Source: an uncultured Actinomycetes bacterium (lineage in GTDB: Bacteria > Actinomycetota > Thermoleophilia > Gaiellales > JALYLC01). Taken from it: a stretch of 64,000 nt of DNA. A program made the position numbers and the translations under genes. The stretch lies in NCBI GenBank assembly GCA_963743275.1, contig CAVUPB010000011.1, forward strand, positions 72,153-136,152. The letters run 5' to 3'. Each line of letters opens with the position of its first letter. Position 1 is the stretch's first letter. The notes under the pieces were generated by a model. That model was not told the origin of the DNA, made no database searches, and saw only the letters and a list, made by a program, of their open reading frames with translations. Below, one piece after another: positions 1-64,000 of this stretch.

Positions 1-95
1 GCAAGCCGGGCGACCGCCTCGTGCTCGACGTGGTCGACTCGGGGGGCCCGCGCCGCGTCGTGCTGACGCTCGCCCGGCGGCCCGCGAAGGCCTAG
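1..95 (+). CDS. 3' end of a gene running off the left edge (partial). The tail resembles the end of a PDZ domain.
   Basis: Open frame ...KPGDRLVLDVVDSGGPRRVVLTLARRPAKA with stop TAG at 93-95. Too short for a firm call. Confidence 0.3.
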   Translation, partial: KPGDRLVLDVVDSGGPRRVVLTLARRPAKA

Positions 96-1009
96 CGCGG
101 CTTGGCGAGCGACCAGACGATCGCCGCCGGAATGCCCTCGAAGGCCTGGCGGAAGGCCTCCGGCGCCTCGTTCCAGGCCGTCTCCTGCGCTTCGAACCAG
201 CCCTGGTTCGGGGGTGGCTCGAGCAGGTCGTCGACGGCGAGGCCGGCCGCGGCGAACGCGCGCAGGTAGTCGCCGTGGACATGCGGGTGGGCGCGTACGA
301 AGGCCCAGGCGCCGTCCTCGTCGACGTAGGCGGCCTGGCCGCCGAGGTGCACCATCGACGGATGGATGTCGGTGAGGATCACACGCCCGCCGGGCCGCGC
401 GGCGCGCGCGATCTCGGCGATCGGCCGCGCGATGCTCGCGCAGTGATCGAGGGCGAGGCAGCAGACGACCAGGTCGAAGCTCCCGTCCGCGACCGGCAGG
501 GCCTCCAGCCGGCCCTCGGCGAAGCGCGCCGCGGGCACGCGGCCGCGCGCGATCGCGAGCATCTCGGCCGTCGTGTCGACGCCGAGCACGTCATGCCCCG
601 CGGCGGCGAGCCGTGCGCTGACGCGCCCCGTGCCGCAGGCCGCATCGAGCGCGCGCCCGGGCGGCAGCGAGGCGAGCAGCGGCAGGAGGACGGTCTCCTC
701 GAGCTGGATGAGCGGATTGCCGGGCGCGTCGTAGGTCTTCGACCAGGCGGCGTAGCCCTGCTCGACGGTGCGCTCCGGGAATGCGACCGCCTCCGACAGC
801 CGGGCCTCCGGGCTCTCGACGAGGTCGCGGATCTCGGCCATGCGCCGCGCGGCATCCCCGTCGCTGCCGGCGATCGCGCCGCGCAGGAGTGCGAGGCCCT
901 CGATGCCGAGGAGGAGCTCCGCGAGCTTGGCCCTGCGCGTCATGGCGCGTATTCTCGGCGAGCAGGGGCAAAGCGGCGACGATCGGAGGCTGTCCCGTGG
1001 AAGATGCAA
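92..1009 (-). CDS. Class I SAM-dependent methyltransferase
   Basis: 305-aa ORF with TTG start. SAM-binding motif LDAACGTGRVSARLAAAGHDVLGVD, plus FDLVVCCLALDH and PGGRVILTD. Confidence 0.8.
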   Translation of the reverse strand: MHLPRDSLRSSPLCPCSPRIRAMTRRAKLAELLLGIEGLALLRGAIAGSDGDAARRMAEIRDLVESPEARLSEAVAFPERTVEQGYAAWSKTYDAPGNPLIQLEETVLLPLLASLPPGRALDAACGTGRVSARLAAAGHDVLGVDTTAEMLAIARGRVPAARFAEGRLEALPVADGSFDLVVCCLALDHCASIARPIAEIARAARPGGRVILTDIHPSMVHLGGQAAYVDEDGAWAFVRAHPHVHGDYLRAFAAAGLAVDDLLEPPPNQGWFEAQETAWNEAPEAFRQAFEGIPAAIVWSLAKPR

Positions 1010-1608
1010 CCGGCGGCGTCACGTTTCTCGGCGAACCGCCCCCGAGCGACGAGGTCGAGGCCGAGTACGACGTGTCCCGGCAGAGCGGCTTTGTCTACAA
1101 CTACATGCGGGCGTGGTGCTGGCGTCCCGATCTCAGCGCGGCGTTCCGGGTGCTGCGCCTCCAGGTGGGGGACGGCTCGGCGCTGACCGACGAGGACTTC
1201 GCCGTGCTCGTGACTGCGACGGCGGCCGAGCTCGGCGACTCCTACTGCTCGCTCGCGTGGGGTGCGAAGCTCGCCGGCCTGAGCGACGACGCGACGAGCG
1301 CCCAGGTGATCGCCGGCGACCGCGCGCCCGCGCTCTCCGAGCGGGCCTCCGCGCTCGCGGCCTGGGCGCGTCAGGTCGTCGCCGATCCCAACGCGACGAC
1401 GCCGGCCCAGGTCGCCGGTCTGCGCGCCGCGGGGCTGGGAGACCGTGAGATCTTGGAGGCGACCGCATTCGTGGCGTTCCGCCTCGCCTTCTCGACCGTC
1501 AACGACGCCCTCGGCGTCAGGCCCGACCGGCAGGTCGCCGAGGCCGCCCCGCCGCTCGTGCGCGCCGCCGTGAGCTACGGGCGGGCGCCCGCCCTCCTCG
1601 ACTCGTAG
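997..1608 (+). CDS. Carboxymuconolactone decarboxylase / AhpD-like family protein
   Basis: Trimmed from ORF 781..1608 to GTG 997, which is preceded by GGAGG (about 985-989). CMD-like sequence LTDEDFAVLVTATAAELGDSYCSLAWG...REILEATAFVAFRLAFSTVNDALG. Confidence 0.65.
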   Translation: MEDATGGVTFLGEPPPSDEVEAEYDVSRQSGFVYNYMRAWCWRPDLSAAFRVLRLQVGDGSALTDEDFAVLVTATAAELGDSYCSLAWGAKLAGLSDDATSAQVIAGDRAPALSERASALAAWARQVVADPNATTPAQVAGLRAAGLGDREILEATAFVAFRLAFSTVNDALGVRPDRQVAEAAPPLVRAAVSYGRAPALLDS

Positions 1609-1614
1609 CGGCGC

Positions 1615-1833
1615 TCACAGCACCCAGTCCGCGGCCAGCGAGCCCTCGCCGTTGGCGCGCTCGAGCATGCGATCGTGGACGTGGCAGAGCGGCAGCGGAA
1701 CGACCCGCCCGTCGATGGTGCATTCGCGCACGAGCGCCGCGTTCGCCTCGCAGCGCGCCCCACGGCGCGGGGCCCACGTGGGCATGTACTGGCCCACGCG
1801 CCCGGCGCACTGTCCCAACGGCTCGTCGGACAT
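1615..1833 (-). CDS. Small Cys-rich hypothetical protein (72 aa)
   Basis: ATG (MSDEPLGQCAG...) preceded by AGGAGA. Four Cys plus His could bind a metal. No family recognised. Confidence 0.4.
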   Translation of the reverse strand: MSDEPLGQCAGRVGQYMPTWAPRRGARCEANAALVRECTIDGRVVPLPLCHVHDRMLERANGEGSLAADWVL

Positions 1834-2024
1834 GGCGTCTCCTGTCGCCCGCCTCGAGGCTGTCGTCCGCCGCGGCCGAGCGATGCCGAGCCGGGGCTGA
1901 CTGCGATCGCCCAGGTGGCCCCGCCGGCCGCAGGGACCGGGCGTGCCGAGCATGGGGAGAGCCGAGGGATCAGCCGTCGAAGCAGCATCACCCTGGCACG
2001 AGCGTAGCACCCGCTCGCGCCCCG

Positions 2025-2450
2025 TCAGACGGGCTCCTCCTCGATCTGCACCTCTGCGGCTGCGAAGCGGTCCTCGGCGCGATCGAAGACGAAGATCTCG
2101 ACGACCACGTCGGGGTCGAACATGACCTGGCTCTGGTAGGTCAGCACCTTGCGTTCCGTGAGCCCCTCGATCATGTCGACGAGGCGGTGCGTCATCTCGT
2201 TCTCGAACTGCTGGCGGAAGTTGCGCACGAGGTCGGCCTGCCCGAACTCGAGCATCGTCTTCTCCGCGACGGTCAGCCCTTCGCGCATGACGATCAGGAG
2301 CAGATCGTCGAACATGTAGGACTTCGTGCTGATCGGGCCCTTGCCGAACGCGTCCTTCTGCATGCGCGCCATGTCGGTGGAGATCTGCCGCAGCAGGCTC
2401 TTCCCGTGATCGGCGTCCGCGGCTGGTGGCGGCGCGTCGGACGAGCTCAT
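2025..2450 (-). CDS. DUF2294 (MpsC-like) domain protein
   Basis: 141-aa C-terminal part of ORF 2025..3161 starting at MSSSD. Sequence LLRQISTDMARMQKDAFGKGPISTKSYMFDDLLLIVMREGLTVAEKTM is typical of DUF2294. Confidence 0.65.
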   Translation of the reverse strand: MSSSDAPPPAADADHGKSLLRQISTDMARMQKDAFGKGPISTKSYMFDDLLLIVMREGLTVAEKTMLEFGQADLVRNFRQQFENEMTHRLVDMIEGLTERKVLTYQSQVMFDPDVVVEIFVFDRAEDRFAAAEVQIEEEPV

Positions 2451-2675
2451 TGCATCGTCTCCTCGTCGAGTGCCTCGATCGTACGCCAGGCCCTGCCCGC
2501 GTGTAGTCTGGCGAGCGGTTGACGCTGCCTTGCGGCCGATTCTGCTGCTCTTCCCGGGCCTGGGTGCATCGACTCGCAGTCGGGGCGCTGGCGTTGGGTC
2601 AAGTTCTCCGCTGCCGGTGACGTGCGCGCCTCGCCGGTGGCGAAGGACGGCCTGGATCGGAGCGATCGGAACGGC

Positions 2676-3074
2676 ATGCAGGGCGAGACCGGCGGACCGC
2701 GCGACCCGGGCGGCGACAGCGCCGCGACGCCCGACAACGCGCGCGTCCTGCGCAACGTCTCCCGGGCGATCGTGGAGCTCTACAAGGAGCAGTTCGGGCG
2801 CGGCCCCGAGACGGTGAGCTCGCGCTTCGCCGGGTCCGACACGCTCATCACGCTGCTCGGCAACACGCTCACGCCGGTCGAGCGCACGATGCGCGACATG
2901 GGCGAGGGCCAGCGCCTGCGCGACATCCGCATGATGTTCCAGCACGCCACGGAGGCGAAGTTCCGGGCCATCGTCGAGGAGCTGACCGGGCGTCAGGTGG
3001 TCGCCTTCATGAGCGGCATCGACGTCGCGCGCGACGTCTCCTGCGAGGTCTTCACGCTCGCGCCCGAAGTCTGA
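2676..3074 (+). CDS. DUF2294 (MpsC-like) domain protein, a divergent paralog of 2025..2450
   Basis: ORF 2622..3074. Sequence VLRNVSRAIVELYKEQFGRGPETVSSRFAGSDTLITLLGNTLTPVERTM parallels the neighbouring gene. The start could be 2622 or ATG 2676. Confidence 0.65.
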   Translation: MQGETGGPRDPGGDSAATPDNARVLRNVSRAIVELYKEQFGRGPETVSSRFAGSDTLITLLGNTLTPVERTMRDMGEGQRLRDIRMMFQHATEAKFRAIVEELTGRQVVAFMSGIDVARDVSCEVFTLAPEV

Positions 3075-3122
3075 GAAGCTTCTGAGACGGGGCACGGCCG
3101 GTCGCCGGAGCGGCTCGCGTGG

Positions 3123-3467
3123 TTGAATAGGCCGGTGCAGGACGCGCCCGCCGACAAGCACGCCGACCTGCGCTCGCTGCTCGAAGCGTCGGTGCGATCC
3201 GGTGACGCCCGGGTCGCGCGCGCGGATCGCGAGCTCGCCTTCGACCGGCCCGAGTACCTCGCCGGCGCGCGCGGCCGCTACTGCGCGCAGGTCGCCCGCG
3301 ACGCCAACGGCGTCGGCGACGCCGACGTGGCGGCCCTGCGCGCCGAGGGTCTCGGCGACGTCGAGATCTTCGAGTACACCGTCGCCGCGGCTGTCGGCCA
3401 GGCGAGCCGCCAGCTGACCTCCGCGCTCGCGGCGCTCGGCGCGGCCCCGAGGAGCGAGCCGTCGTGA
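3123..3467 (+). CDS. Hypothetical protein, weakly CMD/AhpD-like
   Basis: 114-aa ORF. Its stop overlaps the next start (ATGA at 3464-3467), suggesting translational coupling. Confidence 0.45.
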   Translation: MNRPVQDAPADKHADLRSLLEASVRSGDARVARADRELAFDRPEYLAGARGRYCAQVARDANGVGDADVAALRAEGLGDVEIFEYTVAAAVGQASRQLTSALAALGAAPRSEPS

Positions 3468-4042
3468 TGCGCCTGCCCGCCGTGACCCGCGGCGAGAAGC
3501 TCGGGCACCGCGTCACGTTCGCATTGATCCGCATCATGGAGCGGCGCCGCGCGCCCGACGTCGTGCGCACGCTGATGTTCCGGGGCGAGTTCTTCGGCTC
3601 GAAGATGATGTTCCACGAGGTGATGCGGGGCCCCTCGCCGTGGAGCGTCGGCGAGCGCGAGCTCTTCGCGGCCTTCGTGTCCAAGCAGAACGAGTGCGAG
3701 TACTGACTGCGCGCCCACGGCGCGGTCGCGTCGCGCGTGTACGGCAGCCAGGTGCTCGACGACCGCCTCGCGCAGCTCGACGACGCCGACATCTCTGCGG
3801 AGGCGCGCGCCATGCTCCCGCTGCTCGAGAAGTTCACGCTGGAGCACGATGCGCTCGGCGAGGGCGACTTCGCCGGCGTGCGGGCGCTCGGCGTGAGCGA
3901 CGAGGCGATCACCGACGCCTTCTACGTCGCCTACCTCTTCAACATCATCAACCGCATGGCCGACGCCCTGCGCTTCGAGGTCGGCTCGCAGGACGACTTC
4001 GACAAGTCGACGAAGTCGCTGCTCGGCCGCGGCTACCGCTAA
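3464..4042 (+). CDS. AhpD/carboxymuconolactone-decarboxylase-like protein interrupted by an in-frame TGA (3704-3706) at the second Cys position of its CxxC motif. It is either a candidate selenoprotein or a nonsense pseudogene.
   Basis: ORFs 3464..3706 and 3737..4042 are in the same frame. Read-through gives ...FVSKQNECEY[TGA]LRAHGAVASRVYGSQ..., i.e. the family motif N-x-C-x-Y-C-x-x-x-H. The combined length of about 192 aa is typical for the family. Confidence 0.6.
3716..3739 (+). other. Candidate SECIS-like stem-loop 10 nt after the in-frame TGA
   Basis: CACGGCGCG-GTCGCGT-CGCGCGTG: 8 bp with one bulge and a 7-nt loop starting GU. GC-rich hairpins are common by chance in this DNA. Confidence 0.2.
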
Positions 4043-4067
4043 GGCGGCGGCGGCCACAGACCCGGCG

Positions 4068-5393
4068 TCAGCCCCCCCGCTGTGCCGCGAGGAAGCCCCG
4101 GTACCAGGCGAAGCTCCCCTTGGGCGTGCGCTCGAGGCTGGGGTAGTCGACGTAGATGAGACCGAAACGCCGCGCGTAGCCTTCCGCCCACTCGAAGTTG
4201 TCGAGCAGCGACCACGCGAAGTAGCCCTCCACCGGCACGCCGAGGAGGATCGCCTGTCGCACGGCCTCGATGTGACCGGCCAGGTAGGCCTGGCGCTCCG
4301 GATCGGCGACGCGTCCGTCGGGGGCGCGGACGTCGCGAAATGCGGCGCCGTTCTCCGTGACCATGATCGCCGCCGGCGCATAGTCGCGGTCGATCCGGGC
4401 GAGCACGCTCGTCAGGCCACCCGGCGCCACCTCCCAGCCCATGTCCGTGTGCGGCGCGTCGTCCTGGTCGACGAGGCGGTGGCCTCCGCCGGGTGTCCGC
4501 TCGATGACCTCGCGGCGGTAGTAGTTGAGGCCGAGGAAGTCGATCGGCGCGGCGATCTCGGCCATGTCGCCGTCGAGGACGGGGGGCATGCCGGGTCCCA
4601 GGCGCTCGACCACATCGGCTGGGTAGGCGCCGCGGAAGACGGGGTCGAGGAACCAGCGGTGGCGCTCGCCGTCGGCCTCGAACGTCGCGGCCGCATCGGC
4701 GGCGGACGCCGTCGCGGGCCGCATGTCGCTCACGTCGATCGCGATGCCGACGCGCGCCGCGGGCGCCAGGCTGCGAATCGCCTCGGCCGCCCGTGCGTGC
4801 GCGAGCAGCAGGTGGTGGCCCGCCGCGAGCGCGTCGCGGGACGAGCGCCGGCCGGGCGCGTGCTCGCCGTTGCCGTAGCCGAGCCAGGCGGCCACCCAGG
4901 GCTCGTTGACCGTGATCCAGTGGCGCACGCGGTCGCCGAGACGCCCGGCCACCGCGCCGGCGAACTCGGCCAGGGCGTCGGCGGTGGCGCGCTCGGGCCA
5001 CCCGCCCGCGTCCTCGAGCGCGACCGGCAGATCCCAGTGGTAGAGGGTCAGCAGCGGCTCGATGCCGTTTGCGAGCAGCTCGTCGACGAGCCGGTCGTAG
5101 AAGTCGAGGCCGGCCGCGTTGACGCGGCCGCGGCCCTCGGGGAGCACGCGCGGCCATGCGACCGAGAACCGGAAGGCGGTCAGGCCGAGCTCGCGCATCA
5201 GCGCGATGTCCTGCGGGTAGCGGTGGTAGAAGTCGCACGCGATCGTGCCGTCGTCGCCGCCGCGCACCTTGCCGGCCGTGCGGCAGAAGCGGTCCCAGAT
5301 GCACTCGCCGCGCCCGTCCTCGGCGATCGCCCCCTCGACCTGATACGCAGCCGTGGCCGCTCCCCAGAGGAACCCCGGCGGGAACGTCTGCAC
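4068..5393 (-). CDS. GH1 beta-glucosidase
   Basis: FPPGFLWGAATAAYQVEGA, acid/base ITVNEPW and nucleophile VTENGAAF. The ORF track extends to TTG 5465, but 5411-5445 is AT-rich and looks noncoding, so GTG 5393 (VQTFPPGF...) is preferred. The start is uncertain. Confidence 0.85.
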   Translation of the reverse strand: MQTFPPGFLWGAATAAYQVEGAIAEDGRGECIWDRFCRTAGKVRGGDDGTIACDFYHRYPQDIALMRELGLTAFRFSVAWPRVLPEGRGRVNAAGLDFYDRLVDELLANGIEPLLTLYHWDLPVALEDAGGWPERATADALAEFAGAVAGRLGDRVRHWITVNEPWVAAWLGYGNGEHAPGRRSSRDALAAGHHLLLAHARAAEAIRSLAPAARVGIAIDVSDMRPATASAADAAATFEADGERHRWFLDPVFRGAYPADVVERLGPGMPPVLDGDMAEIAAPIDFLGLNYYRREVIERTPGGGHRLVDQDDAPHTDMGWEVAPGGLTSVLARIDRDYAPAAIMVTENGAAFRDVRAPDGRVADPERQAYLAGHIEAVRQAILLGVPVEGYFAWSLLDNFEWAEGYARRFGLIYVDYPSLERTPKGSFAWYRGFLAAQRGG

Positions 5394-5404
5394 GGTGTGG
5401 AGCG

Positions 5405-5450
5405 GGCCGGTTACTGAATCGGTAAAGATACATGTGACATTACCCGGTGG
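5405..5450. promoter_or_regulatory. AT-rich divergent control region between the GH1 gene and lacI-family gene, with an operator-like inverted repeat
   Basis: CCGGTTACtgaatCGGTAAAGatacatgTGACATTACCCGG. A related CGGTAAAG...TGACAcTTAACCGG occurs at about 6612-6645. Confidence 0.35.
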
Positions 5451-5536
5451 CTGCACGCCGCGCAACGTCCCCAGCCCCTGTCATGGGCCCGCAGGCGTCG
5501 CTCCCCACCCCATCTGAACCGGACTAGGATGCGCCG

Positions 5537-6574
5537 ATGGCGGCCGACGGACGAGGACGCGTGACGATCAGGCACATCGCCGAGCGCGCCGGTGTCTCCA
5601 AGGGCGCCGTCTCGTACGCGCTCAACGGCCGGCCGGGCGTCTCGGACGACACCCGCGAGCGGATCCTGGCGATCGCCGGCGAGCTCGGCTGGTACCCGAA
5701 CCGCGCAGCGCGGGCGCTCTCGGCGGCGCGCGCGCAGGCCTGCGGGCTCGTGCTCGCGCGCCCCGCGCGGCTGCTCGCGCTCGAGCCCTTCTTCATGGAG
5801 TTCATCGCGGGCGTGGAGTCCGAGCTCGCCCGCCGCTCGGTGGCGCTGACGCTGCAGCTGGTCGAGGATCTCGACGAGGAGATCGCGGTCTACCGCCGCT
5901 GGTGGGGGGAGCACCGCGTCGACGGCGTCCTCATGGTCGACCTCCGCCTCGAGGATCCGCGCGTCGCGCGGCTCGCCGAGCTCGGCCTGCCCGCCGTCGT
6001 CGTCGGAGGGCCGCTGCCCAACGGCGATCTGGCGTCCGTCTGGCACCAGGAGGGGCCGGCCATGGTGGACGCCGTGCGCTATCTCGCCGCCCTCGGCCAC
6101 ACGCGCATCGCCCGCATCGCGGGCCCCTCGGAATTCGTCCACACGGCGATGCGCAGCGCGGCCTTCGACGAGGCCGCGCGCGAGCTCGGCCTCGTGCCCG
6201 AGACGATCGAGACGGACTACACGCCCGAGAGCGGCGCGCGCGCGACGCGGCGCGTGCTGTCGTCGCCCGCGCGCCCCAGCGCGATCGTCTACGACAGCGA
6301 CGTGCTCGCGGTCAGCGGGCTGGGCGTCGTCCAGCAGATGGGGCTGTCGGTCCCCGACGACGTCTCGATCGTGGCATGGGACGACTCGCTGATCTCGCAG
6401 GTCGTCCACCCGCCGCTCACGGCCGTGACGCGCGACATCCTCCAGTACGGCATGGCAGCCGGCCGTCACCTGCTGGCCGTGATCGACGGGGTCGCCGAGG
6501 GCGATTGCGAGACGCCGCGCGGGGAGCTCACCGTGCGCGGGAGCACCACCCGCCGCGTCGCCGCCCCGGCCTGA
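5537..6574 (+). CDS. LacI-family transcriptional regulator
   Basis: N-terminal HTH VTIRHIAERAGVSKGAVSYALNGRPGVSDDTRERI followed by a periplasmic-binding-protein-like sugar-binding core. Confidence 0.9.
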   Translation: MAADGRGRVTIRHIAERAGVSKGAVSYALNGRPGVSDDTRERILAIAGELGWYPNRAARALSAARAQACGLVLARPARLLALEPFFMEFIAGVESELARRSVALTLQLVEDLDEEIAVYRRWWGEHRVDGVLMVDLRLEDPRVARLAELGLPAVVVGGPLPNGDLASVWHQEGPAMVDAVRYLAALGHTRIARIAGPSEFVHTAMRSAAFDEAARELGLVPETIETDYTPESGARATRRVLSSPARPSAIVYDSDVLAVSGLGVVQQMGLSVPDDVSIVAWDDSLISQVVHPPLTAVTRDILQYGMAAGRHLLAVIDGVAEGDCETPRGELTVRGSTTRRVAAPA

Positions 6575-6611
6575 GAGGTTCTCAGCCCGAGGCGGGGCGC
6601 CGTTCCGTGAC

Positions 6612-6645
6612 CCGATTGCGGTAAAGCAGTTGACACTTAACCGGA
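6612..6645 (+). promoter_or_regulatory. Putative promoter/operator upstream of the GH-A glycosidase gene
   Basis: gCGGTAAAGcagTTGACActTAACCGgataag contains a TTGACA -35-like hexamer and an imperfect inverted repeat CGGTAAAG/CTTAACCG, similar to the 5405-5450 site. Confidence 0.3.
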
Positions 6646-6648
6646 TAA

Positions 6649-8758
6649 GTGGTGAACTTCAGCGCGATGCGACGCAGCATCCCCTCGCTCGACGGTTCGC
6701 CGGCGACGTTCGGAAACGCCCCCTGGATCGGCGCGAACTTCTGGTCGCGCAGCGGCGGGCCGCGCATGTGGCAGCGCTACGACGCCGCCGTCGTCCGGCA
6801 GGAGCTCGCGGTCCTGAGCGAGCACGGCTGCAACGTCACGCGCTCGTTCCTCTACTGGCCCGACTTCGTGCCCGAGCCCGAGCGGCTCGACGAGGATTGC
6901 CTCGAGCGCTTCGCGGACTTCCTCGCCGCCCACGCCGAGCTCGGCCTCGGCACCATCCCGACGTTCATCGTCGGGCACATGTCCGGCGAGAACTGGGATC
7001 CCCCGTGGCGTGCCGGGCGCGATCTCTACCGCGACGTCTGGATGGTCTCCCAGCAGGCGTGGTTCGCCGCCGAGATCGCCCGGCGCTTCGGGGGCCATCC
7101 CTCCGTGGCGGGCTGGCTGGTCTCGAACGAGATGCCGCTCTACGGCGGCCCGGCGACGAGCGAGGAGATCACCGCGTGGGCGCGCATCGTCGTCCAGGCC
7201 GTGCGCTCGGCCGGGGCGACCCAGCCGATCTCGCTCGGCGACGGCGCCTGGGGCGTCGAGGTCTCCGGGAGCGACAACGGCTACTCGCTGCGGCAGCTCG
7301 CGCCGCTCGTCGACTTCATCGGGCCCCACGTCTACCCGATGCAGGACGACGAGGTGCGCCAGTTCCTCGCTCCGGCGTTCGCGTGCGAGCTCTGCGCGGG
7401 CTTCGGCAGGCCCGTCGTGCTCGAGGAGTTCGGGGTGAGCTCCGACTTCGCGTCCGACGCGCACGCGGCCGACTACTACCGCCAGGTCCTGTACACGACG
7501 CTGCTCGCGGGCAGCCGCGGCTGGCTCGCCTGGAACAACTGCGACTACGACGACCTGCTGCGACCAGGACCCCTACCGCCACCACGTCTTCGAGATGCAC
7601 TTCGGGCTCACCGATCGCCACGGGCGCCCGAAGCCGCAGCTGCGCGTTCTCGGCGAGTTCGCCCTGCTCGTGCGCGAGCTCGCCGAGACCGGGTGGGAAC
7701 GCGTCGCCGGCGACGTGGCGCTCGTGGTGCCGGAGCACTTCGAGCGCATCCTGCCGTTCACCGAGAGCGCCTACCGCGGCGACATCCGCGACAACCTGCT
7801 GCAGGCGTACGTCGCCTCGCGCGAGGCGGACCTGCCGGTCGAGCTGCTGCGCGAGCGCGACGGCATCGCCGCCGGAGCGCGCCTCTACCTCGCCCCGAGC
7901 GCGAAGCTGCTGACGGCGCCCGGGCTTCTGCGCCTGCGCGATCTCGCGACCTCCGGCGCGACCGTCTACGTCTCCTACTTCGCGGGCAGCACCGGCAACC
8001 AGCGCGGGCCGTGGCTGACCTGGCTCGACGAGATCTTCGGCGTGCGCCATGCGCTGCGCTACGGGCTCGTCGACCCGATCGCAGAGGACGAGGTGACGTT
8101 CGAGTTCGTCGCGGGCGTGGGCGACATCGAGGCGGGTACCCGCCTCGCGTTCCGGGTCGGCGGCGAGCCCAGCGCGCGCTCCTACCTGCCCGTCGAGCCC
8201 GCCGGGGCCGAGGTCGTCGCGGTCGACGGGCACGGGCGCCCGGCGCTGCTCCGGCACGCGCTCGGCGCCGGTGCGACGTTCCTCTGCACGTACCCGCTCG
8301 AGCACTTCGCGGCGCGCACGCCGCACGCGAATCCCGAGAGCACCTGGCGCGTCTACTCGGCCCTGGCCGAGGCCGCGGGGGTCTCCCGGCCGGTCCGCGT
8401 CGACGACCCGCGCGTGCTCGTCGGGCGCATCGCCGTGCCGGGCTCCGTGCGCGCGGTCTTCGTCAACACCGCGGAGGTCGCCGTCGCGTGCGAGCCGATC
8501 CTGGAGACCGGCGTCGCGCTGCGGCTCGCTCCGGAGGGTCTGACGCTCGCGGCCCGCGGCGTGGCGGTCGTCGACTGCGACGGCACCCGCGCCGACGAGC
8601 CCGCGCCGGCGGCGCCGGCGCGTACGGACTTCCCGCACCCCGAATCTGCACGACTCCCCGATGCCGGAGCGCCGCGGCCGCGTGAGGATGTCTCGCTGTT
8701 CCGTTCGGCGGGGCCTGACGCCGCCGACGCGAGGGGAGGGATGCGCAGTCCCGAGTAG
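6649..8758 (+). pseudogene. Clan GH-A (GH5/GH42-like) glycoside hydrolase disrupted by a +1 frameshift near 7555-7562
   Basis: Frame 1 reads well up to ...LAWNNCDYDDLL (acid/base LVSNEMPLYG, nucleophile VVLEEFGVS), then becomes Arg/Pro-rich junk. Frame 2 continues DQDPYRHHVFEMHFGLTDRHGRPKPQL... to the stop at 8758 (ORF 7595..8758). Confidence 0.75.
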
Positions 8759-8863
8759 GCCGTTTCCGCTCACTTCCACGACGTAGGCCAGTTTGGTAGC
8801 GCAGTCCGCCGAGCCGCGATCCCGCGGTTCGCGTAGTCAACGGAATACAGGAGGATCACCGAC

Positions 8864-10606
8864 ATGATCCGTATCAGCAGGCGAAGGGCCGCCGCCGGCC
8901 TGAGCGTGCTCGCAATCGCCGCGATCGCCGCTCTCGGCTCGGTTGGCGGGGCGGCCGCGAAGCCGGCCAAGAAGGCGACGCCGAGCGCCCTCTCTCGTCC
9001 CGACACGCTGTATACGACGGGCACGCAGTGGGGGACGTACAGCGATCTCAACCCGTTCAAGACCTGGGATTACGTCCCGGGCGTGATGGGTCTCGTGTAC
9101 GAGCCGCTCTTCAACTACGACCCGCTCAAGGACAAGTACACGCCGTGGCTCGCCACCAAGGGCAGCTGGGTGAAGAAGAACGTCTACCGCGCGACCATTC
9201 GCACCGGGGTGTCCTGGAGCGACGGCAAGCCGCTCACGCCCGCGGACGTGAAGTTCTCGTTCGAGACGGGCAAGATCCCGACGGCGACGTTCCATCAGCT
9301 CTGGGCGAGCGGTCTCAAGACCATCAAGGTGTCCGGTAACAACGTGACGTTCACGTTCGGGACGACGCCGAACTACCAGGAGTTCAACGGCTACCTCTAC
9401 AACATCCCGATCGTCCCGAAGCACATCTGGAGCGCGTACAGCCCGACCACGATCACGAGCGGCAACGTCGCGAACACGAAGAAGATGGTCGGCACGGGCC
9501 CGTACACCTACGGCACCGGACTGAACTCCAAGCAGAGCTTCACCTGGAAGAAGCGCAGCGGCTGGTGGGCCACGGGCGTCTACGGCCTCGACCCCAAGCC
9601 GCAGAACATCGTCGATATCTTCAACGGCAGCAACAACGCGTCGCTCGCGAACCTGCTGGCGGGGAACATCGACCTCAGCAACAACTTCGTCCCCGGCATC
9701 AACAAGCAGGTCGGATCGAAGATCCGCACGTACTATCCGAGCGCGCCCTACATGCTCTCGGGCAACACGGCCTGGCTGGTGCCGAACACGACGAAGGCAC
9801 CGCTCAACGACCCGCAGTTCCGGCGCGCGCTGGCCGAGTCCATCGACGTCGGCAAGATCGTCGAGTCCGACTACGGCCACATCGTCTCGCCGGCCAACCC
9901 GACCGGGCTCCTGCCCGTCTGGTCGAAGTACATCGACAAGGCGATGGTGCAGCAGTACGGGTTCTCGTATGACGTCGGCAAGGCCAAGGCGGCGCTCGCG
10001 GCCGCCGGCTACAAGGACACGAACGGCGACGGGTACGTCGAGAACAAGGACGGCTCGGCGATCAACCTCAGCCTGATCGTCCCGAACGGCTGGTCGGACT
10101 GGATGACCGCGATCCAGATCATCGCCGACAGCGCGAAGGACGCCGGCATCAAGATCACCCCGGCGTTCCCCGACTACAACACGCTGGTCGACGACCGCGG
10201 CCACGGCAACTTCGACCTGGTCATCAACAACGACCAGCAGATCGGCAACACGCCGTGGACGTACTACAACTACATCTTCCGCCTGCCGCTGTCCGACAAC
10301 CAGACGACGGTCAACTACGAGCGCTACGAGAACCCGGCCGCCTGGTCGCTCACGCAGAAGCTCGACAAGGTCAACGACGTGGCCTCGATCAAGAAGATCA
10401 CGTCGCAGCTGCAGGGCATCTTCCTGCAGGACCTGCCGGTGATCCCGCTCTGGTACAACGGCATCTGGGCCCAGTGGAACACGTCGCACTGGAAGGCCTG
10501 GCCCGCGTCCTCGGGCAGCGGCTCGCAGCACCTCCCGGCGCTGTGGCGCGGCTACCTGCAGATGGGCGGCATCCACATGCTCTCGGACCTGCAGCCGGTC
10601 AAGTAG
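8864..10606 (+). CDS. ABC transporter substrate-binding protein, family 5 (Opp/Dpp type), probably oligosaccharide-binding
   Basis: 580 aa with an N-terminal signal-like MIRISRRRAAAGLSVLAIAAIAALG and SD CAGGAGGA upstream. Family-5 SBP-like sequence throughout. Confidence 0.85.
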   Translation: MIRISRRRAAAGLSVLAIAAIAALGSVGGAAAKPAKKATPSALSRPDTLYTTGTQWGTYSDLNPFKTWDYVPGVMGLVYEPLFNYDPLKDKYTPWLATKGSWVKKNVYRATIRTGVSWSDGKPLTPADVKFSFETGKIPTATFHQLWASGLKTIKVSGNNVTFTFGTTPNYQEFNGYLYNIPIVPKHIWSAYSPTTITSGNVANTKKMVGTGPYTYGTGLNSKQSFTWKKRSGWWATGVYGLDPKPQNIVDIFNGSNNASLANLLAGNIDLSNNFVPGINKQVGSKIRTYYPSAPYMLSGNTAWLVPNTTKAPLNDPQFRRALAESIDVGKIVESDYGHIVSPANPTGLLPVWSKYIDKAMVQQYGFSYDVGKAKAALAAAGYKDTNGDGYVENKDGSAINLSLIVPNGWSDWMTAIQIIADSAKDAGIKITPAFPDYNTLVDDRGHGNFDLVINNDQQIGNTPWTYYNYIFRLPLSDNQTTVNYERYENPAAWSLTQKLDKVNDVASIKKITSQLQGIFLQDLPVIPLWYNGIWAQWNTSHWKAWPASSGSGSQHLPALWRGYLQMGGIHMLSDLQPVK

Positions 10607-10721
10607 CAGGCCTGCCGGCACATCGCCGAGTGAACTCCGCCCCTTCCACCGGTAGTCTCGGCGGGAGGGGCGGAGGTGCGTACGCCCGGCGGGCCGCGGT
10701 CGCGAGAATGGAGGAGCGTCG

Positions 10722-11711
10722 ATGAGGAACTACTTCGCGCGCAAGCTGCTGACCTACGCCCTCACGTTCTTCGTCGCGGTCAGCGTCGACTGGGCGATCC
10801 CGCGCTTCATGCCGGGCGATCCGGTGCAGGGGCTCATCTCGCGCATGCAGGCGCAGCCGGAGTCGTCGCAGGCGCTGACCGGCTACTACACGAAGGCCTT
10901 CGGCCTCGACGTGCCGGTCTGGAAGCAGTACCTCAACTTCTGGGGCGCGCTGCTGCACGGCGATCTCGGCGTGAGCATCTGGCAGTACCCTCGCCCGGTG
11001 ACCGATCTCATCGTGGAAGCCGCGCCGTACACGCTCGCGCTGCTCCTGCCGGCGATCCTGCTCAGCTTCTACGCCGGCAACAAGGTGGGGGCGATGGCGG
11101 CGCGCCGCAAGCTGCTCGACAACACCGTGCTGCCCATCGGCTACGTGCTCACGGCGACGCCGTACATGTGGCTGGCGATCGTCTTCGCCTACGTCTTCGG
11201 CTCGGTCCTGCGCGTGCTGCCGATCTCCGGCGCGTACAGCTACTCGCTCCAGCCGGCGTGGACGTTCGAGTTCGCGCAGAGCTTCCTGAGATACTGGCTG
11301 CTGCCGTTCTCGTCGCTCTTCCTCGTCGGCTTCGGCGGCTGGGCGATCGGGATGCGCAACATGATCATCTACGAGCTCGAGGCCGACTACGCCCACTATC
11401 TCGAGGCGCTCGGCGCGCCGCGGCGCCTCGTCCGGCGCTACGCCTACCGCAACGCGCTCCTGCCCCAGATCACGGGGCTCGCGCTGGCGCTCGGCGCCGT
11501 CCTCGCCGGCGCGCTCGTGACCGAGGTCGTCTTCAACTACCCGGGCGTCGGCAGCCTCGTGCTGACGGCGATCCAGAACCGCGACTACTTCCTGCTGCAG
11601 GGCATCTTCCTGTGCATCATCGTCGGCGTGCTGATCGCGAACTTCATCGTCGACATCGCGTACGTGCTGATCGACCCCCGCACGCGCACCGGCATGCAGG
11701 GGCACTCGTGA
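10722..11711 (+). CDS. ABC transporter permease (DppB/OppB-like)
   Basis: 329 aa, multi-TM, with the conserved loop ELEADYAHYLEALGAPRRLVRRYAYRNALLP. Confidence 0.85.
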   Translation: MRNYFARKLLTYALTFFVAVSVDWAIPRFMPGDPVQGLISRMQAQPESSQALTGYYTKAFGLDVPVWKQYLNFWGALLHGDLGVSIWQYPRPVTDLIVEAAPYTLALLLPAILLSFYAGNKVGAMAARRKLLDNTVLPIGYVLTATPYMWLAIVFAYVFGSVLRVLPISGAYSYSLQPAWTFEFAQSFLRYWLLPFSSLFLVGFGGWAIGMRNMIIYELEADYAHYLEALGAPRRLVRRYAYRNALLPQITGLALALGAVLAGALVTEVVFNYPGVGSLVLTAIQNRDYFLLQGIFLCIIVGVLIANFIVDIAYVLIDPRTRTGMQGHS

Positions 11712-12661
11712 GCGGCGCGCCGGCAGGGCGCTCCGGGGCCGACGTCGCGCTGCCCGTCGAGTCCGCCGCGAGCGGCGCCGCGCCGGCGCCGCTGGCCGCA
11801 CCGCCTGCGCATCGCGTGCCTCGCCACGAGATCCTGCGCGTCGCGTTCGGGAATCCGAAGCTGATGATCGGCGCAGGACTCGTCCTGGCGATGCTGGTGC
11901 TCGCCATCATCGGGCCGTTCCTCACGGACGAGTCGCCGCTCAGGTTCGGCGCCGACCTCGGTGTGCGCCCATCCTCCGCGCACTGGTTCGGCACGACCAC
12001 GAACGGGCAGGACGTCTTCGCGCAGTTCGTCTACGGCCTGCGGGCGAGCTTCATCGTGGGCACGCTCGGCGGCGGCCTGGCCGCGCTCATCGGCATGGCC
12101 GTGGGGTTCACCGCCGGCTACCGCGGCGGCATCGTCGACGAGATCCTCTCGATGCTCACGAACGTCGTGCTCGTCATCCCGACGCTCGCGGTCCTGATCA
12201 CGATCGCCGCCTACGTGACCACGCGCGGGTTCGTGACCGAGGCGCTCTTCATCGGGGCCACGTCGTGGCCGTGGGCCGCGCGCGCGGTGCGCGCGCAGAC
12301 GTTCTCGCTCGTCTCGCGCGACTTCATCGACATCGCGCGCCTGAGCGGGCGGCGGAGCTGGAAGATCATCGCCACCGAGATCGCGCCCAACATGGGCTCC
12401 TACCTGCTGATGATGTTCATCCTGCTCTTCGGCGGGGCGATCCTGATCGGCGCGACGCTCGACTTCATCGGCCTCGGTCCCTCGAATGCGATGTCACTCG
12501 GGCTGATGATGAACAACGCCGTGCTCTGGAGCGCGCTGCTGCTCGGCTCGTGGTGGTGGTTCATCCCGCCGGGCCTCGGCATCATCGGCATCGTCGGCGG
12601 TCTCTACGTGATGAACGTCGGGCTCGACGAGGTCTTCAACCCCAAGCTCCGGGACATGTGA
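11708..12661 (+). CDS. ABC transporter permease (DppC/OppC-like)
   Basis: GTG 11708 overlaps the upstream stop (GTGA). TM-rich sequence with DFIDIARLSGRRSWKIIATEIAPNM. The N-terminal part of ORF 10676..12661 is a shadow. Confidence 0.8.
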   Translation: MSGAPAGRSGADVALPVESAASGAAPAPLAAPPAHRVPRHEILRVAFGNPKLMIGAGLVLAMLVLAIIGPFLTDESPLRFGADLGVRPSSAHWFGTTTNGQDVFAQFVYGLRASFIVGTLGGGLAALIGMAVGFTAGYRGGIVDEILSMLTNVVLVIPTLAVLITIAAYVTTRGFVTEALFIGATSWPWAARAVRAQTFSLVSRDFIDIARLSGRRSWKIIATEIAPNMGSYLLMMFILLFGGAILIGATLDFIGLGPSNAMSLGLMMNNAVLWSALLLGSWWWFIPPGLGIIGIVGGLYVMNVGLDEVFNPKLRDM

Positions 12662-13614
12662 CCGTGACGCTCCGCGTCGATGAGCTCCGGGTCTTCTACC
12701 GCAGCGTCGCGGGCGACGTGCAGGCGCTCGACGGTGCCAGCTTCGAGATCGCCGACGGCGAGATCATGGGGCTCGCCGGCGAGTCGGGCTGCGGCAAGTC
12801 GACGCTCGGCAAGAGCATCGTCCGGCTCGACCGCCGCATGCGCTACGTCAGCGGATCCGTCGAGCTCGACGGCGACGAGCTCCCGATCTGGGACGACCAC
12901 GAGATGAATCGCTTCCGCTTCGCGCGCGTCTCGATCGTCCCGCAGTACGCCATGAGCGCGATGAACCCGACGCGCAAGATCGGGCGCATGATCCACGAGC
13001 TGCTCGACTCGCGCGGGGTGCGCTACCACGACGTGCTGCCGGAGCTGAAGCGGCGCCTCGAGCTCGTCGGCCTCTCCGAGGACGTCTTGCACCGCTACCC
13101 GATCGAGCTCTCGGGCGGCATGAAGCAGCGCTCGGTGATCGTCATCTCGACGCTGCTCGACCCGTCGCTGCTGATCGCCGACGAGGTCACCTCGGCGCTC
13201 GACGTCTCGACCCAGAAGGCGGTCGCCCAGACGCTCGTGGCCTTCCGCGAGCACGGCTTCGTCAAGAGCATGATCGTGATCACCCACGACATCTCCGTGC
13301 TCGCGCAGATCGCCGACACGATCCTCGTCATGTACGCCGGCAAGCTCGCGGAGAAGGCACCGACCGCGACGATCGTCGAGGCCCCGCAGCACCCCTACAC
13401 GCGGCTCCTGCTCTCGTCGCTGCCCGAGGTCGGCGTGCGCTACGAGGAGCACAAGCTGAGCGGCATCCCGGGGACGCCGCCTTCGCTCCTGGACCCGCCG
13501 ACCGGCTGCCGGTTCCGCGCCCGCTGCCCGCTCGCGTTCGAGCGCTGCGCCGAGGAGCCGCCCTTCCGCGAGATCGCGCCGGGCCACAGCGTGGCCTGCT
13601 GGGCGGTGGGGTGA
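12658..13614 (+). CDS. ABC transporter ATP-binding protein (DppD/OppD-like)
   Basis: GTG overlaps the permease stop. Walker A GESGCGKST, signature LSGGMKQR and a C-terminal oligopeptide-type extension (CRFRARCP). Confidence 0.85.
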   Translation: MTVTLRVDELRVFYRSVAGDVQALDGASFEIADGEIMGLAGESGCGKSTLGKSIVRLDRRMRYVSGSVELDGDELPIWDDHEMNRFRFARVSIVPQYAMSAMNPTRKIGRMIHELLDSRGVRYHDVLPELKRRLELVGLSEDVLHRYPIELSGGMKQRSVIVISTLLDPSLLIADEVTSALDVSTQKAVAQTLVAFREHGFVKSMIVITHDISVLAQIADTILVMYAGKLAEKAPTATIVEAPQHPYTRLLLSSLPEVGVRYEEHKLSGIPGTPPSLLDPPTGCRFRARCPLAFERCAEEPPFREIAPGHSVACWAVG

Positions 13615-13618
13615 GCCG

Positions 13619-14518
13619 ATGCTGACGCTGGAGCGGGTTTCCAAGACCTACCGCGTCGGCGCCTTCGGCGGCCAGCGCCTGCGCGCCGTCGACGCGGTGA
13701 ACTTCGAGGTCAAGCCCGGCGAGATCGTCTCGCTGATCGGCGAGAGCGGCAGCGGCAAGAGCACGATCGGCCGCCTGATCCTGCGCCTCCTGCCCGTCAC
13801 GGAGGGCGCGATCCACTTCGACGGCACGGACGTCTCGGCGCTCGGGCGCGGGCCGCTCAAGGAGTACTACCGCCACGTGCAGGGCGTCTTCCAGGACCCC
13901 TTCAGCGCCTGCAACCCGATGTTCCGCGTCGACCGCGTGTTCTCGATGATCCACACGGAGTACTTCCCGGGCGTCGCGCAGACGGAATGGCGCGCACGGG
14001 TCGACGCCGCCCTCGACTCGGTCCGGCTCGACCCGGAGCAGGTGCTCGGCAAGTACCCGCACCAGCTGAGCGGCGGCCAGCTCCAGCGCCTCTTCATCGC
14101 GCGCGCGCTGACGCTCGACGTGCGGCTGCTCGTGGCCGACGAGATCATCAGCATGCTCGACGCCTCGACGCGCATCGACGTGCTCAACCTGCTCGCGTCC
14201 CTCAAGGAACGCGGCCTCGGCGTGCTCTTCATCACGCACGATCTCTCGCTCGGCAACTACATCAGCGACCGCACGCTGATCCTCTATCGCGGCCGCGTGG
14301 TCGAGATGGGGGACACGCGCAAGGTGTTCGCCAATCCGCAGCACCCCTACACGCGCATGCTGATCGCCTCCGTGCCCCATCTCCACGAGAAGTGGAAGCG
14401 CGACGACGCCGGCGACGCCTGGCGAGCCGCGGCTGCGCTCCCGCATCCGGACACGATCGCACCCGAGCTCGTCGAGGTCGAGCCGGGGCACTTCGCAGCC
14501 GGGGTCGCCGGGGCCTGA
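13619..14518 (+). CDS. ABC transporter ATP-binding protein (DppF/OppF-like)
   Basis: Walker [10 protein letters not shown], signature LSGGQLQR and Walker B LLVADE. Confidence 0.9.
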
Positions 14519-14562
14519 CAGGCGCCTGCGAGGGTCGCGGGCGACGCGGCCGGCGTGCGTGC

Positions 14563-14589
14563 TCAATAGCGGTGCTGAGCTGTCGATTA
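14563..14589 (+). promoter_or_regulatory. Sigma-28 (FliA)-type promoter for the fliJ operon
   Basis: TCAA-N15-GTCGATTA, 31 nt upstream of the fliJ ATG. Confidence 0.5.
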
Positions 14590-14620
14590 CGGAACCGGCC
14601 ACGCGTCCCGGCCCTCGATC

Positions 14621-15070
14621 ATGCCCAGTCGCCGCTTCACCTTCAGCCTCGAGTCGATCCGCAGCGTGCGCCAGCACACGGAGCTCGTCGCCATGCGCCA
14701 GCTCGCCTACGAGCTCGATCGCGCCGCGCAGCTGCACGCAGAGCTCGGCAGCGCCGAGGCCCGCCTGAACGACGCGTGCGCCGCGCCGGTCGAGGTCTCG
14801 ACCGCGCGCGATCTGTCTGCGCGCCACGTCTATCGCGAGCAGCGCAAGCGGGAGCTCGGCGACGCGCGGCAACGTGCCGACGTGCAGGCCGGGCACGTCG
14901 CGACGGGACGGGCGCAGCTCGTGTCCGCCACCCGCGATCGCGAGACGCTCGACAGGCTCGAGGGCCGCCAGCGCGCGGCGCACGACATCCTCGAGCGGCG
15001 CGCCGAGCGCACCCACGCCGACGAGGTGTCGCTGGCGATGCGCCGGCTGCACCTGGGGGGCTCCGCGTGA
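14621..15070 (+). CDS. fliJ: Flagellar export chaperone FliJ
   Basis: 149-aa coiled-coil protein starting [28 protein letters not shown], with size and position typical of FliJ. Confidence 0.7.
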
Positions 15071-15639
15071 GCCTCGAATCCGTGCTGGCGCGCATCGAGG
15101 CGCTCGTTCCCTCGACCCCGCCCGTCGCGGCGACGGCGCCCGTCCCGGCGGCGACGACCCCCGCTGCGTTCGCGACCGCGCTCTCCCAGGCGTCTGCCGC
15201 TCAGGCTCCGGCCGCGGCTGCGACGGGCGACCAGGCTGCCGCGCCCTACCTTGCTGCGATCCGGAAGGCCGGTGCCGCTCACGGCGTCGACCCGCTCCTG
15301 CTCCAGGCCGTGATCGCCCAGGAATCGGGCTTCAACCCGAAGGCGACGAGCCCGGCCGGCGCGCAGGGCCTGATGCAGCTGATGCCCGGGACCGCGGCCG
15401 GTCTCGGCGTGACCGATCCGTACGACCCGCTGCAGTCGATCGACGCCGGCGCTCGCTATCTGAGCAACGACCTGGCGCGCTTCGGCGGCGATCCCAAGCT
15501 CGCCCTCGCGGCCTACAACGCCGGCGCAGGCGCGGTCGAGCGCTACGGCGGCGTGCCGCCGTACGCCGAGACCCAGAACTACGTCCAGAAGGTGCTGGCC
15601 CACTACGAGCGCTTGCAGACCCAGGGGAGCGCACCATGA
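15067..15639 (+). CDS. Lytic transglycosylase (SLT domain), flagellum-associated
   Basis: GTG overlaps the fliJ stop. SLT catalytic region [33 protein letters not shown]...AYNAGAGAV. Confidence 0.8.
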
Positions 15640-17060
15640 GCGACCTCATGACCGCGGCGCCTCCGGCGACCGCGCCGGGGCCGGCGATCGCCCCGGAACC
15701 CGCGTCTCCGCCGGGCGGGGCGCCACCCGGAGCCAGCTTCGCGGAGGCGCTCGTCACGGCCGGCCACGGGCCACCGGAGACAGGCACCGAACCAGGCACC
15801 CGGACCGCTGTTGCGGAAGGTGCGAAGGGCGAGAGCGACTCTCTCGGCCCTGAGGACTCGGACACGCTCACGGCGCCTGCCGTGACGGCGGACGCGTCCG
15901 CGGCGCTCGCGGCCGCGGCGCTGGTCGCCGTACCCGCCACACCCGTTGCGGGCACCGATCCCGCGGCAGCGGCCTCGGCTGAGGGAGCCGGCCAGGCCGC
16001 CCCGGCAGGTGCAGCCACGCCCGGCCAGGCTGCCGGGCCGCCGGTCGCGGCCGTCGCTGCGCCCGCCGGCGCGGACGTGCAGCCGGTCGAGCAGCCGCCG
16101 GTCCCGGCAGGCGCCCGCGCGGACGCACCGGTCGCAGACTCCGCGAGCGGCGTGGCGCCCGGCGCCGTGCGACCGCCGGTGACCCCTGAGGCCCCGGCCG
16201 CCCCGGCCGCCCCGGCCGCGGGGCCTGCCGCCGCCGCGCCTGCGGTCGCGCCGGATCCGCCCGTCTCCCCGGCGCTGCGGGACGCCGTCGCTCCCGTCAC
16301 GCCGGCGGAACCGGCAGGTGCGAACGGGCCGGTCGCGCCGAACGGGCCGGTCGCGCCGGACACGGCGAAGACGTCCGCCGTGCCGCACGCGCCGAACACG
16401 CCGGCCGCAGCGGTCGCCGGGCCCCCCGCCGCCGCGCCTGCGGCGCAGACGGATCAGCCCGCCCCGGCGGCGGCGGAGACGACGCCCGCGTCCGCGCGGC
16501 CGGTGCCCGCGGACCCGGCCCCGGCCCCGGCGGCTCCCGATCAGGCTGCGACCCCGCCGCTCGCACCGGCGCTGGCGCCGCGGGCCGAGACGTCCGCGGC
16601 CGTGCGTCCCGTCGTTCCGCCTCCGGCCCCGCCGCCGGCTGCGCCCGTGCCCCTGCGCGAGCTCGCGCACGCGGCCGGCGCGGCGATCCGGTTCACGGCC
16701 GGGCAGGGCGGCGGCAGCGCGCGCATCGTCCTCCATCCGCAGGATCTCGGCTCCGTCGAGATCCGCCTGCGCGCAACGGCGGACGGCATCTCGGCCACGC
16801 TGCGCGCCGACAGCCCGCAGGCCGCCCAGACCCTCAGCCTCGCGAGCGACGAGCTGCGCCGGTCGCTCGAGGAGCAGGGGCTGCCCGTGCTGAGCCTGGA
16901 TGTCTCGGACGGCAGTCGCAAGCAGGCCGCGCACGACGACCCGGAGTCGGCCGCCCGCGGGCGCCTCGACGCCGAGGAGGGCGCCGAGGAGGACGGGAGC
17001 GCAGACGGCGGCCCGCTCCGGCGGCCCGAGGCCGGAAGCCAGATCGACGTACTCGCGTAA
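15636..17060 (+). CDS. fliK: Flagellar hook-length control protein FliK (Pro/Ala-rich)
   Basis: ATGA overlap with the upstream stop. C-terminal Flg_hook-type domain [40 protein letters not shown] preceded by about 300 aa of P/A-rich spacer. Confidence 0.8.
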
Positions 17061-17078
17061 TCGAAGGGAAGCGACCGT

Positions 17079-17492
17079 ATGACAGCCATGCCAGCCCTCA
17101 GCTCGACCGCAACGACCCCGACCGCCGCGCCGGTGAACGCCAACGCGGCGCTCGGGCAGAACGACTTCCTCATGCTGCTGGTCGCCCAGCTCAAGTACCA
17201 GGATCCGATGAAGCCGGCCGATTCGACCCAGTTCATGGGGGAGATGGCCCAGTTCTCGACCGTGCAGGGCGTCACCAGCATGGGCACGACGCTGGCGGCG
17301 ATGAGCCACGCAAGCGACGTCTCCCAGGGGATCGCGCTGATCGGCAAGACCGTCAGCTACCTGGCCCCCGACGGCACGACCGCCTCGGGCACCGTCGGCT
17401 CCGTCTCGTCGGCCGACAGCGGCGTGACGCTCCACCTCGCGGCCGGGGACGTCGCCCTCAAGGACGTGCTGGGGGTGAGCGCCGGTGGCTGA
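17079..17492 (+). CDS. flgD: Flagellar hook capping/assembly protein FlgD
   Basis: LGQNDFLMLLVAQLKYQDPMKPADSTQFMGEMAQFSTVQG is the canonical FlgD N-terminal motif. Confidence 0.9.
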   Translation: MTAMPALSSTATTPTAAPVNANAALGQNDFLMLLVAQLKYQDPMKPADSTQFMGEMAQFSTVQGVTSMGTTLAAMSHASDVSQGIALIGKTVSYLAPDGTTASGTVGSVSSADSGVTLHLAAGDVALKDVLGVSAGG

Positions 17493-17871
17493 CCCGCTGC
17501 TCCCCGCCGAGGTCGGCAAGGTCGGCCCGCAGCACCTTCCCCGGCAGGCCGCCGCGGCGCCTGCGCGCCCGGGCGGCCCCGCGTTCGCGGACGTGCTGGC
17601 CAAGCGGCTCGAGGCTGCACCGCTGCGCTTCAGCGGGCACGCGCTGCAGCGGCTCGAGCGCCGCGGCATCAGCGTCGACGCGGCCGTGATGGCGCGCCTC
17701 GGCGATGGCGTCGCACGCGCCGCGGCCAAGGGCTCGCGCGACGCGGTCGTGCTCGTCGATCAGACGGCGTTCGTCGTCTCCGTCCCCAACCGAACCGTCA
17801 TCACGGCCGTCGACCGCGACCACATGCGCGAGCACGTGTTCACGAACATCGACAGCGCAGTCATCACGTAG
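17485..17871 (+). CDS. Flagellar operon protein of the TIGR02530 type (found between flgD and flgE in Firmicutes and spirochetes)
   Basis: 128 aa. RFSGHALQRLERRGISV matches the FSxHAxxRLxxRxI motif I recall for this family. GTG start overlaps the flgD end. Confidence 0.6.
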   Translation: MADPLLPAEVGKVGPQHLPRQAAAAPARPGGPAFADVLAKRLEAAPLRFSGHALQRLERRGISVDAAVMARLGDGVARAAAKGSRDAVVLVDQTAFVVSVPNRTVITAVDRDHMREHVFTNIDSAVIT

Positions 17872-17937
17872 ATCCCGTCAACCGCCAAGGCCGGACCCCG
17901 AGGGGAAGCCGCGGCAACGAAAGCCAGGAGCCCGGAA

Positions 17938-18798
17938 ATGATGCGAGGAATGTTCGCCGCGATCAGCGGCCTGCAGGTCCACCAGACGATGCTCGACGTC
18001 GTCGCCAACGACATCGCCAACACCAACACCGTCGGCTACAAGAGCGAGCAGACGACCTTCAAGGACGCGCTCTCGCAGACCACGCGCGGCGCCAGCGGCG
18101 GCACGACCACCCTCGGTGGCACGAACGCCATCCAGATCGGCCTCGGCGTCCAGCTCGGCTCGATCTCGAACCACATGGACCCCGGGGCGGTCCAGCAGAC
18201 CGGCGGCCCGCTCGACATGGCGATCCAGGGCGACGGGTTCTTCCGGGTCGGGGACGCCGCGGCGATCGCGGGCACCGGTGCCGTCTCGTACACGCGCGCC
18301 GGCAACTTCACCCTCGACGCCGGCGGCAGCCTCGTCACCCAGGACGGCGCGTTCGTGATCGGCTACCTGCCGACGACGCCCGCCACCCCGGCCGGCTACG
18401 CGAACCCGGCCAACCAGACCAAGCTCACCGTGCCGACGGGCGGCAAGTCGGTCTCGATCCAGTCCGACGGCACCGTGACCTACGTCGACTCGGCCGGCGT
18501 CCTGCAGACGCTCGGCACGATCAGCATGGCCAAGTTCCCGAACGCCGCGGGCGTCGAGCGGATCTCGGGGAACCTGTTCCAGGCCTCGAACAACTCCGGC
18601 GCGGCCGTGGCCGCGGTGCCGGGCGACGCGACCACGGGCATGGGCACGCTCGCGGTCGGCGCGGTCGAGATGTCGAACGTCGACCTCGCCCAGGAGTTCA
18701 CGCGCATGATCACGGCCCAGCGTGGCTACGAGGCCAACAGCCGCATCATCTCGACGGCCGACCAGATGCTCCAGAACCTGGTCAACATCGGTCGCTGA
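17938..18798 (+). CDS. flgE: Flagellar hook protein FlgE (short form, 286 aa)
   Basis: N-terminal MFAAISGLQVHQTMLDVVANDIANTNTVGYK and C-terminal LAQEFTRMITAQRGYEANSRIISTADQMLQNLVNI. Confidence 0.9.
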   Translation: MMRGMFAAISGLQVHQTMLDVVANDIANTNTVGYKSEQTTFKDALSQTTRGASGGTTTLGGTNAIQIGLGVQLGSISNHMDPGAVQQTGGPLDMAIQGDGFFRVGDAAAIAGTGAVSYTRAGNFTLDAGGSLVTQDGAFVIGYLPTTPATPAGYANPANQTKLTVPTGGKSVSIQSDGTVTYVDSAGVLQTLGTISMAKFPNAAGVERISGNLFQASNNSGAAVAAVPGDATTGMGTLAVGAVEMSNVDLAQEFTRMITAQRGYEANSRIISTADQMLQNLVNIGR

Positions 18799-18808
18799 TA
18801 GCCGATAA
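18782..18808 (+). promoter_or_regulatory. Sigma-28-type promoter overlapping the flgE stop
   Basis: TCAA-N15-GCCGATAA, with the -10 element starting 3 nt after the flgE TGA. Confidence 0.45.
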
Positions 18809-18810
18809 CC

Positions 18811-18844
18811 CGATGGCGGCGGGCGTTTCCGCCCGCCGCCATCG
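18811..18844 (+). terminator. Perfect 15-bp GC-rich stem-loop between flgE and flbD: an attenuator, an I-shaped terminator or an mRNA stabiliser
   Basis: CGATGGCGGCGGGCG-TTTC-CGCCCGCCGCCATCG. No U-tract follows. Confidence 0.5.
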
Positions 18845-18858
18845 AACCGGTCTTCACC

Positions 18859-19140
18859 ATGATCCCACTGCATCGACTCACCCACCCCACGCTTCCGCTG
18901 TACCTCAACCCGGACCTGATCCAGACGATCGAGGCGACGCCGGACACGGTCGTCGCCCTCACCAACTCGTCGCGGTTCGTCGTCAACGAGACGCCCGCCG
19001 AGGTGCTGACGATGATCCGCGACTGGCGCGCCGGCATCATCGCGAAGGCGCTCGAGGGTGACCTGAGCACCCCGCCGGCGGCACTCGCCCAGGTCGTGCA
19101 CCTGAGCCAGTGCGTCGACCCGTCGGCGCACGATTCCTGA
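18859..19140 (+). CDS. flbD: Flagellar protein FlbD
   Basis: MIPLHRLTHPTLPLYLNPDLIQTIEATPDTVVALTNSSRFVVNETPAEV is the typical FlbD sequence. Confidence 0.85.
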   Translation: MIPLHRLTHPTLPLYLNPDLIQTIEATPDTVVALTNSSRFVVNETPAEVLTMIRDWRAGIIAKALEGDLSTPPAALAQVVHLSQCVDPSAHDS

Positions 19141-19223
19141 AAAGTGATCTTTGAGCGCGACCGGTCGATAACCGGATGGTGGCCACGGACGGCCACTCGC
19201 AATCTCCAACGGACTGGAGCGAA

Positions 19224-20060
19224 GTGAAGGCGAATACCGCAATCGGAGTCATCGGCGCCATCGCGTGCCTGATGATCGCGGTGATCATGGAGGGCGGCCA
19301 GCCTGCGTCGCTCCTCAACATCCCTGCGCTGCTGATCGTGGTCGGCGGCACGGGCATGGCGACGTTCGCCTCCACGACCATGGAGGGGATCAAGAACATC
19401 CCGCGGCTCTACAAGAAGTCGTTCGGCGGCTCCGACGTCGATCCGGCCGCGGCGATCTCGCAGATGGTCGGGCTGGCCGAGAAGGCCCGTCGCGATGGCC
19501 TGCTCGCGCTCGAGGAGGAGCTCGCCGGGGTCGACGACGCATTCACCCGCACCGGCATCCAGCTCGTCGTCGACGGGACCGACTCCGATCTCGTCCGCGA
19601 CATCCTGCAGTCGGAGATCGACGGCATGAGCTCGCGGCACCGCGCCGGCGGCCATCTCTTCGCGACGGCGGGCGGGTTCGCGCCGACGCTCGGCATCCTC
19701 GGCACCGTGCTCAGCCTCGTCCACGTGCTCGAGAACCTCTCGAGCCCCGGCAAGCTCGGCCACGCGATCGCCGGCGCCTTCCTGGCCACGCTCTACGGCG
19801 TCGGCAGCGCGAACCTGATCTTCCTCCCGATCGCCAACAAGCTCAAGGAGCTGTCGGCGGTCGAGCTGCTCTACCGCGAGATGCTGCTCGAGGCGGTGCT
19901 CTCGATCCAGGCGGGCGACAACCCGCGCATGCTGCGCGAGAAGCTCGAGACGTTCATCGAGCCCGGCGCCCGCGGCGCCGAGCGCGAGGCCGCGCCTGCG
20001 CCGGTCGCGGTCGCCGCCGCCGAGGAGCCCGCGCCGGCCGAGCTGGCGGAGGCGGCATGA
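19224..20060 (+). CDS. motA: Flagellar motor stator protein MotA
   Basis: MotA/TolQ/ExbB channel sequence (GGFAPTLGILGTVLSLVHVL, AIAGAFLATLYGVGSANLIFLPIANKL). GTG 19224 has GGAG 5 nt upstream. The ORF track starts at 19176. Confidence 0.85.
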   Translation: MKANTAIGVIGAIACLMIAVIMEGGQPASLLNIPALLIVVGGTGMATFASTTMEGIKNIPRLYKKSFGGSDVDPAAAISQMVGLAEKARRDGLLALEEELAGVDDAFTRTGIQLVVDGTDSDLVRDILQSEIDGMSSRHRAGGHLFATAGGFAPTLGILGTVLSLVHVLENLSSPGKLGHAIAGAFLATLYGVGSANLIFLPIANKLKELSAVELLYREMLLEAVLSIQAGDNPRMLREKLETFIEPGARGAEREAAPAPVAVAAAEEPAPAELAEAA

Positions 20061-20872
20061 GCAGCGCTGCAGCCAACCGGCGGCGGCGCCGCCACGCGCC
20101 GGAGGAGCACGTCGACGAGCGCTGGCTCCTGACCTACAGCGACATGATCACGCTGCTGATGGCGCTGTTCCTCGTGCTGTGGGCGATCTCGTCGGTGAAC
20201 GTCTCGAAGTTCGCCGAGCTCAAGGTCTCGCTCCACCAGGCGTTCTCGGGCAAGGTGCTGGAGGGCAGCGGCAAGGTGCTCACCGGCGGGCAGGCGGCGA
20301 TGGCCCAGAACGGCTCCCCGGTCTCGCTGCCGATGCAGAACCCACCGCCGGCCTTCAAGATGATCTCGATCAGGGCCTCGCTGCAGGACGCCGCGCAACG
20401 GCAGGACGCCGAGAACCTGCGGCGCCTCCAGCGGCAGGTCGACGCGTACGCGCGCGCGCACGACATGTCCGCGCAGATCCGGACCTCGATCCAGGAGCGG
20501 GGCCTCGTCATCCACGTCCTCACCGACGCGGTGCTGTTCGACTCCGGGCAGGCGACGCTCAAGCAGCCGGCGCCTCTGCTCGGCGAGATCGCGCATCTGG
20601 TGACGCGTACGGGGATCGTCAACCCCATGCGCATCGAGGGCAATACCGACGACATCCCCGTCTCCCCGGGGAAGTTCCGCTCGAACTGGGAGCTGTCCTC
20701 CGCACGAGCCAATGCGGTGCTCGAGTTCATGCTGGCCCACGGCGTCGCCGCACGTCGCCTTTCGACGGTCGGCTACGGCGCTCAGCACCCGATCGCGTCG
20801 AACGCGACGGCGTCGGGCCGCAGCCGCAACCGGCGCGTCAGCCTCGTCCTCCTCCGCCGCACATTCCGCTGA
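20057..20872 (+). CDS. motB: Flagellar motor stator protein MotB (OmpA-like C-terminal domain)
   Basis: ATGA overlap with motA. ERWLLTYSDMITLLMALFLVLW plug/TM region and OmpA-like NWELSSARANAV...GRSRNRRVSLVLL. Confidence 0.85.
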   Translation: MSSAAANRRRRRHAPEEHVDERWLLTYSDMITLLMALFLVLWAISSVNVSKFAELKVSLHQAFSGKVLEGSGKVLTGGQAAMAQNGSPVSLPMQNPPPAFKMISIRASLQDAAQRQDAENLRRLQRQVDAYARAHDMSAQIRTSIQERGLVIHVLTDAVLFDSGQATLKQPAPLLGEIAHLVTRTGIVNPMRIEGNTDDIPVSPGKFRSNWELSSARANAVLEFMLAHGVAARRLSTVGYGAQHPIASNATASGRSRNRRVSLVLLRRTFR

Positions 20873-20892
20873 CCCGAAGAGAGCCGACACAC

Positions 20893-21315
20893 ATGAAGAA
20901 GAAGCTGCTCATAGCGCTGCCCCTCGTCCTGCTGCCGGTCGCCTACCTCGGCTACACGCAGTTCCTGACGGCGAAGCCCAAGCACACCGTCATGAAGATC
21001 GAGGGGTCGCTCGTCAGCGTCGGCGAGCCGTTCACGCTGAACCTCGCCCACGGCCGCTTTGCCCGCCTCTCGGTCTCGCTGCTCGTGACGAAGGCGCCGG
21101 CCGCCGACCCGGCTGCGCCGGCGGGCACGCCCGTCCTGCCGCAGAACGACGCCGTCCGCGCGATCGTCACCGACGTGCTGACCGGCGTCGACCCTTCGGC
21201 CCTGATCGCGGCGCGCCCGCGGCATGGCCTGCAGGTGAAGATCCTCGACGACATCAAGAAATCGACGGACGTGCCGGTTACCAGGCTGCTGTTCACCGAT
21301 CTGGCCGTCCAGTGA
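20893..21315 (+). CDS. fliL: Flagellar basal-body-associated protein FliL
   Basis: 140 aa with a single N-terminal TM (MKKKLLIALPLVLLPVAYLG) and FTLNLAHGRFARLSVSLLV...RLLFTDLAVQ. Confidence 0.75.
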   Translation: MKKKLLIALPLVLLPVAYLGYTQFLTAKPKHTVMKIEGSLVSVGEPFTLNLAHGRFARLSVSLLVTKAPAADPAAPAGTPVLPQNDAVRAIVTDVLTGVDPSALIAARPRHGLQVKILDDIKKSTDVPVTRLLFTDLAVQ

Positions 21316-21337
21316 TCTGCCGAACCAGGGGAGAGAG

Positions 21338-21694
21338 ATGACCGACAACTACGACAGCACCGCGATCGACGCCCGGCCCGCCGCGCCCTCGCTCGACGAG
21401 CTCGGCCCGGCCGGGAGCGCGGAGGACGGCGACGACCTCACGCTCGTCCTCGACGTGCGCGTCGAGATCGCAGTCGAGATCGGCCGTGCGACCATGAGCA
21501 TCCGCGAGACGATGGCGCTCGCGCCGGGATCGGTCGTCGCGCTCAAGAAGCCCGCCGGAGAGGCCGTCGACCTGCTCGTCAACGGCAAGCGGATCGCGCG
21601 CGGCGAGGTCGTGACGATCGACGAGGAGTACGGCCTCCGCATCACCGAGCTCGTCGCACCCGCCCATGGCTTGGACGCCGGCCTCGCCGCCTGA
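21338..21694 (+). CDS. fliN: Flagellar motor switch protein FliN (SpoA domain)
   Basis: VRVEIAVEIGRATMSIRETMALAPGSVVALKKPAGEAVDLLVNGKRIARGEVVTIDEEYGLRITEL. Confidence 0.85.
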   Translation: MTDNYDSTAIDARPAAPSLDELGPAGSAEDGDDLTLVLDVRVEIAVEIGRATMSIRETMALAPGSVVALKKPAGEAVDLLVNGKRIARGEVVTIDEEYGLRITELVAPAHGLDAGLAA

Positions 21695-21735
21695 CGGTGC
21701 GCCCGGGGTCGGACCCCGGGCGCGCCGCCGGCGGC

Positions 21736-21762
21736 TCAACTCACCCGCGCGGCCGCCGATAA
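21736..21762 (+). promoter_or_regulatory. Sigma-28-type promoter spaced for a leaderless methyltransferase mRNA
   Basis: TCAA-N15-GCCGATAA, with only 7 nt between the -10 element and GTG 21770. Confidence 0.55.
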
Positions 21763-21769
21763 ACCGCCC

Positions 21770-22822
21770 GTGAACGCCAGTGCAGCCCCAGGTGTCCGCG
21801 AGGACTGCGGCGACGACGGCTATTTCGAGTTCACGCGTCCGGAGTTGCGCGCGCTCGTGCCCGCCTCCGCCCGCCGCGTGCTCGACGTCGGCTGTGGCGC
21901 CGGCGCCCTCGGCGCCGCGCTGAAGGCGGAGCGAGGCTGCGCCGTCGTCGGGCTGGAAGGCTTCCCGGACGCCGCGGCGCGCGCCCGCGCGCGCCTCGAC
22001 GAGGTGCTCGAGCTCGACCTCGACGCGCTCGAGGCGCTGCCGCATGCGGCCGGCGGATTCGACGCGATGGTCTTCGGCGACGTCCTCGAGCACCTGCGCG
22101 ACCCGAAGCGGCTGCTGGAGGCGCTGCTGCCGTCGCTCGCGGAGGCGGGGGCGCTCGTCTTCTCGATCCCCAACGTCAGGCACTGGTCGGTCGTCTTCCC
22201 GCTGCTCGTGAACGACGCGTGGGAGTACACCGATGCCGGGCTCCTCGACCGCACGCACGTCCACTTCTTCACGCTCAAGGAGTTCTGCGCCCTGCTCGCC
22301 GACCTCGGCCTCGAGGCGACGCACGTGGGCGTCAACGATCACATGCCGCTGCCGGCCCAGCTGCTGCCGCTCGCCGATCTGGCGGCGGTCTACGGCGCCG
22401 ACCGCGAGCAGGCGGCGCAGGGGCTCGGCGCGTACCAGTATCTGATCGTCGCCCGGCGGCAGCCGCGCGACGACGCCAGGCCGTTCGTCTCCGTCGCGTT
22501 CCTCGACGAGCTGGTCGCGGCGCCCGAGATGCTCCACGACTACGCCCGCGCGTTCGACGGCCGGCCCGGCACCACGCTCGCGGTGCTCGCGCCGGGCGAG
22601 GACCCGGGCGACCTCGCGCTGGCGTTCGAGCCGGTGGTGGCGGCCCTCGGCCTCGACCGGCCGGGCAGCGCAGATGTCGTCCTCCTGACGGATCCGGACG
22701 CAGGCGACGGCCTCGCGGAGATCGCGGACGCGCTCTTCACGCGCGTCGGGCGCGACGGCTTCTGCACCGCCGCCCCCCGGATCGGCGACGCGAACGCCCT
22801 CGCAGACGCCTCGCGGCGCTGA
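21770..22822 (+). CDS. SAM-dependent methyltransferase fused to an uncharacterised ~95-aa C-terminal module, a probable flagellin-modification enzyme
   Basis: N-terminal VLDVGCGAGALGAALK...FDAMVFGDVLEHLRDP...LVFSIPNVRHW...THVHFFT. The C-terminal PFVSVAFLDELVAAPEMLHDYARAFDGRPGTTLAVLAPG...GLDRPGSADVVLLT is homologous to the N-terminus of the 42606..43793 product. Confidence 0.8.
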   Translation: MNASAAPGVREDCGDDGYFEFTRPELRALVPASARRVLDVGCGAGALGAALKAERGCAVVGLEGFPDAAARARARLDEVLELDLDALEALPHAAGGFDAMVFGDVLEHLRDPKRLLEALLPSLAEAGALVFSIPNVRHWSVVFPLLVNDAWEYTDAGLLDRTHVHFFTLKEFCALLADLGLEATHVGVNDHMPLPAQLLPLADLAAVYGADREQAAQGLGAYQYLIVARRQPRDDARPFVSVAFLDELVAAPEMLHDYARAFDGRPGTTLAVLAPGEDPGDLALAFEPVVAALGLDRPGSADVVLLTDPDAGDGLAEIADALFTRVGRDGFCTAAPRIGDANALADASRR

Positions 22823-22823
22823 C

Positions 22824-22930
22824 GCAAAGTTGGGGTCAGACCCCAACTTTGCACGCGCGAGACGACGCGGGACACCAGAGCGCCCGTGCACAGTTGGGGT
22901 CTGACCCCAACTTGCTGACCCCAACGTGCA
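22824..22930. repeat. Palindromic repeat cluster 1 (two 29-nt units plus an extra half-arm)
   Basis: GCAAAGTTGGGGTCAGACCCCAACTTTGC (22824-22852, perfect), GCACAGTTGGGGTCTGACCCCAACTTGC (22888-22915) and an extra GACCCCAACGTGCA (22917-22930). Confidence 0.9.
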
Positions 22931-22931
22931 G

Positions 22932-23210
22932 CTACGCGACGTGGAGATCGCCGCGCGCGAGGCCGTAGGCCCAGACCAGCGTCTCCGCGACCGCCTGGTA
23001 GAGCTCGGGCGGCACCTCGCCGCCGAGCTCGAGGGCGGCCAGCGCCTCGCTCAGGAGCGCGTCCTCGCGGATCGGCACGCCCGCCTCGCGCGCCGCCGCG
23101 ACGATCGCGTCGGCCACGAGTCCCTGCCCGGCCGCCACGACGATCGGGGCGGCGGCCCCGTTCGCCGTGTCGTAGCGGAGCGCTGCCGCCTTGTGCCTAC
23201 GCGTAGGCAT
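22932..23210 (-). CDS. Stand-alone FlhB C-terminal-domain-like protein (EscU/YscU/HrcU family, YlqH-like)
   Basis: 92 aa. ALRYDTANGAAAPIVVAAGQGLVADAIVAAAREAGVPIREDALLSEAL matches the FlhB cytoplasmic domain after the autocleavage site. Confidence 0.75.
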   Translation of the reverse strand: MPTRRHKAAALRYDTANGAAAPIVVAAGQGLVADAIVAAAREAGVPIREDALLSEALAALELGGEVPPELYQAVAETLVWAYGLARGDLHVA

Positions 23211-23916
23211 CGAAGGACTCGTCCACTCGCGGGCGGGCGGGACGCGCGTGCTGCGGGCGTCGCGCGGCGACGTCGACGTGCGCCGGGCCGGCGCACGCGC
23301 GCTCGAGCGCGCCCGCGAGCTCCGGCGCAGCCGCGGCGAACCGCGAGCGCGCCTCCGGCTCGACGACCACCTCGACCCTGATCGAGCCGTCGGCGAGCCT
23401 CAGATGCGCCTCGATCGGGCCGAGCGTCGCCGAATGGAGGACGAACGACGCCTCGCTGCCGGTCTCCCGGGAACGGCTGCCCTCCTCGCGTCCCTCGTCG
23501 CCGGCCACCGCCAGCGCCAGCGCGTCGCCGTTCGGGAGCGGCAGCGCGAGTCCCGGCTGCTGGAGCTCGTGCGCGACCTGGAGGAGCCTGCCGTCGCCGG
23601 CGAGCGCGAGCGCGCCCGCGGCCTGCGCCATGCGCCCGGCCGAGCCCGCCTCCGCGGCCGCTCCGGCCCCGTTCCTGATCTGCAGGAGCACCTCGTCGCC
23701 GTGGCTGCGGACGACCCGCACGGGCAGCCGCTGCCCGGGCGCGAGGCCGGCCGGCAGCTGCACCGAGAGCAGGATCCCCGCGAGCGAGATCACGCCGCGC
23801 CCGCCGTTCTGCGGCGCGGCGTCCACGCGCACCACGATGTCCGCACCCGGACGCAGCGCGAGCTCTTCGAGCAGCGCTCCGGCGGCGACCTGGCGGGCGA
23901 GGGTGGTGACTTCCAT
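23197..23916 (-). CDS. Second FliK-like protein (Flg_hook-type C-terminal domain)
   Basis: ASFVLHSATLGPIEAHLRLADGSIRVEVVVEPEARSRFAAAAPELAGALERA resembles the FliK C-terminal domain. It overlaps the downstream FlhB-CTD-like gene by 14 nt. The start is ATG 23916 or TTG 23952. Confidence 0.55.
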   Translation of the reverse strand: MEVTTLARQVAAGALLEELALRPGADIVVRVDAAPQNGGRGVISLAGILLSVQLPAGLAPGQRLPVRVVRSHGDEVLLQIRNGAGAAAEAGSAGRMAQAAGALALAGDGRLLQVAHELQQPGLALPLPNGDALALAVAGDEGREEGSRSRETGSEASFVLHSATLGPIEAHLRLADGSIRVEVVVEPEARSRFAAAAPELAGALERACAGPAHVDVAARRPQHARPARPRVDESFDAYA

Positions 23917-23917
23917 C

Positions 23918-23944
23918 TCAAGTTCGCGAGGTACGTGCCGACGA
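23918..23944 (+). promoter_or_regulatory. Sigma-28-type promoter for the flgF-flgG...fliC unit
   Basis: TCAA-N15-GCCGACGA, 45 nt upstream of the flgF ATG. Confidence 0.45.
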
Positions 23945-23979
23945 CTCGGCAACGGAAAGGGCAGTCCCCGCTCTCTCCG

Positions 23980-24006
23980 TTATCGACCAATGGATCGCGG
24001 CCTCTA
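23980..24006 (-). promoter_or_regulatory. Weaker sigma-28-like promoter for the FliK-like / FlhB-CTD-like pair
   Basis: On the minus strand, TAGA-N15-GTCGATAA. It overlaps the flgF start codon region. Confidence 0.3.
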
Positions 24007-24712
24007 CATCGCAGCCTCCGGCATGCTCGCCGAGCTCACGCGTCAGGACCAGATCGCCAACGATCTGGCCAACGCGTCGACGCCGGGCTACCGCGGCGAC
24101 ACGGCGGCGCAGCAGAGCTTCGGCTCGCTGATGCTCTCCAACCGCGCGACCGGCCAGATCGTCGGCCCGCTCGCACAGGGCGTCCAGATCGTCGGCAACA
24201 CCACCGACATGACGCCGGCGGCGCTCAAGCAGACCGACGAGCCGCTCGACATCGCACTCGACGGGGCGGGATTCTTCACGGTCCAGACGCCGGCGGGGAA
24301 GCGCTACACCCGTGACGGGCAGCTCGTGATCGACCCGCAGGGACGGCTGGCGACGGCCACCGGCTTCCTCGTCCTCGACGACAAGGGCCGGCCGTTCAAG
24401 GTCGGCACCGCCACCGCCCTCGTGATCGGGTCCGACGGCGCGGTCACGAGCGCCGGCAAGGCCGTGGCGCGCCTGGGGGTCGTCTCGCTGACGAACCCGG
24501 TCAAGCAGGGCGACACGCTGTTTGCGGGCACCGCCGCGCCGCGTCCGGCGGCCACGCGGGTCGTGCAGGGCTCGCTCGAGGGCTCGGGCGTCAACCCGAT
24601 CAGCGCGATGGTCGCGATGCTGACGTCGCTGCGCGCCTTCGAGGCCGGCCAGAAGGCCGTCCAGACGATCGACGAGACGCTGCAAAAGGGCATCTCCGTG
24701 GGCGGCGTCTGA
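23990..24712 (+). CDS. flgF: Flagellar basal-body rod protein (FlgF/FlgG family)
   Basis: MDRGLYIAASGMLAELTRQDQIANDLANASTPGYR and C-terminal GSLEGSGVNPISAMVAMLTSLRAFEAGQKAVQTIDETL. Confidence 0.8.
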   Translation: MDRGLYIAASGMLAELTRQDQIANDLANASTPGYRGDTAAQQSFGSLMLSNRATGQIVGPLAQGVQIVGNTTDMTPAALKQTDEPLDIALDGAGFFTVQTPAGKRYTRDGQLVIDPQGRLATATGFLVLDDKGRPFKVGTATALVIGSDGAVTSAGKAVARLGVVSLTNPVKQGDTLFAGTAAPRPAATRVVQGSLEGSGVNPISAMVAMLTSLRAFEAGQKAVQTIDETLQKGISVGGV

Positions 24713-24873
24713 GATGGATCCGGGTGCGAGCTAAATCCATGGACGCCCTGGTCGATGACCGTGCAGTCGGAGAGGGAACCCGCGGGCCGGACTGCATCGC
24801 GCAGAAGCCTCGGGGGATCGCAGACGTCGATCTCCCCACCCCTCTCGAAGGTACGAGGAAAGGCTAGGGCTTC

Positions 24874-25599
24874 ATGGCGAACGGGATCTATGCCGCCGCC
24901 GCCGGCATGGCGGCGCAGCAGGTTCGGCTCGACGCGATCGCGAACGACCTGGCCAACGCCGGCACGTTCGGCTACAAGAGCGAGCGGGTCGGATTCCGCG
25001 ATCTGCTCTACGGCGCCGAGCAGGGCGTGGCGGTCGGTTCGGGATCGGCCGCCGTCGACCTCGGCCGCTCCGACGTCCAGGGCGGGCTCACCACGTCGAA
25101 CAGCCCGCTCTCGCTCGCGATCTCGGGCCCGGGCTTCTTCCAGGTCAAGCGCACCGACGGCAGCGTCGCGCTGACGCGCAACGGCGCCTTCCAGCTCGAC
25201 TCGCGGGGCAGGCTCGTGACGTCGAACGGCGAGCAGCTCGTCCCGCCGATCCGCGTGCCGGTGGGCACCCAGCCGCACGACGTGATCGTCGCGACCGACG
25301 GGACGGTCAGCCTCAAGGGCCGCAAGGTCGGCACGATCCGCCTGGTCACCGTCCCCGCGCCGGCCTCGCTGCAGTCGGTCGGCAACAGCTCGTTCGCGGC
25401 GACGCGCGCGAGCGGCGCCGCGCGCCCCGTGACCGCCGCGGGAGCGAAGGTCGTGCAGTCGCAGGAGGAGGGCTCGGACGTCGACATCGCGACCACGATG
25501 ACCGACATGCTCGACACGCAGCAGACGTACACGCTCGTGAGCCGCGCGCTCCAGACCCAAGACCAGCTCGCCCAGATCGCCAACGGGCTGAAGCGCTGA
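24874..25599 (+). CDS. flgG: Flagellar basal-body rod protein FlgG
   Basis: GIYAAAAGMAAQQVRLDAIANDLANAGTFGYK and C-terminal SDVDIATTMTDMLDTQQTYTLVSRALQTQDQL. Confidence 0.8.
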   Translation: MANGIYAAAAGMAAQQVRLDAIANDLANAGTFGYKSERVGFRDLLYGAEQGVAVGSGSAAVDLGRSDVQGGLTTSNSPLSLAISGPGFFQVKRTDGSVALTRNGAFQLDSRGRLVTSNGEQLVPPIRVPVGTQPHDVIVATDGTVSLKGRKVGTIRLVTVPAPASLQSVGNSSFAATRASGAARPVTAAGAKVVQSQEEGSDVDIATTMTDMLDTQQTYTLVSRALQTQDQLAQIANGLKR

Positions 25600-25603
25600 T
25601 CCC

Positions 25604-25939
25604 GTGGCCGACTCGCTGCCACCCGTCGACTCGGCTCTGATCCCGGCCTCCGTGCGCAGCGCGGGCCCGGAAGCGCAGAAGCTGTACACCGTCGCGCTCT
25701 CGTTCGAGCAGCTGCTCACCCAGCAGGTCACGCAGGCGCTCACGGCGACGATGCACGAGCCCGGGGACGACACGGACGGCTCCGGCGGCGACGCGAGCAC
25801 CGGCATGGCCGAGCAGATGCTGCCGGGTGCGCTCGCCCAGGGCATCACGCAGGCGGGCGGGCTCGGCCTCGCGGGCCAGCTCTACGAGGCGCTCGGCGGC
25901 GGAGCCGCCGCGCAGAGCGCCGCGAAGGCGGGCGCATGA
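25604..25939 (+). CDS. Rod-binding protein (like the FlgJ N-terminal domain)
   Basis: 111 aa. KLYTVALSFEQLLTQQVTQAL...AEQMLPGALAQGITQAGGLGLAGQLYEAL fits the Rod_binding pattern. Confidence 0.6.
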   Translation: MADSLPPVDSALIPASVRSAGPEAQKLYTVALSFEQLLTQQVTQALTATMHEPGDDTDGSGGDASTGMAEQMLPGALAQGITQAGGLGLAGQLYEALGGGAAAQSAAKAGA

Positions 25940-26415
25940 GCCGGCTGCTCGAGCACCTCGAGCGGCAGCTCGCGTCCTCGCGCCGCCTGCTCGAGATCGT
26001 CATCACGCAGCGCGGCGCGATCCGCCGGCAGGACGTCGAGACCGTCCTCGCGAGCCTGGCCGACGTCCAGGCCGAGATGAACCACCGCGCCCGCCTCGAG
26101 CAGGAGCGCGACAGCCTGCTCGCCGAGGTCGCGGGCGCGCGCGGCGCGGCGCCCGAGACGATCGGCCTCGAAGACGTGCTCCTCGGCCGCCCGCCCGCCG
26201 AATGCCTGCAGGCGCGCACGATGTCCGCCGAGCTGCGCGGCCTCGTCGTCGAGATCGGCCGCATCCACGAGCAGAACCGCGTCATGATCCGCCAGGAGCT
26301 GGCGTTTCTCGACCACCTCATGCGCGTGCTCTCCGGGACGCCGCAGGCCGGATACTCGCCCACGGGCTGGCTCAGCACCCCCCAGGCAGCGACCGTCGTC
26401 GACGCGAAGGCCTGA
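25936..26415 (+). CDS. flgN: FlgN-like flagellar export chaperone
   Basis: 159-aa helical protein immediately upstream of flgK-flgL, with ATGA overlap to the previous gene. LLEHLERQLASSRRLLEIVITQRGAIRRQD. Confidence 0.6.
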   Translation: MSRLLEHLERQLASSRRLLEIVITQRGAIRRQDVETVLASLADVQAEMNHRARLEQERDSLLAEVAGARGAAPETIGLEDVLLGRPPAECLQARTMSAELRGLVVEIGRIHEQNRVMIRQELAFLDHLMRVLSGTPQAGYSPTGWLSTPQAATVVDAKA

Positions 26416-26418
26416 GCC

Positions 26419-27825
26419 GTGTCGATCTCCACCTTCGTCGGCCTCGAGACCGCGCTGCGCGGACTGCTCGCCCAGCAGCAGGCGCTCGACCTCGCCGGCC
26501 ACAACGTCGCCAACGCGAACACCGCCGGCTACACGCGCCGGGTCGCGAACCTCGCCACCTCGATACCGCTCCAGGTCGCGCCGGGAATGCTGCTCGGCAC
26601 GGGCGTCAACGTCGTCTCGTACCAGCGCATCCGCGACGGCTTCCTCGACACCCAGCTGCGGGCGCAGACGATGCTCCAGGGCGCTGCCGAGGCCAAGCAG
26701 GAGGGGCTCGGCCAGGTCGAGTCGGTGCTGAACGAGCCGTCGGACAGTGGACTCGGCAACCTGCTCGGCAAGTACTGGTCGGCCTGGCAGAACGTCGCGA
26801 ACGCGCCGGAGGACGTCGCCACCCGCCAGGCTCTCGTCGAGGCCGCCTCGAGCCTCGCCTCCGGCTTCAACTCCATCTCCTCGCAGCTCGGCACGATCAG
26901 GACGCAGACGAGCCAGGAGACCCAGCTGACGGTCGACGAGATCAACTCGGACGGCCAGGATCTCAGCAGCCTCAACAAGGCGATCTTCGACGCGACGGCG
27001 ATGGGCAACACGCCCGACGACCTGCTCGACCAGCGCGATCTCGTGCTCGACAAGCTCAGCAAGCTCGGCTCCGTCAGCACGACCGACAACGGCGACGGGA
27101 CGATCAAGGTGACGTTCTCGGGCGTCACGCTCGTCGACGGGACGACCCAGCACGTCGTGAGCGAGAGCGGCGGCACGCTGTCGAACGACATGGCCGTGCC
27201 GGAGACCGCCGCGCTCGGCGCGACGACGGGCAAGCTCGGCGCCCTCGTCGCCCTGCGCGACGTGACGCTGCCGGGGTACGCCGCGCAGCTCGACTCGATC
27301 GCCGCGACGCTGATCACGCAGACGAACGCCCTGCAGGCCGGCGGCGTCGACGTGAACGGGGTCACGCAGACCGGGGGCTACGGCCTCGACGGCTCGACGG
27401 GAGTCGCGTTCTTCTCGGGCACGAATGCGGCGACGATCGGCGTGAGCGTGACCGCGGCCAAGATCGCAGCCGCCTCGGCGTCGGGGAAGCCCGGCGACAA
27501 CACGAACGCGCTCCGGATCTCCGACGTCGCGTACGACAAGACGCTCGCCCCGCTCGGCGGCGCGACGATCGACGACGCCTACTCGACGCTCGTCACCACG
27601 ATCGGCTCCGCCTCCGAGGGCGCCACGCGCGCGGTCGGCAACGCGGGCGCGCTCGTCGCGACGCTCACGAACCGGCGCGACTCCATCTCGGGCGTCTCGA
27701 TGGACGAGGAGATGACGAACCTCATCAAGTTCCAGCAGGGCTACCAGGCGGCCGCCCGCGCGCTGACGACGATGGACGACGTGATCGAGCTCCTGATCAC
27801 CCGCACCGGGAGGGCCGGACTATGA
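26419..27825 (+). CDS. flgK: Flagellar hook-associated protein 1 FlgK
   Basis: MSISTFVGLETALRGLLAQQQALDLAGHNVANANTAGYTRR and C-terminal VSMDEEMTNLIKFQQGYQAAARALTTMDDVIELLI. Confidence 0.9.
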   Translation: MSISTFVGLETALRGLLAQQQALDLAGHNVANANTAGYTRRVANLATSIPLQVAPGMLLGTGVNVVSYQRIRDGFLDTQLRAQTMLQGAAEAKQEGLGQVESVLNEPSDSGLGNLLGKYWSAWQNVANAPEDVATRQALVEAASSLASGFNSISSQLGTIRTQTSQETQLTVDEINSDGQDLSSLNKAIFDATAMGNTPDDLLDQRDLVLDKLSKLGSVSTTDNGDGTIKVTFSGVTLVDGTTQHVVSESGGTLSNDMAVPETAALGATTGKLGALVALRDVTLPGYAAQLDSIAATLITQTNALQAGGVDVNGVTQTGGYGLDGSTGVAFFSGTNAATIGVSVTAAKIAAASASGKPGDNTNALRISDVAYDKTLAPLGGATIDDAYSTLVTTIGSASEGATRAVGNAGALVATLTNRRDSISGVSMDEEMTNLIKFQQGYQAAARALTTMDDVIELLITRTGRAGL

Positions 27826-28706
27826 CCGATCGGATCACGAACGCGATGACGTCGCGGACCGTGATGTCGGACATCCAGAGCGTCTTCGCGCAGCTCGCGA
27901 AGACCCAGGCGAAGCTCTCTTCGGGCAAGCAGCTGACCAAGCCCTCGGACGATCCGTTCGGGACGAGCCGCGCGCTGCTCTACCGCGCGGGCCTCGAGGC
28001 GAACAGGCAGTACCAGGCCAACACGGCCGACGCCTCCGCCTGGCTCGGGGCCACCGACACCGCGCTCAGCCAGATGGGCAGCGACGCGAACCGCGCGCGC
28101 GATCTCATCCTCCAGGCCGCGAACGGCACGCTCTCGCTCTCCCAGCGCGGCACGATCGCCTCGGAGCTCGACCAGATCGCCGAGTCGATCAAGTCGGCTG
28201 CGAACACCCAGTACGCCGGGCGCTACATCTTCTCCGGCTCGGCGACGACGACGGCGCCGTTCTCGGCCTCGGGTGCCGACACCTACCTCGGCAACTCGGA
28301 CTCGATCAGCCGCGAGATCGGCCAGAACATCCAGGTGCCGATCAACGTCACGGGCGACGCGGTGGCGACCCCGCTGCTCGCGGCGATCCGCCAGGCCGCC
28401 GTGGACATGCGCGCCGGCGGCACCCCCGCCAACCTGAGCACCGTCGACCTCGCGGCGATGGACGCCGCCAGCGACACGATCCTGACGACGCGCGCGACGG
28501 TCGGCGCGCACACGAACCGCCTCACCGCCGCGAGCGACCGGCTGCAGCAGCTCGAGCAGGCGCAGACGCAGCAGCTCTCCGACACCGAGGACGCCGACGT
28601 CGCCCAGACGATGATCGATTTCTCGAATCAGTCGGCGGTCTACCAGGCCGCGCTCAAGGCCGGCGCGAACCTGATCCAGCCCTCGCTCCTCAACTTCCTC
28701 AAATAG
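27822..28706 (+). CDS. flgL: Flagellar hook-associated protein 3 FlgL
   Basis: ATGA overlap with flgK. MTDRITNAMTSRTVMSDIQSVFAQLAKTQAKLSSGKQLTKPSDDP and a flagellin-like C-terminus. Confidence 0.85.
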   Translation: MTDRITNAMTSRTVMSDIQSVFAQLAKTQAKLSSGKQLTKPSDDPFGTSRALLYRAGLEANRQYQANTADASAWLGATDTALSQMGSDANRARDLILQAANGTLSLSQRGTIASELDQIAESIKSAANTQYAGRYIFSGSATTTAPFSASGADTYLGNSDSISREIGQNIQVPINVTGDAVATPLLAAIRQAAVDMRAGGTPANLSTVDLAAMDAASDTILTTRATVGAHTNRLTAASDRLQQLEQAQTQQLSDTEDADVAQTMIDFSNQSAVYQAALKAGANLIQPSLLNFLK

Positions 28707-28727
28707 GCCCGAAAGGAGGCCGAGCAC

Positions 28728-29210
28728 ATGCACATCGAAAGCACCCGGTTCGGCACGATCGAGGTCCGGGACGACGCGGTGATCACCTTCGCCGACGGAC
28801 TTCCCGGACTGCCCGGCCAGCAGTGGAGCCTCGTCGCCACCGACGAGAACTCCCCGTTCTTCTGGCTGCACTCGATCGAGCACCCCGACGTGGCGCTGCC
28901 CGTCACCTCGCCCTGGCTGTTCTTCAGCAACTACGAGGTGCGCCTCTCCGACGACGAGGCCGCGCGGCTCGGGCTCAGCGACGCCGGCGATGCGTACATC
29001 GTGTGCGTCGTGCGGGCCGCCGAGCACCTGGACGAGTTCACCATCAACCTCGTCAGCCCGCTCGTCATCAACGCCGGCACGCGCCAGGGCCGGCAGGTCA
29101 TCAACGACACGGGCGGCTACTCTGTCCGGCATCCCCTCTTCTCCGAGGTGGAGCTGGAAGCGGTGCGGTCGAGCCAAGCGGCCGTCCCGGTAGCGGCGGC
29201 AGGCGGTTGA
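28728..29210 (+). CDS. fliW: Flagellar assembly factor FliW
   Basis: IESTRFGTIEVRDDAVITFADGLPGLPGQQWSLV...PFFWLHSIEHPDVALPVTSPW...NLVSPLVIN. Confidence 0.9.
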   Translation: MHIESTRFGTIEVRDDAVITFADGLPGLPGQQWSLVATDENSPFFWLHSIEHPDVALPVTSPWLFFSNYEVRLSDDEAARLGLSDAGDAYIVCVVRAAEHLDEFTINLVSPLVINAGTRQGRQVINDTGGYSVRHPLFSEVELEAVRSSQAAVPVAAAGG

Positions 29211-29232
29211 AAGGCAAGGGAAGCGATCACCG

Positions 29233-29475
29233 ATGCTCGTGATCACGCGCAAGTCCGGTGAGCAGATCTGTCTCGGCGACGACGTCACCATCACGGTGCT
29301 CGACGTCACCGGATCGACAGTGAGGCTCGGCATCGAGGCGCCGGCGGAGATCCCCATCTTCCGTGGGGAGATCTGGGCCGACGTCAAGGCCGAGAACCGG
29401 GCAGCGGCGAACGCGAGCGTCGACGCAATCCCCCCTGTCAAGAACCGCACGGATCCGGGCCCCTCCGGGGCCTGA
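29233..29475 (+). CDS. csrA: Carbon storage regulator CsrA (flagellin translational repressor type)
   Basis: MLVITRKSGEQICLGDDVTITVLDVTGSTVRLGIEAPAEIPIFRGEI. Confidence 0.95.
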   Translation: MLVITRKSGEQICLGDDVTITVLDVTGSTVRLGIEAPAEIPIFRGEIWADVKAENRAAANASVDAIPPVKNRTDPGPSGA

Positions 29476-29521
29476 GCCCGCCTTCATTTTCAGCTCATCC
29501 TCGGAAAGGACTGACGGTCCC

Positions 29522-30337
29522 ATGGGACTTCGCATCGAGACCAACATCGAAGCGATGGATGCGCATCGCAACTTGCTCGCCACGTCGACGAAGATCTCTC
29601 AGTCGATGTCGCGGCTCAGCTCCGGCTACCGCATCAACAAGGCGGCGGACGACGCCGCCGGCCTCGCGATCAGCGAGAAGCTGCAGACGCAGGTCGGCGG
29701 CCTCAACCAGGCGCAGCGCAACGCGCAGGACGCCGTCTCGCTCGTGCAGACGGCAGAGGGCTCGATGAGCGAGGTGCAGTCGATGCTGCAGCGCGTTCGC
29801 GACCTCGCCGTGCAGTACAACAACGGCACGCTGTCGGCCTCCGACAAGGCCTCGATCACGAACGAGGTCACGCAGCTCTGCGACGAGATCGCACGCATCG
29901 CCTCGCAGACGAAGTTCAACGGCATCTCGCTGCTCACCGGCGCCGGCGTCATCAGCTTCCAGATCGGCGCCAACGACGGCGAGACGATCAGCGTGTCGAC
30001 GCGCGACATGTTCGGCGCGAGCTCGACGTATGACGTCAACTCCGCGCTGTTCACCTTCGGCGCGACGGTCACGCTGGCCTCGATCGACGCGGCGATCGAC
30101 AACATCTCGACCGCGCGCTCGACGTTCGGCGCGGTGCAGAACCGCCTCGAGCACACGCTCAACAACCTCGCGATCTACTCGGAGAACCTGAGCGCCTCCG
30201 TGAGCCAGATCAAGGACGTCGACATGGCGGCCGAGATGGTGAACTTCACGAAGCTGCAGATCCTGCAGTCGGCCGGCACCTCGATGCTGGCGCAGGCGAA
30301 CAGCGCTCCGCAGTCCGTGCTCAAGCTGCTCGGCTGA
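29522..30337 (+). CDS. fliC: Flagellin (271 aa), copy 1
   Basis: N-terminal LSSGYRINKAADDAAGLAISEKL and C-terminal FGAVQNRLEHT...DMAAEMVNFTKLQILQSAGTSMLAQANSAPQSVLKLL. It follows the fliW-csrA-flagellin order seen in Bacillus. Confidence 0.95.
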   Translation: MGLRIETNIEAMDAHRNLLATSTKISQSMSRLSSGYRINKAADDAAGLAISEKLQTQVGGLNQAQRNAQDAVSLVQTAEGSMSEVQSMLQRVRDLAVQYNNGTLSASDKASITNEVTQLCDEIARIASQTKFNGISLLTGAGVISFQIGANDGETISVSTRDMFGASSTYDVNSALFTFGATVTLASIDAAIDNISTARSTFGAVQNRLEHTLNNLAIYSENLSASVSQIKDVDMAAEMVNFTKLQILQSAGTSMLAQANSAPQSVLKLLG

Positions 30338-30378
30338 GGATTCGACCCCGGCGGAGCCCGGGGGATTCGCGATCGGAC

Positions 30379-30411
30379 GAAGGCCCGCCTCCGGCGGGCC
30401 TTCGCCGTTTT
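30379..30411 (+). terminator. Rho-independent terminator after fliC copy 1
   Basis: GAAGGCCCGCC-TCC-GGCGGGCCTTC followed by GCCGTTTTC. Confidence 0.7.
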
Positions 30412-30440
30412 CGCCGGCTTCGCCGCACTTGGGGCGTGCC

Positions 30441-30467
30441 TCAACTGCGACCGCCGCCGGCCGATTA
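30441..30467 (+). promoter_or_regulatory. Sigma-28-type promoter spaced for a leaderless CHAP-hydrolase mRNA
   Basis: TCAA-N15-GCCGATTA, with 8 nt to ATG 30476. Confidence 0.55.
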
Positions 30468-30475
30468 CCCGGGCG

Positions 30476-31099
30476 ATGCCGATCACCGACGTCGTCAGCC
30501 GCGTGACCGAGATCGAGACGCTCGCCGCGCGCACTTCGGGATCCGTCCCGCCCGACGCGAGCGCGGCCTTCTCCACGGCGCTCACCGCCGCGGCAGCGCC
30601 CTCGCCTCTGGCCACGGCGCAGCCCGCAGCGCTCGACGCCGTCGCGCGGCCCGTGCTGCTCGGCGGCACGAGCGGCGCGAACGTGCTCGCCGCGGCCGAG
30701 AGCCAGGTCGGCCAGAGCGAGCAGCCGCCCGGCTCGAACGACGGCCCCCAGCTCGCGGTCTACCGCACCGCGGTGGCCGGCTCGGCGGCGGGTCAGCCGT
30801 GGTGCGCGACCTTTGCCTCGTGGTGCGCTGCGCAGGCGGGGGTCCCGGTCGGCGACGGTGGCAGCGGCTCGGCCTCGGTCGCCGCGATCGCGGACTGGGC
30901 CTCGCGCTCCGGGCGCCTCCTGCCCGCGTCGTCGACGCCGGCTCCGGGCGATCTGATCCTCTTCGGCGGTCGCCACATCGGCATCGTCGAGTCGGTCAAC
31001 GCCGACGGCTCGCTGACGACGGTCGAGGGCAACCACGGCAACGCCGTGAGCCGCGCCCACCGGTCGCCCTCCGAGGCGACCGGCTACGTGCGTCTCTGA
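30476..31099 (+). CDS. CHAP-domain peptidoglycan hydrolase (amidase/endopeptidase)
   Basis: C-terminal CHAP-like QPWCATFASWCAAQAG...PGDLILFGGRHIGIVESVNADGSLTTVEGN, with the catalytic Cys and His in context. Confidence 0.75.
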   Translation: MPITDVVSRVTEIETLAARTSGSVPPDASAAFSTALTAAAAPSPLATAQPAALDAVARPVLLGGTSGANVLAAAESQVGQSEQPPGSNDGPQLAVYRTAVAGSAAGQPWCATFASWCAAQAGVPVGDGGSGSASVAAIADWASRSGRLLPASSTPAPGDLILFGGRHIGIVESVNADGSLTTVEGNHGNAVSRAHRSPSEATGYVRL

Positions 31100-31107
31100 G
31101 CCGTTCG

Positions 31108-31296
31108 TCAGACGCGCACGTCGACGTGCGGGAAGTCGTCGTCGTCGCCCTCGGGGGGAGCTTCGCGCTGCTCGCCACCGCGCTCGCGCGGGGAAGGGCG
31201 CCCCTCGTCGCCGCTGCGGTGGCGCCGCGCGACGGGCCGCGCCGGCGGGGCCGGCGTGACGAGGGGGAGGTCGACCGGGTCGACCGGCGAGCTCAT
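31108..31296 (-). CDS. Small hypothetical protein (62 aa)
   Basis: Its start overlaps the upstream stop (ATGA). Acidic/Pro-rich with no family recognised. It may be non-coding. Confidence 0.25.
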   Translation of the reverse strand: MSSPVDPVDLPLVTPAPPARPVARRHRSGDEGRPSPRERGGEQREAPPEGDDDDFPHVDVRV

Positions 31297-31583
31297 CCGG
31301 CCCGCTCCTCAGCGCCGCGGACGCGGTTGCGCCGGGCGGCCGCGATGGCCTGGCCGGTGAGCACGCGCCGCCAGACCGCGACGGCGGCGGCCCATGTGAG
31401 CAGGTACGCGACCACGCCGGCCGCGAACGCGTGCTCGAGCGCCGGAGCGAGCGCAGCGCCGTGCGTGAGGCCGGCGGCGAGCACGACGCCGTAGCCGGCC
31501 ATGCCGCCGAACGCCTTGCTGCGGCGGATCGCGATTCCGGCACTGGGGTGCTCCGCGAGCGATGTGAGGTGAGACTCGGACAT
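31293..31583 (-). CDS. Small two-TM membrane protein (96 aa) downstream of flhF
   Basis: MSESHLTSLAEHPSAG... with hydrophobic stretches FGGMAGYGVVLAAGL and AAGVVAYLLTWAAAVAVW. It sits where flhG usually lies. Confidence 0.4.
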   Translation of the reverse strand: MSESHLTSLAEHPSAGIAIRRSKAFGGMAGYGVVLAAGLTHGAALAPALEHAFAAGVVAYLLTWAAAVAVWRRVLTGQAIAAARRNRVRGAEERAG

Positions 31584-31611
31584 CAGGTGGGCTGGGCGAT
31601 CCCGGGCGATC

Positions 31612-32877
31612 TCAGCGAACCGCCATGCGGACGAGCTCCTCGGGCTCGGCCGGATGCAGGCCGGTGGTGGCGAGCGGGCTGTCGGTGACGAACGAGATCG
31701 GCAGGCCGTAGGCGAGCGAGAGCACGACCGGCATGCAGGTCTCCGCGCGGCGGTCCGCCCCGGTGACGAGGATCTGCGAAGGCTCGAGCGGCCCGGAGAG
31801 CTTGTCGAGCACTGCCCGGCCGGACTCGAAGTCGACGTCCGTGGGCATGACCACGTGGGTCTCGTCCGCGCGCAGCTTGCCCAGCAGGCGAGCCGATCGT
31901 GCGAACGAGCGCGCGTTGCGCGGGTCGAGCGGCGGGGTGTCGACGACGACGACCTCCGACTTGCGCAGACGCGCGCGCGAGATCGAGTCCGGGCGGCTCG
32001 CGACCTCGAACTCGATGCCGTCGTGGTCGGTGAGCCGGCCGAGCTCGAACGCGGTGCGGGCGGGCTCGAGGCTGACCGCCAGCACCCGCCGGCCCGCCGC
32101 TGCATACGTGTGGCAGAGCTTCGCGGCCGTGAGCGTCCGGCCCGACTCGGCCGTGCCGACGAGGGCGATGATGCGGCGCTTCTTCTCGCACCCGGCGGAT
32201 ACGCGGACGCGGCGCGTGAGCGCTCGCCGCGCCAGGACGCCGAACGGCTCGTCGGGAGCAAAGGGGAGCAACGTGCGCACGGCGTCATGGATGATGTCCT
32301 CGGCGAACTCGGCGCTGAAGCCGGCGGCGAGCAGATTGGCGCGCGCGGTCTCCGACTCGTCGGCGCTCGGGGTCAGCGGCCTCGGCCGCCGGGCGATCGC
32401 CGGCTTCTCGGCAGGGATGTCCGCCCGCACCTCGGCCGGGGCGCTCACGCGCAGCTCGGCCAGGGCATCCGTCCGCGCCTCGGCCGGCACGCTCGCCCGC
32501 GGCTCGGCCGGGGCGTCCGGGCGCAGCTCGGCCGGCACGTCCGGGCGAACCTCCGCCAGTGCATGCGACAGCTCGGACGCAAACGGCGACGTCTGGTCGA
32601 TCAGCGTCTGCAAGAGCGCGCTCTTCGGGTCGGTCCGCGGCTGGCCCGTGTCGTAGGCGTCGATCACGGCGCGCGGAGGCTGGGATTGCCGCACCGCCGC
32701 CGGGCGTGCCTCGACCTCGACGCACTTCTTGCCGAAGAAGCCCCCGACGCCGCCGACGACCCCCTCGCGCTGACGGACGATCACCGCATCAGGACCGAGC
32801 TCGCTGCGGATGCGCGGCAGCACCTCCTCGAGGGTGCCGCCCCGGTAGGTGGTGGTCGTATGTCGGGTGTTGCTCAT
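31612..32877 (-). CDS. flhF: Flagellar biosynthesis protein FlhF (SRP-type GTPase fold) with degenerate G motifs
   Basis: N-terminal [32 protein letters not shown] and an NG-like domain. G1 reads GTAESGRT and G3 reads DTPP. Six octapeptide repeats lie at about 32410-32553. Confidence 0.75.
32410..32553 (-). repeat. Six imperfect 24-nt (8-aa) tandem repeats inside flhF
   Basis: [48 protein letters not shown]. Confidence 0.8.
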
Positions 32878-32893
32878 GGGTCAACCTTTCGTC

Positions 32894-34944
32894 TCATGCG
32901 GCCACCAATCCGGCGCTCTCGACTCTGATTCCAGCGACGATCTCGTTGTAGGAGACGACCGCAAGCTGCGGGAACGCCTGCTCGACGAGCTGGCGCAGGT
33001 GCCTCCGGACGCGGCTCGAGCAGACGACGACGGGTCGCCCGCCGGCGGCGGTCATGCGCTCGACGGAGTCGCCGAGCGAGGCGAGCAGCGCGTGCGCCCG
33101 CACCGGGTCGAGCGCGAGCACCTCGCCCTCGGGCGTGAGCGCGAGCGAGTCGGCGACCTCGTGCTCGAGGGCCGGGTCGAGCGAGATCGCCCGCAGCGTG
33201 TTCTCCGCGTCGAGGTAGCCCGAGGTGATCGTGCGCCCGAGCGCCTGGCGCGCCGCCTCGGCCAGCTGGGCCGGTTCGCGCGTGAGCATGGCGCGGTCGC
33301 CGATCGCCTCGAGGATGGTGCCGAGGTCGCGGATCGAGACGCCCTCGCGCAGCAGGTGCTGCAGCACGCGCTGCACCTCGCCGATCCCGAGCTTGTCGGG
33401 CACGACGTCGTCGACGGCGGCCGAGTTCTGCTCCTTGAGCCCGTCGAGCAGCTTCTTCGTCTCCTGGCGCGTCAGCAGCTCGTCGGCGTGGCGGCGGATC
33501 GTCTCGGTCAGGTGCGTGACGATGACCGACTCGCCGTCGACGACCGTGTAGCCGAGCGCCTCGGCCTCGGCGCGGCCGCTGTCGTCGATCCAGACGGCGG
33601 GCAGCCCGAAGGCCGGCTCGGTCGTCGGGATGCCGGCGAGGCCCGGAATCGCGTCGCCCGGGTTCATCGCCAGGCGATGGCCGGCGATCAGCCGGCTGCG
33701 CGCCACCTCGGCGCCGCGCACCTTGATCACGTACTCGTGGGAGTCGAGCGCCACCTCGTCGTGGATCCGCACGGGGGCGATCACGATCCCCAGCTCGCCT
33801 GCGATCTGGCGCCGGATGAGCCCGACGCGTGCCAGCAGTCCTCCGCCCGAGCGCTGGTCGACGAGCGGCACGAGCCCGAAGCCGATCGAGAGCTCGAGCG
33901 GGTCGACCGCGAGCGCGCCGAGCACCGGGTCGGTCGGGGGCGCCTCGAGCTCCAGGGCCGTCTGCGACGGGAGGGCCGCCTCGGCCTTCTTCTGCTGGGC
34001 GATGGTGCGGCCGATCAGCACGAGCGCTCCGCCGACGACGAAGAAGGGCAGCTTCGGCAGGCCCGGCACGAGCCCCATGGCGCAGATCACGCCGCCGCCG
34101 AGCATCGTCGCGCGCGGCTGGCTGAGCAGCTGCGCGGTGATCTCGCTGCCGAGATCCTTGTCGCTGCCCGAGCGCGTGACGATGATGCCGGTCGCGGTCG
34201 AGATCAGCAGCGCCGGGATCTGCGCCGCGAGGCCGTCGCCGATCGTCAGCAGGGCGAACGTGTGGAGCGCCTGCGAGATCGTCAGATGGTGCTGACAGCA
34301 TGCCGACGGCGATGCCGCCGATGAGGTTGATGACGACGATGATCACGCCGGCCACGGCGTCGCCCTTGACGAACTTGGACGCGCCGTCCATCGCGCCGTA
34401 GAAGTCGGCCTCCTTGCGGATCTCGAGCCGGCGCGCGCGGGCCTCGTCGTCGGTGATCTGCCCGGCGTTGAGGTCGGCGTCGATCGCCATCTGCTTGCCG
34501 GGCATCGCGTCGAGCGTGAAGCGCGCCGCCACCTCGGCGACGCGCCCCGCGCCGTTCGTGATCACGACGAACTGGATCACGATGAGGATGAGGAAGACCA
34601 CGAGGCCGACCACGAGGTTGCCGCCGACGACGAAGTTGCCGAATGCGTGGATGACGCCGCCCGCATCGCCGTGGAGCAGGATCAGGCGCGTGACGCTGAC
34701 GTTGATCGCGAGCCGCAGCAGGGTCGTGAAGAGCAGGAGCGACGGGAACGCGGCGAATTCGAGCGGCGCGCGGCACGTACATCGTCGTGATCACGATCAC
34801 GAGCGCGCCGGCGATGTTGAGGGTGATGATGAGGTCGATCAGCGCCGACGGAAGCGGCACGACCATCATCACGACGACGAGGACGACCGCGAATGCCGCG
34901 GCCAGGTCGCTCTGCTTCAGCAGGCGCTTCAGGAACGCGTCCAC
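32894..34944 (-). pseudogene. flhA: Flagellar export gate protein FlhA, split over three frames by two single-base insertions (near 34764-34776 and at about 34295)
   Basis: Segment A (34944 down to about 34774): MDAFLKRLL...[16 protein letters not shown]. Segment B: [61 protein letters not shown]...[13 protein letters not shown]. Segment C: [41 protein letters not shown]... to the stop at 32894. Together they give a colinear FlhA of about 682 aa. Confidence 0.85.
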
Positions 34945-35093
34945 GGGCTACCGGCCCTCGCCCGGGAGGGCGGGGCCGACGGGGCGGCGCACGCCCGGCG
35001 GGAGCGTGCGCCGCGGATCGGGGAGATTCCGAGCAGGCACTGCTCCCGGTTGATCGGCCGGGGCGCGCGCTGCTTTAGACATCGCGCGGTTCG

Positions 35094-36170
35094 TCATGCG
35101 GCCCGGGTGACGGCGCGCAGCCGCCCGGCCGCCCGCAGGACGAACGCGAGCACCTGCGCGACGGCGGTGAAGAGCTCCTCCGGGATCTGCGCGCCGAGCT
35201 CGACGTCCCGGTAGAGCGCGCGGGCGAGGGGCGCCTCGTGCACGATCGTCACGCCTGCCTCCTCGGCGGCCTTGCGGATCGCCAGCGCGACGTGATCCAC
35301 GCCCTTCGCGACGACCTCCGGCGCGGGCCGCGTGCCGTCGTAGCGGAGGGCGACGGCGTAGTGCGTCGGGTTGACGATGACGACGTCGGCGCTCGGGACG
35401 TCGGCGAGCATGCGCCTGCGGGCCATCTCGGACTGCCGCCGGCGCATCTGTCCCTTCATCTCGGGCGCGACGTCCGCCTCCTTGGCCTCGCGCCGCACCT
35501 CGTCCTTGGTCATCTTCAGCGTCTTCTCGTGCTTGCGCCTCTGCCACGCGTAGTCGGCCCCGGCCACGAGCACGAGCACGGCGGCGACGCGCAGCGCGAT
35601 CGAGAGGATGGTGTGCGCGAGCGCCGACGCGAGCTGGCCGGGCGGCATGCCCACGAGCGTGCCCATCGTCGGCAGCTGCGACCAGACGGCCGAGAACGCG
35701 ACGCCCGCGATGATCGCGGTCTTCACGAGGCTCTTCGCGAGCTCGAACGCCTGCGCCGGCCCGAACATCCGCTTGAACCCCTTGATCAGGCTGAGCTTCG
35801 CGAAGGACGGCTTGAGGGCGTGCCCGCTGAGACGGAAGCCCACCTGGGCGACGCTCGCCAGCACGCCTGCGACCGCTGCGGCGATCATCACGGGCGCCAC
35901 CATCCCGGCGAAGGAGCTCAGCGCCCAGCTCGTGATCTCCCCCCGGCCGGACGAGGTCGCGAAGCTCGGGTCGGCGGAACGGCTGAGGCCGCTGGACATG
36001 ATCGCCTCGGCGCGCCCGAGCATGCGCGGGCCCGTCAGCGCGAGCGCGCCGAAGGTCGCGAGCAGCACGACGACCGAGTTGACCTCCGCGGAGCGGGCGA
36101 CCTGGCCTTCCTTGCGCGCCTTCTCGCGGCGCTTGCCGGTCGGCTTCTCGGTCTTGCCGTGGTCGGCCAC
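35094..36170 (-). CDS. flhB: Flagellar export protein FlhB
   Basis: MADHGKTEKPTGKRREKARKEGQVARSAE..., NPTHYAVAL autocleavage motif and a C-terminal domain. Confidence 0.95.
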   Translation of the reverse strand: MADHGKTEKPTGKRREKARKEGQVARSAEVNSVVVLLATFGALALTGPRMLGRAEAIMSSGLSRSADPSFATSSGRGEITSWALSSFAGMVAPVMIAAAVAGVLASVAQVGFRLSGHALKPSFAKLSLIKGFKRMFGPAQAFELAKSLVKTAIIAGVAFSAVWSQLPTMGTLVGMPPGQLASALAHTILSIALRVAAVLVLVAGADYAWQRRKHEKTLKMTKDEVRREAKEADVAPEMKGQMRRRQSEMARRRMLADVPSADVVIVNPTHYAVALRYDGTRPAPEVVAKGVDHVALAIRKAAEEAGVTIVHEAPLARALYRDVELGAQIPEELFTAVAQVLAFVLRAAGRLRAVTRAA

Positions 36171-36173
36171 CGG

Positions 36174-36974
36174 CTATCCCGCCGCCAGCGTGGTGAGCAC
36201 GCGGTCGATCGTCTGCGACAGATCGCCCTCGAGGTGCCCGGCGAGGAACGGCAGCGAGGCCGCGACGACCGCGAACGACACGATCACCTTGACCGGCAGG
36301 CCGATGACGAACACGTTCATCTGCGGCACGGCGCGGGCGACGAGACCGAACGCCGCGTCGACGACGACGACGGCGAGGATGACCGGGCCCACGAGCTCGA
36401 TCCCGATCAGGGGGATCTCGGTGAGCGACGCGACCGCCAGCCGGCCGAGCGCCGCCGGCGACGGGAAGGTGCCGAGCGGGACGAGGTCGTAGCTGCGCGC
36501 GAGCCCCATGATCATCATGCGCACGCCGCCGCTGAGCACGAACACCATGAGTGCGAAGAGCGTGTACACCTGGCCGAGCACGGAGGCCGGGACGCCGGTG
36601 ATCGGGTTGACCAGGGAGCCGAACGAGAAGCCGACGAGCGTGTCGACGAGCGAGGCGCCGGCCGACACGCCTGCGACCAGCACGCTGAGCGCGAGCGCGA
36701 ACGCGACGCCCACGCCGGTCTCCTGCACGAGCATGAGGGCGAGTCCGATCGGGTCCTGCGGCATGGTGTGCCCGTGCGAGGCGATCGGGGCGAGCGCGAG
36801 CGTCATCGCGGCCGCAGCGGCGAATTTCGCCCGCGCGGGCAGCAGGTTGGTCGAGAGCACGGGCGCGAGCAGGAAGAACGGCCCGATACGCCCGAGCACG
36901 AGCACGAACGCGACGAGATTCGCGCTCGCGATCTCGGGAAGCTGCACACCCCCCGGGAGCGCGAGGTCCTGCAT
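36174..36974 (-). CDS. fliR: Flagellar export protein FliR
   Basis: 266-aa polytopic membrane protein between fliQ and flhB. FVLVLGRIGPFFLLAPVLS. Confidence 0.85.
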   Translation of the reverse strand: MQDLALPGGVQLPEIASANLVAFVLVLGRIGPFFLLAPVLSTNLLPARAKFAAAAAMTLALAPIASHGHTMPQDPIGLALMLVQETGVGVAFALALSVLVAGVSAGASLVDTLVGFSFGSLVNPITGVPASVLGQVYTLFALMVFVLSGGVRMMIMGLARSYDLVPLGTFPSPAALGRLAVASLTEIPLIGIELVGPVILAVVVVDAAFGLVARAVPQMNVFVIGLPVKVIVSFAVVAASLPFLAGHLEGDLSQTIDRVLTTLAAG

Positions 36975-37246
36975 CAGTTCCCGACGAGCGTGGGAATGCT
37001 CATGTACAGCGCGTTCGTGTAGCCGACGAGCTGCGAGAGCATCCAGGGGCCGCCGATCGCGATCACGGCGCCGGTGGCGATGATCTTCGGGATGAAGGAG
37101 AGCGTCGGCTCCTGAATCTGGGTCGCCGCCTGGATGATCGAGATGACCAGCCCGACCGCGAGGCCGGCGAGCAGGAACGGCGCCGAGACCTCGAGCGTGA
37201 TGATCATCGCCCGCGTGGACAGATGGGAGACGGTGTCTTGGTTCAC
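36974..37246 (-). CDS. fliQ: Flagellar export protein FliQ
   Basis: GTG start giving 90 aa. TLEVSAPFLLAGLAVGLVISIIQAATQIQEPTLSFIPKI. Confidence 0.85.
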   Translation of the reverse strand: MNQDTVSHLSTRAMIITLEVSAPFLLAGLAVGLVISIIQAATQIQEPTLSFIPKIIATGAVIAIGGPWMLSQLVGYTNALYMSIPTLVGN

Positions 37247-37260
37247 GTGCGGCCTCCGCG

Positions 37261-37914
37261 TCAGTGGAATGACGAAACGAGCGATTGCATGATCAAAGAC
37301 CACCCGTCGACCAGCACGAACAGGAGGATCTTGAACGGCAGCGAGATCAGGACGGGGGGCAGCATCATCATCCCCATCGACATCAGCGTCGCCGAGACGA
37401 TCATGTCGATGATCAGGAACGGCAGGTAGATCAGGAACCCGATCTGGAAGGCGGTCGTCAGCTCGGAGACGACGAAGGCCGGCACCAGCACGTGCGTCGG
37501 CACGTCGGCGCGCGTGCGCGGCCGCTTCTGGTGGCTGAGCCGCAGGAAGAGCGCCAGGTCGGAGTCGCGCGTCTGCTTGAACATGAACGTCCGCACCGGC
37601 TCGAGCCCGCGGACGATCGCGGCGTGCCCGTCGATCTTGTGCGCCCGGTACGGCTCGACGGCGGCCTTGTCCACCTTGTGCAGCGTCGGCGCCATCACGA
37701 AGAGCGAGAGGAAGACGGCGATCCCGACGAGCACCTGATTCGGGGGGATCGACTGCGTGCCGAGCGCGTTGCGGGTGAAGCCGAGCACGATCAGGATCCG
37801 CGTGAAGCTCGTCATCACGAGCAGCAGGCCCGGCAGCAGGGCCAGCAGCCCGAGCAGGAGCATGGTCTGGATGGAGCTCGACATTCCGGTTGCCTGGGCG
37901 GCGGCGACAGTCAA
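37261..37914 (-). CDS. fliP: Flagellar export protein FliP
   Basis: MTSFTRILIVLGFTRNALGTQSIPPNQVL...GFLIYLPFLIIDMIVSATLMSMGMMMLPP. Confidence 0.95.
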   Translation of the reverse strand: MTVAAAQATGMSSSIQTMLLLGLLALLPGLLLVMTSFTRILIVLGFTRNALGTQSIPPNQVLVGIAVFLSLFVMAPTLHKVDKAAVEPYRAHKIDGHAAIVRGLEPVRTFMFKQTRDSDLALFLRLSHQKRPRTRADVPTHVLVPAFVVSELTTAFQIGFLIYLPFLIIDMIVSATLMSMGMMMLPPVLISLPFKILLFVLVDGWSLIMQSLVSSFH

Positions 37915-38528
37915 CGGGCCGTCATCCTCCTGAGCGACTCGAGCAGCGCCGCGCGGAAGCTCGGCCGGTCGCTCTCGACGATCGGGCTGCCGAGGACGGG
38001 CAGGTCGCGCGGCTCGATCCGCAGGTCGCGCGCCTCGTCGGCGCTGTAGACGCGGATGGGCGTCACGCCCTGCTCGGCCGAGCCCACGAGCACGATCTCC
38101 TCGCCCACCCGCACGAGGTGGATCGAGCGCGACGGCGCGAGCGGTGTCGACGCGACGACCGACATCCAGTCGTCGCCCTGGATTGTCCCGCTGCTCTTCT
38201 GCTGCTTGCCCGCGCTCCGCTTCAGCAGCCGGTAGAGGACGTAGATCAGCGCCAGCACGAGCGCGAGGCCGAACAGCATGTGGACCGCCGCGCCGCTCGT
38301 GGCCGAGCCCTGCAGGGCGCTCTGCGCGCTGCCGCTGCCGCTGCCGGTCACCTTCGCGGACAGGGGCGTACGGTCGCGGTGGAAGCCGGACTCGGCGGCG
38401 CTCGCCGGCACGAAGGCGAGCAACGACAGCAGGAGCGCAGCCACGGTGCCGGCGCGCCTGCGGAGGGGATCCGAGAGCACGGGGGGCGTACTCGGCTGGC
38501 AGCCGGACCGCTTGAGCGCGGTAGGCAT
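37911..38528 (-). CDS. fliO: FliO/FliZ-type flagellar protein
   Basis: Single TM MLFGLALVLALIYVLYRLLKR plus IHLVRVGEEIVLVGSAEQGVTPI. Its stop overlaps the fliP start. The start is 38528 or 38561. Confidence 0.7.
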   Translation of the reverse strand: MPTALKRSGCQPSTPPVLSDPLRRRAGTVAALLLSLLAFVPASAAESGFHRDRTPLSAKVTGSGSGSAQSALQGSATSGAAVHMLFGLALVLALIYVLYRLLKRSAGKQQKSSGTIQGDDWMSVVASTPLAPSRSIHLVRVGEEIVLVGSAEQGVTPIRVYSADEARDLRIEPRDLPVLGSPIVESDRPSFRAALLESLRRMTAR

Positions 38529-38662
38529 CGAGCTACCAAACGGTGAGTCAGTTCCCAGCAAAACGGTATGGGATATCGCTGCGAAGCGGGTATCTGCCGC
38601 GCCGGACGCCGAATCGATAAGTGGGTTGTCCCCCTGGCACCCTCCGCGTGAAGGCGGTTCGT

Positions 38663-39466
38663 ATGAAGGACAGCACCGGTTTCCAGCGGCTCACGCCCGA
38701 GCAGGCCGAGGCCCTCTGGCGCGCCTGGAGTGTGCGGAAGGATTCTTCCGCTCGCGACCGGCTGGTGCTTGCGTACGCGCCGATGATTCGCTACATCGCA
38801 TCGCGCAAGGTGCGGGAACTCCCGTCTCAGACGGACCTCGACGATTTCCTGTCTTGCGGGATGATCGCGTTGATCGAGGCGGTCGATCGCTTCGATCCCG
38901 AGAAGGGTGCCTCCTTCGAGCAGTTCGCCTGGACGCGTGTCGCCGGCGCGATGGTCGACGAGCTCCGCCGCCAGGATTGGGCCTCGCGCTCGGCGCGCCG
39001 GATGAGCCAGAAGCTCGAGCATGCGACCGACGAGTGGTATGCCCGCGAGGGTGCGATGCCGAGCCCCGAAGAGCTCGCGGCCGTGATGGAGCTGACCGTC
39101 CCGGAGGTCTGGGCGATCAAGGAGAACATCGAGCGCGCCGACGTGATCTCGCTGAACGCTCCGACGCGCTCCGGCGACTATTCGATCTCGCTCGAGGTCG
39201 GCGACACGATCGAGGCGCGCGACGGTCGTCTCGATCCGGAGCGGGCGGCGCTCGCCGCCGAGCGGCTGGCCCTCATCCGGAATGCGATCGCCGGCCTGCC
39301 GGAGCGCGAACAGCGCGTGCTGTCGCTCGTGCACACGCACGAGATGCAGGGCGCAGAGATCGGCCGGCTCCTCGGCGTCAGCGAGTCGCGCGTCTCGCAG
39401 ATCCTGGCCGAGGTGCGGAACAACCTGCGCCGGCAGATCTCGAACTACGACGCCGCCGCCGCGTAG
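38663..39466 (+). CDS. fliA: FliA/WhiG-family sigma-28 factor
   Basis: Region 2 LVLAYAPMIRYIASR...CGMIALIEAVDRFDPEKGASFEQFAWTRVAGAMVDELR and region 4 REQRVLSLVHTHEMQGAEIGRLLGVSESRVSQI. ATG 38663 has GAAGG upstream. Confidence 0.9.
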   Translation: MKDSTGFQRLTPEQAEALWRAWSVRKDSSARDRLVLAYAPMIRYIASRKVRELPSQTDLDDFLSCGMIALIEAVDRFDPEKGASFEQFAWTRVAGAMVDELRRQDWASRSARRMSQKLEHATDEWYAREGAMPSPEELAAVMELTVPEVWAIKENIERADVISLNAPTRSGDYSISLEVGDTIEARDGRLDPERAALAAERLALIRNAIAGLPEREQRVLSLVHTHEMQGAEIGRLLGVSESRVSQILAEVRNNLRRQISNYDAAAA

Positions 39467-39595
39467 TCGCGCTCCGCGCTTCGACCGGCCCGTTCCCGTG
39501 AGCCCTGCGCGGGGCGGGTCGTCGTCGTCCGGCGGCCCGCCGGGATCGCAACGCGCGTTCGCGCCAGTCGCCGAGAACGCGGGAGATCCCGCTCT

Positions 39596-39717
39596 GCACG
39601 GTTGGGGTCAGACCCCAACCGTGCGGTCCGGCGTGCAAGGTCGGGGTCTGCAAGGTTGGGGTCAGACCCCGATCTTGCGGTCCGCTATGCACGGTTGGGG
39701 TCAGACCCCGGTCGTGC
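39596..39717. repeat. Palindromic repeat cluster 2 (three 29-nt units plus an orphan left arm)
   Basis: GCACGGTTGGGGTCAGACCCCAACCGTGC (39596-39624, perfect), orphan arm GCAAGGTCGGGGTC (39635-39648), and units at 39650-39678 and 39689-39717. Each unit is followed by GGTCCG. Confidence 0.9.
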
Positions 39718-39784
39718 GGTCCGCCGCTCGCCGTTCGGCGCCGGCCGGCGTTCGACCGCGGGCCGCGCGTGCCCCGGCCCGGGA

Positions 39785-39820
39785 CCAAACGACCGAGGGC
39801 CGCCTCTCGGCGGCCCTCGG
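39785..39820 (-). terminator. Terminator after fliC copy 2
   Basis: CCGAGGGCCGCC-GAGA-GGCGGCCCTCGG (12-bp stem) followed on the minus strand by TCGTTTGG. Confidence 0.6.
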
Positions 39821-39884
39821 CCTGTCCCCTATATGTACCTGCTGTCTCTCTGTGTGGTGCGGGTGCTTCGTCGAACGGCGTCGC

Positions 39885-40700
39885 TTAGCCGAGCAGCTTG
39901 AGCACGGACTGCGGAGCGCTGTTCGCCTGCGCCAGCATCGAGGTGCCGGCCGACTGCAGGATCTGCAGCTTCGTGAAGTTCACCATCTCGGCCGCCATGT
40001 CGACGTCCTTGATCTGGCTCACGGAGGCGCTCAGGTTCTCCGAGTAGTTGGCCAGGTTGGCGAGCGTGTGCTCGAGGCGGTTCTGCACGGCGCCGAAGGT
40101 CGAGCGCGCGGTCGAGATGTTGTTGATCGCGGCGTCGATCGAGGCCAGCGTCACCGTGGCGCCGAACGAGAAGAGCGCCGAGTTGACGTCGTAGGTGGCG
40201 TTGGCGCCGAACAGGTCGCGCGCCGAGACGCTGATCGTCTCGCCGTCGTTGGCACCGATCTGGAAGCTGATCGCGCCGGCGCCGGTGAGCAGCGAGATGC
40301 CGTTGAACTTCGTCTGCGAGGAGATCCGTGCGATCTCGTTGCAGAGCTGCCCGACCTCGTTCGTGATCGCGGCCTTGTCGGACGTCGACAGCGTGCCGTT
40401 GTTGTACTGCACGGCGAGGTCGCGAACGCGCTGCAGCATCGACTGCACCTCGCTCATCGAGCCCTCTGCCGTCTGCACGAGCGAGACGGCGTCCTGCGCG
40501 TTGCGCTGCGCCTGGTTGAGGCCGCCGACCTGCGACGAGAGCTTCTCGCTGATCGCGAGACCGGCGGCGTCGTCCGCCGCCTTGTTGATGCGGTAGCCCG
40601 AGCTCAGCCGAGACATCGACTGAGAGATCTTGCCCGACGTGGCGAGCAAGTTGCGATGCGCATCCATCGCATTGATGTTGGTCTGGACGCTGAGGGACAT
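39885..40700 (-). CDS. fliC: Flagellin (271 aa), copy 2, inverted relative to copy 1
   Basis: MSLSVQTNINAMDAHRNLL... By manual alignment it differs from copy 1 at about 22 of 271 residues. The 3' ~160 nt are identical at the DNA level. SD AAGGAGGAA. Confidence 0.95.
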   Translation of the reverse strand: MSLSVQTNINAMDAHRNLLATSGKISQSMSRLSSGYRINKAADDAAGLAISEKLSSQVGGLNQAQRNAQDAVSLVQTAEGSMSEVQSMLQRVRDLAVQYNNGTLSTSDKAAITNEVGQLCNEIARISSQTKFNGISLLTGAGAISFQIGANDGETISVSARDLFGANATYDVNSALFSFGATVTLASIDAAINNISTARSTFGAVQNRLEHTLANLANYSENLSASVSQIKDVDMAAEMVNFTKLQILQSAGTSMLAQANSAPQSVLKLLG

Positions 40701-40765
40701 GCTCTTCCTCCTTGAAGGGCGGTGTTCCCGTTCGGCCCACTCCCTGTGGGCCGGCCCTGGCGCCT

Positions 40766-40779
40766 CGCTATCCGTAGCG
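40766..40779 (-). promoter_or_regulatory. Candidate CsrA-binding hairpin in the fliC copy 2 leader
   Basis: CGCTA-CGGA-TAGCG presents GGA in the loop. A second GGA site lies in the SD AAGGAGGAA (about 40705-40715). Confidence 0.45.
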
Positions 40780-40797
40780 GGTACCTTGGCCGTCTTG

Positions 40798-40824
40798 TAT
40801 TCGGCAGGCAGCGCGCGGACTTTA
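40798..40824 (-). promoter_or_regulatory. Canonical sigma-28 promoter of fliC copy 2
   Basis: Minus strand TAAA-N15-GCCGAATA, followed by a 97-nt leader to the ATG. Confidence 0.75.
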
Positions 40825-41015
40825 GGAACTCCGATCAGATCTTTCTCGCGCGCTGCCACAGCGGCCACAGCGGCGCGCGGCGCGGGTCTCCGGGGGTCGG
40901 CTCGTTACGTTCTGCGCTGCTTCTGTCAATTGATCTTTGGGGACGGCGAACGCCGGCCATCCCAGCGTCGCGTCCGCTCGCACGATCGCCCGCCTACGAC
41001 CGAGGGAGGAATGCA

Positions 41016-41174
41016 ATGAGTCCGGCCGTGCGCCGCGAGGCTCCCGGAAGCCTCGCACTCGTATGCGGGTCGAGTGAGCGCCACCGCTCGCCCGAGCCGC
41101 CTGTTGGCAGGTGGGACGATCACGCGAAGCCGGGAGTCCGCACTGGCTCGCCCGCGCGCCAGGCCCGGCCGTGA
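41016..41174 (+). CDS. Possible 52-aa upstream ORF coupled to the first response regulator
   Basis: ATG preceded by GGAGGA at 5-nt spacing. Its stop overlaps GTG 41171 (GTGA). The composition is indistinguishable from noncoding GC-rich translation. Confidence 0.25.
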   Translation: MSPAVRREAPGSLALVCGSSERHRSPEPPVGRWDDHAKPGVRTGSPARQARP

Positions 41175-41794
41175 GCCAGGCCATCACGTGTCTCGTCGCC
41201 GACGACCACCCCGCAGTCCTCGCCGCCGTGTGCCGTGCGCTCGAGCAGGAGGGGGACATCGAGGTCGTCAGCCGCGTCGCCGACGGCGAGCAGGCGCTCG
41301 CGCACATCAAGGCGCGGCGGCCGACGGTCGCGCTGCTCGATGTCCGCATGCCCGGCCTCTCCGGGATCGAGGTCGCCCGCCGTCTCGAGGAGAATCACCG
41401 CACCGGAGTGATCCTCTACACCGCGTACGGCGATCCGGCGCTCGTCGTCGAGGCCCTCGACGCGGGCGTCCGCGGCTTCGTCCTCAAACAGGCCCCCGTC
41501 GAGGACCTGCTGCGCGCGATCAGGCTGGTCGCGCTGGGATCGACCTACATCGACGCCGCCGTCGCGGGCGCGCTGGCGATGTCGGAGACGGCCGGGCTCC
41601 CGGTGCTCACGAAGCGCGAGCGCGATGTCCTGCGCCTGCTCGCCGAGGGCCTGCGCAACGAGGAGATCGGCGACCGGCTGTTCATCTCTCCGTTCACGGT
41701 GCGGAACCACGTCGAGACGGTCATGGCGAAGCTCGAGGCGAACAGCCGCGCCCACGCCGTGGCGACCGCGCTGCGCCAGGCGCTCATCACGTGA
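41171..41794 (+). CDS. NarL/LuxR-family response regulator (orphan)
   Basis: Receiver domain ITCLVADDHPAVL...VALLDVRMPGLSGIEV and HTH LTKRERDVLRLLAEGLRNEEIGDRLFISPFTVRNHV. The start was chosen by homology with its neighbour. The ORF track starts at 41111. Confidence 0.9.
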   Translation: MSQAITCLVADDHPAVLAAVCRALEQEGDIEVVSRVADGEQALAHIKARRPTVALLDVRMPGLSGIEVARRLEENHRTGVILYTAYGDPALVVEALDAGVRGFVLKQAPVEDLLRAIRLVALGSTYIDAAVAGALAMSETAGLPVLTKRERDVLRLLAEGLRNEEIGDRLFISPFTVRNHVETVMAKLEANSRAHAVATALRQALIT

Positions 41795-41896
41795 CATCGG
41801 CACGCATCGGCCCGGGCGGGACTATGCTGCCCGAGGGATGGAAGCAATCGCATCCCGGCCGCCGGCGGTGACCCCCGTCAGGCCGCTTCCCCGACG

Positions 41897-42523
41897 GTGA
41901 CGACCCGTCAGATCACCTGCCTCGTCGCCGACGATCACCCCGTGATCGTGGAGGCGCTCTGTCTCCTCCTGGACGGGTGCGGCATCCCGCTGGCGGGCCG
42001 CGCCCGGCAGGGGCACGAGGCCCTGGCGAAGATCGAGACGGAGCGCCCCGCGCTGGCGATCCTCGATCTGCACATGCCGGGCCTGAGCGGCATCGAGGTC
42101 GCGCGCAACGCCGCTCGCTCCGTCCCCGAGACGGCGATCATCCTCTACACCGCCGAGGCCGAGATCGCGCTCGTCCGCGAGGCGCTCGCCGCCGGAGTGC
42201 GGGGCTTCGTGCTCAAGGGGGCGCCGCTCCCGGACATCACGCGAGCGATCGAGATGGTCGTCGGCGGCAGCGTCTACATCGACCCGGTGCTCGTCGCCGG
42301 TCTCCACCGCGACGAGCCGTCGCCGAAGGCCAAGCTGACCGCGCGCGAGCACGAGGTCCTCTTCCTGATGGCGAACGGCCTCAGCTACGACGACATGAGC
42401 AGGCAGCTGACCATCTCGCCCGAGACCGCTCGCACGCATGTGCGCAAGGCGGTCGAGAAGCTCGGCGCCCGCACGCGCCCGCACGCGCTCGCGATCGCGC
42501 TCCGCGAGTCGCTCATCTCCTGA
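41897..42523 (+). CDS. NarL/LuxR-family response regulator (orphan), a tandem paralog
   Basis: MTTRQITCLVADDHPVIVEAL...LAILDLHMPGLSGIEV and HTH LTAREHEVLFLMANGLSYDDMSRQLTISPETARTHV. Confidence 0.9.
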   Translation: MTTRQITCLVADDHPVIVEALCLLLDGCGIPLAGRARQGHEALAKIETERPALAILDLHMPGLSGIEVARNAARSVPETAIILYTAEAEIALVREALAAGVRGFVLKGAPLPDITRAIEMVVGGSVYIDPVLVAGLHRDEPSPKAKLTAREHEVLFLMANGLSYDDMSRQLTISPETARTHVRKAVEKLGARTRPHALAIALRESLIS

Positions 42524-42547
42524 GCCTGCGCGGACCGGGGCGCGCCT

Positions 42548-42573
42548 GAGAGCGCATTCGGAAATGCGCTCTC
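42548..42573 (+). terminator. Perfect 10-bp hairpin after the second response regulator
   Basis: GAGAGCGCAT-TCGGAA-ATGCGCTCTC. Its 3' end overlaps the next promoter's TCAA. Confidence 0.45.
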
Positions 42574-42598
42574 AAGACTGCGCCGAGACGGGCGACAA
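42572..42598 (+). promoter_or_regulatory. Sigma-28-like promoter spaced for a leaderless mRNA
   Basis: TCAA-N15-GGCGACAA, with 7 nt to GTG 42606. Confidence 0.4.
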
Positions 42599-42605
42599 CC
42601 TTCGC

Positions 42606-43793
42606 GTGTCGAGTCCCTTCCTCGCGCTCGCCTTCCTCGACGAGATCGCCGCCGCACCCGATCTGCTGGCCGAGTACGCGCAGCTCTTCGAAGGTCGCGG
42701 CGACGTGTCGCTCGTCGTGCTCGCGCCGGGCTTCGAGGGCGCCGATCTCGAGCGCGAGCTGCGCCCGCTCGCCGAGGCGATCGGTCTCGACCGCGACGGC
42801 AGCGCGGACGTGGTGGTCGTCACCCAGGCCGGAGCGGAGGACGAGCTCAGCGAGCGCGCGGGCGCCGTCTACACGCGCATCGCCAGGGGCGGGCGGCTCG
42901 ACGGACTGCCGCGGGCGAGCAGCGCCGGCGCGCTCGCCCGTCTCGTCGAGAGCGCTCGGGTGGACGCCGCCGGTGCGCAGGAGGGGAATCCGAGCTACCT
43001 CCTCGTCACCTACGACAGCTGCCGCCTCGACGTCCTGCAGGCGGCCCATACGCCGGTGCTCGACTCGTATGCCCGGATCGTCGCCGCGCAGACACCCGCG
43101 AACTTCACGTATGCGGCGCATCAGGCGTTCTTCGTCGGGATGCTCCCGAACGCGATCGAGCCGCTGCCGTACCACAACCGTTTCGTCAGCCAGTTGCTCG
43201 CGCTCGCAGCCGTCGGCGAGATCCAGGTCGTCGACAAGGCCTGTGCGCATCGCGTGAGCAGCGACGTCAACCTCGTCGCCGGCCTCTCCGCCGCCGGCTA
43301 TCAGACCGTCGGCGCCGGTGCGATGAACTGGTTCAAGCAGAAGGCGCTGACCCAGTGGTTCGAGAACTTCGCCTACACCGGCACCGACGCGCGCGCCCAG
43401 ATCGACTTCCTCCGGCGCGAGATCGACCCGCGCCGTCCGTTCTTCGGCTTCGTCAACTTCGGCGAGACCCATGACCCGTTCGACTTCGAGGGCAAGCCGG
43501 ACCGGTGCCCGATCGAGGTGCAGTCGCGTCTGATCGAGTGGCCGCCGGTGCAGAACGGCGTGCCGGTCGGCCGCGACTCCGAGGCCTGGGCGCACCAGCG
43601 GCGCTCCGCCGAGTTCCTCGACGCGCAGCTGCCGGCGCTGTTCGAAGGGCTCCCGGGCCACACGATCGTGATCCTCTGCGGCGACCATGGCGAGGCCTTC
43701 GGCGAGGACGGCTACTGGGGCCACGGCGTCAACCATCCCACCGTGCTGACCGTGCCGCTCGCGATCTTCCGGCTCGACCGCGCGCCGCTGTAG
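42606..43793 (+). CDS. Alkaline-phosphatase/sulfatase-superfamily enzyme with an N-terminal ~95-aa module shared with the 21770 methyltransferase
   Basis: N-terminal PFLALAFLDEIAAAPDLLAEYAQLFEGRGDVSLVVLAPG...GLDRDGSADVVVVT. Catalytic part YLLVTYDSCRLDVL...TPANFTYAAHQAFFVG...VILCGDHGEAFGEDGYWGHG (sulfatase-like metal and nucleophile motifs). Confidence 0.7.
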   Translation: MSSPFLALAFLDEIAAAPDLLAEYAQLFEGRGDVSLVVLAPGFEGADLERELRPLAEAIGLDRDGSADVVVVTQAGAEDELSERAGAVYTRIARGGRLDGLPRASSAGALARLVESARVDAAGAQEGNPSYLLVTYDSCRLDVLQAAHTPVLDSYARIVAAQTPANFTYAAHQAFFVGMLPNAIEPLPYHNRFVSQLLALAAVGEIQVVDKACAHRVSSDVNLVAGLSAAGYQTVGAGAMNWFKQKALTQWFENFAYTGTDARAQIDFLRREIDPRRPFFGFVNFGETHDPFDFEGKPDRCPIEVQSRLIEWPPVQNGVPVGRDSEAWAHQRRSAEFLDAQLPALFEGLPGHTIVILCGDHGEAFGEDGYWGHGVNHPTVLTVPLAIFRLDRAPL

Positions 43794-43802
43794 CCCCCGC
43801 AC

Positions 43803-43831
43803 GCAAAAACGGGGTCTGACCCCATCTTTGC
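43803..43831. repeat. Palindromic repeat unit (cluster 3)
   Basis: GCAAAAACGGGGTCTGACCCCATCTTTGC, with imperfect arms and the same GGGGTC-W-GACCCC core. Confidence 0.8.
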
Positions 43832-43923
43832 GCGGCCCTAAAGAGCCCCCGGCGGAGGCCGACTACGTGGGCGTCCCCGGGCCGCGTGGCGGCCGCGTCC
43901 GCATTCGAGAGGACATTCCTCCG

Positions 43924-46900
43924 TTGACTGTGCCGATCGTCTCTGCCCCCTTCGCCGGCCTCGACGAGATCGCCGAGCCGTATGCGCTCCTGCTCGCGCC
44001 CGGCGCCGAGGTGAGCGCCGAGGCGATCGCGGAGCTGCGGGCGACGCTCGACGCGAATCCCGCCGCGGGCCTCGTCGGGGCCCGGCTCGCCGGGCCCGAC
44101 GGCCTGCTCCGGCAGGCCGGCGGCATCGTCGCGAGCGACGGCTCGATCTGGAGCTACGGCCACGGCCGGCAGGGCGACGACCCGCGCTACCTGCACGCGC
44201 GGGAGGTCGACTGGGTCTCGACGGACTGCGCGCTCGTGCGCGTCGCCGCGCTGCGCGCCGCCGGGGGCTTCGATCCCGCGCTCGCCGGCGAGGAGCGCGA
44301 CGCCGATCTCGCGTTCGCCCTGCGCCGGGCCGGCTATGCGGTCGTCTACCAGCCGTTCGCCGAGGCGGTCGTCCACGACCAGGCCGCCGAGACCGCCGAC
44401 GCCGCGGCCACCTGCGAGCTCAGCGTCATCATGCCGACCCACGATCGGGCGGAGCTGCTGCGCGACGCGCTCGAGAGCCTCGTGGGCCAGAGCGTCGCGC
44501 GCGACCGCTTCGAGGTCGTCGTCGTCGACGACGGCTCGACCGACGGCACCGAGCAGGTCTGCGCCGAGCTCTCCGAGCGGCTCGACCTCCGCTACGTCCG
44601 GATCGCGAGCTCGGGCATCGCCGCGGCCAAGAATGCCGGCATTCGCGCGGCGCGCGGCGCCATCCTGCTGTTCCTGGACGACGACGACGTGGCCGATCCG
44701 GGCCTGCTCGCGGAGCACCTCCGCGTGCACGCCGAGCGGCCCGAGGAGCACGTCGCGGTGCTCGGCTACACGACGTGGGGCGACTGGCTCGACGTGACGC
44801 CGCTCATGCACTTCGTGACCGACGTCGGCCACTACCTGTTCGCCTACAGCGACCTCGAAGACGGCCAGTCGCTGGACCACACCTACTTCTGGGGCGGCCG
44901 GAGCTCGTGCAAGCGCTCGTTCCTCCTGCGGCGCGGGCTCTTCAACCCGGCCTTCACGTTCGGCTCGGAGGACATCGAGCTCGGCTACCGGCTCTCCCGC
45001 TACGGACTCGAGGTCGTCTACGCCGCCGGCGCGATCAGCCGGATGAACCGGTCCGTCACGCTCGACGAGTTCTGCCGGCGCGTCGAGCGCCAGGGCCGTT
45101 CGCAGCTCGTCTTCTCGCGCCTGCACGCCGACCCCGGCGTCCAGACGTGGTGCGGCGTGGAGGCCGCCGCGGAGCGCTGGGCTGCGGTCGCGGCGGATCT
45201 CGACGCCCGTCTCGCTCGCGCCCGCGAGATCGAGGGTGCGCGCAGCGAGGAGTTCCACGCGCTGCTGTGGGGCATCTTCGACGCGCTGAAGCTGAAGGGG
45301 ATCGCCGAGGCTGCGAGCGAGGACGAGCAGGTCGCGCGGCCCGCGGCGCTGCGCCACGAGGCGCCGGGTGCCGCGCTGCGCGCCAAGTGGGCCGAGGAGC
45401 TGCGCGCGCAGACGGCGCCCGAGCACGAGCTGATGCGGGCGGCCGCCAACCGCGCGCCCGGCAGCCGGATCTTCGTCGCCGATCTGCTGCTCCCCGCCTA
45501 CACGCGCGCCTCCGGTGCGCGACGGATGTTCGAGTTGCTGCGCCTGCTCGCCGCCGCGGGTCACGCCGTCACGTTCGTCGCCGCCGACCCCTCCGACGGG
45601 CCGCGCTTCGTCGACGAGCTGCGCCGGCTGGGGATCGAGACCTACGCCGGCGACCCCGAGCGGGCGCTGCTGCTCGGGCGCTCCGTCGAGGCGCCGCACC
45701 TCGATCTCGGCGAGCTCCTGGCCGGGAGCGACTTCGATCTCGCGCTGCTCAGCCTGTGGTACGTGGCCGAGCGCTACCTCGAGCCCGTGCGGCGCTACGC
45801 GCCACGGGCGCGGATCGTGGTCGACACGGTCGACGTGCACTACGTCCGCGAGCAGCGCCATGCCGAGCTCGTGGGCGACCCGCTGCTCGCGCGCGGGGCA
45901 GCCGAGACGCGCCTGCGCGAGCTCGGCGTCTACGCGCAGGCCGACGCGCTCGTCGCCGTCACCGACAACGATGCCGACGGGATCCGCGCCGCGCTTCCCG
46001 AGGCCGAGATCCACATCGTCGGGAACATCCACGACGTCGCCGAGGCGTCGCCCGGGCCGGCGGGGCGCCAGGGCCTGCTCTTCGTCGGCAACTTCCTGCA
46101 TCGCCCGAACCCCGACGCGGTGATCTGGCTGCAGCGCGAGGTCATGCCGCTCGTCTGGGACGAGGAGCCGGATGCGACGCTGACGATCGCCGGGTTCCGG
46201 CCGACGGCCGAGGTACGGGAGCTCGCCGGCCCGCGCGTCGACGTCGTCGGCCACGTGCCCGACATGCAGCCGCTGCTCGACGCGCACCGCATCTCGGTCG
46301 CACCGCTGCGCTTCGGCGCAGGGATCAAGGGCAAGGTGTGCGAGGCGCTCGCGGCGGGACTCCCCGTGGTCACCACCGGCGTCGGGAGCGAGGGGATGGG
46401 CCTCGCCGAGGGCCACGACGTGCTGCTCGAGGCCGACGACGCGGAGGCGTTCGCCGCCGCCATCCTGCGGCTGCTCCGCGACGACGCGCTGTGGGCGCGG
46501 CTTGCCGCCGGCGGCCGTGCCTATGTCGAGCAGCAGCTCAGCTCGCAGGCGGCCGCGAAGCGGCTCGAGCGGCTGGTCGAGAGCGAGCGGGCCCGCAAGG
46601 CCGACGCGGAGCTGACATCGATCGTCGTGCTCGCGCTCGACAACGCCGAGCTGACCGGCGAGTGCCTCGACTCGATCGCCGCGCACACCGCCGAGCCCTA
46701 CGAGATCGTGCTCGTCGACAACGGCTCGGGCCCGGAGGCCGCGGATCTCTTCGCGCGCTGGGCGCGCGAGCGCGACGACCTGCGCGTGGTGCGCAACGCG
46801 GTCAACCTCGGCTTCGCCGGCGGCAACAACCAGGGACTCGCCCTCGCCCGCGGTGGCGCCGTCGTGCTGCTCAACAACGACACCGTCGTCACCGACGGCT

Positions 46901-49836
46901 GGCTCGGGCGCATGCGCGCGGTGCTCGAGCGCGAGGCCGGCGTCGGAATCGTCGGCCCGGTCACGAATCGGATCTCGGGCCCGCAACAGGTCGACGACGC
47001 CGTCTACGAGACCCCGCAGGAGCTTCACGCGTACGCGGCGGAGCGAGCGCTCGCACATGCCGGCCAGACCGCCGAGACGCTGCGCGTCGTCGGGTTCTGC
47101 ATGCTGATCAGGCGCGAGGTCGTCGATTGCATCGGCGGGCTCGACGAGCGCTTCGGCGCCGGCAACTTCGAGGACGACGACTTCTCCCTGCGCGCCGCGG
47201 CCCTGGGGTTCGGGGCCCGGATCGCGCTCGACGCGTTCGTCCACCACGCCGGCAGCCAGACGTTCGCCGCGGCGGGCATCGACCACCACCAGGCGATGCT
47301 GCGCAACTGGACGCTCTTCAAGGAGAAGTGGTCGATCCCGGCGGCGACGTCGATCGCCGAGCCCTACGCCGTCTCGCGTGAGACGGTGCTGGCCCGCTCG
47401 TGCGTCGTGCCGCTGCCCGCGATCGGGCGCTTCCACCGGCCCGAGGGGAACCTCTGGCGCGAGGCCGACGACAGTCGCGTCCTCGCCGCGGCCGCCGATG
47501 CGATCGAGGTCGGCCGCGTCGAGGCGCTCGCCGATGCCTTCGCCGAGGCCGCGCGATGGCTCGACCCGCACCGCCGCTACCAGACCCGCCGCCGCCTCGC
47601 CGAGCTGGTGCTCGACGCGCCCAAGCGGGGCGAGAGCGACTGGATGACGCTGTTCGCCGCCGGCGCGGAGGAGCTGACCGCCGTGCTCGAGGAGGAGCCG
47701 CGCGAGCCGATCCTGCTGAACTATCTCGGCGTCCTCCTCTACGAGCTCGGTGACCTGCGCACCGCGGAGTCCCTGTTCCGGGCTGCGTTCCGGCTCGACC
47801 CGGCGCTCGGACAGGCCCGGGAGAACCTCGAGGCCGCACGGCGGCTGCGCCGCGCGCACACGCTCGGCGCCCCGCGCGGCGCGTTGGCCGCGCGGGTGCG
47901 GGCGCTCGCGCCGCGCGCGCGTCGCCTGGCGGCTGCGGCGAGGCCGGTGGAGGGGTTGACGGTGTCGCTGTGCATGATCGTGAAGGACGAGGAGGAGTTG
48001 TTGCCGGCCTGTCTGGAGGCGGCGCGGGGTGCGGTCGACGAGATCGTGGTGGTCGATACGGGTTCGTCGGATCGCACGGTGGAGATCGCGGAGTCGTTTG
48101 GTGCGAAGGTCGTGTCGTTTCCGTGGAACGGGTCGTTTGCGGATGCGCGGAATGTCTCGATCGAGCATGCGACGGGCGATTGGATCATGTATCTGGACGC
48201 CGACGAGCAGCTTGCTGCGGGCTCGGCCGCAGAGTTGCGCTCGCTGCTCGGCAAGACCTGGCGCGAGGCCTTCAATCTCGTCGAGACGAACTTCACCGGC
48301 GGCGAGGGATCGGGGGAGTCGGTCGCCCACCTCGCGCTGCGCGTCTGGCGCAACCGGCCGGAGTACCGCTTCGCGGGCCGCATCCACGAGCAGAAGACGC
48401 AGTCGATGCCGAACTACCTGCCCGAGCGGTTCGAGACCACGACCGTGCAGATCTCCCACTACGGCTACCTCAAGAGCCGGATCTCGGCGAAGGAGAAGTC
48501 GCAGCGCAACATCGAGCTGCTCGAGGCGCAGGTCGAGGAGCGGGGGCTGAACGCCTTCTCCGCGCTCAACCTCGGCACCGAGTGGATGCTCGTCGGCGAG
48601 CAGGCGAAGGCGCGGGAGTACCTGGAGCAGTCGTGGACGATGCTGCGACGGCAGCCGGCGTGGCAGCGCCAGCCATGGGCCCCGATGCTGCTCTCGCGGC
48701 TCGCGACCGTCCGCCGCGAGCTCGGCGACCTCGCGGGCGTGCGCGCCCTCGTCGCCGAGGGCCTCGCGATCTATCCGGATCACACCGACCTCGTCTTCAA
48801 GCTCGCGCTCTGCGCCGTCGACGAGCGCGACTGGGCGGGCGCCGAGGTGCATGCCCGCCGCTGCCTCGCGCTCGGAGATGCGCCCGCCGCCTATTCGGGC
48901 AACGTCGGCGGCGGAACGTACCTCGCAATGGCGCTGCTCGGCCAGCTGAGCGAGGTCCAGGGGCGCCTCGACGAGGCCGAGGCGCACTACCGCCAGGCGC
49001 TCGCGGCGCATCCCTCGTTCGTCGCGCCCGCGCTGCCGCTCGCGACGCTCATGTTCCGCCGCGGCGCGGCGCCGGCCGAGGTCGAGGCGGCGCTGCCGGC
49101 CGGCCGGACGAGCGCGCTCCTGCTCGCGGCGAGCGCCTGCTTCGAGGCCGGCCATGCCCCCGAGGCGGCGGCGTGGTTCGCCCGCGTGCTCGACGAGCAG
49201 CCCGAAAACGGCGCCGCGCGCGTCGGGCTCGTCGAGTCCCTGCTCGCCGAGCGCCGCTACGACGAGGCGGTCGCCGAGGCGCGCCTGCGGGGCGACGGCT
49301 CGGCCGTCGCCACGAAGCTCGCCGCCGCCGAGCTCTTCATCCACGGGCTGCGGGCCGACGCGGCAGCGCTCGGAGCCGCACTCGAGACGTTCGACGGGAC
49401 CGTGCCCGAGGCCGCGCTCTTCGGCGCCTGGCACGGCCTGCTCGCCGGCGCTCCCGTACCCGATGTGCTGCCGGCAGAGCTGTTCGGCACGGTCGTCACG
49501 ATGCTCGAGGCGCTCCTGCGCGTCTCGGAGTTCCAGGCCTTCGAGACCCTGCACGGGCTGTTCACGCGCATCGACGTCGCTCCCGCGCTGCGCTCCGACG
49601 TCCTCGCGACGGTCTACTTCCGGCGCGGCTATCTGGATTCGGCGGCGGACGAATGGATCGCCTCGGTCGAGGCGGAGCCGAGCGCCGGCGCGCTGCTCGG
49701 CCTCGCGCACGTCGCGCTCGCCAAGGACCTGCCCGACGACGCCGCCGTGCTGCTGGACGAGGCGCTGGAGCTCGAGCCCGGCAACACGGACGCCTCGGCC
49801 CTGCGCGACGCGCTCGCCGACAAGGTGGCGGCGTGA
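43924..49836 (+). CDS. Giant multidomain glycosyltransferase (about 1970-2000 aa): GT-A fragment, GT2, GT4/GT1, GT2, helical linker, GT2 and a TPR-like tail
   Basis: LSVIMPTHDR...VVVDDGSTDGT...LFLDDDD (GT2). FVGNF...GIKGKVCEALAAGLPVVTT (GT4). SIVVLALDN...VLVDNGS...LLNNDTVV...GNFEDDD (GT2). SLCMIVKDEEELLP...VVVDTGSSD...MYLDADE (GT2). The start is uncertain: the ORF track gives 43828 inside the repeat, with TTG 43924 or GTG 43930 preferred. Confidence 0.8.
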   Translation: MTVPIVSAPFAGLDEIAEPYALLLAPGAEVSAEAIAELRATLDANPAAGLVGARLAGPDGLLRQAGGIVASDGSIWSYGHGRQGDDPRYLHAREVDWVSTDCALVRVAALRAAGGFDPALAGEERDADLAFALRRAGYAVVYQPFAEAVVHDQAAETADAAATCELSVIMPTHDRAELLRDALESLVGQSVARDRFEVVVVDDGSTDGTEQVCAELSERLDLRYVRIASSGIAAAKNAGIRAARGAILLFLDDDDVADPGLLAEHLRVHAERPEEHVAVLGYTTWGDWLDVTPLMHFVTDVGHYLFAYSDLEDGQSLDHTYFWGGRSSCKRSFLLRRGLFNPAFTFGSEDIELGYRLSRYGLEVVYAAGAISRMNRSVTLDEFCRRVERQGRSQLVFSRLHADPGVQTWCGVEAAAERWAAVAADLDARLARAREIEGARSEEFHALLWGIFDALKLKGIAEAASEDEQVARPAALRHEAPGAALRAKWAEELRAQTAPEHELMRAAANRAPGSRIFVADLLLPAYTRASGARRMFELLRLLAAAGHAVTFVAADPSDGPRFVDELRRLGIETYAGDPERALLLGRSVEAPHLDLGELLAGSDFDLALLSLWYVAERYLEPVRRYAPRARIVVDTVDVHYVREQRHAELVGDPLLARGAAETRLRELGVYAQADALVAVTDNDADGIRAALPEAEIHIVGNIHDVAEASPGPAGRQGLLFVGNFLHRPNPDAVIWLQREVMPLVWDEEPDATLTIAGFRPTAEVRELAGPRVDVVGHVPDMQPLLDAHRISVAPLRFGAGIKGKVCEALAAGLPVVTTGVGSEGMGLAEGHDVLLEADDAEAFAAAILRLLRDDALWARLAAGGRAYVEQQLSSQAAAKRLERLVESERARKADAELTSIVVLALDNAELTGECLDSIAAHTAEPYEIVLVDNGSGPEAADLFARWARERDDLRVVRNAVNLGFAGGNNQGLALARGGAVVLLNNDTVVTDGWLGRMRAVLEREAGVGIVGPVTNRISGPQQVDDAVYETPQELHAYAAERALAHAGQTAETLRVVGFCMLIRREVVDCIGGLDERFGAGNFEDDDFSLRAAALGFGARIALDAFVHHAGSQTFAAAGIDHHQAMLRNWTLFKEKWSIPAATSIAEPYAVSRETVLARSCVVPLPAIGRFHRPEGNLWREADDSRVLAAAADAIEVGRVEALADAFAEAARWLDPHRRYQTRRRLAELVLDAPKRGESDWMTLFAAGAEELTAVLEEEPREPILLNYLGVLLYELGDLRTAESLFRAAFRLDPALGQARENLEAARRLRRAHTLGAPRGALAARVRALAPRARRLAAAARPVEGLTVSLCMIVKDEEELLPACLEAARGAVDEIVVVDTGSSDRTVEIAESFGAKVVSFPWNGSFADARNVSIEHATGDWIMYLDADEQLAAGSAAELRSLLGKTWREAFNLVETNFTGGEGSGESVAHLALRVWRNRPEYRFAGRIHEQKTQSMPNYLPERFETTTVQISHYGYLKSRISAKEKSQRNIELLEAQVEERGLNAFSALNLGTEWMLVGEQAKAREYLEQSWTMLRRQPAWQRQPWAPMLLSRLATVRRELGDLAGVRALVAEGLAIYPDHTDLVFKLALCAVDERDWAGAEVHARRCLALGDAPAAYSGNVGGGTYLAMALLGQLSEVQGRLDEAEAHYRQALAAHPSFVAPALPLATLMFRRGAAPAEVEAALPAGRTSALLLAASACFEAGHAPEAAAWFARVLDEQPENGAARVGLVESLLAERRYDEAVAEARLRGDGSAVATKLAAAELFIHGLRADAAALGAALETFDGTVPEAALFGAWHGLLAGAPVPDVLPAELFGTVVTMLEALLRVSEFQAFETLHGLFTRIDVAPALRSDVLATVYFRRGYLDSAADEWIASVEAEPSAGALLGLAHVALAKDLPDDAAVLLDEALELEPGNTDASALRDALADKVAA
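47920..48273 (+). repeat. 354-bp block 100% identical to 51219-51572 (copy 1)
   Basis: Out-of-frame ORFs 47970.. and 51269.. (and 48029.. and 51328..) start with identical peptides at a constant offset of 3299 nt. The 5' boundary is sharp. Confidence 0.9.
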
Positions 49837-52800
49837 GCCTGCGCGTCGTCTCCGTCCTGCCCGGCGCGGAAGCGCAGGCGACCGGGCGGGAGAGCATCGC
49901 GGAGCCGCTCGTCTCCATCGCGATCCTGACGCTGAACGGCAGCGAGCACACGCGCGCGTGCCTCGAGAGCATCGAGCGCTCGACGGCGGAGCCGTACGAG
50001 CTGCTGCTCGTCGACAACGGCTCCAGCGACGGCACGGTCGAGCTCCTGCGCGACTACGCGGCGACGCGCTCGCACGTCCGGCTGGTGCTGAACGGCGCGA
50101 ACCGCGGCTTCGCGGGCGGCAACAACCAGGCGCTCGCGCTCGCGCGCGGCGAGTACGTCGTCCTGCTCAACAACGACACGATCGTCACGGACGGCTGGCT
50201 CGGGCGGCTCATCGGCGCGCTCGAGAGGACGCCGGGCGCGGGCCTCGCCGGTCCCGTGTCCAACTACGTCGCCGGGCCACAGCTCGTCGAGGCCGGCTAC
50301 GCGAGCGTCGGCGAGGTCGCGCCGTTCGCACGCGCCTGGGCCCGCGCCCACGCCGGCGCGGTCGAGCCCGTTGCCCGTCTGATCGGCTTCTGCCTGCTGC
50401 TCCGGCGTGAGGTGGTCGAGGCGGTCGGCGCGCTCGACGAGTCCTTCGGCGCCGGCAACTTCGAGGACGACGACCTCTGCCTGCGCGCTCGCGCGGCGGG
50501 CTTCGGCTGCGTGATCGCGCGCGATGCGTTCGTCCATCACACGGGCAGCCAGACGTTCATCGGCGAGCGGATCGACTACGGCGCCAGCCTCGTGCGCAAC
50601 CGCATGGTCTTCGAGCGGAAGTGGGGGTGCTCGCTCGACGCCCTCTGGGATCGCGGCCTGGCCGCAGTCGAGCCGGAGCGGCTCGAGCGCCTGCGCCACC
50701 TGCCGCTGCCCGCGCACTCGCTGCCGGAGTCGCAGGCGGGCGCCGCCGGCGATCAGCTGCGCGGCGAGCTCCGCGTCGAGGATCTTCTCGTGCGCGCCCG
50801 CGCCGCGGTGCTCGGGCACGACCTCCGGGCCGTGCGCGAGCGCTTCGCCGAGCCCGCCGGCTGGGACGAGGAGCAGCGTGCCTACCAGGCGGTGCGCCAC
50901 CTGACCGAGCTCGTGCTCGCGACCGGGGCGGCGATCCGCGACGAGGGCTGGATCGACCTCTACGTCGCGGCTGCCGAGGGCCTGCTCGGGGTGCTCGAAC
51001 GGGAGCCGTCCGAGCCGGTGCTGCTCAACTTCGCCGGGATCCTGCTCTACGAGCTGACCGAGCTCGAGTCCGCCGCCGCGCTCTTCGAGGCGGCGCTCCG
51101 GCTCGACCCGTCGCTCGACGAGACGGCCGGGAACCTCGCTGCGGCCCGTGACCTGCTCGCGCGCGAGGACCGGCCGCGTCTCGCGCACTACGGGCTCGCC
51201 GCCCTCGCCGACCTCGGCCGTCGCCTGGCGGCTGCGGCGAGGCCGGTGGAGGGGTTGACGGTGTCGCTGTGCATGATCGTGAAGGACGAGGAGGAGTTGT
51301 TGCCGGCCTGTCTGGAGGCGGCGCGGGGTGCGGTCGACGAGATCGTGGTGGTCGATACGGGTTCGTCGGATCGCACGGTGGAGATCGCGGAGTCGTTTGG
51401 TGCGAAGGTCGTGTCGTTTCCGTGGAACGGGTCGTTTGCGGATGCGCGGAATGTCTCGATCGAGCATGCGACGGGCGATTGGATCATGTATCTGGACGCC
51501 GACGAGCAGCTTGCTGCGGGCTCGGCCGCAGAGTTGCGCTCGCTGCTCGGCAAGACCTGGCGCGAGGCCTTCTACCTCGTCGAGACGAACCACACGGGCG
51601 GGGACGAGGCGGGGACGGCGGTCGCCCACCCGGCGATGCGCATCTTCCGCAACCGCCCCGAGTACCGCTTCGAGGGCCGCATCCACGAGCAGAAGTCGCG
51701 GCTGATGCCGACGTTCCTGCCGGAGCGGTTCGAGACCACGACCGTCCGGGTCGAGCACTTCGGCTACCTCAAGAGCCGGGTCGTCGGCCGCGACAAGTCC
51801 CGGCGCAACCTCGAGCTGCTCGCGCGCGAGGTGGAGGAGTCGCCCAGCCCGTTCGCGTCGTTCAACCTGGGCTCCGAGTATCAGATGCTGAGCGACTGGC
51901 AGCGCGCCGCCGGCCACTTCGACGACGCCTGGCGCGAGCTGCGCCGCGAGGGCGAGTGGCACACGGCGGGCTTCGCGCCGATGCTCGCCGCGCGCACCGC
52001 CCGCGCCCACCGCGAGTGCGGGCGGATCGAGAAGGCGCGCGACGTGCTCGCCGAGGCGGTCGCGCTGATGCCCGACTACACCGACCTCCACTTCGAGCTC
52101 GCGCTCTGCGCGCAGGCGACGGGCGAGCGGGCCGAGGCCGAGCGGCTGCTCCGGCACTGCCTCGAGATCGGAGACGCACCGCCGCGCTACGCGGCGACGG
52201 TCGGCACGGGCTCGCATCTCGCGCTCGGCGTCCTCGCCGAGCTGGCCGAGGCGCGCGGCGACGATGCCGAGGCGATCGCCCTCTACCGGCGCGGCCTCGA
52301 GCTGCGGCCCGCCTTCACGGCGACCGTGCTGCCGCTCGCGAAGCTCCTGCTCGAGAACGGCTCGACCCCCGCCGAGCTGTCCCGCGAGCTCCCGCTCGAA
52401 CGTCCGTCGGCGGCGCTGCTGACGGCGACCGCCTACCTCGAGAGCGGCCACGCGCAGGCGGCCGAAGAGCTCTTCCGGCAGGTGCTCGCCCGCCGTCCGG
52501 GAACGCCTGCGGCACGCATGGGCGTGCTGCAGGCGCTGCTCGGCCAGCGCCGCTACGCCGAGGCCGCCGCGGAGGCCGCGAGCGAGACGGCCGAGGCGGA
52601 GACCGCGTCGCTCGCCGCCTCCACGGGCATGTTCGCGTGCGCGGCGCTCGGCGCCCCGGCGCTGCTCGCCACGGCGATCGAGCGCGCGGAGCGGCTCGCT
52701 GTCGCAGACGGCGAGCTCGAGTTCTACCGGGGGTGGGAGGCGGCTCTCGGCGGTGCACCGCTCGGCTCCCTGCCCGCGTCGGCGCTCGAGCCCGCGCTCG

Positions 52801-53156
52801 GCGCGCTCGAGGCGCTGCTCCGCGTGCGCGAGTTCGACGCGTTCGGGCGGCTGGTCTCCGTGTACGAGTGCATCGATGCTCCGCTCGAGGAGCGCCGGGA
52901 ACGACTCGCCCAGCTCTACCTGCGCAGCGGCTACGCGGACTCGGCCGAGGACGAGTGGCGCCGCGGTGCGCTCGACGCGGATTCGCTCGTCGGGCTCGCC
53001 CAGGTCGCGCTCGTGCGCGAGCAGCCCGGCGAGGCGGCCGCGCTCGCAGGCAAGGCGCTCGACCTCGACCCGGCCTCGAAGACGGCCCGCAAGCTCGTGT
53101 CGGTTTTGACCCGATCGGGGGATACGGCCTCAATCTTGGGCTCGACAGGTCGATGA
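49833..53156 (+). CDS. Multidomain glycosyltransferase (1107 aa): GT2, helical linker, GT2 and a TPR-like tail. It is a paralog of the C-terminal half of the previous gene.
   Basis: GTG overlaps the upstream stop (GTGA). VSIAILTLNG...LLVDNGSSDGT...LLNNDTIV...GNFEDDD, then SLCMIVKDEEELLP...VVVDTGSSD...MYLDADE, and a TPR-like C-terminus. Confidence 0.85.
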   Translation: MSLRVVSVLPGAEAQATGRESIAEPLVSIAILTLNGSEHTRACLESIERSTAEPYELLLVDNGSSDGTVELLRDYAATRSHVRLVLNGANRGFAGGNNQALALARGEYVVLLNNDTIVTDGWLGRLIGALERTPGAGLAGPVSNYVAGPQLVEAGYASVGEVAPFARAWARAHAGAVEPVARLIGFCLLLRREVVEAVGALDESFGAGNFEDDDLCLRARAAGFGCVIARDAFVHHTGSQTFIGERIDYGASLVRNRMVFERKWGCSLDALWDRGLAAVEPERLERLRHLPLPAHSLPESQAGAAGDQLRGELRVEDLLVRARAAVLGHDLRAVRERFAEPAGWDEEQRAYQAVRHLTELVLATGAAIRDEGWIDLYVAAAEGLLGVLEREPSEPVLLNFAGILLYELTELESAAALFEAALRLDPSLDETAGNLAAARDLLAREDRPRLAHYGLAALADLGRRLAAAARPVEGLTVSLCMIVKDEEELLPACLEAARGAVDEIVVVDTGSSDRTVEIAESFGAKVVSFPWNGSFADARNVSIEHATGDWIMYLDADEQLAAGSAAELRSLLGKTWREAFYLVETNHTGGDEAGTAVAHPAMRIFRNRPEYRFEGRIHEQKSRLMPTFLPERFETTTVRVEHFGYLKSRVVGRDKSRRNLELLAREVEESPSPFASFNLGSEYQMLSDWQRAAGHFDDAWRELRREGEWHTAGFAPMLAARTARAHRECGRIEKARDVLAEAVALMPDYTDLHFELALCAQATGERAEAERLLRHCLEIGDAPPRYAATVGTGSHLALGVLAELAEARGDDAEAIALYRRGLELRPAFTATVLPLAKLLLENGSTPAELSRELPLERPSAALLTATAYLESGHAQAAEELFRQVLARRPGTPAARMGVLQALLGQRRYAEAAAEAASETAEAETASLAASTGMFACAALGAPALLATAIERAERLAVADGELEFYRGWEAALGGAPLGSLPASALEPALGALEALLRVREFDAFGRLVSVYECIDAPLEERRERLAQLYLRSGYADSAEDEWRRGALDADSLVGLAQVALVREQPGEAAALAGKALDLDPASKTARKLVSVLTRSGDTASILGSTGR
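51219..51572 (+). repeat. 354-bp block 100% identical to 47920-48273 (copy 2)
   Basis: As for copy 1. It encodes RRLAAAARPVEGLTVSLCMIVKDEEELLP...LLGKTWREAF in both genes. Confidence 0.9.
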
Positions 53157-53207
53157 CGTGAGCGACATGGGATCGACACCGCGACGCGCCGGAGCAGGAG
53201 GGGACGA

Positions 53208-53561
53208 ATGACGAAGACAGGACCCACAGACGCTGCGCCGGGAGCTGCCACCGTCGATCGGCTGGTCGACGCCGCCGAGAACGCGCAGGCGGCCTTCCTC
53301 GCGCCCTCCCATCTCGCGATCGGCGCGGCGCCGCCGCCGGCGCTCCTGTGCGCGCTCGACCGGGCGGCGCAGGTCGTCGCCGACCTCGACGCGCGCCGGC
53401 TCAGCCTGCGCTTCGAGGCGGGCGCGGACAGCCGGGTCCAGGCGCAGGTCATCGATGCCGACGGGAACGTGCTGCGGCGGCTGCCGGTCGGGCAGGCGCT
53501 CGAGCTGCTGAACGGGCGCGGCTCGTGGCGCGAGCGCGGATTGGGCGCGGGGTCGCAATGA
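53208..53561 (+). CDS. flaG: FlaG-like flagellar protein
   Basis: 117 aa immediately upstream of fliD. LSLRFEAGADSRVQAQVIDADGNVLRRLPVGQALELL fits the FlaG pattern. Confidence 0.65.
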   Translation: MTKTGPTDAAPGAATVDRLVDAAENAQAAFLAPSHLAIGAAPPPALLCALDRAAQVVADLDARRLSLRFEAGADSRVQAQVIDADGNVLRRLPVGQALELLNGRGSWRERGLGAGSQ

Positions 53562-54967
53562 CCCTCAGCGTCGCGAGCCAGAGCATCAGCGGCCTCGCCT
53601 CGGGGCTCGACACGGCCTCGATCATCAGCTCGCTGATGACGATCGAGCAGCGCCCGCAGGCTCGCATCCAGCAGAAGCTGGTCGTCGAGCAGGCGCGCCA
53701 GGCGGCGCTCAAGGACGTGCTCTCGCAGCTGGGCGCCCTCAAGGCCGCCTATCAGGGGGTCACCGATCCGGCGGCCTGGGCCGACGTGCAGACCGTCAGC
53801 TCGACCGACGACGCGCATCTGTCGGCCACGCGCACGGCCGGCGCGGCCGCCGGCGCCTATGCCGTCGCGATCTCGCAGCTCGCGCGCGCCAACCAGTACA
53901 CGGCCTCCGGTGCGACCACGGCCGCCGCCGACGACGTCATCCACCTCACCGTCGCGGGCACGACCAGCGACGTCGCGATCGCCGCGGGCGACACGCTCGA
54001 TGCGATCGCAGCGAAGATCCAGGGCGTCGGCAACTCGCCCGTGTACGCCTCGGTGGTCGGCGGGCAGCTCGTGATCTCCGACCGCGCCACGGGGGCGGCG
54101 GCGAGCATCTCGTCGATCACGACCAACGGCACGTCCGGACTCTCGTTCGCCGAGACGCGCACGGCGCAGGATGCGGCCTTCACGGTCGACGGCGTCGCCC
54201 ACACGAGCGGCTCGAACGTGGTGACCGATGCGATCGCCGGGCTGACGCTGACGCTGAAGGGCCAGACGACCGCGCCGGCGACGATCAGCGTCGGCGCGCC
54301 GGCGGTCGACAGCACCGCGCTCCAGCAGAAGATGACGGCGTTCGTCACGCAGTACAACACGACGATCGGCTCCATCCTCGACAAGCTCAACGAGCCCGTG
54401 GTCGCGTCGCCGCAGAACGACGCCGACCGCGCCAAGGGCGTCCTCAACGGCGACAGCTCGCTCCAGGCGCTGCTCTCGAGCGTCCGCAACGCCTTCAGCG
54501 ACCTCGTCTCCGGCCGGCCTCCGGGGCTGCAGTCGATGGCGCAGGTCGGCATCTCGACCGGCGCGACGACCGGCGCGGGCTCGCTGAACGCCGACGCGAT
54601 CGACGGCAAGCTCGTCTTCGACTCGGGCCGCTTCGCGACCGCGATGGCGAGCGATCTGAACGGCGTCAAGGCGCTCTTCACGAACCCGACCGGCAGCTAC
54701 GCCAGCGAGGGGCTCGCGCAGCGCCTCAACCGCATCCTCACGCCGTGGACCGCCGGCAGCGCCTCGAACGGCCTGCTCAACACACGGATCGACGGCGAGT
54801 CCGCGACGATCACCTCGCTGCAGGCCGACGCTGCCGCGTGGACGCCGCGGCTCGCGCTCAAGGAGCAGATGCTCAAGGCGCAGTTCGCGGCGATGGAGAC
54901 GGCGCTCTCGCAGGCGCAGTCCCAGAGCCAGTGGCTCGACGGCCAGCTCGCCCAGCTCGGCAAGTAG
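53558..54967 (+). CDS. fliD: Flagellar filament cap protein FliD
   Basis: ATGA overlap with flaG. ISGLASGLDTASIISSLMTIEQRPQARIQQK and C-terminal LKEQMLKAQFAAMETALSQAQSQSQWL. Confidence 0.9.
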   Translation: MTLSVASQSISGLASGLDTASIISSLMTIEQRPQARIQQKLVVEQARQAALKDVLSQLGALKAAYQGVTDPAAWADVQTVSSTDDAHLSATRTAGAAAGAYAVAISQLARANQYTASGATTAAADDVIHLTVAGTTSDVAIAAGDTLDAIAAKIQGVGNSPVYASVVGGQLVISDRATGAAASISSITTNGTSGLSFAETRTAQDAAFTVDGVAHTSGSNVVTDAIAGLTLTLKGQTTAPATISVGAPAVDSTALQQKMTAFVTQYNTTIGSILDKLNEPVVASPQNDADRAKGVLNGDSSLQALLSSVRNAFSDLVSGRPPGLQSMAQVGISTGATTGAGSLNADAIDGKLVFDSGRFATAMASDLNGVKALFTNPTGSYASEGLAQRLNRILTPWTAGSASNGLLNTRIDGESATITSLQADAAAWTPRLALKEQMLKAQFAAMETALSQAQSQSQWLDGQLAQLGK

Positions 54968-54994
54968 CGCTCCCCCGATCCGACCCGAGGTGTC

Positions 54995-55435
54995 ATGAAC
55001 CCCTACGCGAGCGCCAGGCAGGCCTATACCGAGTCGACCGTGATGACCGCGTCGCCCGAACAGCTCGTCGTGATGCTCTACGACGGCGCGATCCGCTTCC
55101 TCCGCCAGTCGGCGGAGGCGATGCGGGCGGGCAACCGCGAGCTGTCCCGCAACCGGATGAGCCGCGCGGAAGAGGTCATCGACGAGCTCAACTACTCGCT
55201 CGACCTGAGCTACGGCGAGGTGCCGCAGAACCTGCGGAGCATCTACCTGTTCGCGAAGCGGCAGCTGATCCGCGCCAACCTCGACGGCGATGCCGAGTGC
55301 ATCGACCGCGTCGCCCGGATGCTCGCCGACCTGCGCGAGTCGTGGGTGACGATCGCCCGGCGCGCCGAGGACGGCAACGCTGCGGAGGCCGGGCAGGCCG
55401 TCGGCGCCGGGCTGCGCGACGGGCTCGCCGCGTGA
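54995..55435 (+). CDS. fliS: Flagellin-specific chaperone FliS
   Basis: YASARQAYTESTVMTASPEQLVVMLYDGAIRFLRQS...IYLFAKRQLIRANL. Confidence 0.9.
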   Translation: MNPYASARQAYTESTVMTASPEQLVVMLYDGAIRFLRQSAEAMRAGNRELSRNRMSRAEEVIDELNYSLDLSYGEVPQNLRSIYLFAKRQLIRANLDGDAECIDRVARMLADLRESWVTIARRAEDGNAAEAGQAVGAGLRDGLAA

Positions 55436-55737
55436 GCTACGAGCGCCTGGCCGAGCTCGCCCTCCGCGAGGAGCAGCTCGTGGCCGGCGAGCGCTGGAGC
55501 GAGCTCGTCGAGCTCCAGGCAGAGCGCGACGAGACGATCGCGGCGCTGCCGAGCACGGCCGGCCTGGTCGACCTCTCGCTGCTCGAGCATGCCCTGCTCC
55601 GCTCGCGCGCGACCGAGCGGGCGCTCGGCGCCGAGCTCGCCCGCGTGGGCGGCGAGCTCGCGGCGGTGCGGCAGGGAAGGCGCGCGCTCGTCGCCTACGG
55701 CGGCGAGCTGGACGCCCGGCTCGACGCGCGCGCCTAG
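55432..55737 (+). CDS. Small coiled-coil protein (101 aa) after fliS, a FliT/FlgN-like chaperone candidate
   Basis: GTG overlaps the fliS stop. Helical and Glu/Leu/Arg-rich. Identity rests on position only. Confidence 0.4.
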   Translation: MSYERLAELALREEQLVAGERWSELVELQAERDETIAALPSTAGLVDLSLLEHALLRSRATERALGAELARVGGELAAVRQGRRALVAYGGELDARLDARA

Positions 55738-55750
55738 AGCCGGCGGCCAC

Positions 55751-55847
55751 GCAACGTCGGGGTCAGACCCCGACGTTGCGCAATGCACGATTGGGGTCAG
55801 ACCCCAATCGTGCGGACCGCAAAGTTGGGGTCAGACCCCAATGTTGC
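55751..55847. repeat. Palindromic repeat cluster 4 (three 29-nt units)
   Basis: GCAACGTCGGGGTCAGACCCCGACGTTGC (55751-55779, perfect), GCACGATTGGGGTCAGACCCCAATCGTGC (55785-55813, perfect) and GCAAAGTTGGGGTCAGACCCCAATGTTGC (55819-55847). Confidence 0.9.
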
Positions 55848-55876
55848 GGACCCGACTCGGCATCACCCGGATGGTC

Positions 55877-55903
55877 TCAACTCACGGCCGGGGCGGTCGA
55901 TGA
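55877..55903 (+). promoter_or_regulatory. Sigma-28-like promoter for flgB-flgC-fliE-fliF-fliG-fliH-fliI
   Basis: TCAA-N15-GTCGATGA with a 71-nt leader and SD AAGGAG. Confidence 0.45.
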
Positions 55904-55974
55904 CCTGCTCGGTCTCAGGGAGCGAGACCGGAGAGCCCACGGACGGGCGCATCCGACAAGGAGCCACTCCGAGC

Positions 55975-56337
55975 ATGGGACTCTTCGACATCACGGACCT
56001 TGCGCTGCAGCGGGGGCTGAGCGGCGCCGGGCACCGGCAGCAGTTGCTCGCGAACAACCTCGCGAACGTCAACACCCCCGGCTTCAAGCGCTCCGACCTC
56101 GACTTCCAGTCGAGCCTGGCCTCCGCGCTCTCGTCGGACGATCCGACGACCGCCCTCGACTCCATGAGCTTCGAGCCCCAGATCGACACGACGAGCAGCA
56201 TGCGCGCCGACGGCAACAACGTCAGCGCCGACCAGGAGCTGTCGAACATGACCGAGAACGCCGTGCAGTACGAGGCGCTGGCCGCGGTCGAGAAGGCGCG
56301 AATCGGCTGGCTCCGCACCGCGATGGGCGGCTCCTGA
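55975..56337 (+). CDS. flgB: Flagellar basal-body rod protein FlgB
   Basis: LSGAGHRQQLLANNLANVNTPGFKR...MRADGNNVSADQELSNMTENAVQYEAL. Confidence 0.9.
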   Translation: MGLFDITDLALQRGLSGAGHRQQLLANNLANVNTPGFKRSDLDFQSSLASALSSDDPTTALDSMSFEPQIDTTSSMRADGNNVSADQELSNMTENAVQYEALAAVEKARIGWLRTAMGGS

Positions 56338-56750
56338 TGAGCGGCATGTTCGGAGCGCTCGACATCGCGGCGTCCGGCATGGCCGCCGAGCGGCTGCGTC
56401 TCGACGTCACCTCGGCGAACCTCGCCAACGCCGACACGACCCGCGGGGCGAACGGCCAGCCGTACGTCCGCCAGGAGGTCGCGCTGCAGGCCGGCGGCGT
56501 CACGAGCTTCTCGAACGTCCTCTCGGGCGTGCAGGTCGCCGGCATCGTCAACGACCCGAGCCCGCCGCGCCGCGTCTACCAGCCGGGCCACCCCGATGCC
56601 GACGCGAACGGCTACGTCAATCTCCCGAACGTCAACTCGGTCACGGAGATGACCGACCTGATCGCGGAGAGCCGCAGCTACGAGGCCGACACGCAGGCAT
56701 TCCAGACGGCCAAGACGCTGTACTCCAAGACCCTCGACCTCCTTCACTGA
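56337..56750 (+). CDS. flgC: Flagellar basal-body rod protein FlgC
   Basis: MFGALDIAASGMAAERLRLDVTSANLANADTTR...GYVNLPNVNSVTEMTDLIAESRSYEADTQAF. Confidence 0.9.
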   Translation: MSGMFGALDIAASGMAAERLRLDVTSANLANADTTRGANGQPYVRQEVALQAGGVTSFSNVLSGVQVAGIVNDPSPPRRVYQPGHPDADANGYVNLPNVNSVTEMTDLIAESRSYEADTQAFQTAKTLYSKTLDLLH

Positions 56751-57052
56751 TGACGCTTCCGATCCCACCCATCGGCGGCGCCACGCTGCCGTCGCTGACC
56801 AGCGACACCGCGCCCGCGACCGACACCTCGGCCGGCGGCTTCGGCAAGGCGCTCGCGGGCGCGATCGACAAGCTCTCCGCGTCGCAGAACCAGGCGAGCG
56901 ACCAGGCGCAGCAACTCGCAACCGGTCAGGCGAAGGACATCTCGTCCGTCGTGCTGTCGGTGGAGCGGGCGAGTCTCGAGCTCCAGCTCGCCGTCCAGCT
57001 CCGCAACAAGGGCGTCGAGGCGTATCAGGAACTCTTCCGGATGCAGGTGTAG
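56750..57052 (+). CDS. fliE: Flagellar hook-basal body complex protein FliE
   Basis: 100 aa. GGFGKALAGAIDKLSASQNQASDQAQQLATGQAKDISSVVLSVERASLELQLAVQLRNKGVEAYQELFRMQV. Confidence 0.9.
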   Translation: MTLPIPPIGGATLPSLTSDTAPATDTSAGGFGKALAGAIDKLSASQNQASDQAQQLATGQAKDISSVVLSVERASLELQLAVQLRNKGVEAYQELFRMQV

Positions 57053-57055
57053 CGC

Positions 57056-58591
57056 ATGAACCTGACAAGTCTGCGCGAGACGTGGAACGGCATCGACACC
57101 CGCGGTCAGCTGACGCTCGCGGCGTCGCTGCTGGCCGTCGTCGGGACGCTGTTCCTCCTCTACACGTTCGCGTCGCGGCCGAGCTACACGACGCTCGCGA
57201 GCAACCTCCAGCCGGCCGAGACCGCCAAGGCGGAAAGCGCGCTCGGCGCGGCGGGCATCGCCTACAAGACCGAGAGCGGCGGCACGCAGATCGCCGTCCA
57301 GTCGGGCCAGGAGGCGTCGGCGCGCGTCGCGCTCGCCGAGAAGGGCGTGCTCAACGGCAGCCACGTCGGCTTCGAGCTCTTCGACAAGACGAGCCTCGGC
57401 GCGACGGACTTCCAGCAGACGGTCAACTACCAGCGCGCGCTCGAGGGCGAGATCGCCTCGACGATCGAGCAGATCCAGGGCGTCTCGAGCGCGAGCGTGC
57501 AGCTCGTGCTGCCCGAGGCCACGCTGTTTGCGGACCAGCAGGCGAAGGCGACCGCCGGCGTGCTCGTCGACGGCGGCTCCGGCCTCGACGCGGCGACCAT
57601 CAGCGGCATCGCCCACCTCACCGCCGCGAGCGTCAAGAGCCTCGACGCCCAGCACGTCACGATCACCGACGAGACCGGGGCGCTGTTGTGGCCGACGAGC
57701 TCCGGCACGGGCCCGACCACATCGGGCAAGCTCCAGGCCGACGCGCTCTACGCCGCGCAGCTGACGGGTCAGATCAACGCGCTCCTCGCCGCGACGCTCG
57801 GTCCCGGCAAGGCGATCGCGCGCGTGCACGCCGATCTGAACGCCGACGAGACGACCATCGACAAGGTCACCTACGCGAAGAGGGGCGTCCCGCTCACGAA
57901 GCAGACGGGCCTCGAGTCGCTCAACAGCAAGGGCGGCGCGCCCGCCTCGCTGCCGTCCGGCGCGAACACCAACACGACGCCGTCGTACGCGGCGACGGCG
58001 GCGGGCGGGAAGAGCCAGTCGCAGTACAAGCACGCGACGAACTCGACGACCTTCGGGGTCGACAAGACGATCAAGCGCAGCGTCCTCGCCCCCGGCACGA
58101 TCAACAAGCTCGACCTCGCGCTCGTGGTCGACACCTCGGTGCCCGCGGCCCAGGTCGCGTCGCTGAAGAAGTCGGTCGCCGGCATGGCGGGCATCACGCC
58201 CTCGCGCGGCGACACGTTCGCCGTGTCGAGGGTCGCGTTCGCCAAGCCGCCGAAGGCGGCGCCGAAGCCCGGCCCGGTCGACGGCCTCATGAGCGATCCG
58301 CTCTCGATGGCGCGCAACGCCCTCATCGGGCTCGGCTCGCTCGTCTTCCTGTTCCTGATGCGCCGGGCGCTCAAGCGCCGCGAGAGCGATCCCTCGGTGC
58401 CGGAGCCCACCTGGCTGCGCGAGATCCAGAGCGGCAGCATGACGGTCGCCCAGCTCGAGTCGGCCGGAGGCCACGTCGCGCTGCCTGCCTCGGGCTCGAA
58501 ACAGAGCCCGGCCAGCCGTCAGGTCGAGGAGATGGTGCGCAGCCAGCCCAACGCAGTGGCGAACCAGGTCGCGGCATGGATGAAGGAGTAG
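57056..58591 (+). CDS. fliF: Flagellar MS-ring protein FliF
   Basis: 511 aa. YTTLASNLQPAETAKAESALGAAGIAYK...GFELFDKTSLGATDFQQTVNYQRALEGEIASTI. Confidence 0.9.
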   Translation: MNLTSLRETWNGIDTRGQLTLAASLLAVVGTLFLLYTFASRPSYTTLASNLQPAETAKAESALGAAGIAYKTESGGTQIAVQSGQEASARVALAEKGVLNGSHVGFELFDKTSLGATDFQQTVNYQRALEGEIASTIEQIQGVSSASVQLVLPEATLFADQQAKATAGVLVDGGSGLDAATISGIAHLTAASVKSLDAQHVTITDETGALLWPTSSGTGPTTSGKLQADALYAAQLTGQINALLAATLGPGKAIARVHADLNADETTIDKVTYAKRGVPLTKQTGLESLNSKGGAPASLPSGANTNTTPSYAATAAGGKSQSQYKHATNSTTFGVDKTIKRSVLAPGTINKLDLALVVDTSVPAAQVASLKKSVAGMAGITPSRGDTFAVSRVAFAKPPKAAPKPGPVDGLMSDPLSMARNALIGLGSLVFLFLMRRALKRRESDPSVPEPTWLREIQSGSMTVAQLESAGGHVALPASGSKQSPASRQVEEMVRSQPNAVANQVAAWMKE

Positions 58592-59622
58592 CGACCCGGC
58601 CCGCGCCCAGCGGGATCACCCCGCGCCAGAAGGCGGCGATTCTCTGCGTGACGCTCGGCCTCGAGGGCGCGGCGAGCGTGTTCCGGCACCTGCCCGACGA
58701 GCTGGTCGAGCGGCTGGCCGCCGAGATGGTGCGCATCAGCGAGGTCAGCCCCGAGCACGCCGAGCTCGTCCATCGCGAGCTGGCCGAGAACGTCCTCGCC
58801 CACGGCTACCTCGTCGAGGGCGGCGTCCGCTACGCGCGCGAGGTGCTGACGGAGGCGGTCGGCGAGTCGCGGGCGGGGGCCATCCTCAGCCGGCTCGCGA
58901 CGTACATGGAGGCGACGCCGTTCGAGTTCCTGCGCGAGTCGTCGCCGGAGCAGATCTCCACCTTCCTGCGCGGCGAGCATCCGCAGACGGTCGCGCTCGT
59001 GATCGTCAACCTGCCGTCGAGTGAGCTCTCGGCCAAGGTGATGCAGCTGATCCCGGCGGCCGAGCAGTCGGATGTCGCGATGCGCATCGCGCTGATGCGG
59101 CAGACCCCGCCCGACGTCGTCAGGGACGTCGCCGGCGTGATGGAGGCGAAGCTCGAGACGGTGCTGCGGCAGGAGTACTCGGCGGCCCGCGGCGTCGGCT
59201 CGCTCGCCGACATCCTCAACAACTCCGATCGCGGCACCGAGCGCAACGTGCTCGAGTACCTCGCGAGCGCGAATCCCGAGCTTGCCGACGAGGTGCGCGC
59301 GCTGCTGTTCGTCTTCGACGACCTGCTCAAGCTCGACGACCGGTCGATCCAGCTCGTGCTCAAGGAGATCGACTCGAAGGATCTCGCGCTCGCCCTGCGC
59401 GGAACCGCCGACGAGGTCAAGGAGCGCATCCTCGCCAACATCTCGCAGCGGGCCGCCGAGATGGTGCGCGACGAGATGACGCTGATGCCGCCGCAGCGGC
59501 GGCGCGTCGTCGAGGAGGCGCAGTCGAAGGTGGTCGCAGTCGTGCGCAGGCTCGAGGATGCGGGGACCATCGTCCTCGTGCGCGGCGAGTCGGGCGACGC
59601 CGAGGACGAGCTCGTCGCATGA
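58576..59622 (+). CDS. fliG: Flagellar motor switch protein FliG
   Basis: RQKAAILCVTLGLEGAASVFRHL...FLRGEHPQTVALVIVNL...ALLFVFDDLLKLDDRSIQLVLKEIDSKDLALALRG. Confidence 0.9.
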   Translation: MDEGVATRPAPSGITPRQKAAILCVTLGLEGAASVFRHLPDELVERLAAEMVRISEVSPEHAELVHRELAENVLAHGYLVEGGVRYAREVLTEAVGESRAGAILSRLATYMEATPFEFLRESSPEQISTFLRGEHPQTVALVIVNLPSSELSAKVMQLIPAAEQSDVAMRIALMRQTPPDVVRDVAGVMEAKLETVLRQEYSAARGVGSLADILNNSDRGTERNVLEYLASANPELADEVRALLFVFDDLLKLDDRSIQLVLKEIDSKDLALALRGTADEVKERILANISQRAAEMVRDEMTLMPPQRRRVVEEAQSKVVAVVRRLEDAGTIVLVRGESGDAEDELVA

Positions 59623-60245
59623 CGCAGCAGCCGTTCGTGTTCGAGCAGCTCGACGAGGGCGCGCTCGTGTCGACCGCCGAGAGCTCGCGCTCGCGGGCCG
59701 CCGAGCTCGTCGCTGCCGCCGAGGTCGCGGCCGCGGGGATCGAGGCGGCCGCGCGCGAGCGCGGCTTCGCCGAGGGGCGCGCCGCGGGCCTGGTGGCAGC
59801 GGACGAGGCACTCGCGGATGTCCGCGCGGCGCTCGACGCCACGGTCGAGGGCCTGGCGGCGGCGCGGGCGGAGTTCGTCGCGGCGGCCGAGCTGCGCGCG
59901 GTCGAGCTGGCGCTCGCGCTCGCCGAGAAGGTGCTGGGCGTGGCGCTGGCCGCCGACCCGGCGCTCGTGTGCGAGGTCGTCGAAGGCGCGCTGCGCCGAC
60001 TCAGCGACCTGGACGGCATCGCGATCGAGCTCCATCCGGACGACGTCGAGCTCGTCGGCGCCTGGATCGGCGCCAGCGGCAAGAACGCCCGGGTGGCGAT
60101 CGACGTACGGCCGGAGCGCCGCGTCGGCCGCGGCGGCTGCATCGTGCGCACGTCCGAGGGCGCGATCGACGCGCGACTGCCGGAGCAGCTGGCGGTGGCC
60201 GGCGAGCTGCTGCGGGAGGCCTTCCCCGCCGGGCGGCGAGGGTGA
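59619..60245 (+). CDS. fliH: Flagellar assembly protein FliH
   Basis: 208 aa between fliG and fliI, with ATGA overlap. FliH-like AELRAVELALALAEKVLG...VRPERRVGRGGCIVRTSEGAIDARL. Confidence 0.75.
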   Translation: MTQQPFVFEQLDEGALVSTAESSRSRAAELVAAAEVAAAGIEAAARERGFAEGRAAGLVAADEALADVRAALDATVEGLAAARAEFVAAAELRAVELALALAEKVLGVALAADPALVCEVVEGALRRLSDLDGIAIELHPDDVELVGAWIGASGKNARVAIDVRPERRVGRGGCIVRTSEGAIDARLPEQLAVAGELLREAFPAGRRG

Positions 60246-61582
60246 CGGCCGCGGCGCTCGAGCCCTACTTCGACGCCGTGCGCACCGCCGACCTGATGCG
60301 GCACCGCGGCCGCGTCAAGAGCCTGATCGGGCTCGTGATCGAGGCGACCGGACTGCGCGCGGAGGTCGGCGAGCTCTGCACGATCTCCGCCGGGCGCAGC
60401 GCCCAGCCGGTCGCCGCGGAGGTCGTGGGCTTCCGCGACGGCGGCACGCTGCTCATGCCGCTCGGCGACATGCACGGGATCGGGCCCGGCAATCCGGTCA
60501 CGGCGACCGGCCGGCCGTTCCGCGCCCCGGTCGGGGAGCAGCTGCTCGGCCGCGTCCTCGACGGGCTCGGGCGGCCGCTCGACGAGCAGCCGGCCCCGGC
60601 GACCGGCGAGCTGCGCCCGACCGCGGCGCCGCCGCCGCGACCGCTCAGCCGCCGGCGCATCGTGCGGCGGCTCTCGCTCGGCGTGCGCGCGCTCGACACG
60701 CTCGTCCCGTGCGGCACGGGGCAGCGGCTCGGGATCTTCGCCGGCTCGGGCGTGGGCAAGTCGTCGCTGCTCGGCATGATCGCCCGGTCGACGACCGCCG
60801 ACGTCAACGTGATCTGCCTCGTCGGCGAGCGCGGCCGTGAGGTGCGCGAGTTCATCGAGCGCGATCTCGGCGACGCGCTCGCCCATTCGGTCGTCGTCGT
60901 CGCGACCTCCGACGAGCCGGCGCTCGCGCGCATCAAGGCGGCGCTCGTGGCGACCACGATCGCCGAGTGGTTCCGCGACCGCGGCGACGACGTGCTGCTG
61001 ATGATGGACTCCGTCACCCGGCTCGCGACGGCGCAGCGGGAGCTCGGCCTCGCGATCGGCGAGCCGCCGGCGGCGCGCGGCTTCACGCCGAGCGTGTTCG
61101 CGCTGCTGCCGCGCCTGCTCGAGCGCGCCGGCCAGAGCGACCGTGGGTCGATCACCGGTCTCTACACCGTGCTCGTCGAGGGCGACGACATGAACGATCC
61201 GGTCGCCGACTCCGTGCGCTCGATCCTCGACGGCCACTGCGTGCTCACGCGCGAGCTCGCGCATCGCAACCACTACCCGGCGATCGACGTCCTCCAGTCG
61301 GTGTCGCGGCTCGCCGGCGAGGTGACGGGGCCCGAGGTGCAGGCGGCGGCCGGGACGCTGCGCGAGCTGCTCGCGCTGCACCGCGAGAAGGCCGACCTGA
61401 TCGCGATCGGCGCCTACGTCGGAGGCACCGACGCGCACATCGACCGCGCGATCGCGGCGATGCCGGCGATCGAGGGCTTCCTGCGCCAGCGCGTGGACGA
61501 GCCGTCCCCGGCCGAGCAGTCCGATGCGGCGCTGCTCGACCTCCTCGCGCCCGCGGTGCCGGGCGACGTCGTTCAGGCGTAG
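60242..61582 (+). CDS. fliI: Flagellum-specific ATPase FliI
   Basis: Walker A GIFAGSGVGKSSLLGMI, Walker B DVLLMMDSVTRLA and HYPAIDVLQSVSR. Confidence 0.95.
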   Translation: MTAAALEPYFDAVRTADLMRHRGRVKSLIGLVIEATGLRAEVGELCTISAGRSAQPVAAEVVGFRDGGTLLMPLGDMHGIGPGNPVTATGRPFRAPVGEQLLGRVLDGLGRPLDEQPAPATGELRPTAAPPPRPLSRRRIVRRLSLGVRALDTLVPCGTGQRLGIFAGSGVGKSSLLGMIARSTTADVNVICLVGERGREVREFIERDLGDALAHSVVVVATSDEPALARIKAALVATTIAEWFRDRGDDVLLMMDSVTRLATAQRELGLAIGEPPAARGFTPSVFALLPRLLERAGQSDRGSITGLYTVLVEGDDMNDPVADSVRSILDGHCVLTRELAHRNHYPAIDVLQSVSRLAGEVTGPEVQAAAGTLRELLALHREKADLIAIGAYVGGTDAHIDRAIAAMPAIEGFLRQRVDEPSPAEQSDAALLDLLAPAVPGDVVQA

Positions 61583-61794
61583 ACGTCGATGCGCGGGCGG
61601 CGCGGCGGCTGTGCGGCGGCGCTCGAGGTGACGATCGTGCGGTAGGCGCTCCGCACCTCCGCCAGCGCGCGCAGGTCGCCCGTGCCGGTGTCGGGATGGA
61701 GGTGGCGCAGGCGCGCGCGGTACGCCGAGCGAGCCGCGGCGGGCGTGCAGGCGGCCGGAAGGCCGAGAATCCGGTGGGCGTCCCGCAATTCCAT
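61573..61794 (-). CDS. Small J-domain (DnaJ-like) protein, 73 aa
   Basis: AHRILGLPAACTPAAARSAYRARLRHLHPDTG contains the HPD tripeptide in J-domain context. It is convergent with fliI and overlaps it by 10 nt. Confidence 0.55.
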   Translation of the reverse strand: MELRDAHRILGLPAACTPAAARSAYRARLRHLHPDTGTGDLRALAEVRSAYRTIVTSSAAAQPPRRPRIDVYA

Positions 61795-61877
61795 CTCGGA
61801 TCGAAGCTACCACGACTCCCTGGCCGCGGTCGATCCCCGAGCGGCCCGGCCGTCGAGCCGCCCGTGACGGCTCCGCC

Positions 61878-61904
61878 TCACATCCGCGGGCGTCCGGCCG
61901 ATTA
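61878..61904 (+). promoter_or_regulatory. Sigma-28-like promoter for fliM-fliY
   Basis: TCAC-N15-GCCGATTA, about 40-55 nt upstream of the fliM start. Confidence 0.4.
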
Positions 61905-61958
61905 CCGCGATGAGCGCTTGCACGAGGGAAGAGGGCGAAGCAATTGGCCGGAGATCAG

Positions 61959-62927
61959 GTGTCGCAGCAACTCTCCGAAGATCAGGTAGCGGCGCCGGCC
62001 GACGCCGGGCGCGGCGGCGCGGTCCCGGGCAAGGCCGCCGAGGCGCCTGCGCGGCGCCAGCGGCGCGTCCGCGAGGTCGATTTCTCGCGCCCGACGAAGT
62101 TCAGCCAGGATCAGCAGCGCCGCATCGGCCACGGCTACGAGGGCTTCTGCCGCTCGGTCTCGACCCAGCTCTCGGCGCAGCTCCACACCGCGGTCGAGTT
62201 CGAGCTGCTCGCGGTCGACCAGCAGAACTGGTCGGCCGCGCTCGGCGAGCTGCCGAAGCCGTCGCTGTATGCCGTCGTCGCGACCGACGCGGGCCTCAAC
62301 CTGCTGCTCGGCGTCGAGCTGGCCGCGGTGATGCGCATGATCGAGCGCCTGCTCGGCGGCAGCTTCTCGTCGCCCCCGCTCGAGCGCGAGCCGACCGAGA
62401 TCGAGCTCGCACTCGCGCGCCGGCTGCTCGGCACCATGATCGGCCAGCTCTCGCGCGCCTGGGACGAGCTGATCGGAACGACGCTCTCGCTGCTCGTGCT
62501 CGAGACGCAGGCCGCGAACATCCAGCTCGTGCCCTCGAGCGAGCCGACGCTCGCGATCACGAGCGAGATCCGGATGGACGAGCACTCGTTCGCGTTGACG
62601 CTGCTCGTACCGCACCGCTCGATCGAGGCCGATCTCCCGAAGCTGACGGTCGGCCTCTACGGCGATTCGTCCGAGGCGCTCGCGAACACGGGCGAGGCCG
62701 CCTCCGCCCTGCGCAGCGTCACGGTCGAGGTGCGCGCCGAGGTCGGCTCGAGCGCCCTCACGATCGACGAGGTGCTCGCGCTCCGGCCGGGCGACCTCGT
62801 GCGGCTCGGACCGTGCGCCAACGGCGGCACGCTGTTCGCCGAAGCCGTTCCGATCCACCGCACGAAGCCCGGCCGCAGCGGCACGCGCCGCGCCGTCGAG
62901 ATCGTCGACCGGATCGACCCGCGATGA
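61959..62927 (+). CDS. fliM: Flagellar motor switch protein FliM
   Basis: VREVDFSRPTKFSQDQQRRIGHGYEGFCRSVSTQLSAQL...VERLLGG-type middle domain and a C-terminal SpoA-like region. GTG 61959 has GGAG 5 nt upstream. The ORF track starts at TTG 61944. Confidence 0.85.
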   Translation: MSQQLSEDQVAAPADAGRGGAVPGKAAEAPARRQRRVREVDFSRPTKFSQDQQRRIGHGYEGFCRSVSTQLSAQLHTAVEFELLAVDQQNWSAALGELPKPSLYAVVATDAGLNLLLGVELAAVMRMIERLLGGSFSSPPLEREPTEIELALARRLLGTMIGQLSRAWDELIGTTLSLLVLETQAANIQLVPSSEPTLAITSEIRMDEHSFALTLLVPHRSIEADLPKLTVGLYGDSSEALANTGEAASALRSVTVEVRAEVGSSALTIDEVLALRPGDLVRLGPCANGGTLFAEAVPIHRTKPGRSGTRRAVEIVDRIDPR

Positions 62928-63769
62928 GCGCCGAGGACACCCTCCTCCCGCTCGGCGAAGCGACGGCCGACGCGGTCGCCGGCGTCCTGGCGACGCTCGC
63001 GCCCGGCGCGGTCGAGCGCGGGGCGGTCGCGATCGTCGCGACCGGCGCCGACCCGTTCGCGGGCATCGAGCCGCCGGCGGTCGCGGCGAGCGTCTCGTAC
63101 GCGGGCGGGGTGCCGGGTGGAAGCGTCTTCGTCACGACGATCGCCGCCGGCCGCCGCCTCGCCGCCGCCGTCACGGGCAGCGAGCAGCCGGCGGGCGCAG
63201 CCGAGCTCTCCGAGAGCGAGCTCGCGGCCGTCTCCGAGGCGATGAACCGGATGATGGCCGCCGCGGCCGGCGCGACGAGGACGCTGCTGGGCGAGCAGGT
63301 CGACGTCACCGCTGCGGTCACGCAGCCGCTCGCCGCTGCGGGCGGGGTGGGCCCAGCCTCCGCCGCGACCGCGCACGCCACGGCCGTCGACCTCTCGCTC
63401 TTCGGCGAGCCGTCGCGGCTCGTGCAGTTCGTCCCGGAGGCGTTGCTCGGCGGCGCTGCGGGCGGACGCGCGGGCGCCGCCCCCGACGCCGGCGTGCTGC
63501 GGGGCGTGAAGCTACGGGTCTGGGCGGAGCTCGGACGCGCCCATCTGCCCGTCGGACGCGCCGTCGGGCTGGGTCGCGGCTCGGTCGTCGAGCTCGACCG
63601 CGAGGTGGACGAGCCGGTCGACGTCTTCGCGAACGGTCACCGGATCGGCACCGGCCGCCTGCTCCTGGTCGAGCAGGGCGAGTGGGCCGTGCAGCTCGAG
63701 CAGCTGTTCTCGACGGATCCCCGCGAGCGGACGGGCCGGGACGACGGGCCGCTCCCGCCGGCCGAGTAA
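62924..63769 (+). CDS. fliY: FliY-like switch protein (CheC-like N-terminal part plus FliN/SpoA C-terminal domain)
   Basis: ATGA overlap with fliM. SESELAAVSEAMNRMMAAAAG (E-x2-N CheC-type motif) and C-terminal VKLRVWAELGRAHLPVGRAVGLGRGSVVELDREVDEPVDVFANGHRIGTGRLLLVEQGEWAVQLEQL. Confidence 0.75.
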   Translation: MSAEDTLLPLGEATADAVAGVLATLAPGAVERGAVAIVATGADPFAGIEPPAVAASVSYAGGVPGGSVFVTTIAAGRRLAAAVTGSEQPAGAAELSESELAAVSEAMNRMMAAAAGATRTLLGEQVDVTAAVTQPLAAAGGVGPASAATAHATAVDLSLFGEPSRLVQFVPEALLGGAAGGRAGAAPDAGVLRGVKLRVWAELGRAHLPVGRAVGLGRGSVVELDREVDEPVDVFANGHRIGTGRLLLVEQGEWAVQLEQLFSTDPRERTGRDDGPLPPAE

Positions 63770-63842
63770 CCGCCGCACTCGCCCGAACCGCGGACGCTAC
63801 GGCGCCCGGCCTCGACGCATTCGGGGCCGAAGACCCGCCGCA

Positions 63843-63872
63843 GTTGCATTGACCCGATCTTTATGCCTAGAA
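63843..63872 (+). promoter_or_regulatory. Sigma-70-like promoter in the AT-richer spacer after fliY
   Basis: TTGCAT-N18-TAGAAT (an alternative -35 TTGACC has a short spacer). Confidence 0.35.
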
Positions 63873-63933
63873 TCCGCGCCTAGCGACGGGGTTCCGTCAA
63901 AATCGGCTGAATAGATCGGGTTGTTTTGGCGAA

Positions 63934-64000
63934 ATGAGCGGGTTCGAAGGAGACAGCTCGACGATCGTGAGCCTGGAAGCGCGGGACATCCGCTTCCCGA
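63934..64000 (+). CDS. 5' end of a gene running off the right edge (partial), possibly an enolase-superfamily dehydratase
   Basis: MSGFEGDSSTIVSLEARDIRFP... I(V)xLExxDxRFP is how L-fuconate-dehydratase-type enzymes begin. The start is ATG 63934 or GTG 63967. The fragment is very short. Confidence 0.3.
   Translation, partial: MSGFEGDSSTIVSLEARDIRFP

Follow-up and report, generated by a model that had tools for sequence, protein, structure and literature searches.

Flagellar gene neighbourhood

The DNA analysed here, a single stretch of 64 kb that we refer to as the window, has a GC content of 71.7% and holds no N. Pfam annotation places a nearly complete flagellar regulon in it, arranged as follows:

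14.6-31 kb: fliJ, an SLT-domain gene, fliK, flgD, flgE, flbD, motAB, fliL, fliN, flgF/G and flgN, continuing with flgK, flgL, fliW, csrA and a flagellin
31.6-38.5 kb, minus strand: flhF, flhA, flhB and fliRQPO
31612-32877, minus strand: flhF, intact and directly downstream of flhA, with an SRP54 GTPase domain and a single-frame match to the FlhF of a relative
35094-36170, minus strand: flhB, intact and directly upstream of flhA, matching positions 2-335 of 335 of the Bac_export_2 profile
After the fliRQPO block: fliA, a second flagellin and two LuxR-type response regulators
43.9-53.2 kb: two giant glycosyltransferase/TPR proteins
53.5-63.8 kb: fliD, fliS, fliT, flgB, flgC, fliE, fliF, fliG, fliH, fliI, fliM and fliN/Y

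The order fliO-fliP-fliQ-fliR-flhB-flhA-flhF is the same in two relatives (L082 and L084). A first-pass annotation of this DNA had described all flagellar genes other than flhA as intact, and the present data bear this out: about 45 genes covering 30 kb show full-length Pfam matches. Also, when the proteins of 21 neighbouring genes from relative L084 were aligned to the window with tblastn, each of the 21 matched in a single frame over its full length. FlhA alone needs three frames.

Several other features of the region deserve mention. The two flagellin genes (29521-30338, plus strand, and 39884-40701, minus strand) are arranged as an inverted repeat of 818 nt with 93% identity, and its arms lie 9,545 nt apart. 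A CHAP-domain gene, flhF, flhA, flhB, fliRQPO and fliA lie between the arms, and recombination between these could invert the intervening segment. The short-read contig of relative L084 stops just past fliA, where the second flagellin copy would lie. Further along the plus strand, 43930-49836 and 49833-53156 encode multi-domain proteins of 1968 and 1107 aa with GT2, GT4 and TPR domains. A sulfatase-like gene (42564-43793) is found directly upstream of this pair, which itself stands just upstream of fliD-fliS-fliT. Located within the flagellar regulon, the giant glycosyltransferase/TPR genes and the sulfatase-like gene probably make up a flagellin glycosylation island.

Two smaller loci were also observed. 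On the minus strand, 22932-23210 encodes a stand-alone protein of 92 aa that resembles the C-terminal domain of FlhB, beside a second FliK-like gene (23197-23916, minus strand); both are conserved in relative L084. At 3123-4042 (plus strand) three small back-to-back ORFs of 114, 80 and 101 aa show good coding signal without a Pfam match, and they adjoin two MpsC-domain genes.

Reading frames of flhA

The locus of flhA (34944-32894, minus strand), the gene for a subunit of the flagellar type III export gate, consists of three abutting minus-strand coding segments, as seen from six-frame translation and a codon-position GC frame plot. Segments were called from this plot with a maximal-segment caller built on it. 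The segments and the two sites between them are:

34944-34765, minus strand: segment 1, 60 codons (MDAF...TTMYVPRA), GTG start at 34944, codon 60 being GCC at 34767-34765; matches positions 1-45 of 657 of the Pfam FHIPEP profile (E 3e-7)
34764-34761, minus strand: frameshift site 1, GCTC against a single Val codon (GTC or GTG) in relatives; +1; no repeat
34760-34296, minus strand: segment 2, 155 codons (EFAAFPSLL...GGIAVGML); matches FHIPEP positions 35-196 of 657 (E 1.5e-94)
34295-34292, minus strand: frameshift site 2, TCAG against a single codon (ACG or ATG) in relatives; +1; no repeat
34291-32894, minus strand: segment 3, 465 codons and a TGA stop (HHLTISQ...LVAA); matches FHIPEP positions 197-655 of 657 (E 1.6e-141)

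A colinear FlhA of 682 aa can thus be read only with two frame changes, each caused by one extra base, which agrees with the earlier claim that an FlhA of about this size requires two such changes. The placement of the three pieces on consecutive parts of the FHIPEP profile is far beyond chance. Codon bias tracks exactly these three frames, and the codon-position GC bias is fully kept in all segments. A single uninterrupted ORF would be expected for a member of the FHIPEP family, whereas flhA in the window requires three frames; no FlhA can be translated from the exact sequence as deposited. Both breaks fall within the membrane domain (residues 61 and 217). The earliest in-frame start codon of segment 2 is GTG 34613, about 50 codons in, and the earliest in-frame ATG of segment 3 is found at 34105, about 63 codons in. 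From this ATG the gene caller of the deposited assembly predicted a fragment of 403 aa (P0124).

Alignment with MAFFT to the flhA of four intact relatives shows exactly two single-column insertions in the window, as had been claimed. One extra column is present per site, so that both shifts are indeed +1. The only further gap in this five-sequence alignment is an in-frame 3-nt deletion in one relative. At site 1 the extra base is C 34763 (column 181), where the window reads GCCG[C]TCGAA against GCCG-TCGAG in relatives, whose protein has PRAVEF or PRAVDF. The first-pass annotation had put this site at 34764-34776, of which only the lower edge stands given the true site at 34764-34761, and its protein junction MYV/PLEF should read ...MYVPRA/(V/L)EFAAFP. 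For site 2 it had named an extra T at about 34295, with which the alignment agrees: the simplest reading takes T 34295, ahead of CAG (Gln), as the extra base, the alternative being another of 34295-34292 (column 651). Here the window has CTG TCAG CAC against CTG ACG CAC or ATG ATG CAC in relatives.

Comparison of the repaired gene with relatives

Removal of one base per site yields an FlhA of 682 aa. It aligns colinearly with homologues that are 681-683 aa long, and neither site shows a gap. Its nearest matches, FlhA sequences of uncultured Gaiellales, fall in this length range and are up to 92% identical to it. Matches to the family models cover nearly the full length: positions 1-655 of 657 for PF00771 (FHIPEP; 866 bits) and 2-678 of 678 for TIGR01398 (836 bits, against a cut-off of 772). 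The repaired protein therefore resembles the FlhA family in being full-length and above the equivalog cut-off, in keeping the family-conserved residues and in the usual fliOPQR-flhB-flhA-flhF order of its gene. It differs in that the deposited frame is interrupted twice. The DNA of all four relatives, to which a comparison had been suggested earlier, is uninterrupted, at 89.5-91.6% nucleotide identity to the window, and 117 FlhA homologues show one frame at both sites at the protein level.

We looked for traces of decay in the repaired gene. Its dN/dS against the four relatives is 0.167-0.172, compared to 0.13-0.17 among the relatives themselves. No terminal branch is shorter than that of the window sequence, which shows 11 synonymous and 6 non-synonymous codon changes of its own, the latter conservative. 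The resulting unique N/S of 0.55 exceeds that of the relatives (0.22-0.31), but this difference is not significant (Fisher P = 0.23). Measured against 117 full-length homologues, the repaired protein deviates at none of the 286 columns with at least 97% conservation (others average 2.3 deviations) and at 2 of the 371 columns with at least 90% conservation (others average 7.6). Relaxed purifying selection in flhA was thus not found by dN/dS, conserved columns or terminal-branch N/S. This means that the lesions, if real, must be extremely recent.

Phase variation, recoding and a split gene

The first-pass annotation had left three readings open: an indel from sequencing or assembly, motility lost very recently, or phase variation. 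The last of these is not supported. A reversible on/off switch by slipped-strand phase variation, or programmed +1 ribosomal frameshifting, would allow full-length FlhA to be made at times; all that speaks for this is the +1 sense of both shifts, together with downstream frames that are perfectly coding. Neither site has a homopolymer or simple repeat. Tandem Repeats Finder reports no array overlapping either one, and the nearest runs of at least four identical bases lie 209 nt from site 1 and 222 nt from site 2. By inspection, the contexts GCC GCU CGA and CUG UCA GCA are neither slippery nor provided with a stop codon. At both sites the P-site codon is unable to re-pair in the +1 frame, and no in-frame stop is present. 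The frame is uninterrupted in the four close relatives and in the 117 homologues, so a shift is not conserved. We know of no precedent for two independent recoding events in one gene. Both phase variation and programmed frameshifting are unsupported, because the sites are without repeat or homopolymer and the relatives are without shifts, and we regard them as very improbable.

Even less probable is an evolved split flhA, in which the three pieces would be translated separately and assemble into the gate. Each piece does have an intact coding signal, and nothing further speaks for such an arrangement. Against it, segments 2 and 3 have no start codon for approximately their first 50 and 63 codons, the breaks are situated inside the membrane domain, and the gene of the relatives is unsplit. 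We take all three of these readings (phase variation, programmed frameshifting, split gene) to be practically excluded.

Frameshifts across the window

The first-pass annotation had also pointed to the same type of error in a GH-A gene at 7.56 kb, and this lesion is confirmed:

6652-8758, plus strand: GH5 (clan GH-A) mannanase-like gene with one extra C at 7561 (CTG CTG [C] GAC); +1; no homopolymer

A continuous alignment, covering residues 26-338, matches the repaired GH5 protein to the endo-beta-mannanase of PDB 7bob and spans the junction. As a side observation, the last 50 or so codons of this gene (8600-8758) lack coding signal, and its true stop may also be displaced.

Only three of the approximately 68 coding segments in the window end far from an in-frame stop, being two flhA segments and the GH5 segment that ends at 7560. 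The 64-kb window thus holds three lesions, each a +1 insertion of one base outside any homopolymer or repeat. Two are located in flhA, 468 nt apart. Under uniform random errors the probability of this is 0.083 for two lesions in the same gene and 0.043 for the spacing.

Control contigs were used to place these numbers in context. The short-read controls, about 115 kb of contigs from related taxa with high GC, yield no frameshift candidates, against three in the window; if three events were placed at random over both, the chance that all would fall in the window is 0.045. The same detector does find candidates in Flye-style long-read MAG contigs. In the MFD long-read MAG contig L002 an AMP-binding enzyme gene (17889-20531) has its middle part of approximately 700 nt in another frame, with a +1 shift near 18700 and the original frame regained near 19360. 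This is a second example of paired frameshifts within one gene, in a Flye-style MAG.

More extreme cases came from a short-query protein search, which returned dozens of FlhA fragments on long ENA contigs. The two long ENA contigs that were examined, L085 (ERZ25039557:contig_19219) and L086 (ERZ25039520:contig_148352), belong to ENA+NCBI assemblies with names of the contig_N form and derive from related bacteria. In both contigs fliP, fliR, flhB and flhA are shredded; the frame may, for example, change 8 times over the 2 kb that flhA occupies. In L085, +1 shifts account for 6 of 8 frame changes, and in L086 for every one. Most of the changes stem from single-base insertions in non-homopolymer GC-rich DNA, for instance GCG to GGCG or GACG. 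The window shows this very mode of error. Shredded contigs of this kind are probably the origin of many 100-270 aa FlhA 'proteins' in the protein collection. The record of the 403-aa fragment P0124 likewise derives from a contig (174,744 bp) labelled NCBI+ENA, like the contigs L085 and L086.

In MAGs assembled from nanopore reads alone, indels that persist in the sequence are known to produce false pseudogenes (PMC8103633). The window resembles such long-read (nanopore/Flye) assemblies in that single-base indels split otherwise conserved genes, that an unrelated gene is likewise hit and that the insertions are of the +1 non-homopolymer mode. It differs from the noisy Flye-style contigs in lesion density, which is far lower (3 per 64 kb against 8 per 2 kb).

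Other ideas on the cause of the extra bases were considered. Site 1 adjoins one of only two GAATTC motifs in the window and the repaired site 2 reads CTGCAG, which raised the option of a methylation-motif cause. This was ruled out: GAATTC merely encodes a conserved Glu-Phe, and a further 36 CTGCAG sites show no disturbance. A chimeric or mosaic join was rejected as well, since the nearest of the four relatives, as followed by sliding-window identity, stays the same across each site. It might be conjectured that the extra bases represent both alleles of a synonymous third-position SNP placed in tandem (GCC/GCG, CTG/CTT and CTG/CTC). This idea fits all three sites but is too permissive to serve as evidence.

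Consensus error or recent null allele

We consider the extra bases in flhA and in the GH5 gene to be assembly or consensus indels, with a probability of roughly two in three. This reading is favoured because the one-base repairs are clean, flhA shows no decay and the regulon is intact, and also because an unrelated GH5 gene has a like lesion and the control contigs show a matching pattern. The extra bases would then be single inserted bases that were left as errors in the consensus when a metagenome was assembled from long reads (Flye-style). We infer that they would stem from base-calling, consensus or polishing and not from the cell. In that case FlhA (682 aa) would be intact in the uncultured Gaiellales organism, and its flagellar export gate would work.

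The main competitor is a very recent null allele created by two genuine insertions in flhA. The cells would then have no export gate and be non-flagellate despite an intact regulon. Several observations are in line with this. The lesions stand in the deposited consensus, and two hits in one gene have the classic look of a pseudogene (the P value of 0.083 given above for random errors). The unique N/S on the window branch is nominally above that of the relatives. Real genomes can carry pseudogenes at such a rate (about two broken genes out of 65). Silent flagellar gene sets may exist in the order of Gaiella occulta, because this species, the only cultured relative known to us, is reportedly non-motile according to its description and yet holds motility genes. 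Its genome carries 36 COG cell-motility genes (PMC6741124).

Searches for an intact flhA of the same lineage also count against an assembly error. An exact look-up of the six possible 682-aa variants of the repaired FlhA among approximately 15 billion proteins found none of them. Pattern scans of JGI metagenome contigs, built to match the lineage whether or not a site carried its extra base, gave 0 hits. A short-query protein search across site 2 returned no fragment of the same lineage, its best match being 74% identical, and the best match in a scan of genome contigs was likewise 74%. Thus the exact look-up, the pattern scans and the short-query search all failed to yield an intact same-lineage gene. 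A look-up with FlhB and FliQ did lead to a 2.3-kb Logan contig from ERR12037368, which ends 44 nt short of flhA. This run contains the neighbouring fliQ-fliR-flhB in an exact copy and is thereby a candidate for the source of the window. Literature searches on Gaiellales flagella and on the run accession found nothing specific.

On the other side, a real null allele has to be reconciled with the lack of relaxed constraint (dN/dS of 0.17, none of the 286 conserved columns changed, and an N/S difference with P = 0.23). After a first hit in flhA the whole regulon would be neutral, and a second frameshift would fall again in flhA in only some 5-7% of cases (2.0 kb out of 30-41 kb). No other flagellar gene is damaged, whereas the unrelated GH5 gene has the same +1 type of insertion. 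Natural small indels favour runs and deletions; all three lesions, in contrast, are insertions outside runs. Compared with known recent loss-of-motility pseudogenes, the likeness is that one essential flagellar gene is frameshifted while its neighbours are intact. The differences are that flhA shows no relaxed selection, that the regulon has no second lesion elsewhere and that the flhA insertions are located outside mutational hot spots.

Weighing both sides, we regard the null allele as possible but less likely. In biological terms it would mean that a soil Gaiellales population very recently lost its export gate by two real insertions, so that motility loss is caught at its first step. The remainder of the regulon would still be pristine, comprising approximately 30 kb of flagellar genes and approximately 10 kb of adjacent glycosyltransferase and sulfatase-like genes. 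Of the three readings left open earlier, the indel is therefore the favoured one and a very recent null allele is possible. The caution of the first-pass annotation, that claims of an active flagellar system hinge on resolving the flhA lesions, stands.

Implications

Summarizing, the split of flhA is most likely not a real biological feature but the result of consensus errors. Its scientific interest is low unless the lesions prove real in the reads, in which case they would represent an ordinary but very young loss-of-function allele. The main value of the finding lies in quality control: motility loss should not be deduced from this contig, and the fragment P0124 should not be treated as a real protein. 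If the frameshifts are taken at face value, the genome will be scored as lacking FlhA and predicted to be non-motile, and flhA will enter protein databases as fragments, as has already happened with the 403-aa P0124. If they are artefacts, the window holds a complete flagellar regulon together with a large putative flagellin-glycosylation island, and the organism should be predicted to be motile.

Follow-up and report, generated by a model that had tools for sequence, protein, structure and literature searches.

Gene conversion as the probable source of a 354-bp identical, codon-atypical tract in two tandem glycosyltransferase genes of a Gaiellales flagellar locus

How two neighboring genes that have diverged over most of their length can share several hundred identical bases, and why these bases are written in codons which are rare in the surrounding DNA, is the question raised by a flagellar locus of an uncultured Gaiellales bacterium. 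The locus was analyzed within a stretch of 64,000 nucleotides, referred to as the window.

In this contig of a soil actinobacterium, the gene pair is located between flagellin and fliD (Table 1), with the gene order flagellin, two response regulators, a sulfatase-like gene, gene 1, gene 2, fliD, fliS and fliT. Downstream of fliD, fliS and fliT are followed by flgB, flgC, fliE, fliF and more flagellar genes (Pfam; FliF match), and the order is syntenic in the related loci L083, L167 and L168. The product of gene 1, whose reading frame is open from a TTG at 43828, is identical to the database protein P0241 and features the domain order GT2, GT4/GT1, GT2, TPR, GmaR-like GT2 and TPR; that of gene 2 consists of GT2, TPR, GmaR-like GT2 and TPR (Pfam). 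The GmaR-like GT2 domains of both match PF00535 and PF13704 and are followed in both proteins by TPR_2, TPR_19, TPR_16 and related Pfam families. The GTG start of gene 2 overlaps the stop codon of gene 1 (GTGA), and gene 2 is paralogous to the 3.3 kb at the C-terminal end of gene 1, the homology extending over 2.7 kb with 72% nucleotide identity with gaps (blastn). Gene 1 has an ortholog, oA, in L083 (83% identity). Both genes encode flagellar-locus glycosyltransferases that would be candidates for sugar transfer to flagellin.

Table 1. Positions of the two genes, the shared tract and its parts, and neighboring flagellar genes in the window.
Feature	Position	Strand	Description and basis
Flagellin gene	39885..40904	-	Pfam Flagellin_N and Flagellin_C; context
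Gene 1	43867..49836	+	1989 aa as called, P0241; translation, Pfam
Identical tract, copy 1 (gene 1)	47920..48273	+	residues RRLAAAARPVEGL...TWREAF; exact match, blastn
Atypical-codon core, copy 1	47956..48216	+	first TTG to CTT GCT; approximate limits; four- and six-way alignments, codon counts, sliding windows
Gene-1-type diagnostic nucleotides near the tract 3' end	48238..48258	+	CGC TCG CTG CTC GGC AAG ACC (RSLLGKT); copy in gene 2 at 51537-51557
Gene 2	49833..53156	+	1107 aa, P0121 (100% match); translation, Pfam
Identical tract, copy 2 (gene 2)	51219..51572	+	exact match, blastn
Atypical-codon core, copy 2	51255..51515	+	orthologous to atypical cores of L084/L085 (about 3067-3327) and L086 (about 1462-1722)
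fliD	53558..54967	+	Pfam; synteny with L083; context

The initial annotation had described a base-for-base identity of 354 bp at an offset of 3299 nt, which was confirmed by exact comparison and blastn (100%). When gene 2 is aligned codon by codon with its homologous C-terminal counterpart in gene 1, no other exact run is longer than 31 nt, and outside the tract the genes agree in 61.8% of nucleotides, 46% of amino acids and 65.8% of synonymous third positions. The contiguous identity of the tract is thus far above that of the remaining paralog alignment, as known for concerted evolution, and chance agreement at all of its 113 degenerate codons would have a probability of about 3e-21. A third copy was not found in the window by blastn. 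Although 3299 mod 3 equals 2, both copies are in frame with their own gene. Pfam places the block, as annotated before, in the third GT2 domain of gene 1 and in the second of gene 2, where it forms the N-terminal half of the GmaR-like GT2 domain up to the DxD motif (LDADE); its product aligns to residues 10-112 of PDB 22ao (GmaR), with LDADE against IDADE. The earlier statement that the upstream flanks are unrelated holds for the linker of ~90 nt directly 5' of the tract, in which gene 1 and gene 2 show no relation, but not for the sequence beyond it, where the 2.7-kb homology applies. For the downstream flanks, the previous estimate of roughly 80% similarity was a fair one, with 72% over 300 nt and 66-92% in 50-nt segments of the first 250 nt. 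The pair does not fit a diversity-generating retroelement, whose two repeats would differ at template adenines, as there are zero differences between the copies.

The third positions of the tract show values of G3 0.59, C3 0.25, T3 0.15 and A3 0.01 compared to window means of G3 0.42, C3 0.53, T3 0.035 and A3 0.018 (948 sliding 118-codon windows), and the CAI-like index amounts to 0.50 vs 0.77 +/- 0.09 in the sliding windows. The tract, whose codon usage had been called atypical before any calculation, is therefore an outlier and the strongest in-gene one in the window, lower indices being restricted to 5' ends of stop-to-stop ORFs which are probably in part non-coding. All rare codons named in the initial annotation are present according to codon counts (TTG four times, GGT three times, GAT four times, TTT three times; TGT, AAT, CAT, TAT and CTT once each). 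Along the tract, GC content drops to 63%, GC skew climbs to +0.33 and AT skew is -0.27. Within the core, G is the third base of four-fold codons and T that of about half of the two-fold pyrimidine codons, with an A3 of about 0. Where the orthologs have C at the third position, the core has G in four-fold and T in two-fold codons. Such a deviation from the usage of the host genome is what would be expected of horizontally acquired DNA. An extension of the atypical usage to ~40 nt 5' of position 47920 in gene 1 was rejected, because this stretch is an ordinary gene-1-type linker with 79% identity to L167.

The comparison of orthologous loci, likewise proposed in the initial annotation, revealed a genome-wise grouping of Gaiellales assemblies in the block only. 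Identity matrices were calculated for eight sequences from five assemblies, the related lineages including GCA_036502805.1 (contigs DASXXY010000072.1 and DASXXY010000024.1) and GCA_033856635.1 (JAWVEQ010000085.1). Between gene 1 and gene 2, block positions 16-122 show 100% identity in the window, 100% in GCA_036502805.1 (L168 for gene 1 set against L085 for gene 2) and 90.7% in L083, where the value inside the block is about 91-92%; across genomes, the identity of these positions is 74-94%. Over the 300 nt 3' of the block, same-gene orthologs share 84-94%, and gene-1-type and gene-2-type sequences about 67-73%. Block sequences accordingly cluster by genome and flank sequences by gene type, which argues for recurrent gene conversion. 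The tract is homogenised in at least two other related genomes, which points to concerted evolution over a long time and not to one event, the gene-1/gene-2 identity being visible in two relatives only over the 108-150 nt kept in their contigs. The recent gene conversion between tandem paralogs suggested at the outset is hereby supported and at the same time extended to relatives.

The same comparison shows that the unusual codons are older than the latest homogenisation. Between gene 1 of the window and its ortholog, identity is 93-97% just 3' of the block and 76-82% within it, and synonymous identity falls from 0.7-0.85 outside to 0.37-0.58 in the block, with gene 2 behaving likewise. At least three assemblies made independently from other samples show the same bias, each time between normal flanks: the gene 2 block has G3 0.59, C3 0.28 and T3 0.12 in L084/L085 and G3 0.53, C3 0.35 and T3 0.10 in L086, and the gene 1 block a G3 of 0.80 in L167 and 0.75 in L168. 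These atypical blocks are 86-91% identical to that of the window, about equal to their flanks. About 45 other Thermoleophilia orthologs feature normal codon usage in the block. In L083, conversion in the tract is present and the codons are normal; since its flanks and the flanks of the carriers do not differ in this way, being no farther from the window in L083, one has to assume that the block was replaced in L083 or that the allele spread between lineages. Judged from the sequences compared, the G/T-ending usage thus appears to be an allele class of this sub-domain, common to several Gaiellales lineages, which predates the recent conversion.

The 3' end of the tract gives a further indication of its history. 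The diagnostic bases at 48238-48258 match oA and the gene-1 fragment opening L084/L085, and match no gene-2 ortholog. Block positions 301-354 of the window are 83% identical to oA vs 70-74% to gene-2 orthologs, and the identical tract ends in ~45 nt of native gene-1-type sequence. The atypical core type, in turn, is shared by gene-2 orthologs and by the gene-1 fragments of two relatives. As both copies carry the same gene-1-type bases beside the atypical core, the tract is a mosaic, and this combination would require at least two events, probably of opposite direction, whose direction and number are derived from a handful of diagnostic sites. A core alien to both genes, followed by conversion from gene 1 to gene 2, had been considered from L083 alone and was discarded after L084-L086 showed the core to be native to gene-2 orthologs and only the 3' end to be gene-1-type. 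In GCA_036502805.1, the tract begins about 14 nt later at its left end and stops at least 49 nt earlier at its right end; such differing ends between genomes fit a homology-driven rather than a site-specific process.

The explanation favored here, with a probability of roughly 0.88, is a very recent gene conversion between the tandem paralogs, the latest step of a long-running local concerted evolution, whereas the codon pattern is older and likely imported. The 354-bp identity would be made by non-reciprocal homologous recombination between the tandem glycosyltransferase genes of the flagellar glycosylation locus. The tract is presumably the most conserved part of the proteins, i.e., the nucleotide-sugar-binding half of the GmaR-like GT2 domain, and for this reason it may be the substrate on which RecA-type pairing works best in genes otherwise about 62-72% identical. 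Bacterial conversion tracts are contiguous, and sequence divergence blocks them (PMC5485169). Once homogenised, the tract would remain a pairing substrate and the diverged flanks would halt the extension of the heteroduplex, and both together could account for a recurrence of conversion at almost the same site in separate lineages. Since its entry, the atypical allele would have been passed on and transferred between the two genes.

Concerning the origin of the codon bias only, an alternative is that it arose in place by local strand-asymmetric mutation, e.g., if repeated recombinational repair brought damage or error-prone synthesis with it. The strand asymmetry of the skews, the coincidence of the bias with a repeatedly recombining tract and a donor not found among the matches listed speak for this idea. 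Nevertheless, it is considered unlikely, since changes from C to G at four-fold but from C to T at two-fold sites form a codon-preference pattern that no single mutational spectrum produces, the tract of L083 also shows conversion and has normal codons, and singleton changes in the block (12 towards C, 8 away from C) have no strong directional bias. Most likely, an ancestor acquired the allele in one of the genes when it recombined with a homolog from an organism of other codon preferences, and conversion later spread it to the other. Among the 168 loci listed from the genome and metagenome scans, no donor closer than the vertical relatives was found, nucleotide identity apart from syntenic Gaiellales loci being at most 77%. 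Likewise, the 160 loci listed by the scans of genome and metagenome contigs showed no atypical usage outside syntenic Gaiellales loci, those with atypical usage having come via protein look-ups and the closest JGI contigs being absent from the metagenome scan. With the 118-aa block as the sole query, a protein search yielded short fragments only, many of them from frameshift-ridden long contigs, and no close match.

A doubtful, more far-reaching variant regards the sugar-nucleotide-binding half-domain as an exchangeable module: a foreign allele would have been imported, selection would keep it identical in both enzymes, e.g., for the same new donor sugar, and the allele may move between Gaiellales lineages by recombination, which would make the hotspot a switch of flagellin glycan chemistry and not a passive by-product of homology.

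An artefact of assembly or polishing, i.e., a collapse, a duplication or a consensus polished with multi-mapped or foreign reads, is very improbable. The window does stem from a metagenome-derived contig of 174,744 bp, and such repeats disturb assemblies: the short-read contigs of two related metagenome-assembled genomes (MAGs) stop or start within the block, in agreement with the warning that the region is prone to misassembly. The breaking of the relatives' contigs at this very block in fact argues against the identity in the window being an assembly artefact. Moreover, reading frames and domain continuity are intact in both copies, the same atypical sequence class occurs in the independent assemblies mentioned above, and the block joins native gene-1-type sequence seamlessly. 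In a second MAG, GCA_036502805.1, reads bridge unique gene-1 5' sequence into 108 nt identical to the gene-2 block of the same MAG, and polishing would hardly recruit foreign reads of about 78% identity. Polishing could have erased a few real differences between the copies, turning "100%" into "nearly 100%", with the conclusion unchanged.

That one foreign cassette, as in the second explanation of the initial annotation, or a mobile one was inserted independently into gene 1 and gene 2 is not supported and very improbable as well. Atypical composition and a sharp left edge of the identity would be expected of a cassette, but the block edges are devoid of terminal inverted or direct repeats, homologous codons are replaced one for one, the 3' part is native gene-1 sequence, and orthologous atypical blocks with varying ends exist in relatives, where carriers diverge equally in block and flanks. 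In addition, the block occurred only at orthologous positions of homologous genes and in no non-homologous context among the matches listed. A mobile or viral origin was rejected as well: no phage matched the block, no viral contig matched a 20-mer of it, and the best result of the plasmid search was a weak 72% match over 131 nt to a glycosyltransferase of a Planctomyces plasmid. Similarly implausible is nucleotide-level purifying selection without conversion, whether acting on an RNA or DNA element within the block or on rare codons that form a programmed run: the atypical composition persists in several lineages with no obvious drift to host usage, but the bias is absent in L083 and in about 45 other orthologs, the block shows no extra synonymous conservation across genomes (synonymous singletons 0.21 per codon vs 0.22-0.24 elsewhere; synonymous identity 0.64-0.96, similar to the gene-wide range), and a nucleic-acid element was rejected, with no Rfam match at E <= 1 over 47500-52000 and folding of the block no better than that of shuffled sequence (z = -0.20).

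Gene conversion between the tandem paralogs, as the preferred reading, implies that a single sub-domain of diverged multi-domain paralogs can be homogenised repeatedly and in several uncultured soil actinobacterial lineages. For practical work, short-read MAG assemblies of this locus break at the repeat, the tract distorts phylogenies or ortholog assignments based on this GT2 domain, and its codon-usage anomaly should not be taken as recent horizontal transfer. If the swap of a half-domain altered donor-sugar specificity, the process would also bear on the diversification of flagellin glycans.

With respect to known systems, GmaR of Listeria monocytogenes is a GT2 and TPR protein acting as flagellin O-GlcNAc transferase and MogR anti-repressor (PMC9638930, PMC3150276), and GT2+TPR proteins of flagellar glycosylation islands are regarded as candidate flagellin glycosyltransferases (PMC13317340). 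The block-bearing domain matches the catalytic domain of GmaR (PDB 22ao/22ap; E = 4.3e-34, query residues 14-206), TPR repeats follow the GT2 domain in both systems, and a flagellar locus is found here, too. Unlike in GmaR, the predicted GmaR-like module is fused behind further GT2 and GT4 domains in proteins of 1107 and 1989 aa and occurs twice in tandem genes. Mosaic genes that arise by recombination with diverged donors likewise contain a short internal deviant segment with excess synonymous divergence from orthologs and native flanks; here, the segment was copied afterwards into a neighboring paralog, and its donor is putative. The process itself is of a known kind, ordinary concerted evolution, and as such of modest interest. 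tufA/tufB of Salmonella, rRNA operons and RF1/RF2 also feature non-reciprocal, contiguous homogenisation between paralogs on the same chromosome, with paralogs being closer within a genome than orthologs between genomes and flank divergence limiting the tracts (PMC5485169, PMC8022953, PMC4530459). Different from these examples, only a sub-domain of roughly 300-350 bp is homogenised here in genes otherwise about 62-72% identical, and the homogenised allele carries a codon usage foreign to the genome.

Two tandem paralogous glycosyltransferase genes, gene 1 and gene 2, share a block in which 354 of 354 nucleotides agree at a constant offset of 3299 (blastn: 100%), as the initial annotation had claimed, with no third copy within the window. 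Gene 2, whose GTG start codon overlaps with the stop of gene 1, is paralogous to the final 3.3 kb of the latter (72% over 2.7 kb with gaps). Codon-by-codon alignment of gene 2 with its homologous C-terminal counterpart in gene 1 gave 61.8% nucleotide, 46% amino acid and 65.8% synonymous third-position identity outside the block, where the longest exact run is 31 nt. Agreement at every one of the 113 degenerate codons in the block has a chance probability of ~3e-21.

Coordinates of the features (window positions, or contig positions for the comparison loci L083 to L168)
Feature	Position	Size or source	Remarks
Gene 1	43867-49836	1989 aa as called	Pfam order GT2, GT4/GT1, GT2, TPR, GT2, TPR
Gene 2	49833-53156	1107 aa	Pfam order GT2, TPR, GT2, TPR
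Block copy in gene 1	47920-48273	354 nt	exact identity to 51219-51572
Block copy in gene 2	51219-51572	354 nt	exact identity to 47920-48273
Flagellin to sulfatase-like gene	39885-43793
ORF before fliD	53208-53561	117 aa
REP-like cores	21705, 22832, 22896, 39604, 39658, 39697, 43811, 55759, 55793, 55827	13 nt
REP-like cluster	39604-39709	three hairpins	near flagellin gene 3' end
REP-like cluster	55750-55848	three hairpins	between fliT and flgB; unit a 27-31-nt palindrome
L083	blocks 8088-8441, 11387-11740	GCA_035696365.1	fully syntenic locus, both genes (oA, oB)
L084 / L085	contig start in block, 1-49	JGI 3300036773 / GCA_036502805.1 contig 24	end of gene 1 and whole gene 2
L168	contig end in block, 13991-14112	GCA_036502805.1 contig 72 (same MAG as L085)	gene 1 as far as block
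L086		JGI 3300077774	gene 2
L167	contig end in block, 7835-7984	GCA_033856635.1	gene 1 as far as block

The nearest named proteins belong to Gaiellales MAGs. Besides the source contig of the window (174,744 bp), genome and metagenome scans added at least 160 loci, and four sets of sequence were informative as relatives, namely L083, L084/L085 with L168, L086, and L167. The 118-aa block query matched mostly short "proteins" because of fragmented gene calls in two ENA contigs (L001 and L002; 207 kb and 185 kb), which feature abundant short broken calls and a GT2+TPR gene in pieces of 138-214 aa; this fragmentation looks like indel errors of long-read assembly.

Compared with oA, the gene 1 ortholog of the related locus L083, gene 1 is 85-97% identical in the flanks (93-97% directly downstream of the block) and only 76-82% within the block, where synonymous identity drops from about 0.7-0.85 to 0.37-0.58. 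The same drop was found for gene 2 against oB, and thus the block in both genes departs from the vertical-descent expectation of its flanks. In identity matrices of block positions 16-122, the two paralogs agree fully (100%) both in the window and in GCA_036502805.1 (L168 vs L085) and to 90.7% in L083 (91.9% over positions 16-300), as against 74-94% between genomes. For the 300 nt downstream, grouping follows gene type, with gene 1 sequences mutually 89-94%, gene 2 sequences 84-89% and the two types about 67-73% identical. The matrices carry the classical signature of concerted evolution, the two genes being alike within a genome in the block. Accordingly, gene conversion between tandem paralogs, the first interpretation of the initial annotation, is the right explanation of the block identity. 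The process itself is already known; the locus offers an example of its confinement to a sub-domain. The sister MAG L083 underwent an earlier conversion of this tract: its two blocks (88% identical over 354 nt, 71% downstream) share substitutions, e.g., GSTDAT vs GSSDRT in the window, and have normal codon usage.

The tract is a mosaic. Its last ~45 nt (..ELRSLLGKTWREAF; CGC TCG CTG CTC GGC AAG ACC) are of gene 1 type, matching oA and the gene 1 fragment at the L084/L085 start and none of the gene 2 orthologs compared (positions 301-354: 83% to oA, 70-74% to gene 2 orthologs), whereas the core belongs to an atypical-codon class. Because the donor keeps its sequence in a one-way exchange, the mosaic requires no fewer than two events, running in opposite directions. 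In GCA_036502805.1, the tract begins about 14 nt further in and ends at least 49 nt earlier than in the window, and such variable ends point to a homology-driven rather than site-specific process, in agreement with experiments in which conversion tracts were contiguous and blocked by divergence (PMC5485169). The foreign cassette inserted into both genes, which had been proposed as the other option, is not supported in that form, as the block has a native 3' end and boundaries that differ from genome to genome, terminal repeats are lacking at its edges and mobile-element collections yielded no match beyond a weak 72% one to plasmids.

It is very unlikely that the identity was produced by assembly or polishing, given intact reading frames and the same feature in independent assemblies. 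The gene 1 contig of GCA_036502805.1 passes from unique sequence upstream of the block into a 108-nt stretch exactly matching the gene 2 block of the same MAG and then stops, its continuation contig beginning at about block position 306; L167 likewise terminates within the block. Contigs of three related short-read MAG or metagenome assemblies thus end or start there, as expected of a repeat, so the repeat is independently real in this organism group. The suspicion that the region is prone to misassembly was well founded: the repeat disrupts short-read MAG assemblies at this locus, leaving gene 1 split or truncated and annotated as "partial", and it confounds phylogenies of this GT2 domain.

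The atypical codon usage noticed initially was confirmed by third-position frequencies (G3 0.59, C3 0.25, T3 0.15, A3 0.01; window means 0.42, 0.53, 0.035, 0.018) and a CAI-like index of 0.50 vs 0.77 +/- 0.09, with lower values only at 5' ends of stop-to-stop ORFs, probably including non-coding DNA. GC content falls to 63% and GC skew reaches +0.33. The anomaly is not peculiar to this contig, as with normal flanks it recurs in the gene 2 blocks of L084/L085 (G3 0.59, C3 0.28, T3 0.12) and L086 (G3 0.53, C3 0.35, T3 0.10) and in the gene 1 fragments of L167 (G3 0.80) and L168 (G3 0.75). These blocks are 86-91% identical to that of the window, about the divergence of the flanks, and synonymous singletons per codon are ordinary (0.21 vs 0.22-0.24 elsewhere); hence, in relative terms, the atypical allele predates the split of its carrier lineages. 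Synonymous identity among three gene 2 orthologs (0.64-0.96) also lies inside the gene-wide range. The allele is thus under no special nucleotide-level constraint, and a functional RNA or DNA element is unsupported. Block codons are normal in L083, whose flanks are at least as close to the window as those of carriers, and in about 45 other Thermoleophilia orthologs among the matches listed. This calls for either replacement of the block in L083 or spread of the atypical allele between lineages. Relative to orthologs, four-fold codons changed from C- to G-ending and two-fold codons from C- to T-ending, with A3 about 0, which looks like another genome's codon preference and not one mutational spectrum. 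This favours an old recombinational import, to which we give slightly better than even odds; a donor of the core was found neither among the matches listed from the scans nor in phage, viral and plasmid collections. The codon anomaly does not prove recent transfer.

The flagellar cluster comprises flagellin, two LuxR-type response regulators and a sulfatase-like gene upstream of the pair, followed after gene 2 by a 117-aa ORF, fliD, fliS, fliT, flgB, flgC, fliE, fliF and more. The upstream order recurs in L083, L167 and L168, directly preceding the pair in several Gaiellales MAGs; the sulfatase match is weak (27 bits) and a role in flagellin-glycan modification is speculation. The 117-aa ORF, without Pfam match, has a counterpart of 112-116 aa at the equivalent position in L083, L084, L086 and the P0122-bearing contig. 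Additionally, palindromic hairpins of a REP-like family (core GGGGTCAGACCCC) occupy 10 sites in the window (0.15 expected), one of them some 45 nt before the start called for gene 1; six related loci (L083, L168, L006, L087, L089, L142) contain the core too.

The block-bearing domain matches the catalytic domain of GmaR (PDB 22ao, E = 4e-34), the block covering GmaR residues 10-112, the N-terminal half of the fold, and ending shortly after the DxD motif (LDADE). Many Bacillota loci (L047-L060, L064-L066, L068; Paenibacillus and others) carry 2-4 GmaR-like GT2 modules within about 5-12 kb; three such modules in L064, with tblastn identities to the query that hardly differ (57.6-58.6%), may reflect similar homogenisation. 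GT2+TPR proteins of flagellar glycosylation islands are regarded as candidate flagellin glycosyltransferases (PMC13317340), and by analogy both products are candidates for this activity. With GmaR, the Listeria flagellin O-GlcNAc transferase of GT2+TPR type with a solved catalytic domain structure (PMC9638930, PMC3150276), they share the GT2 catalytic domain and TPR.
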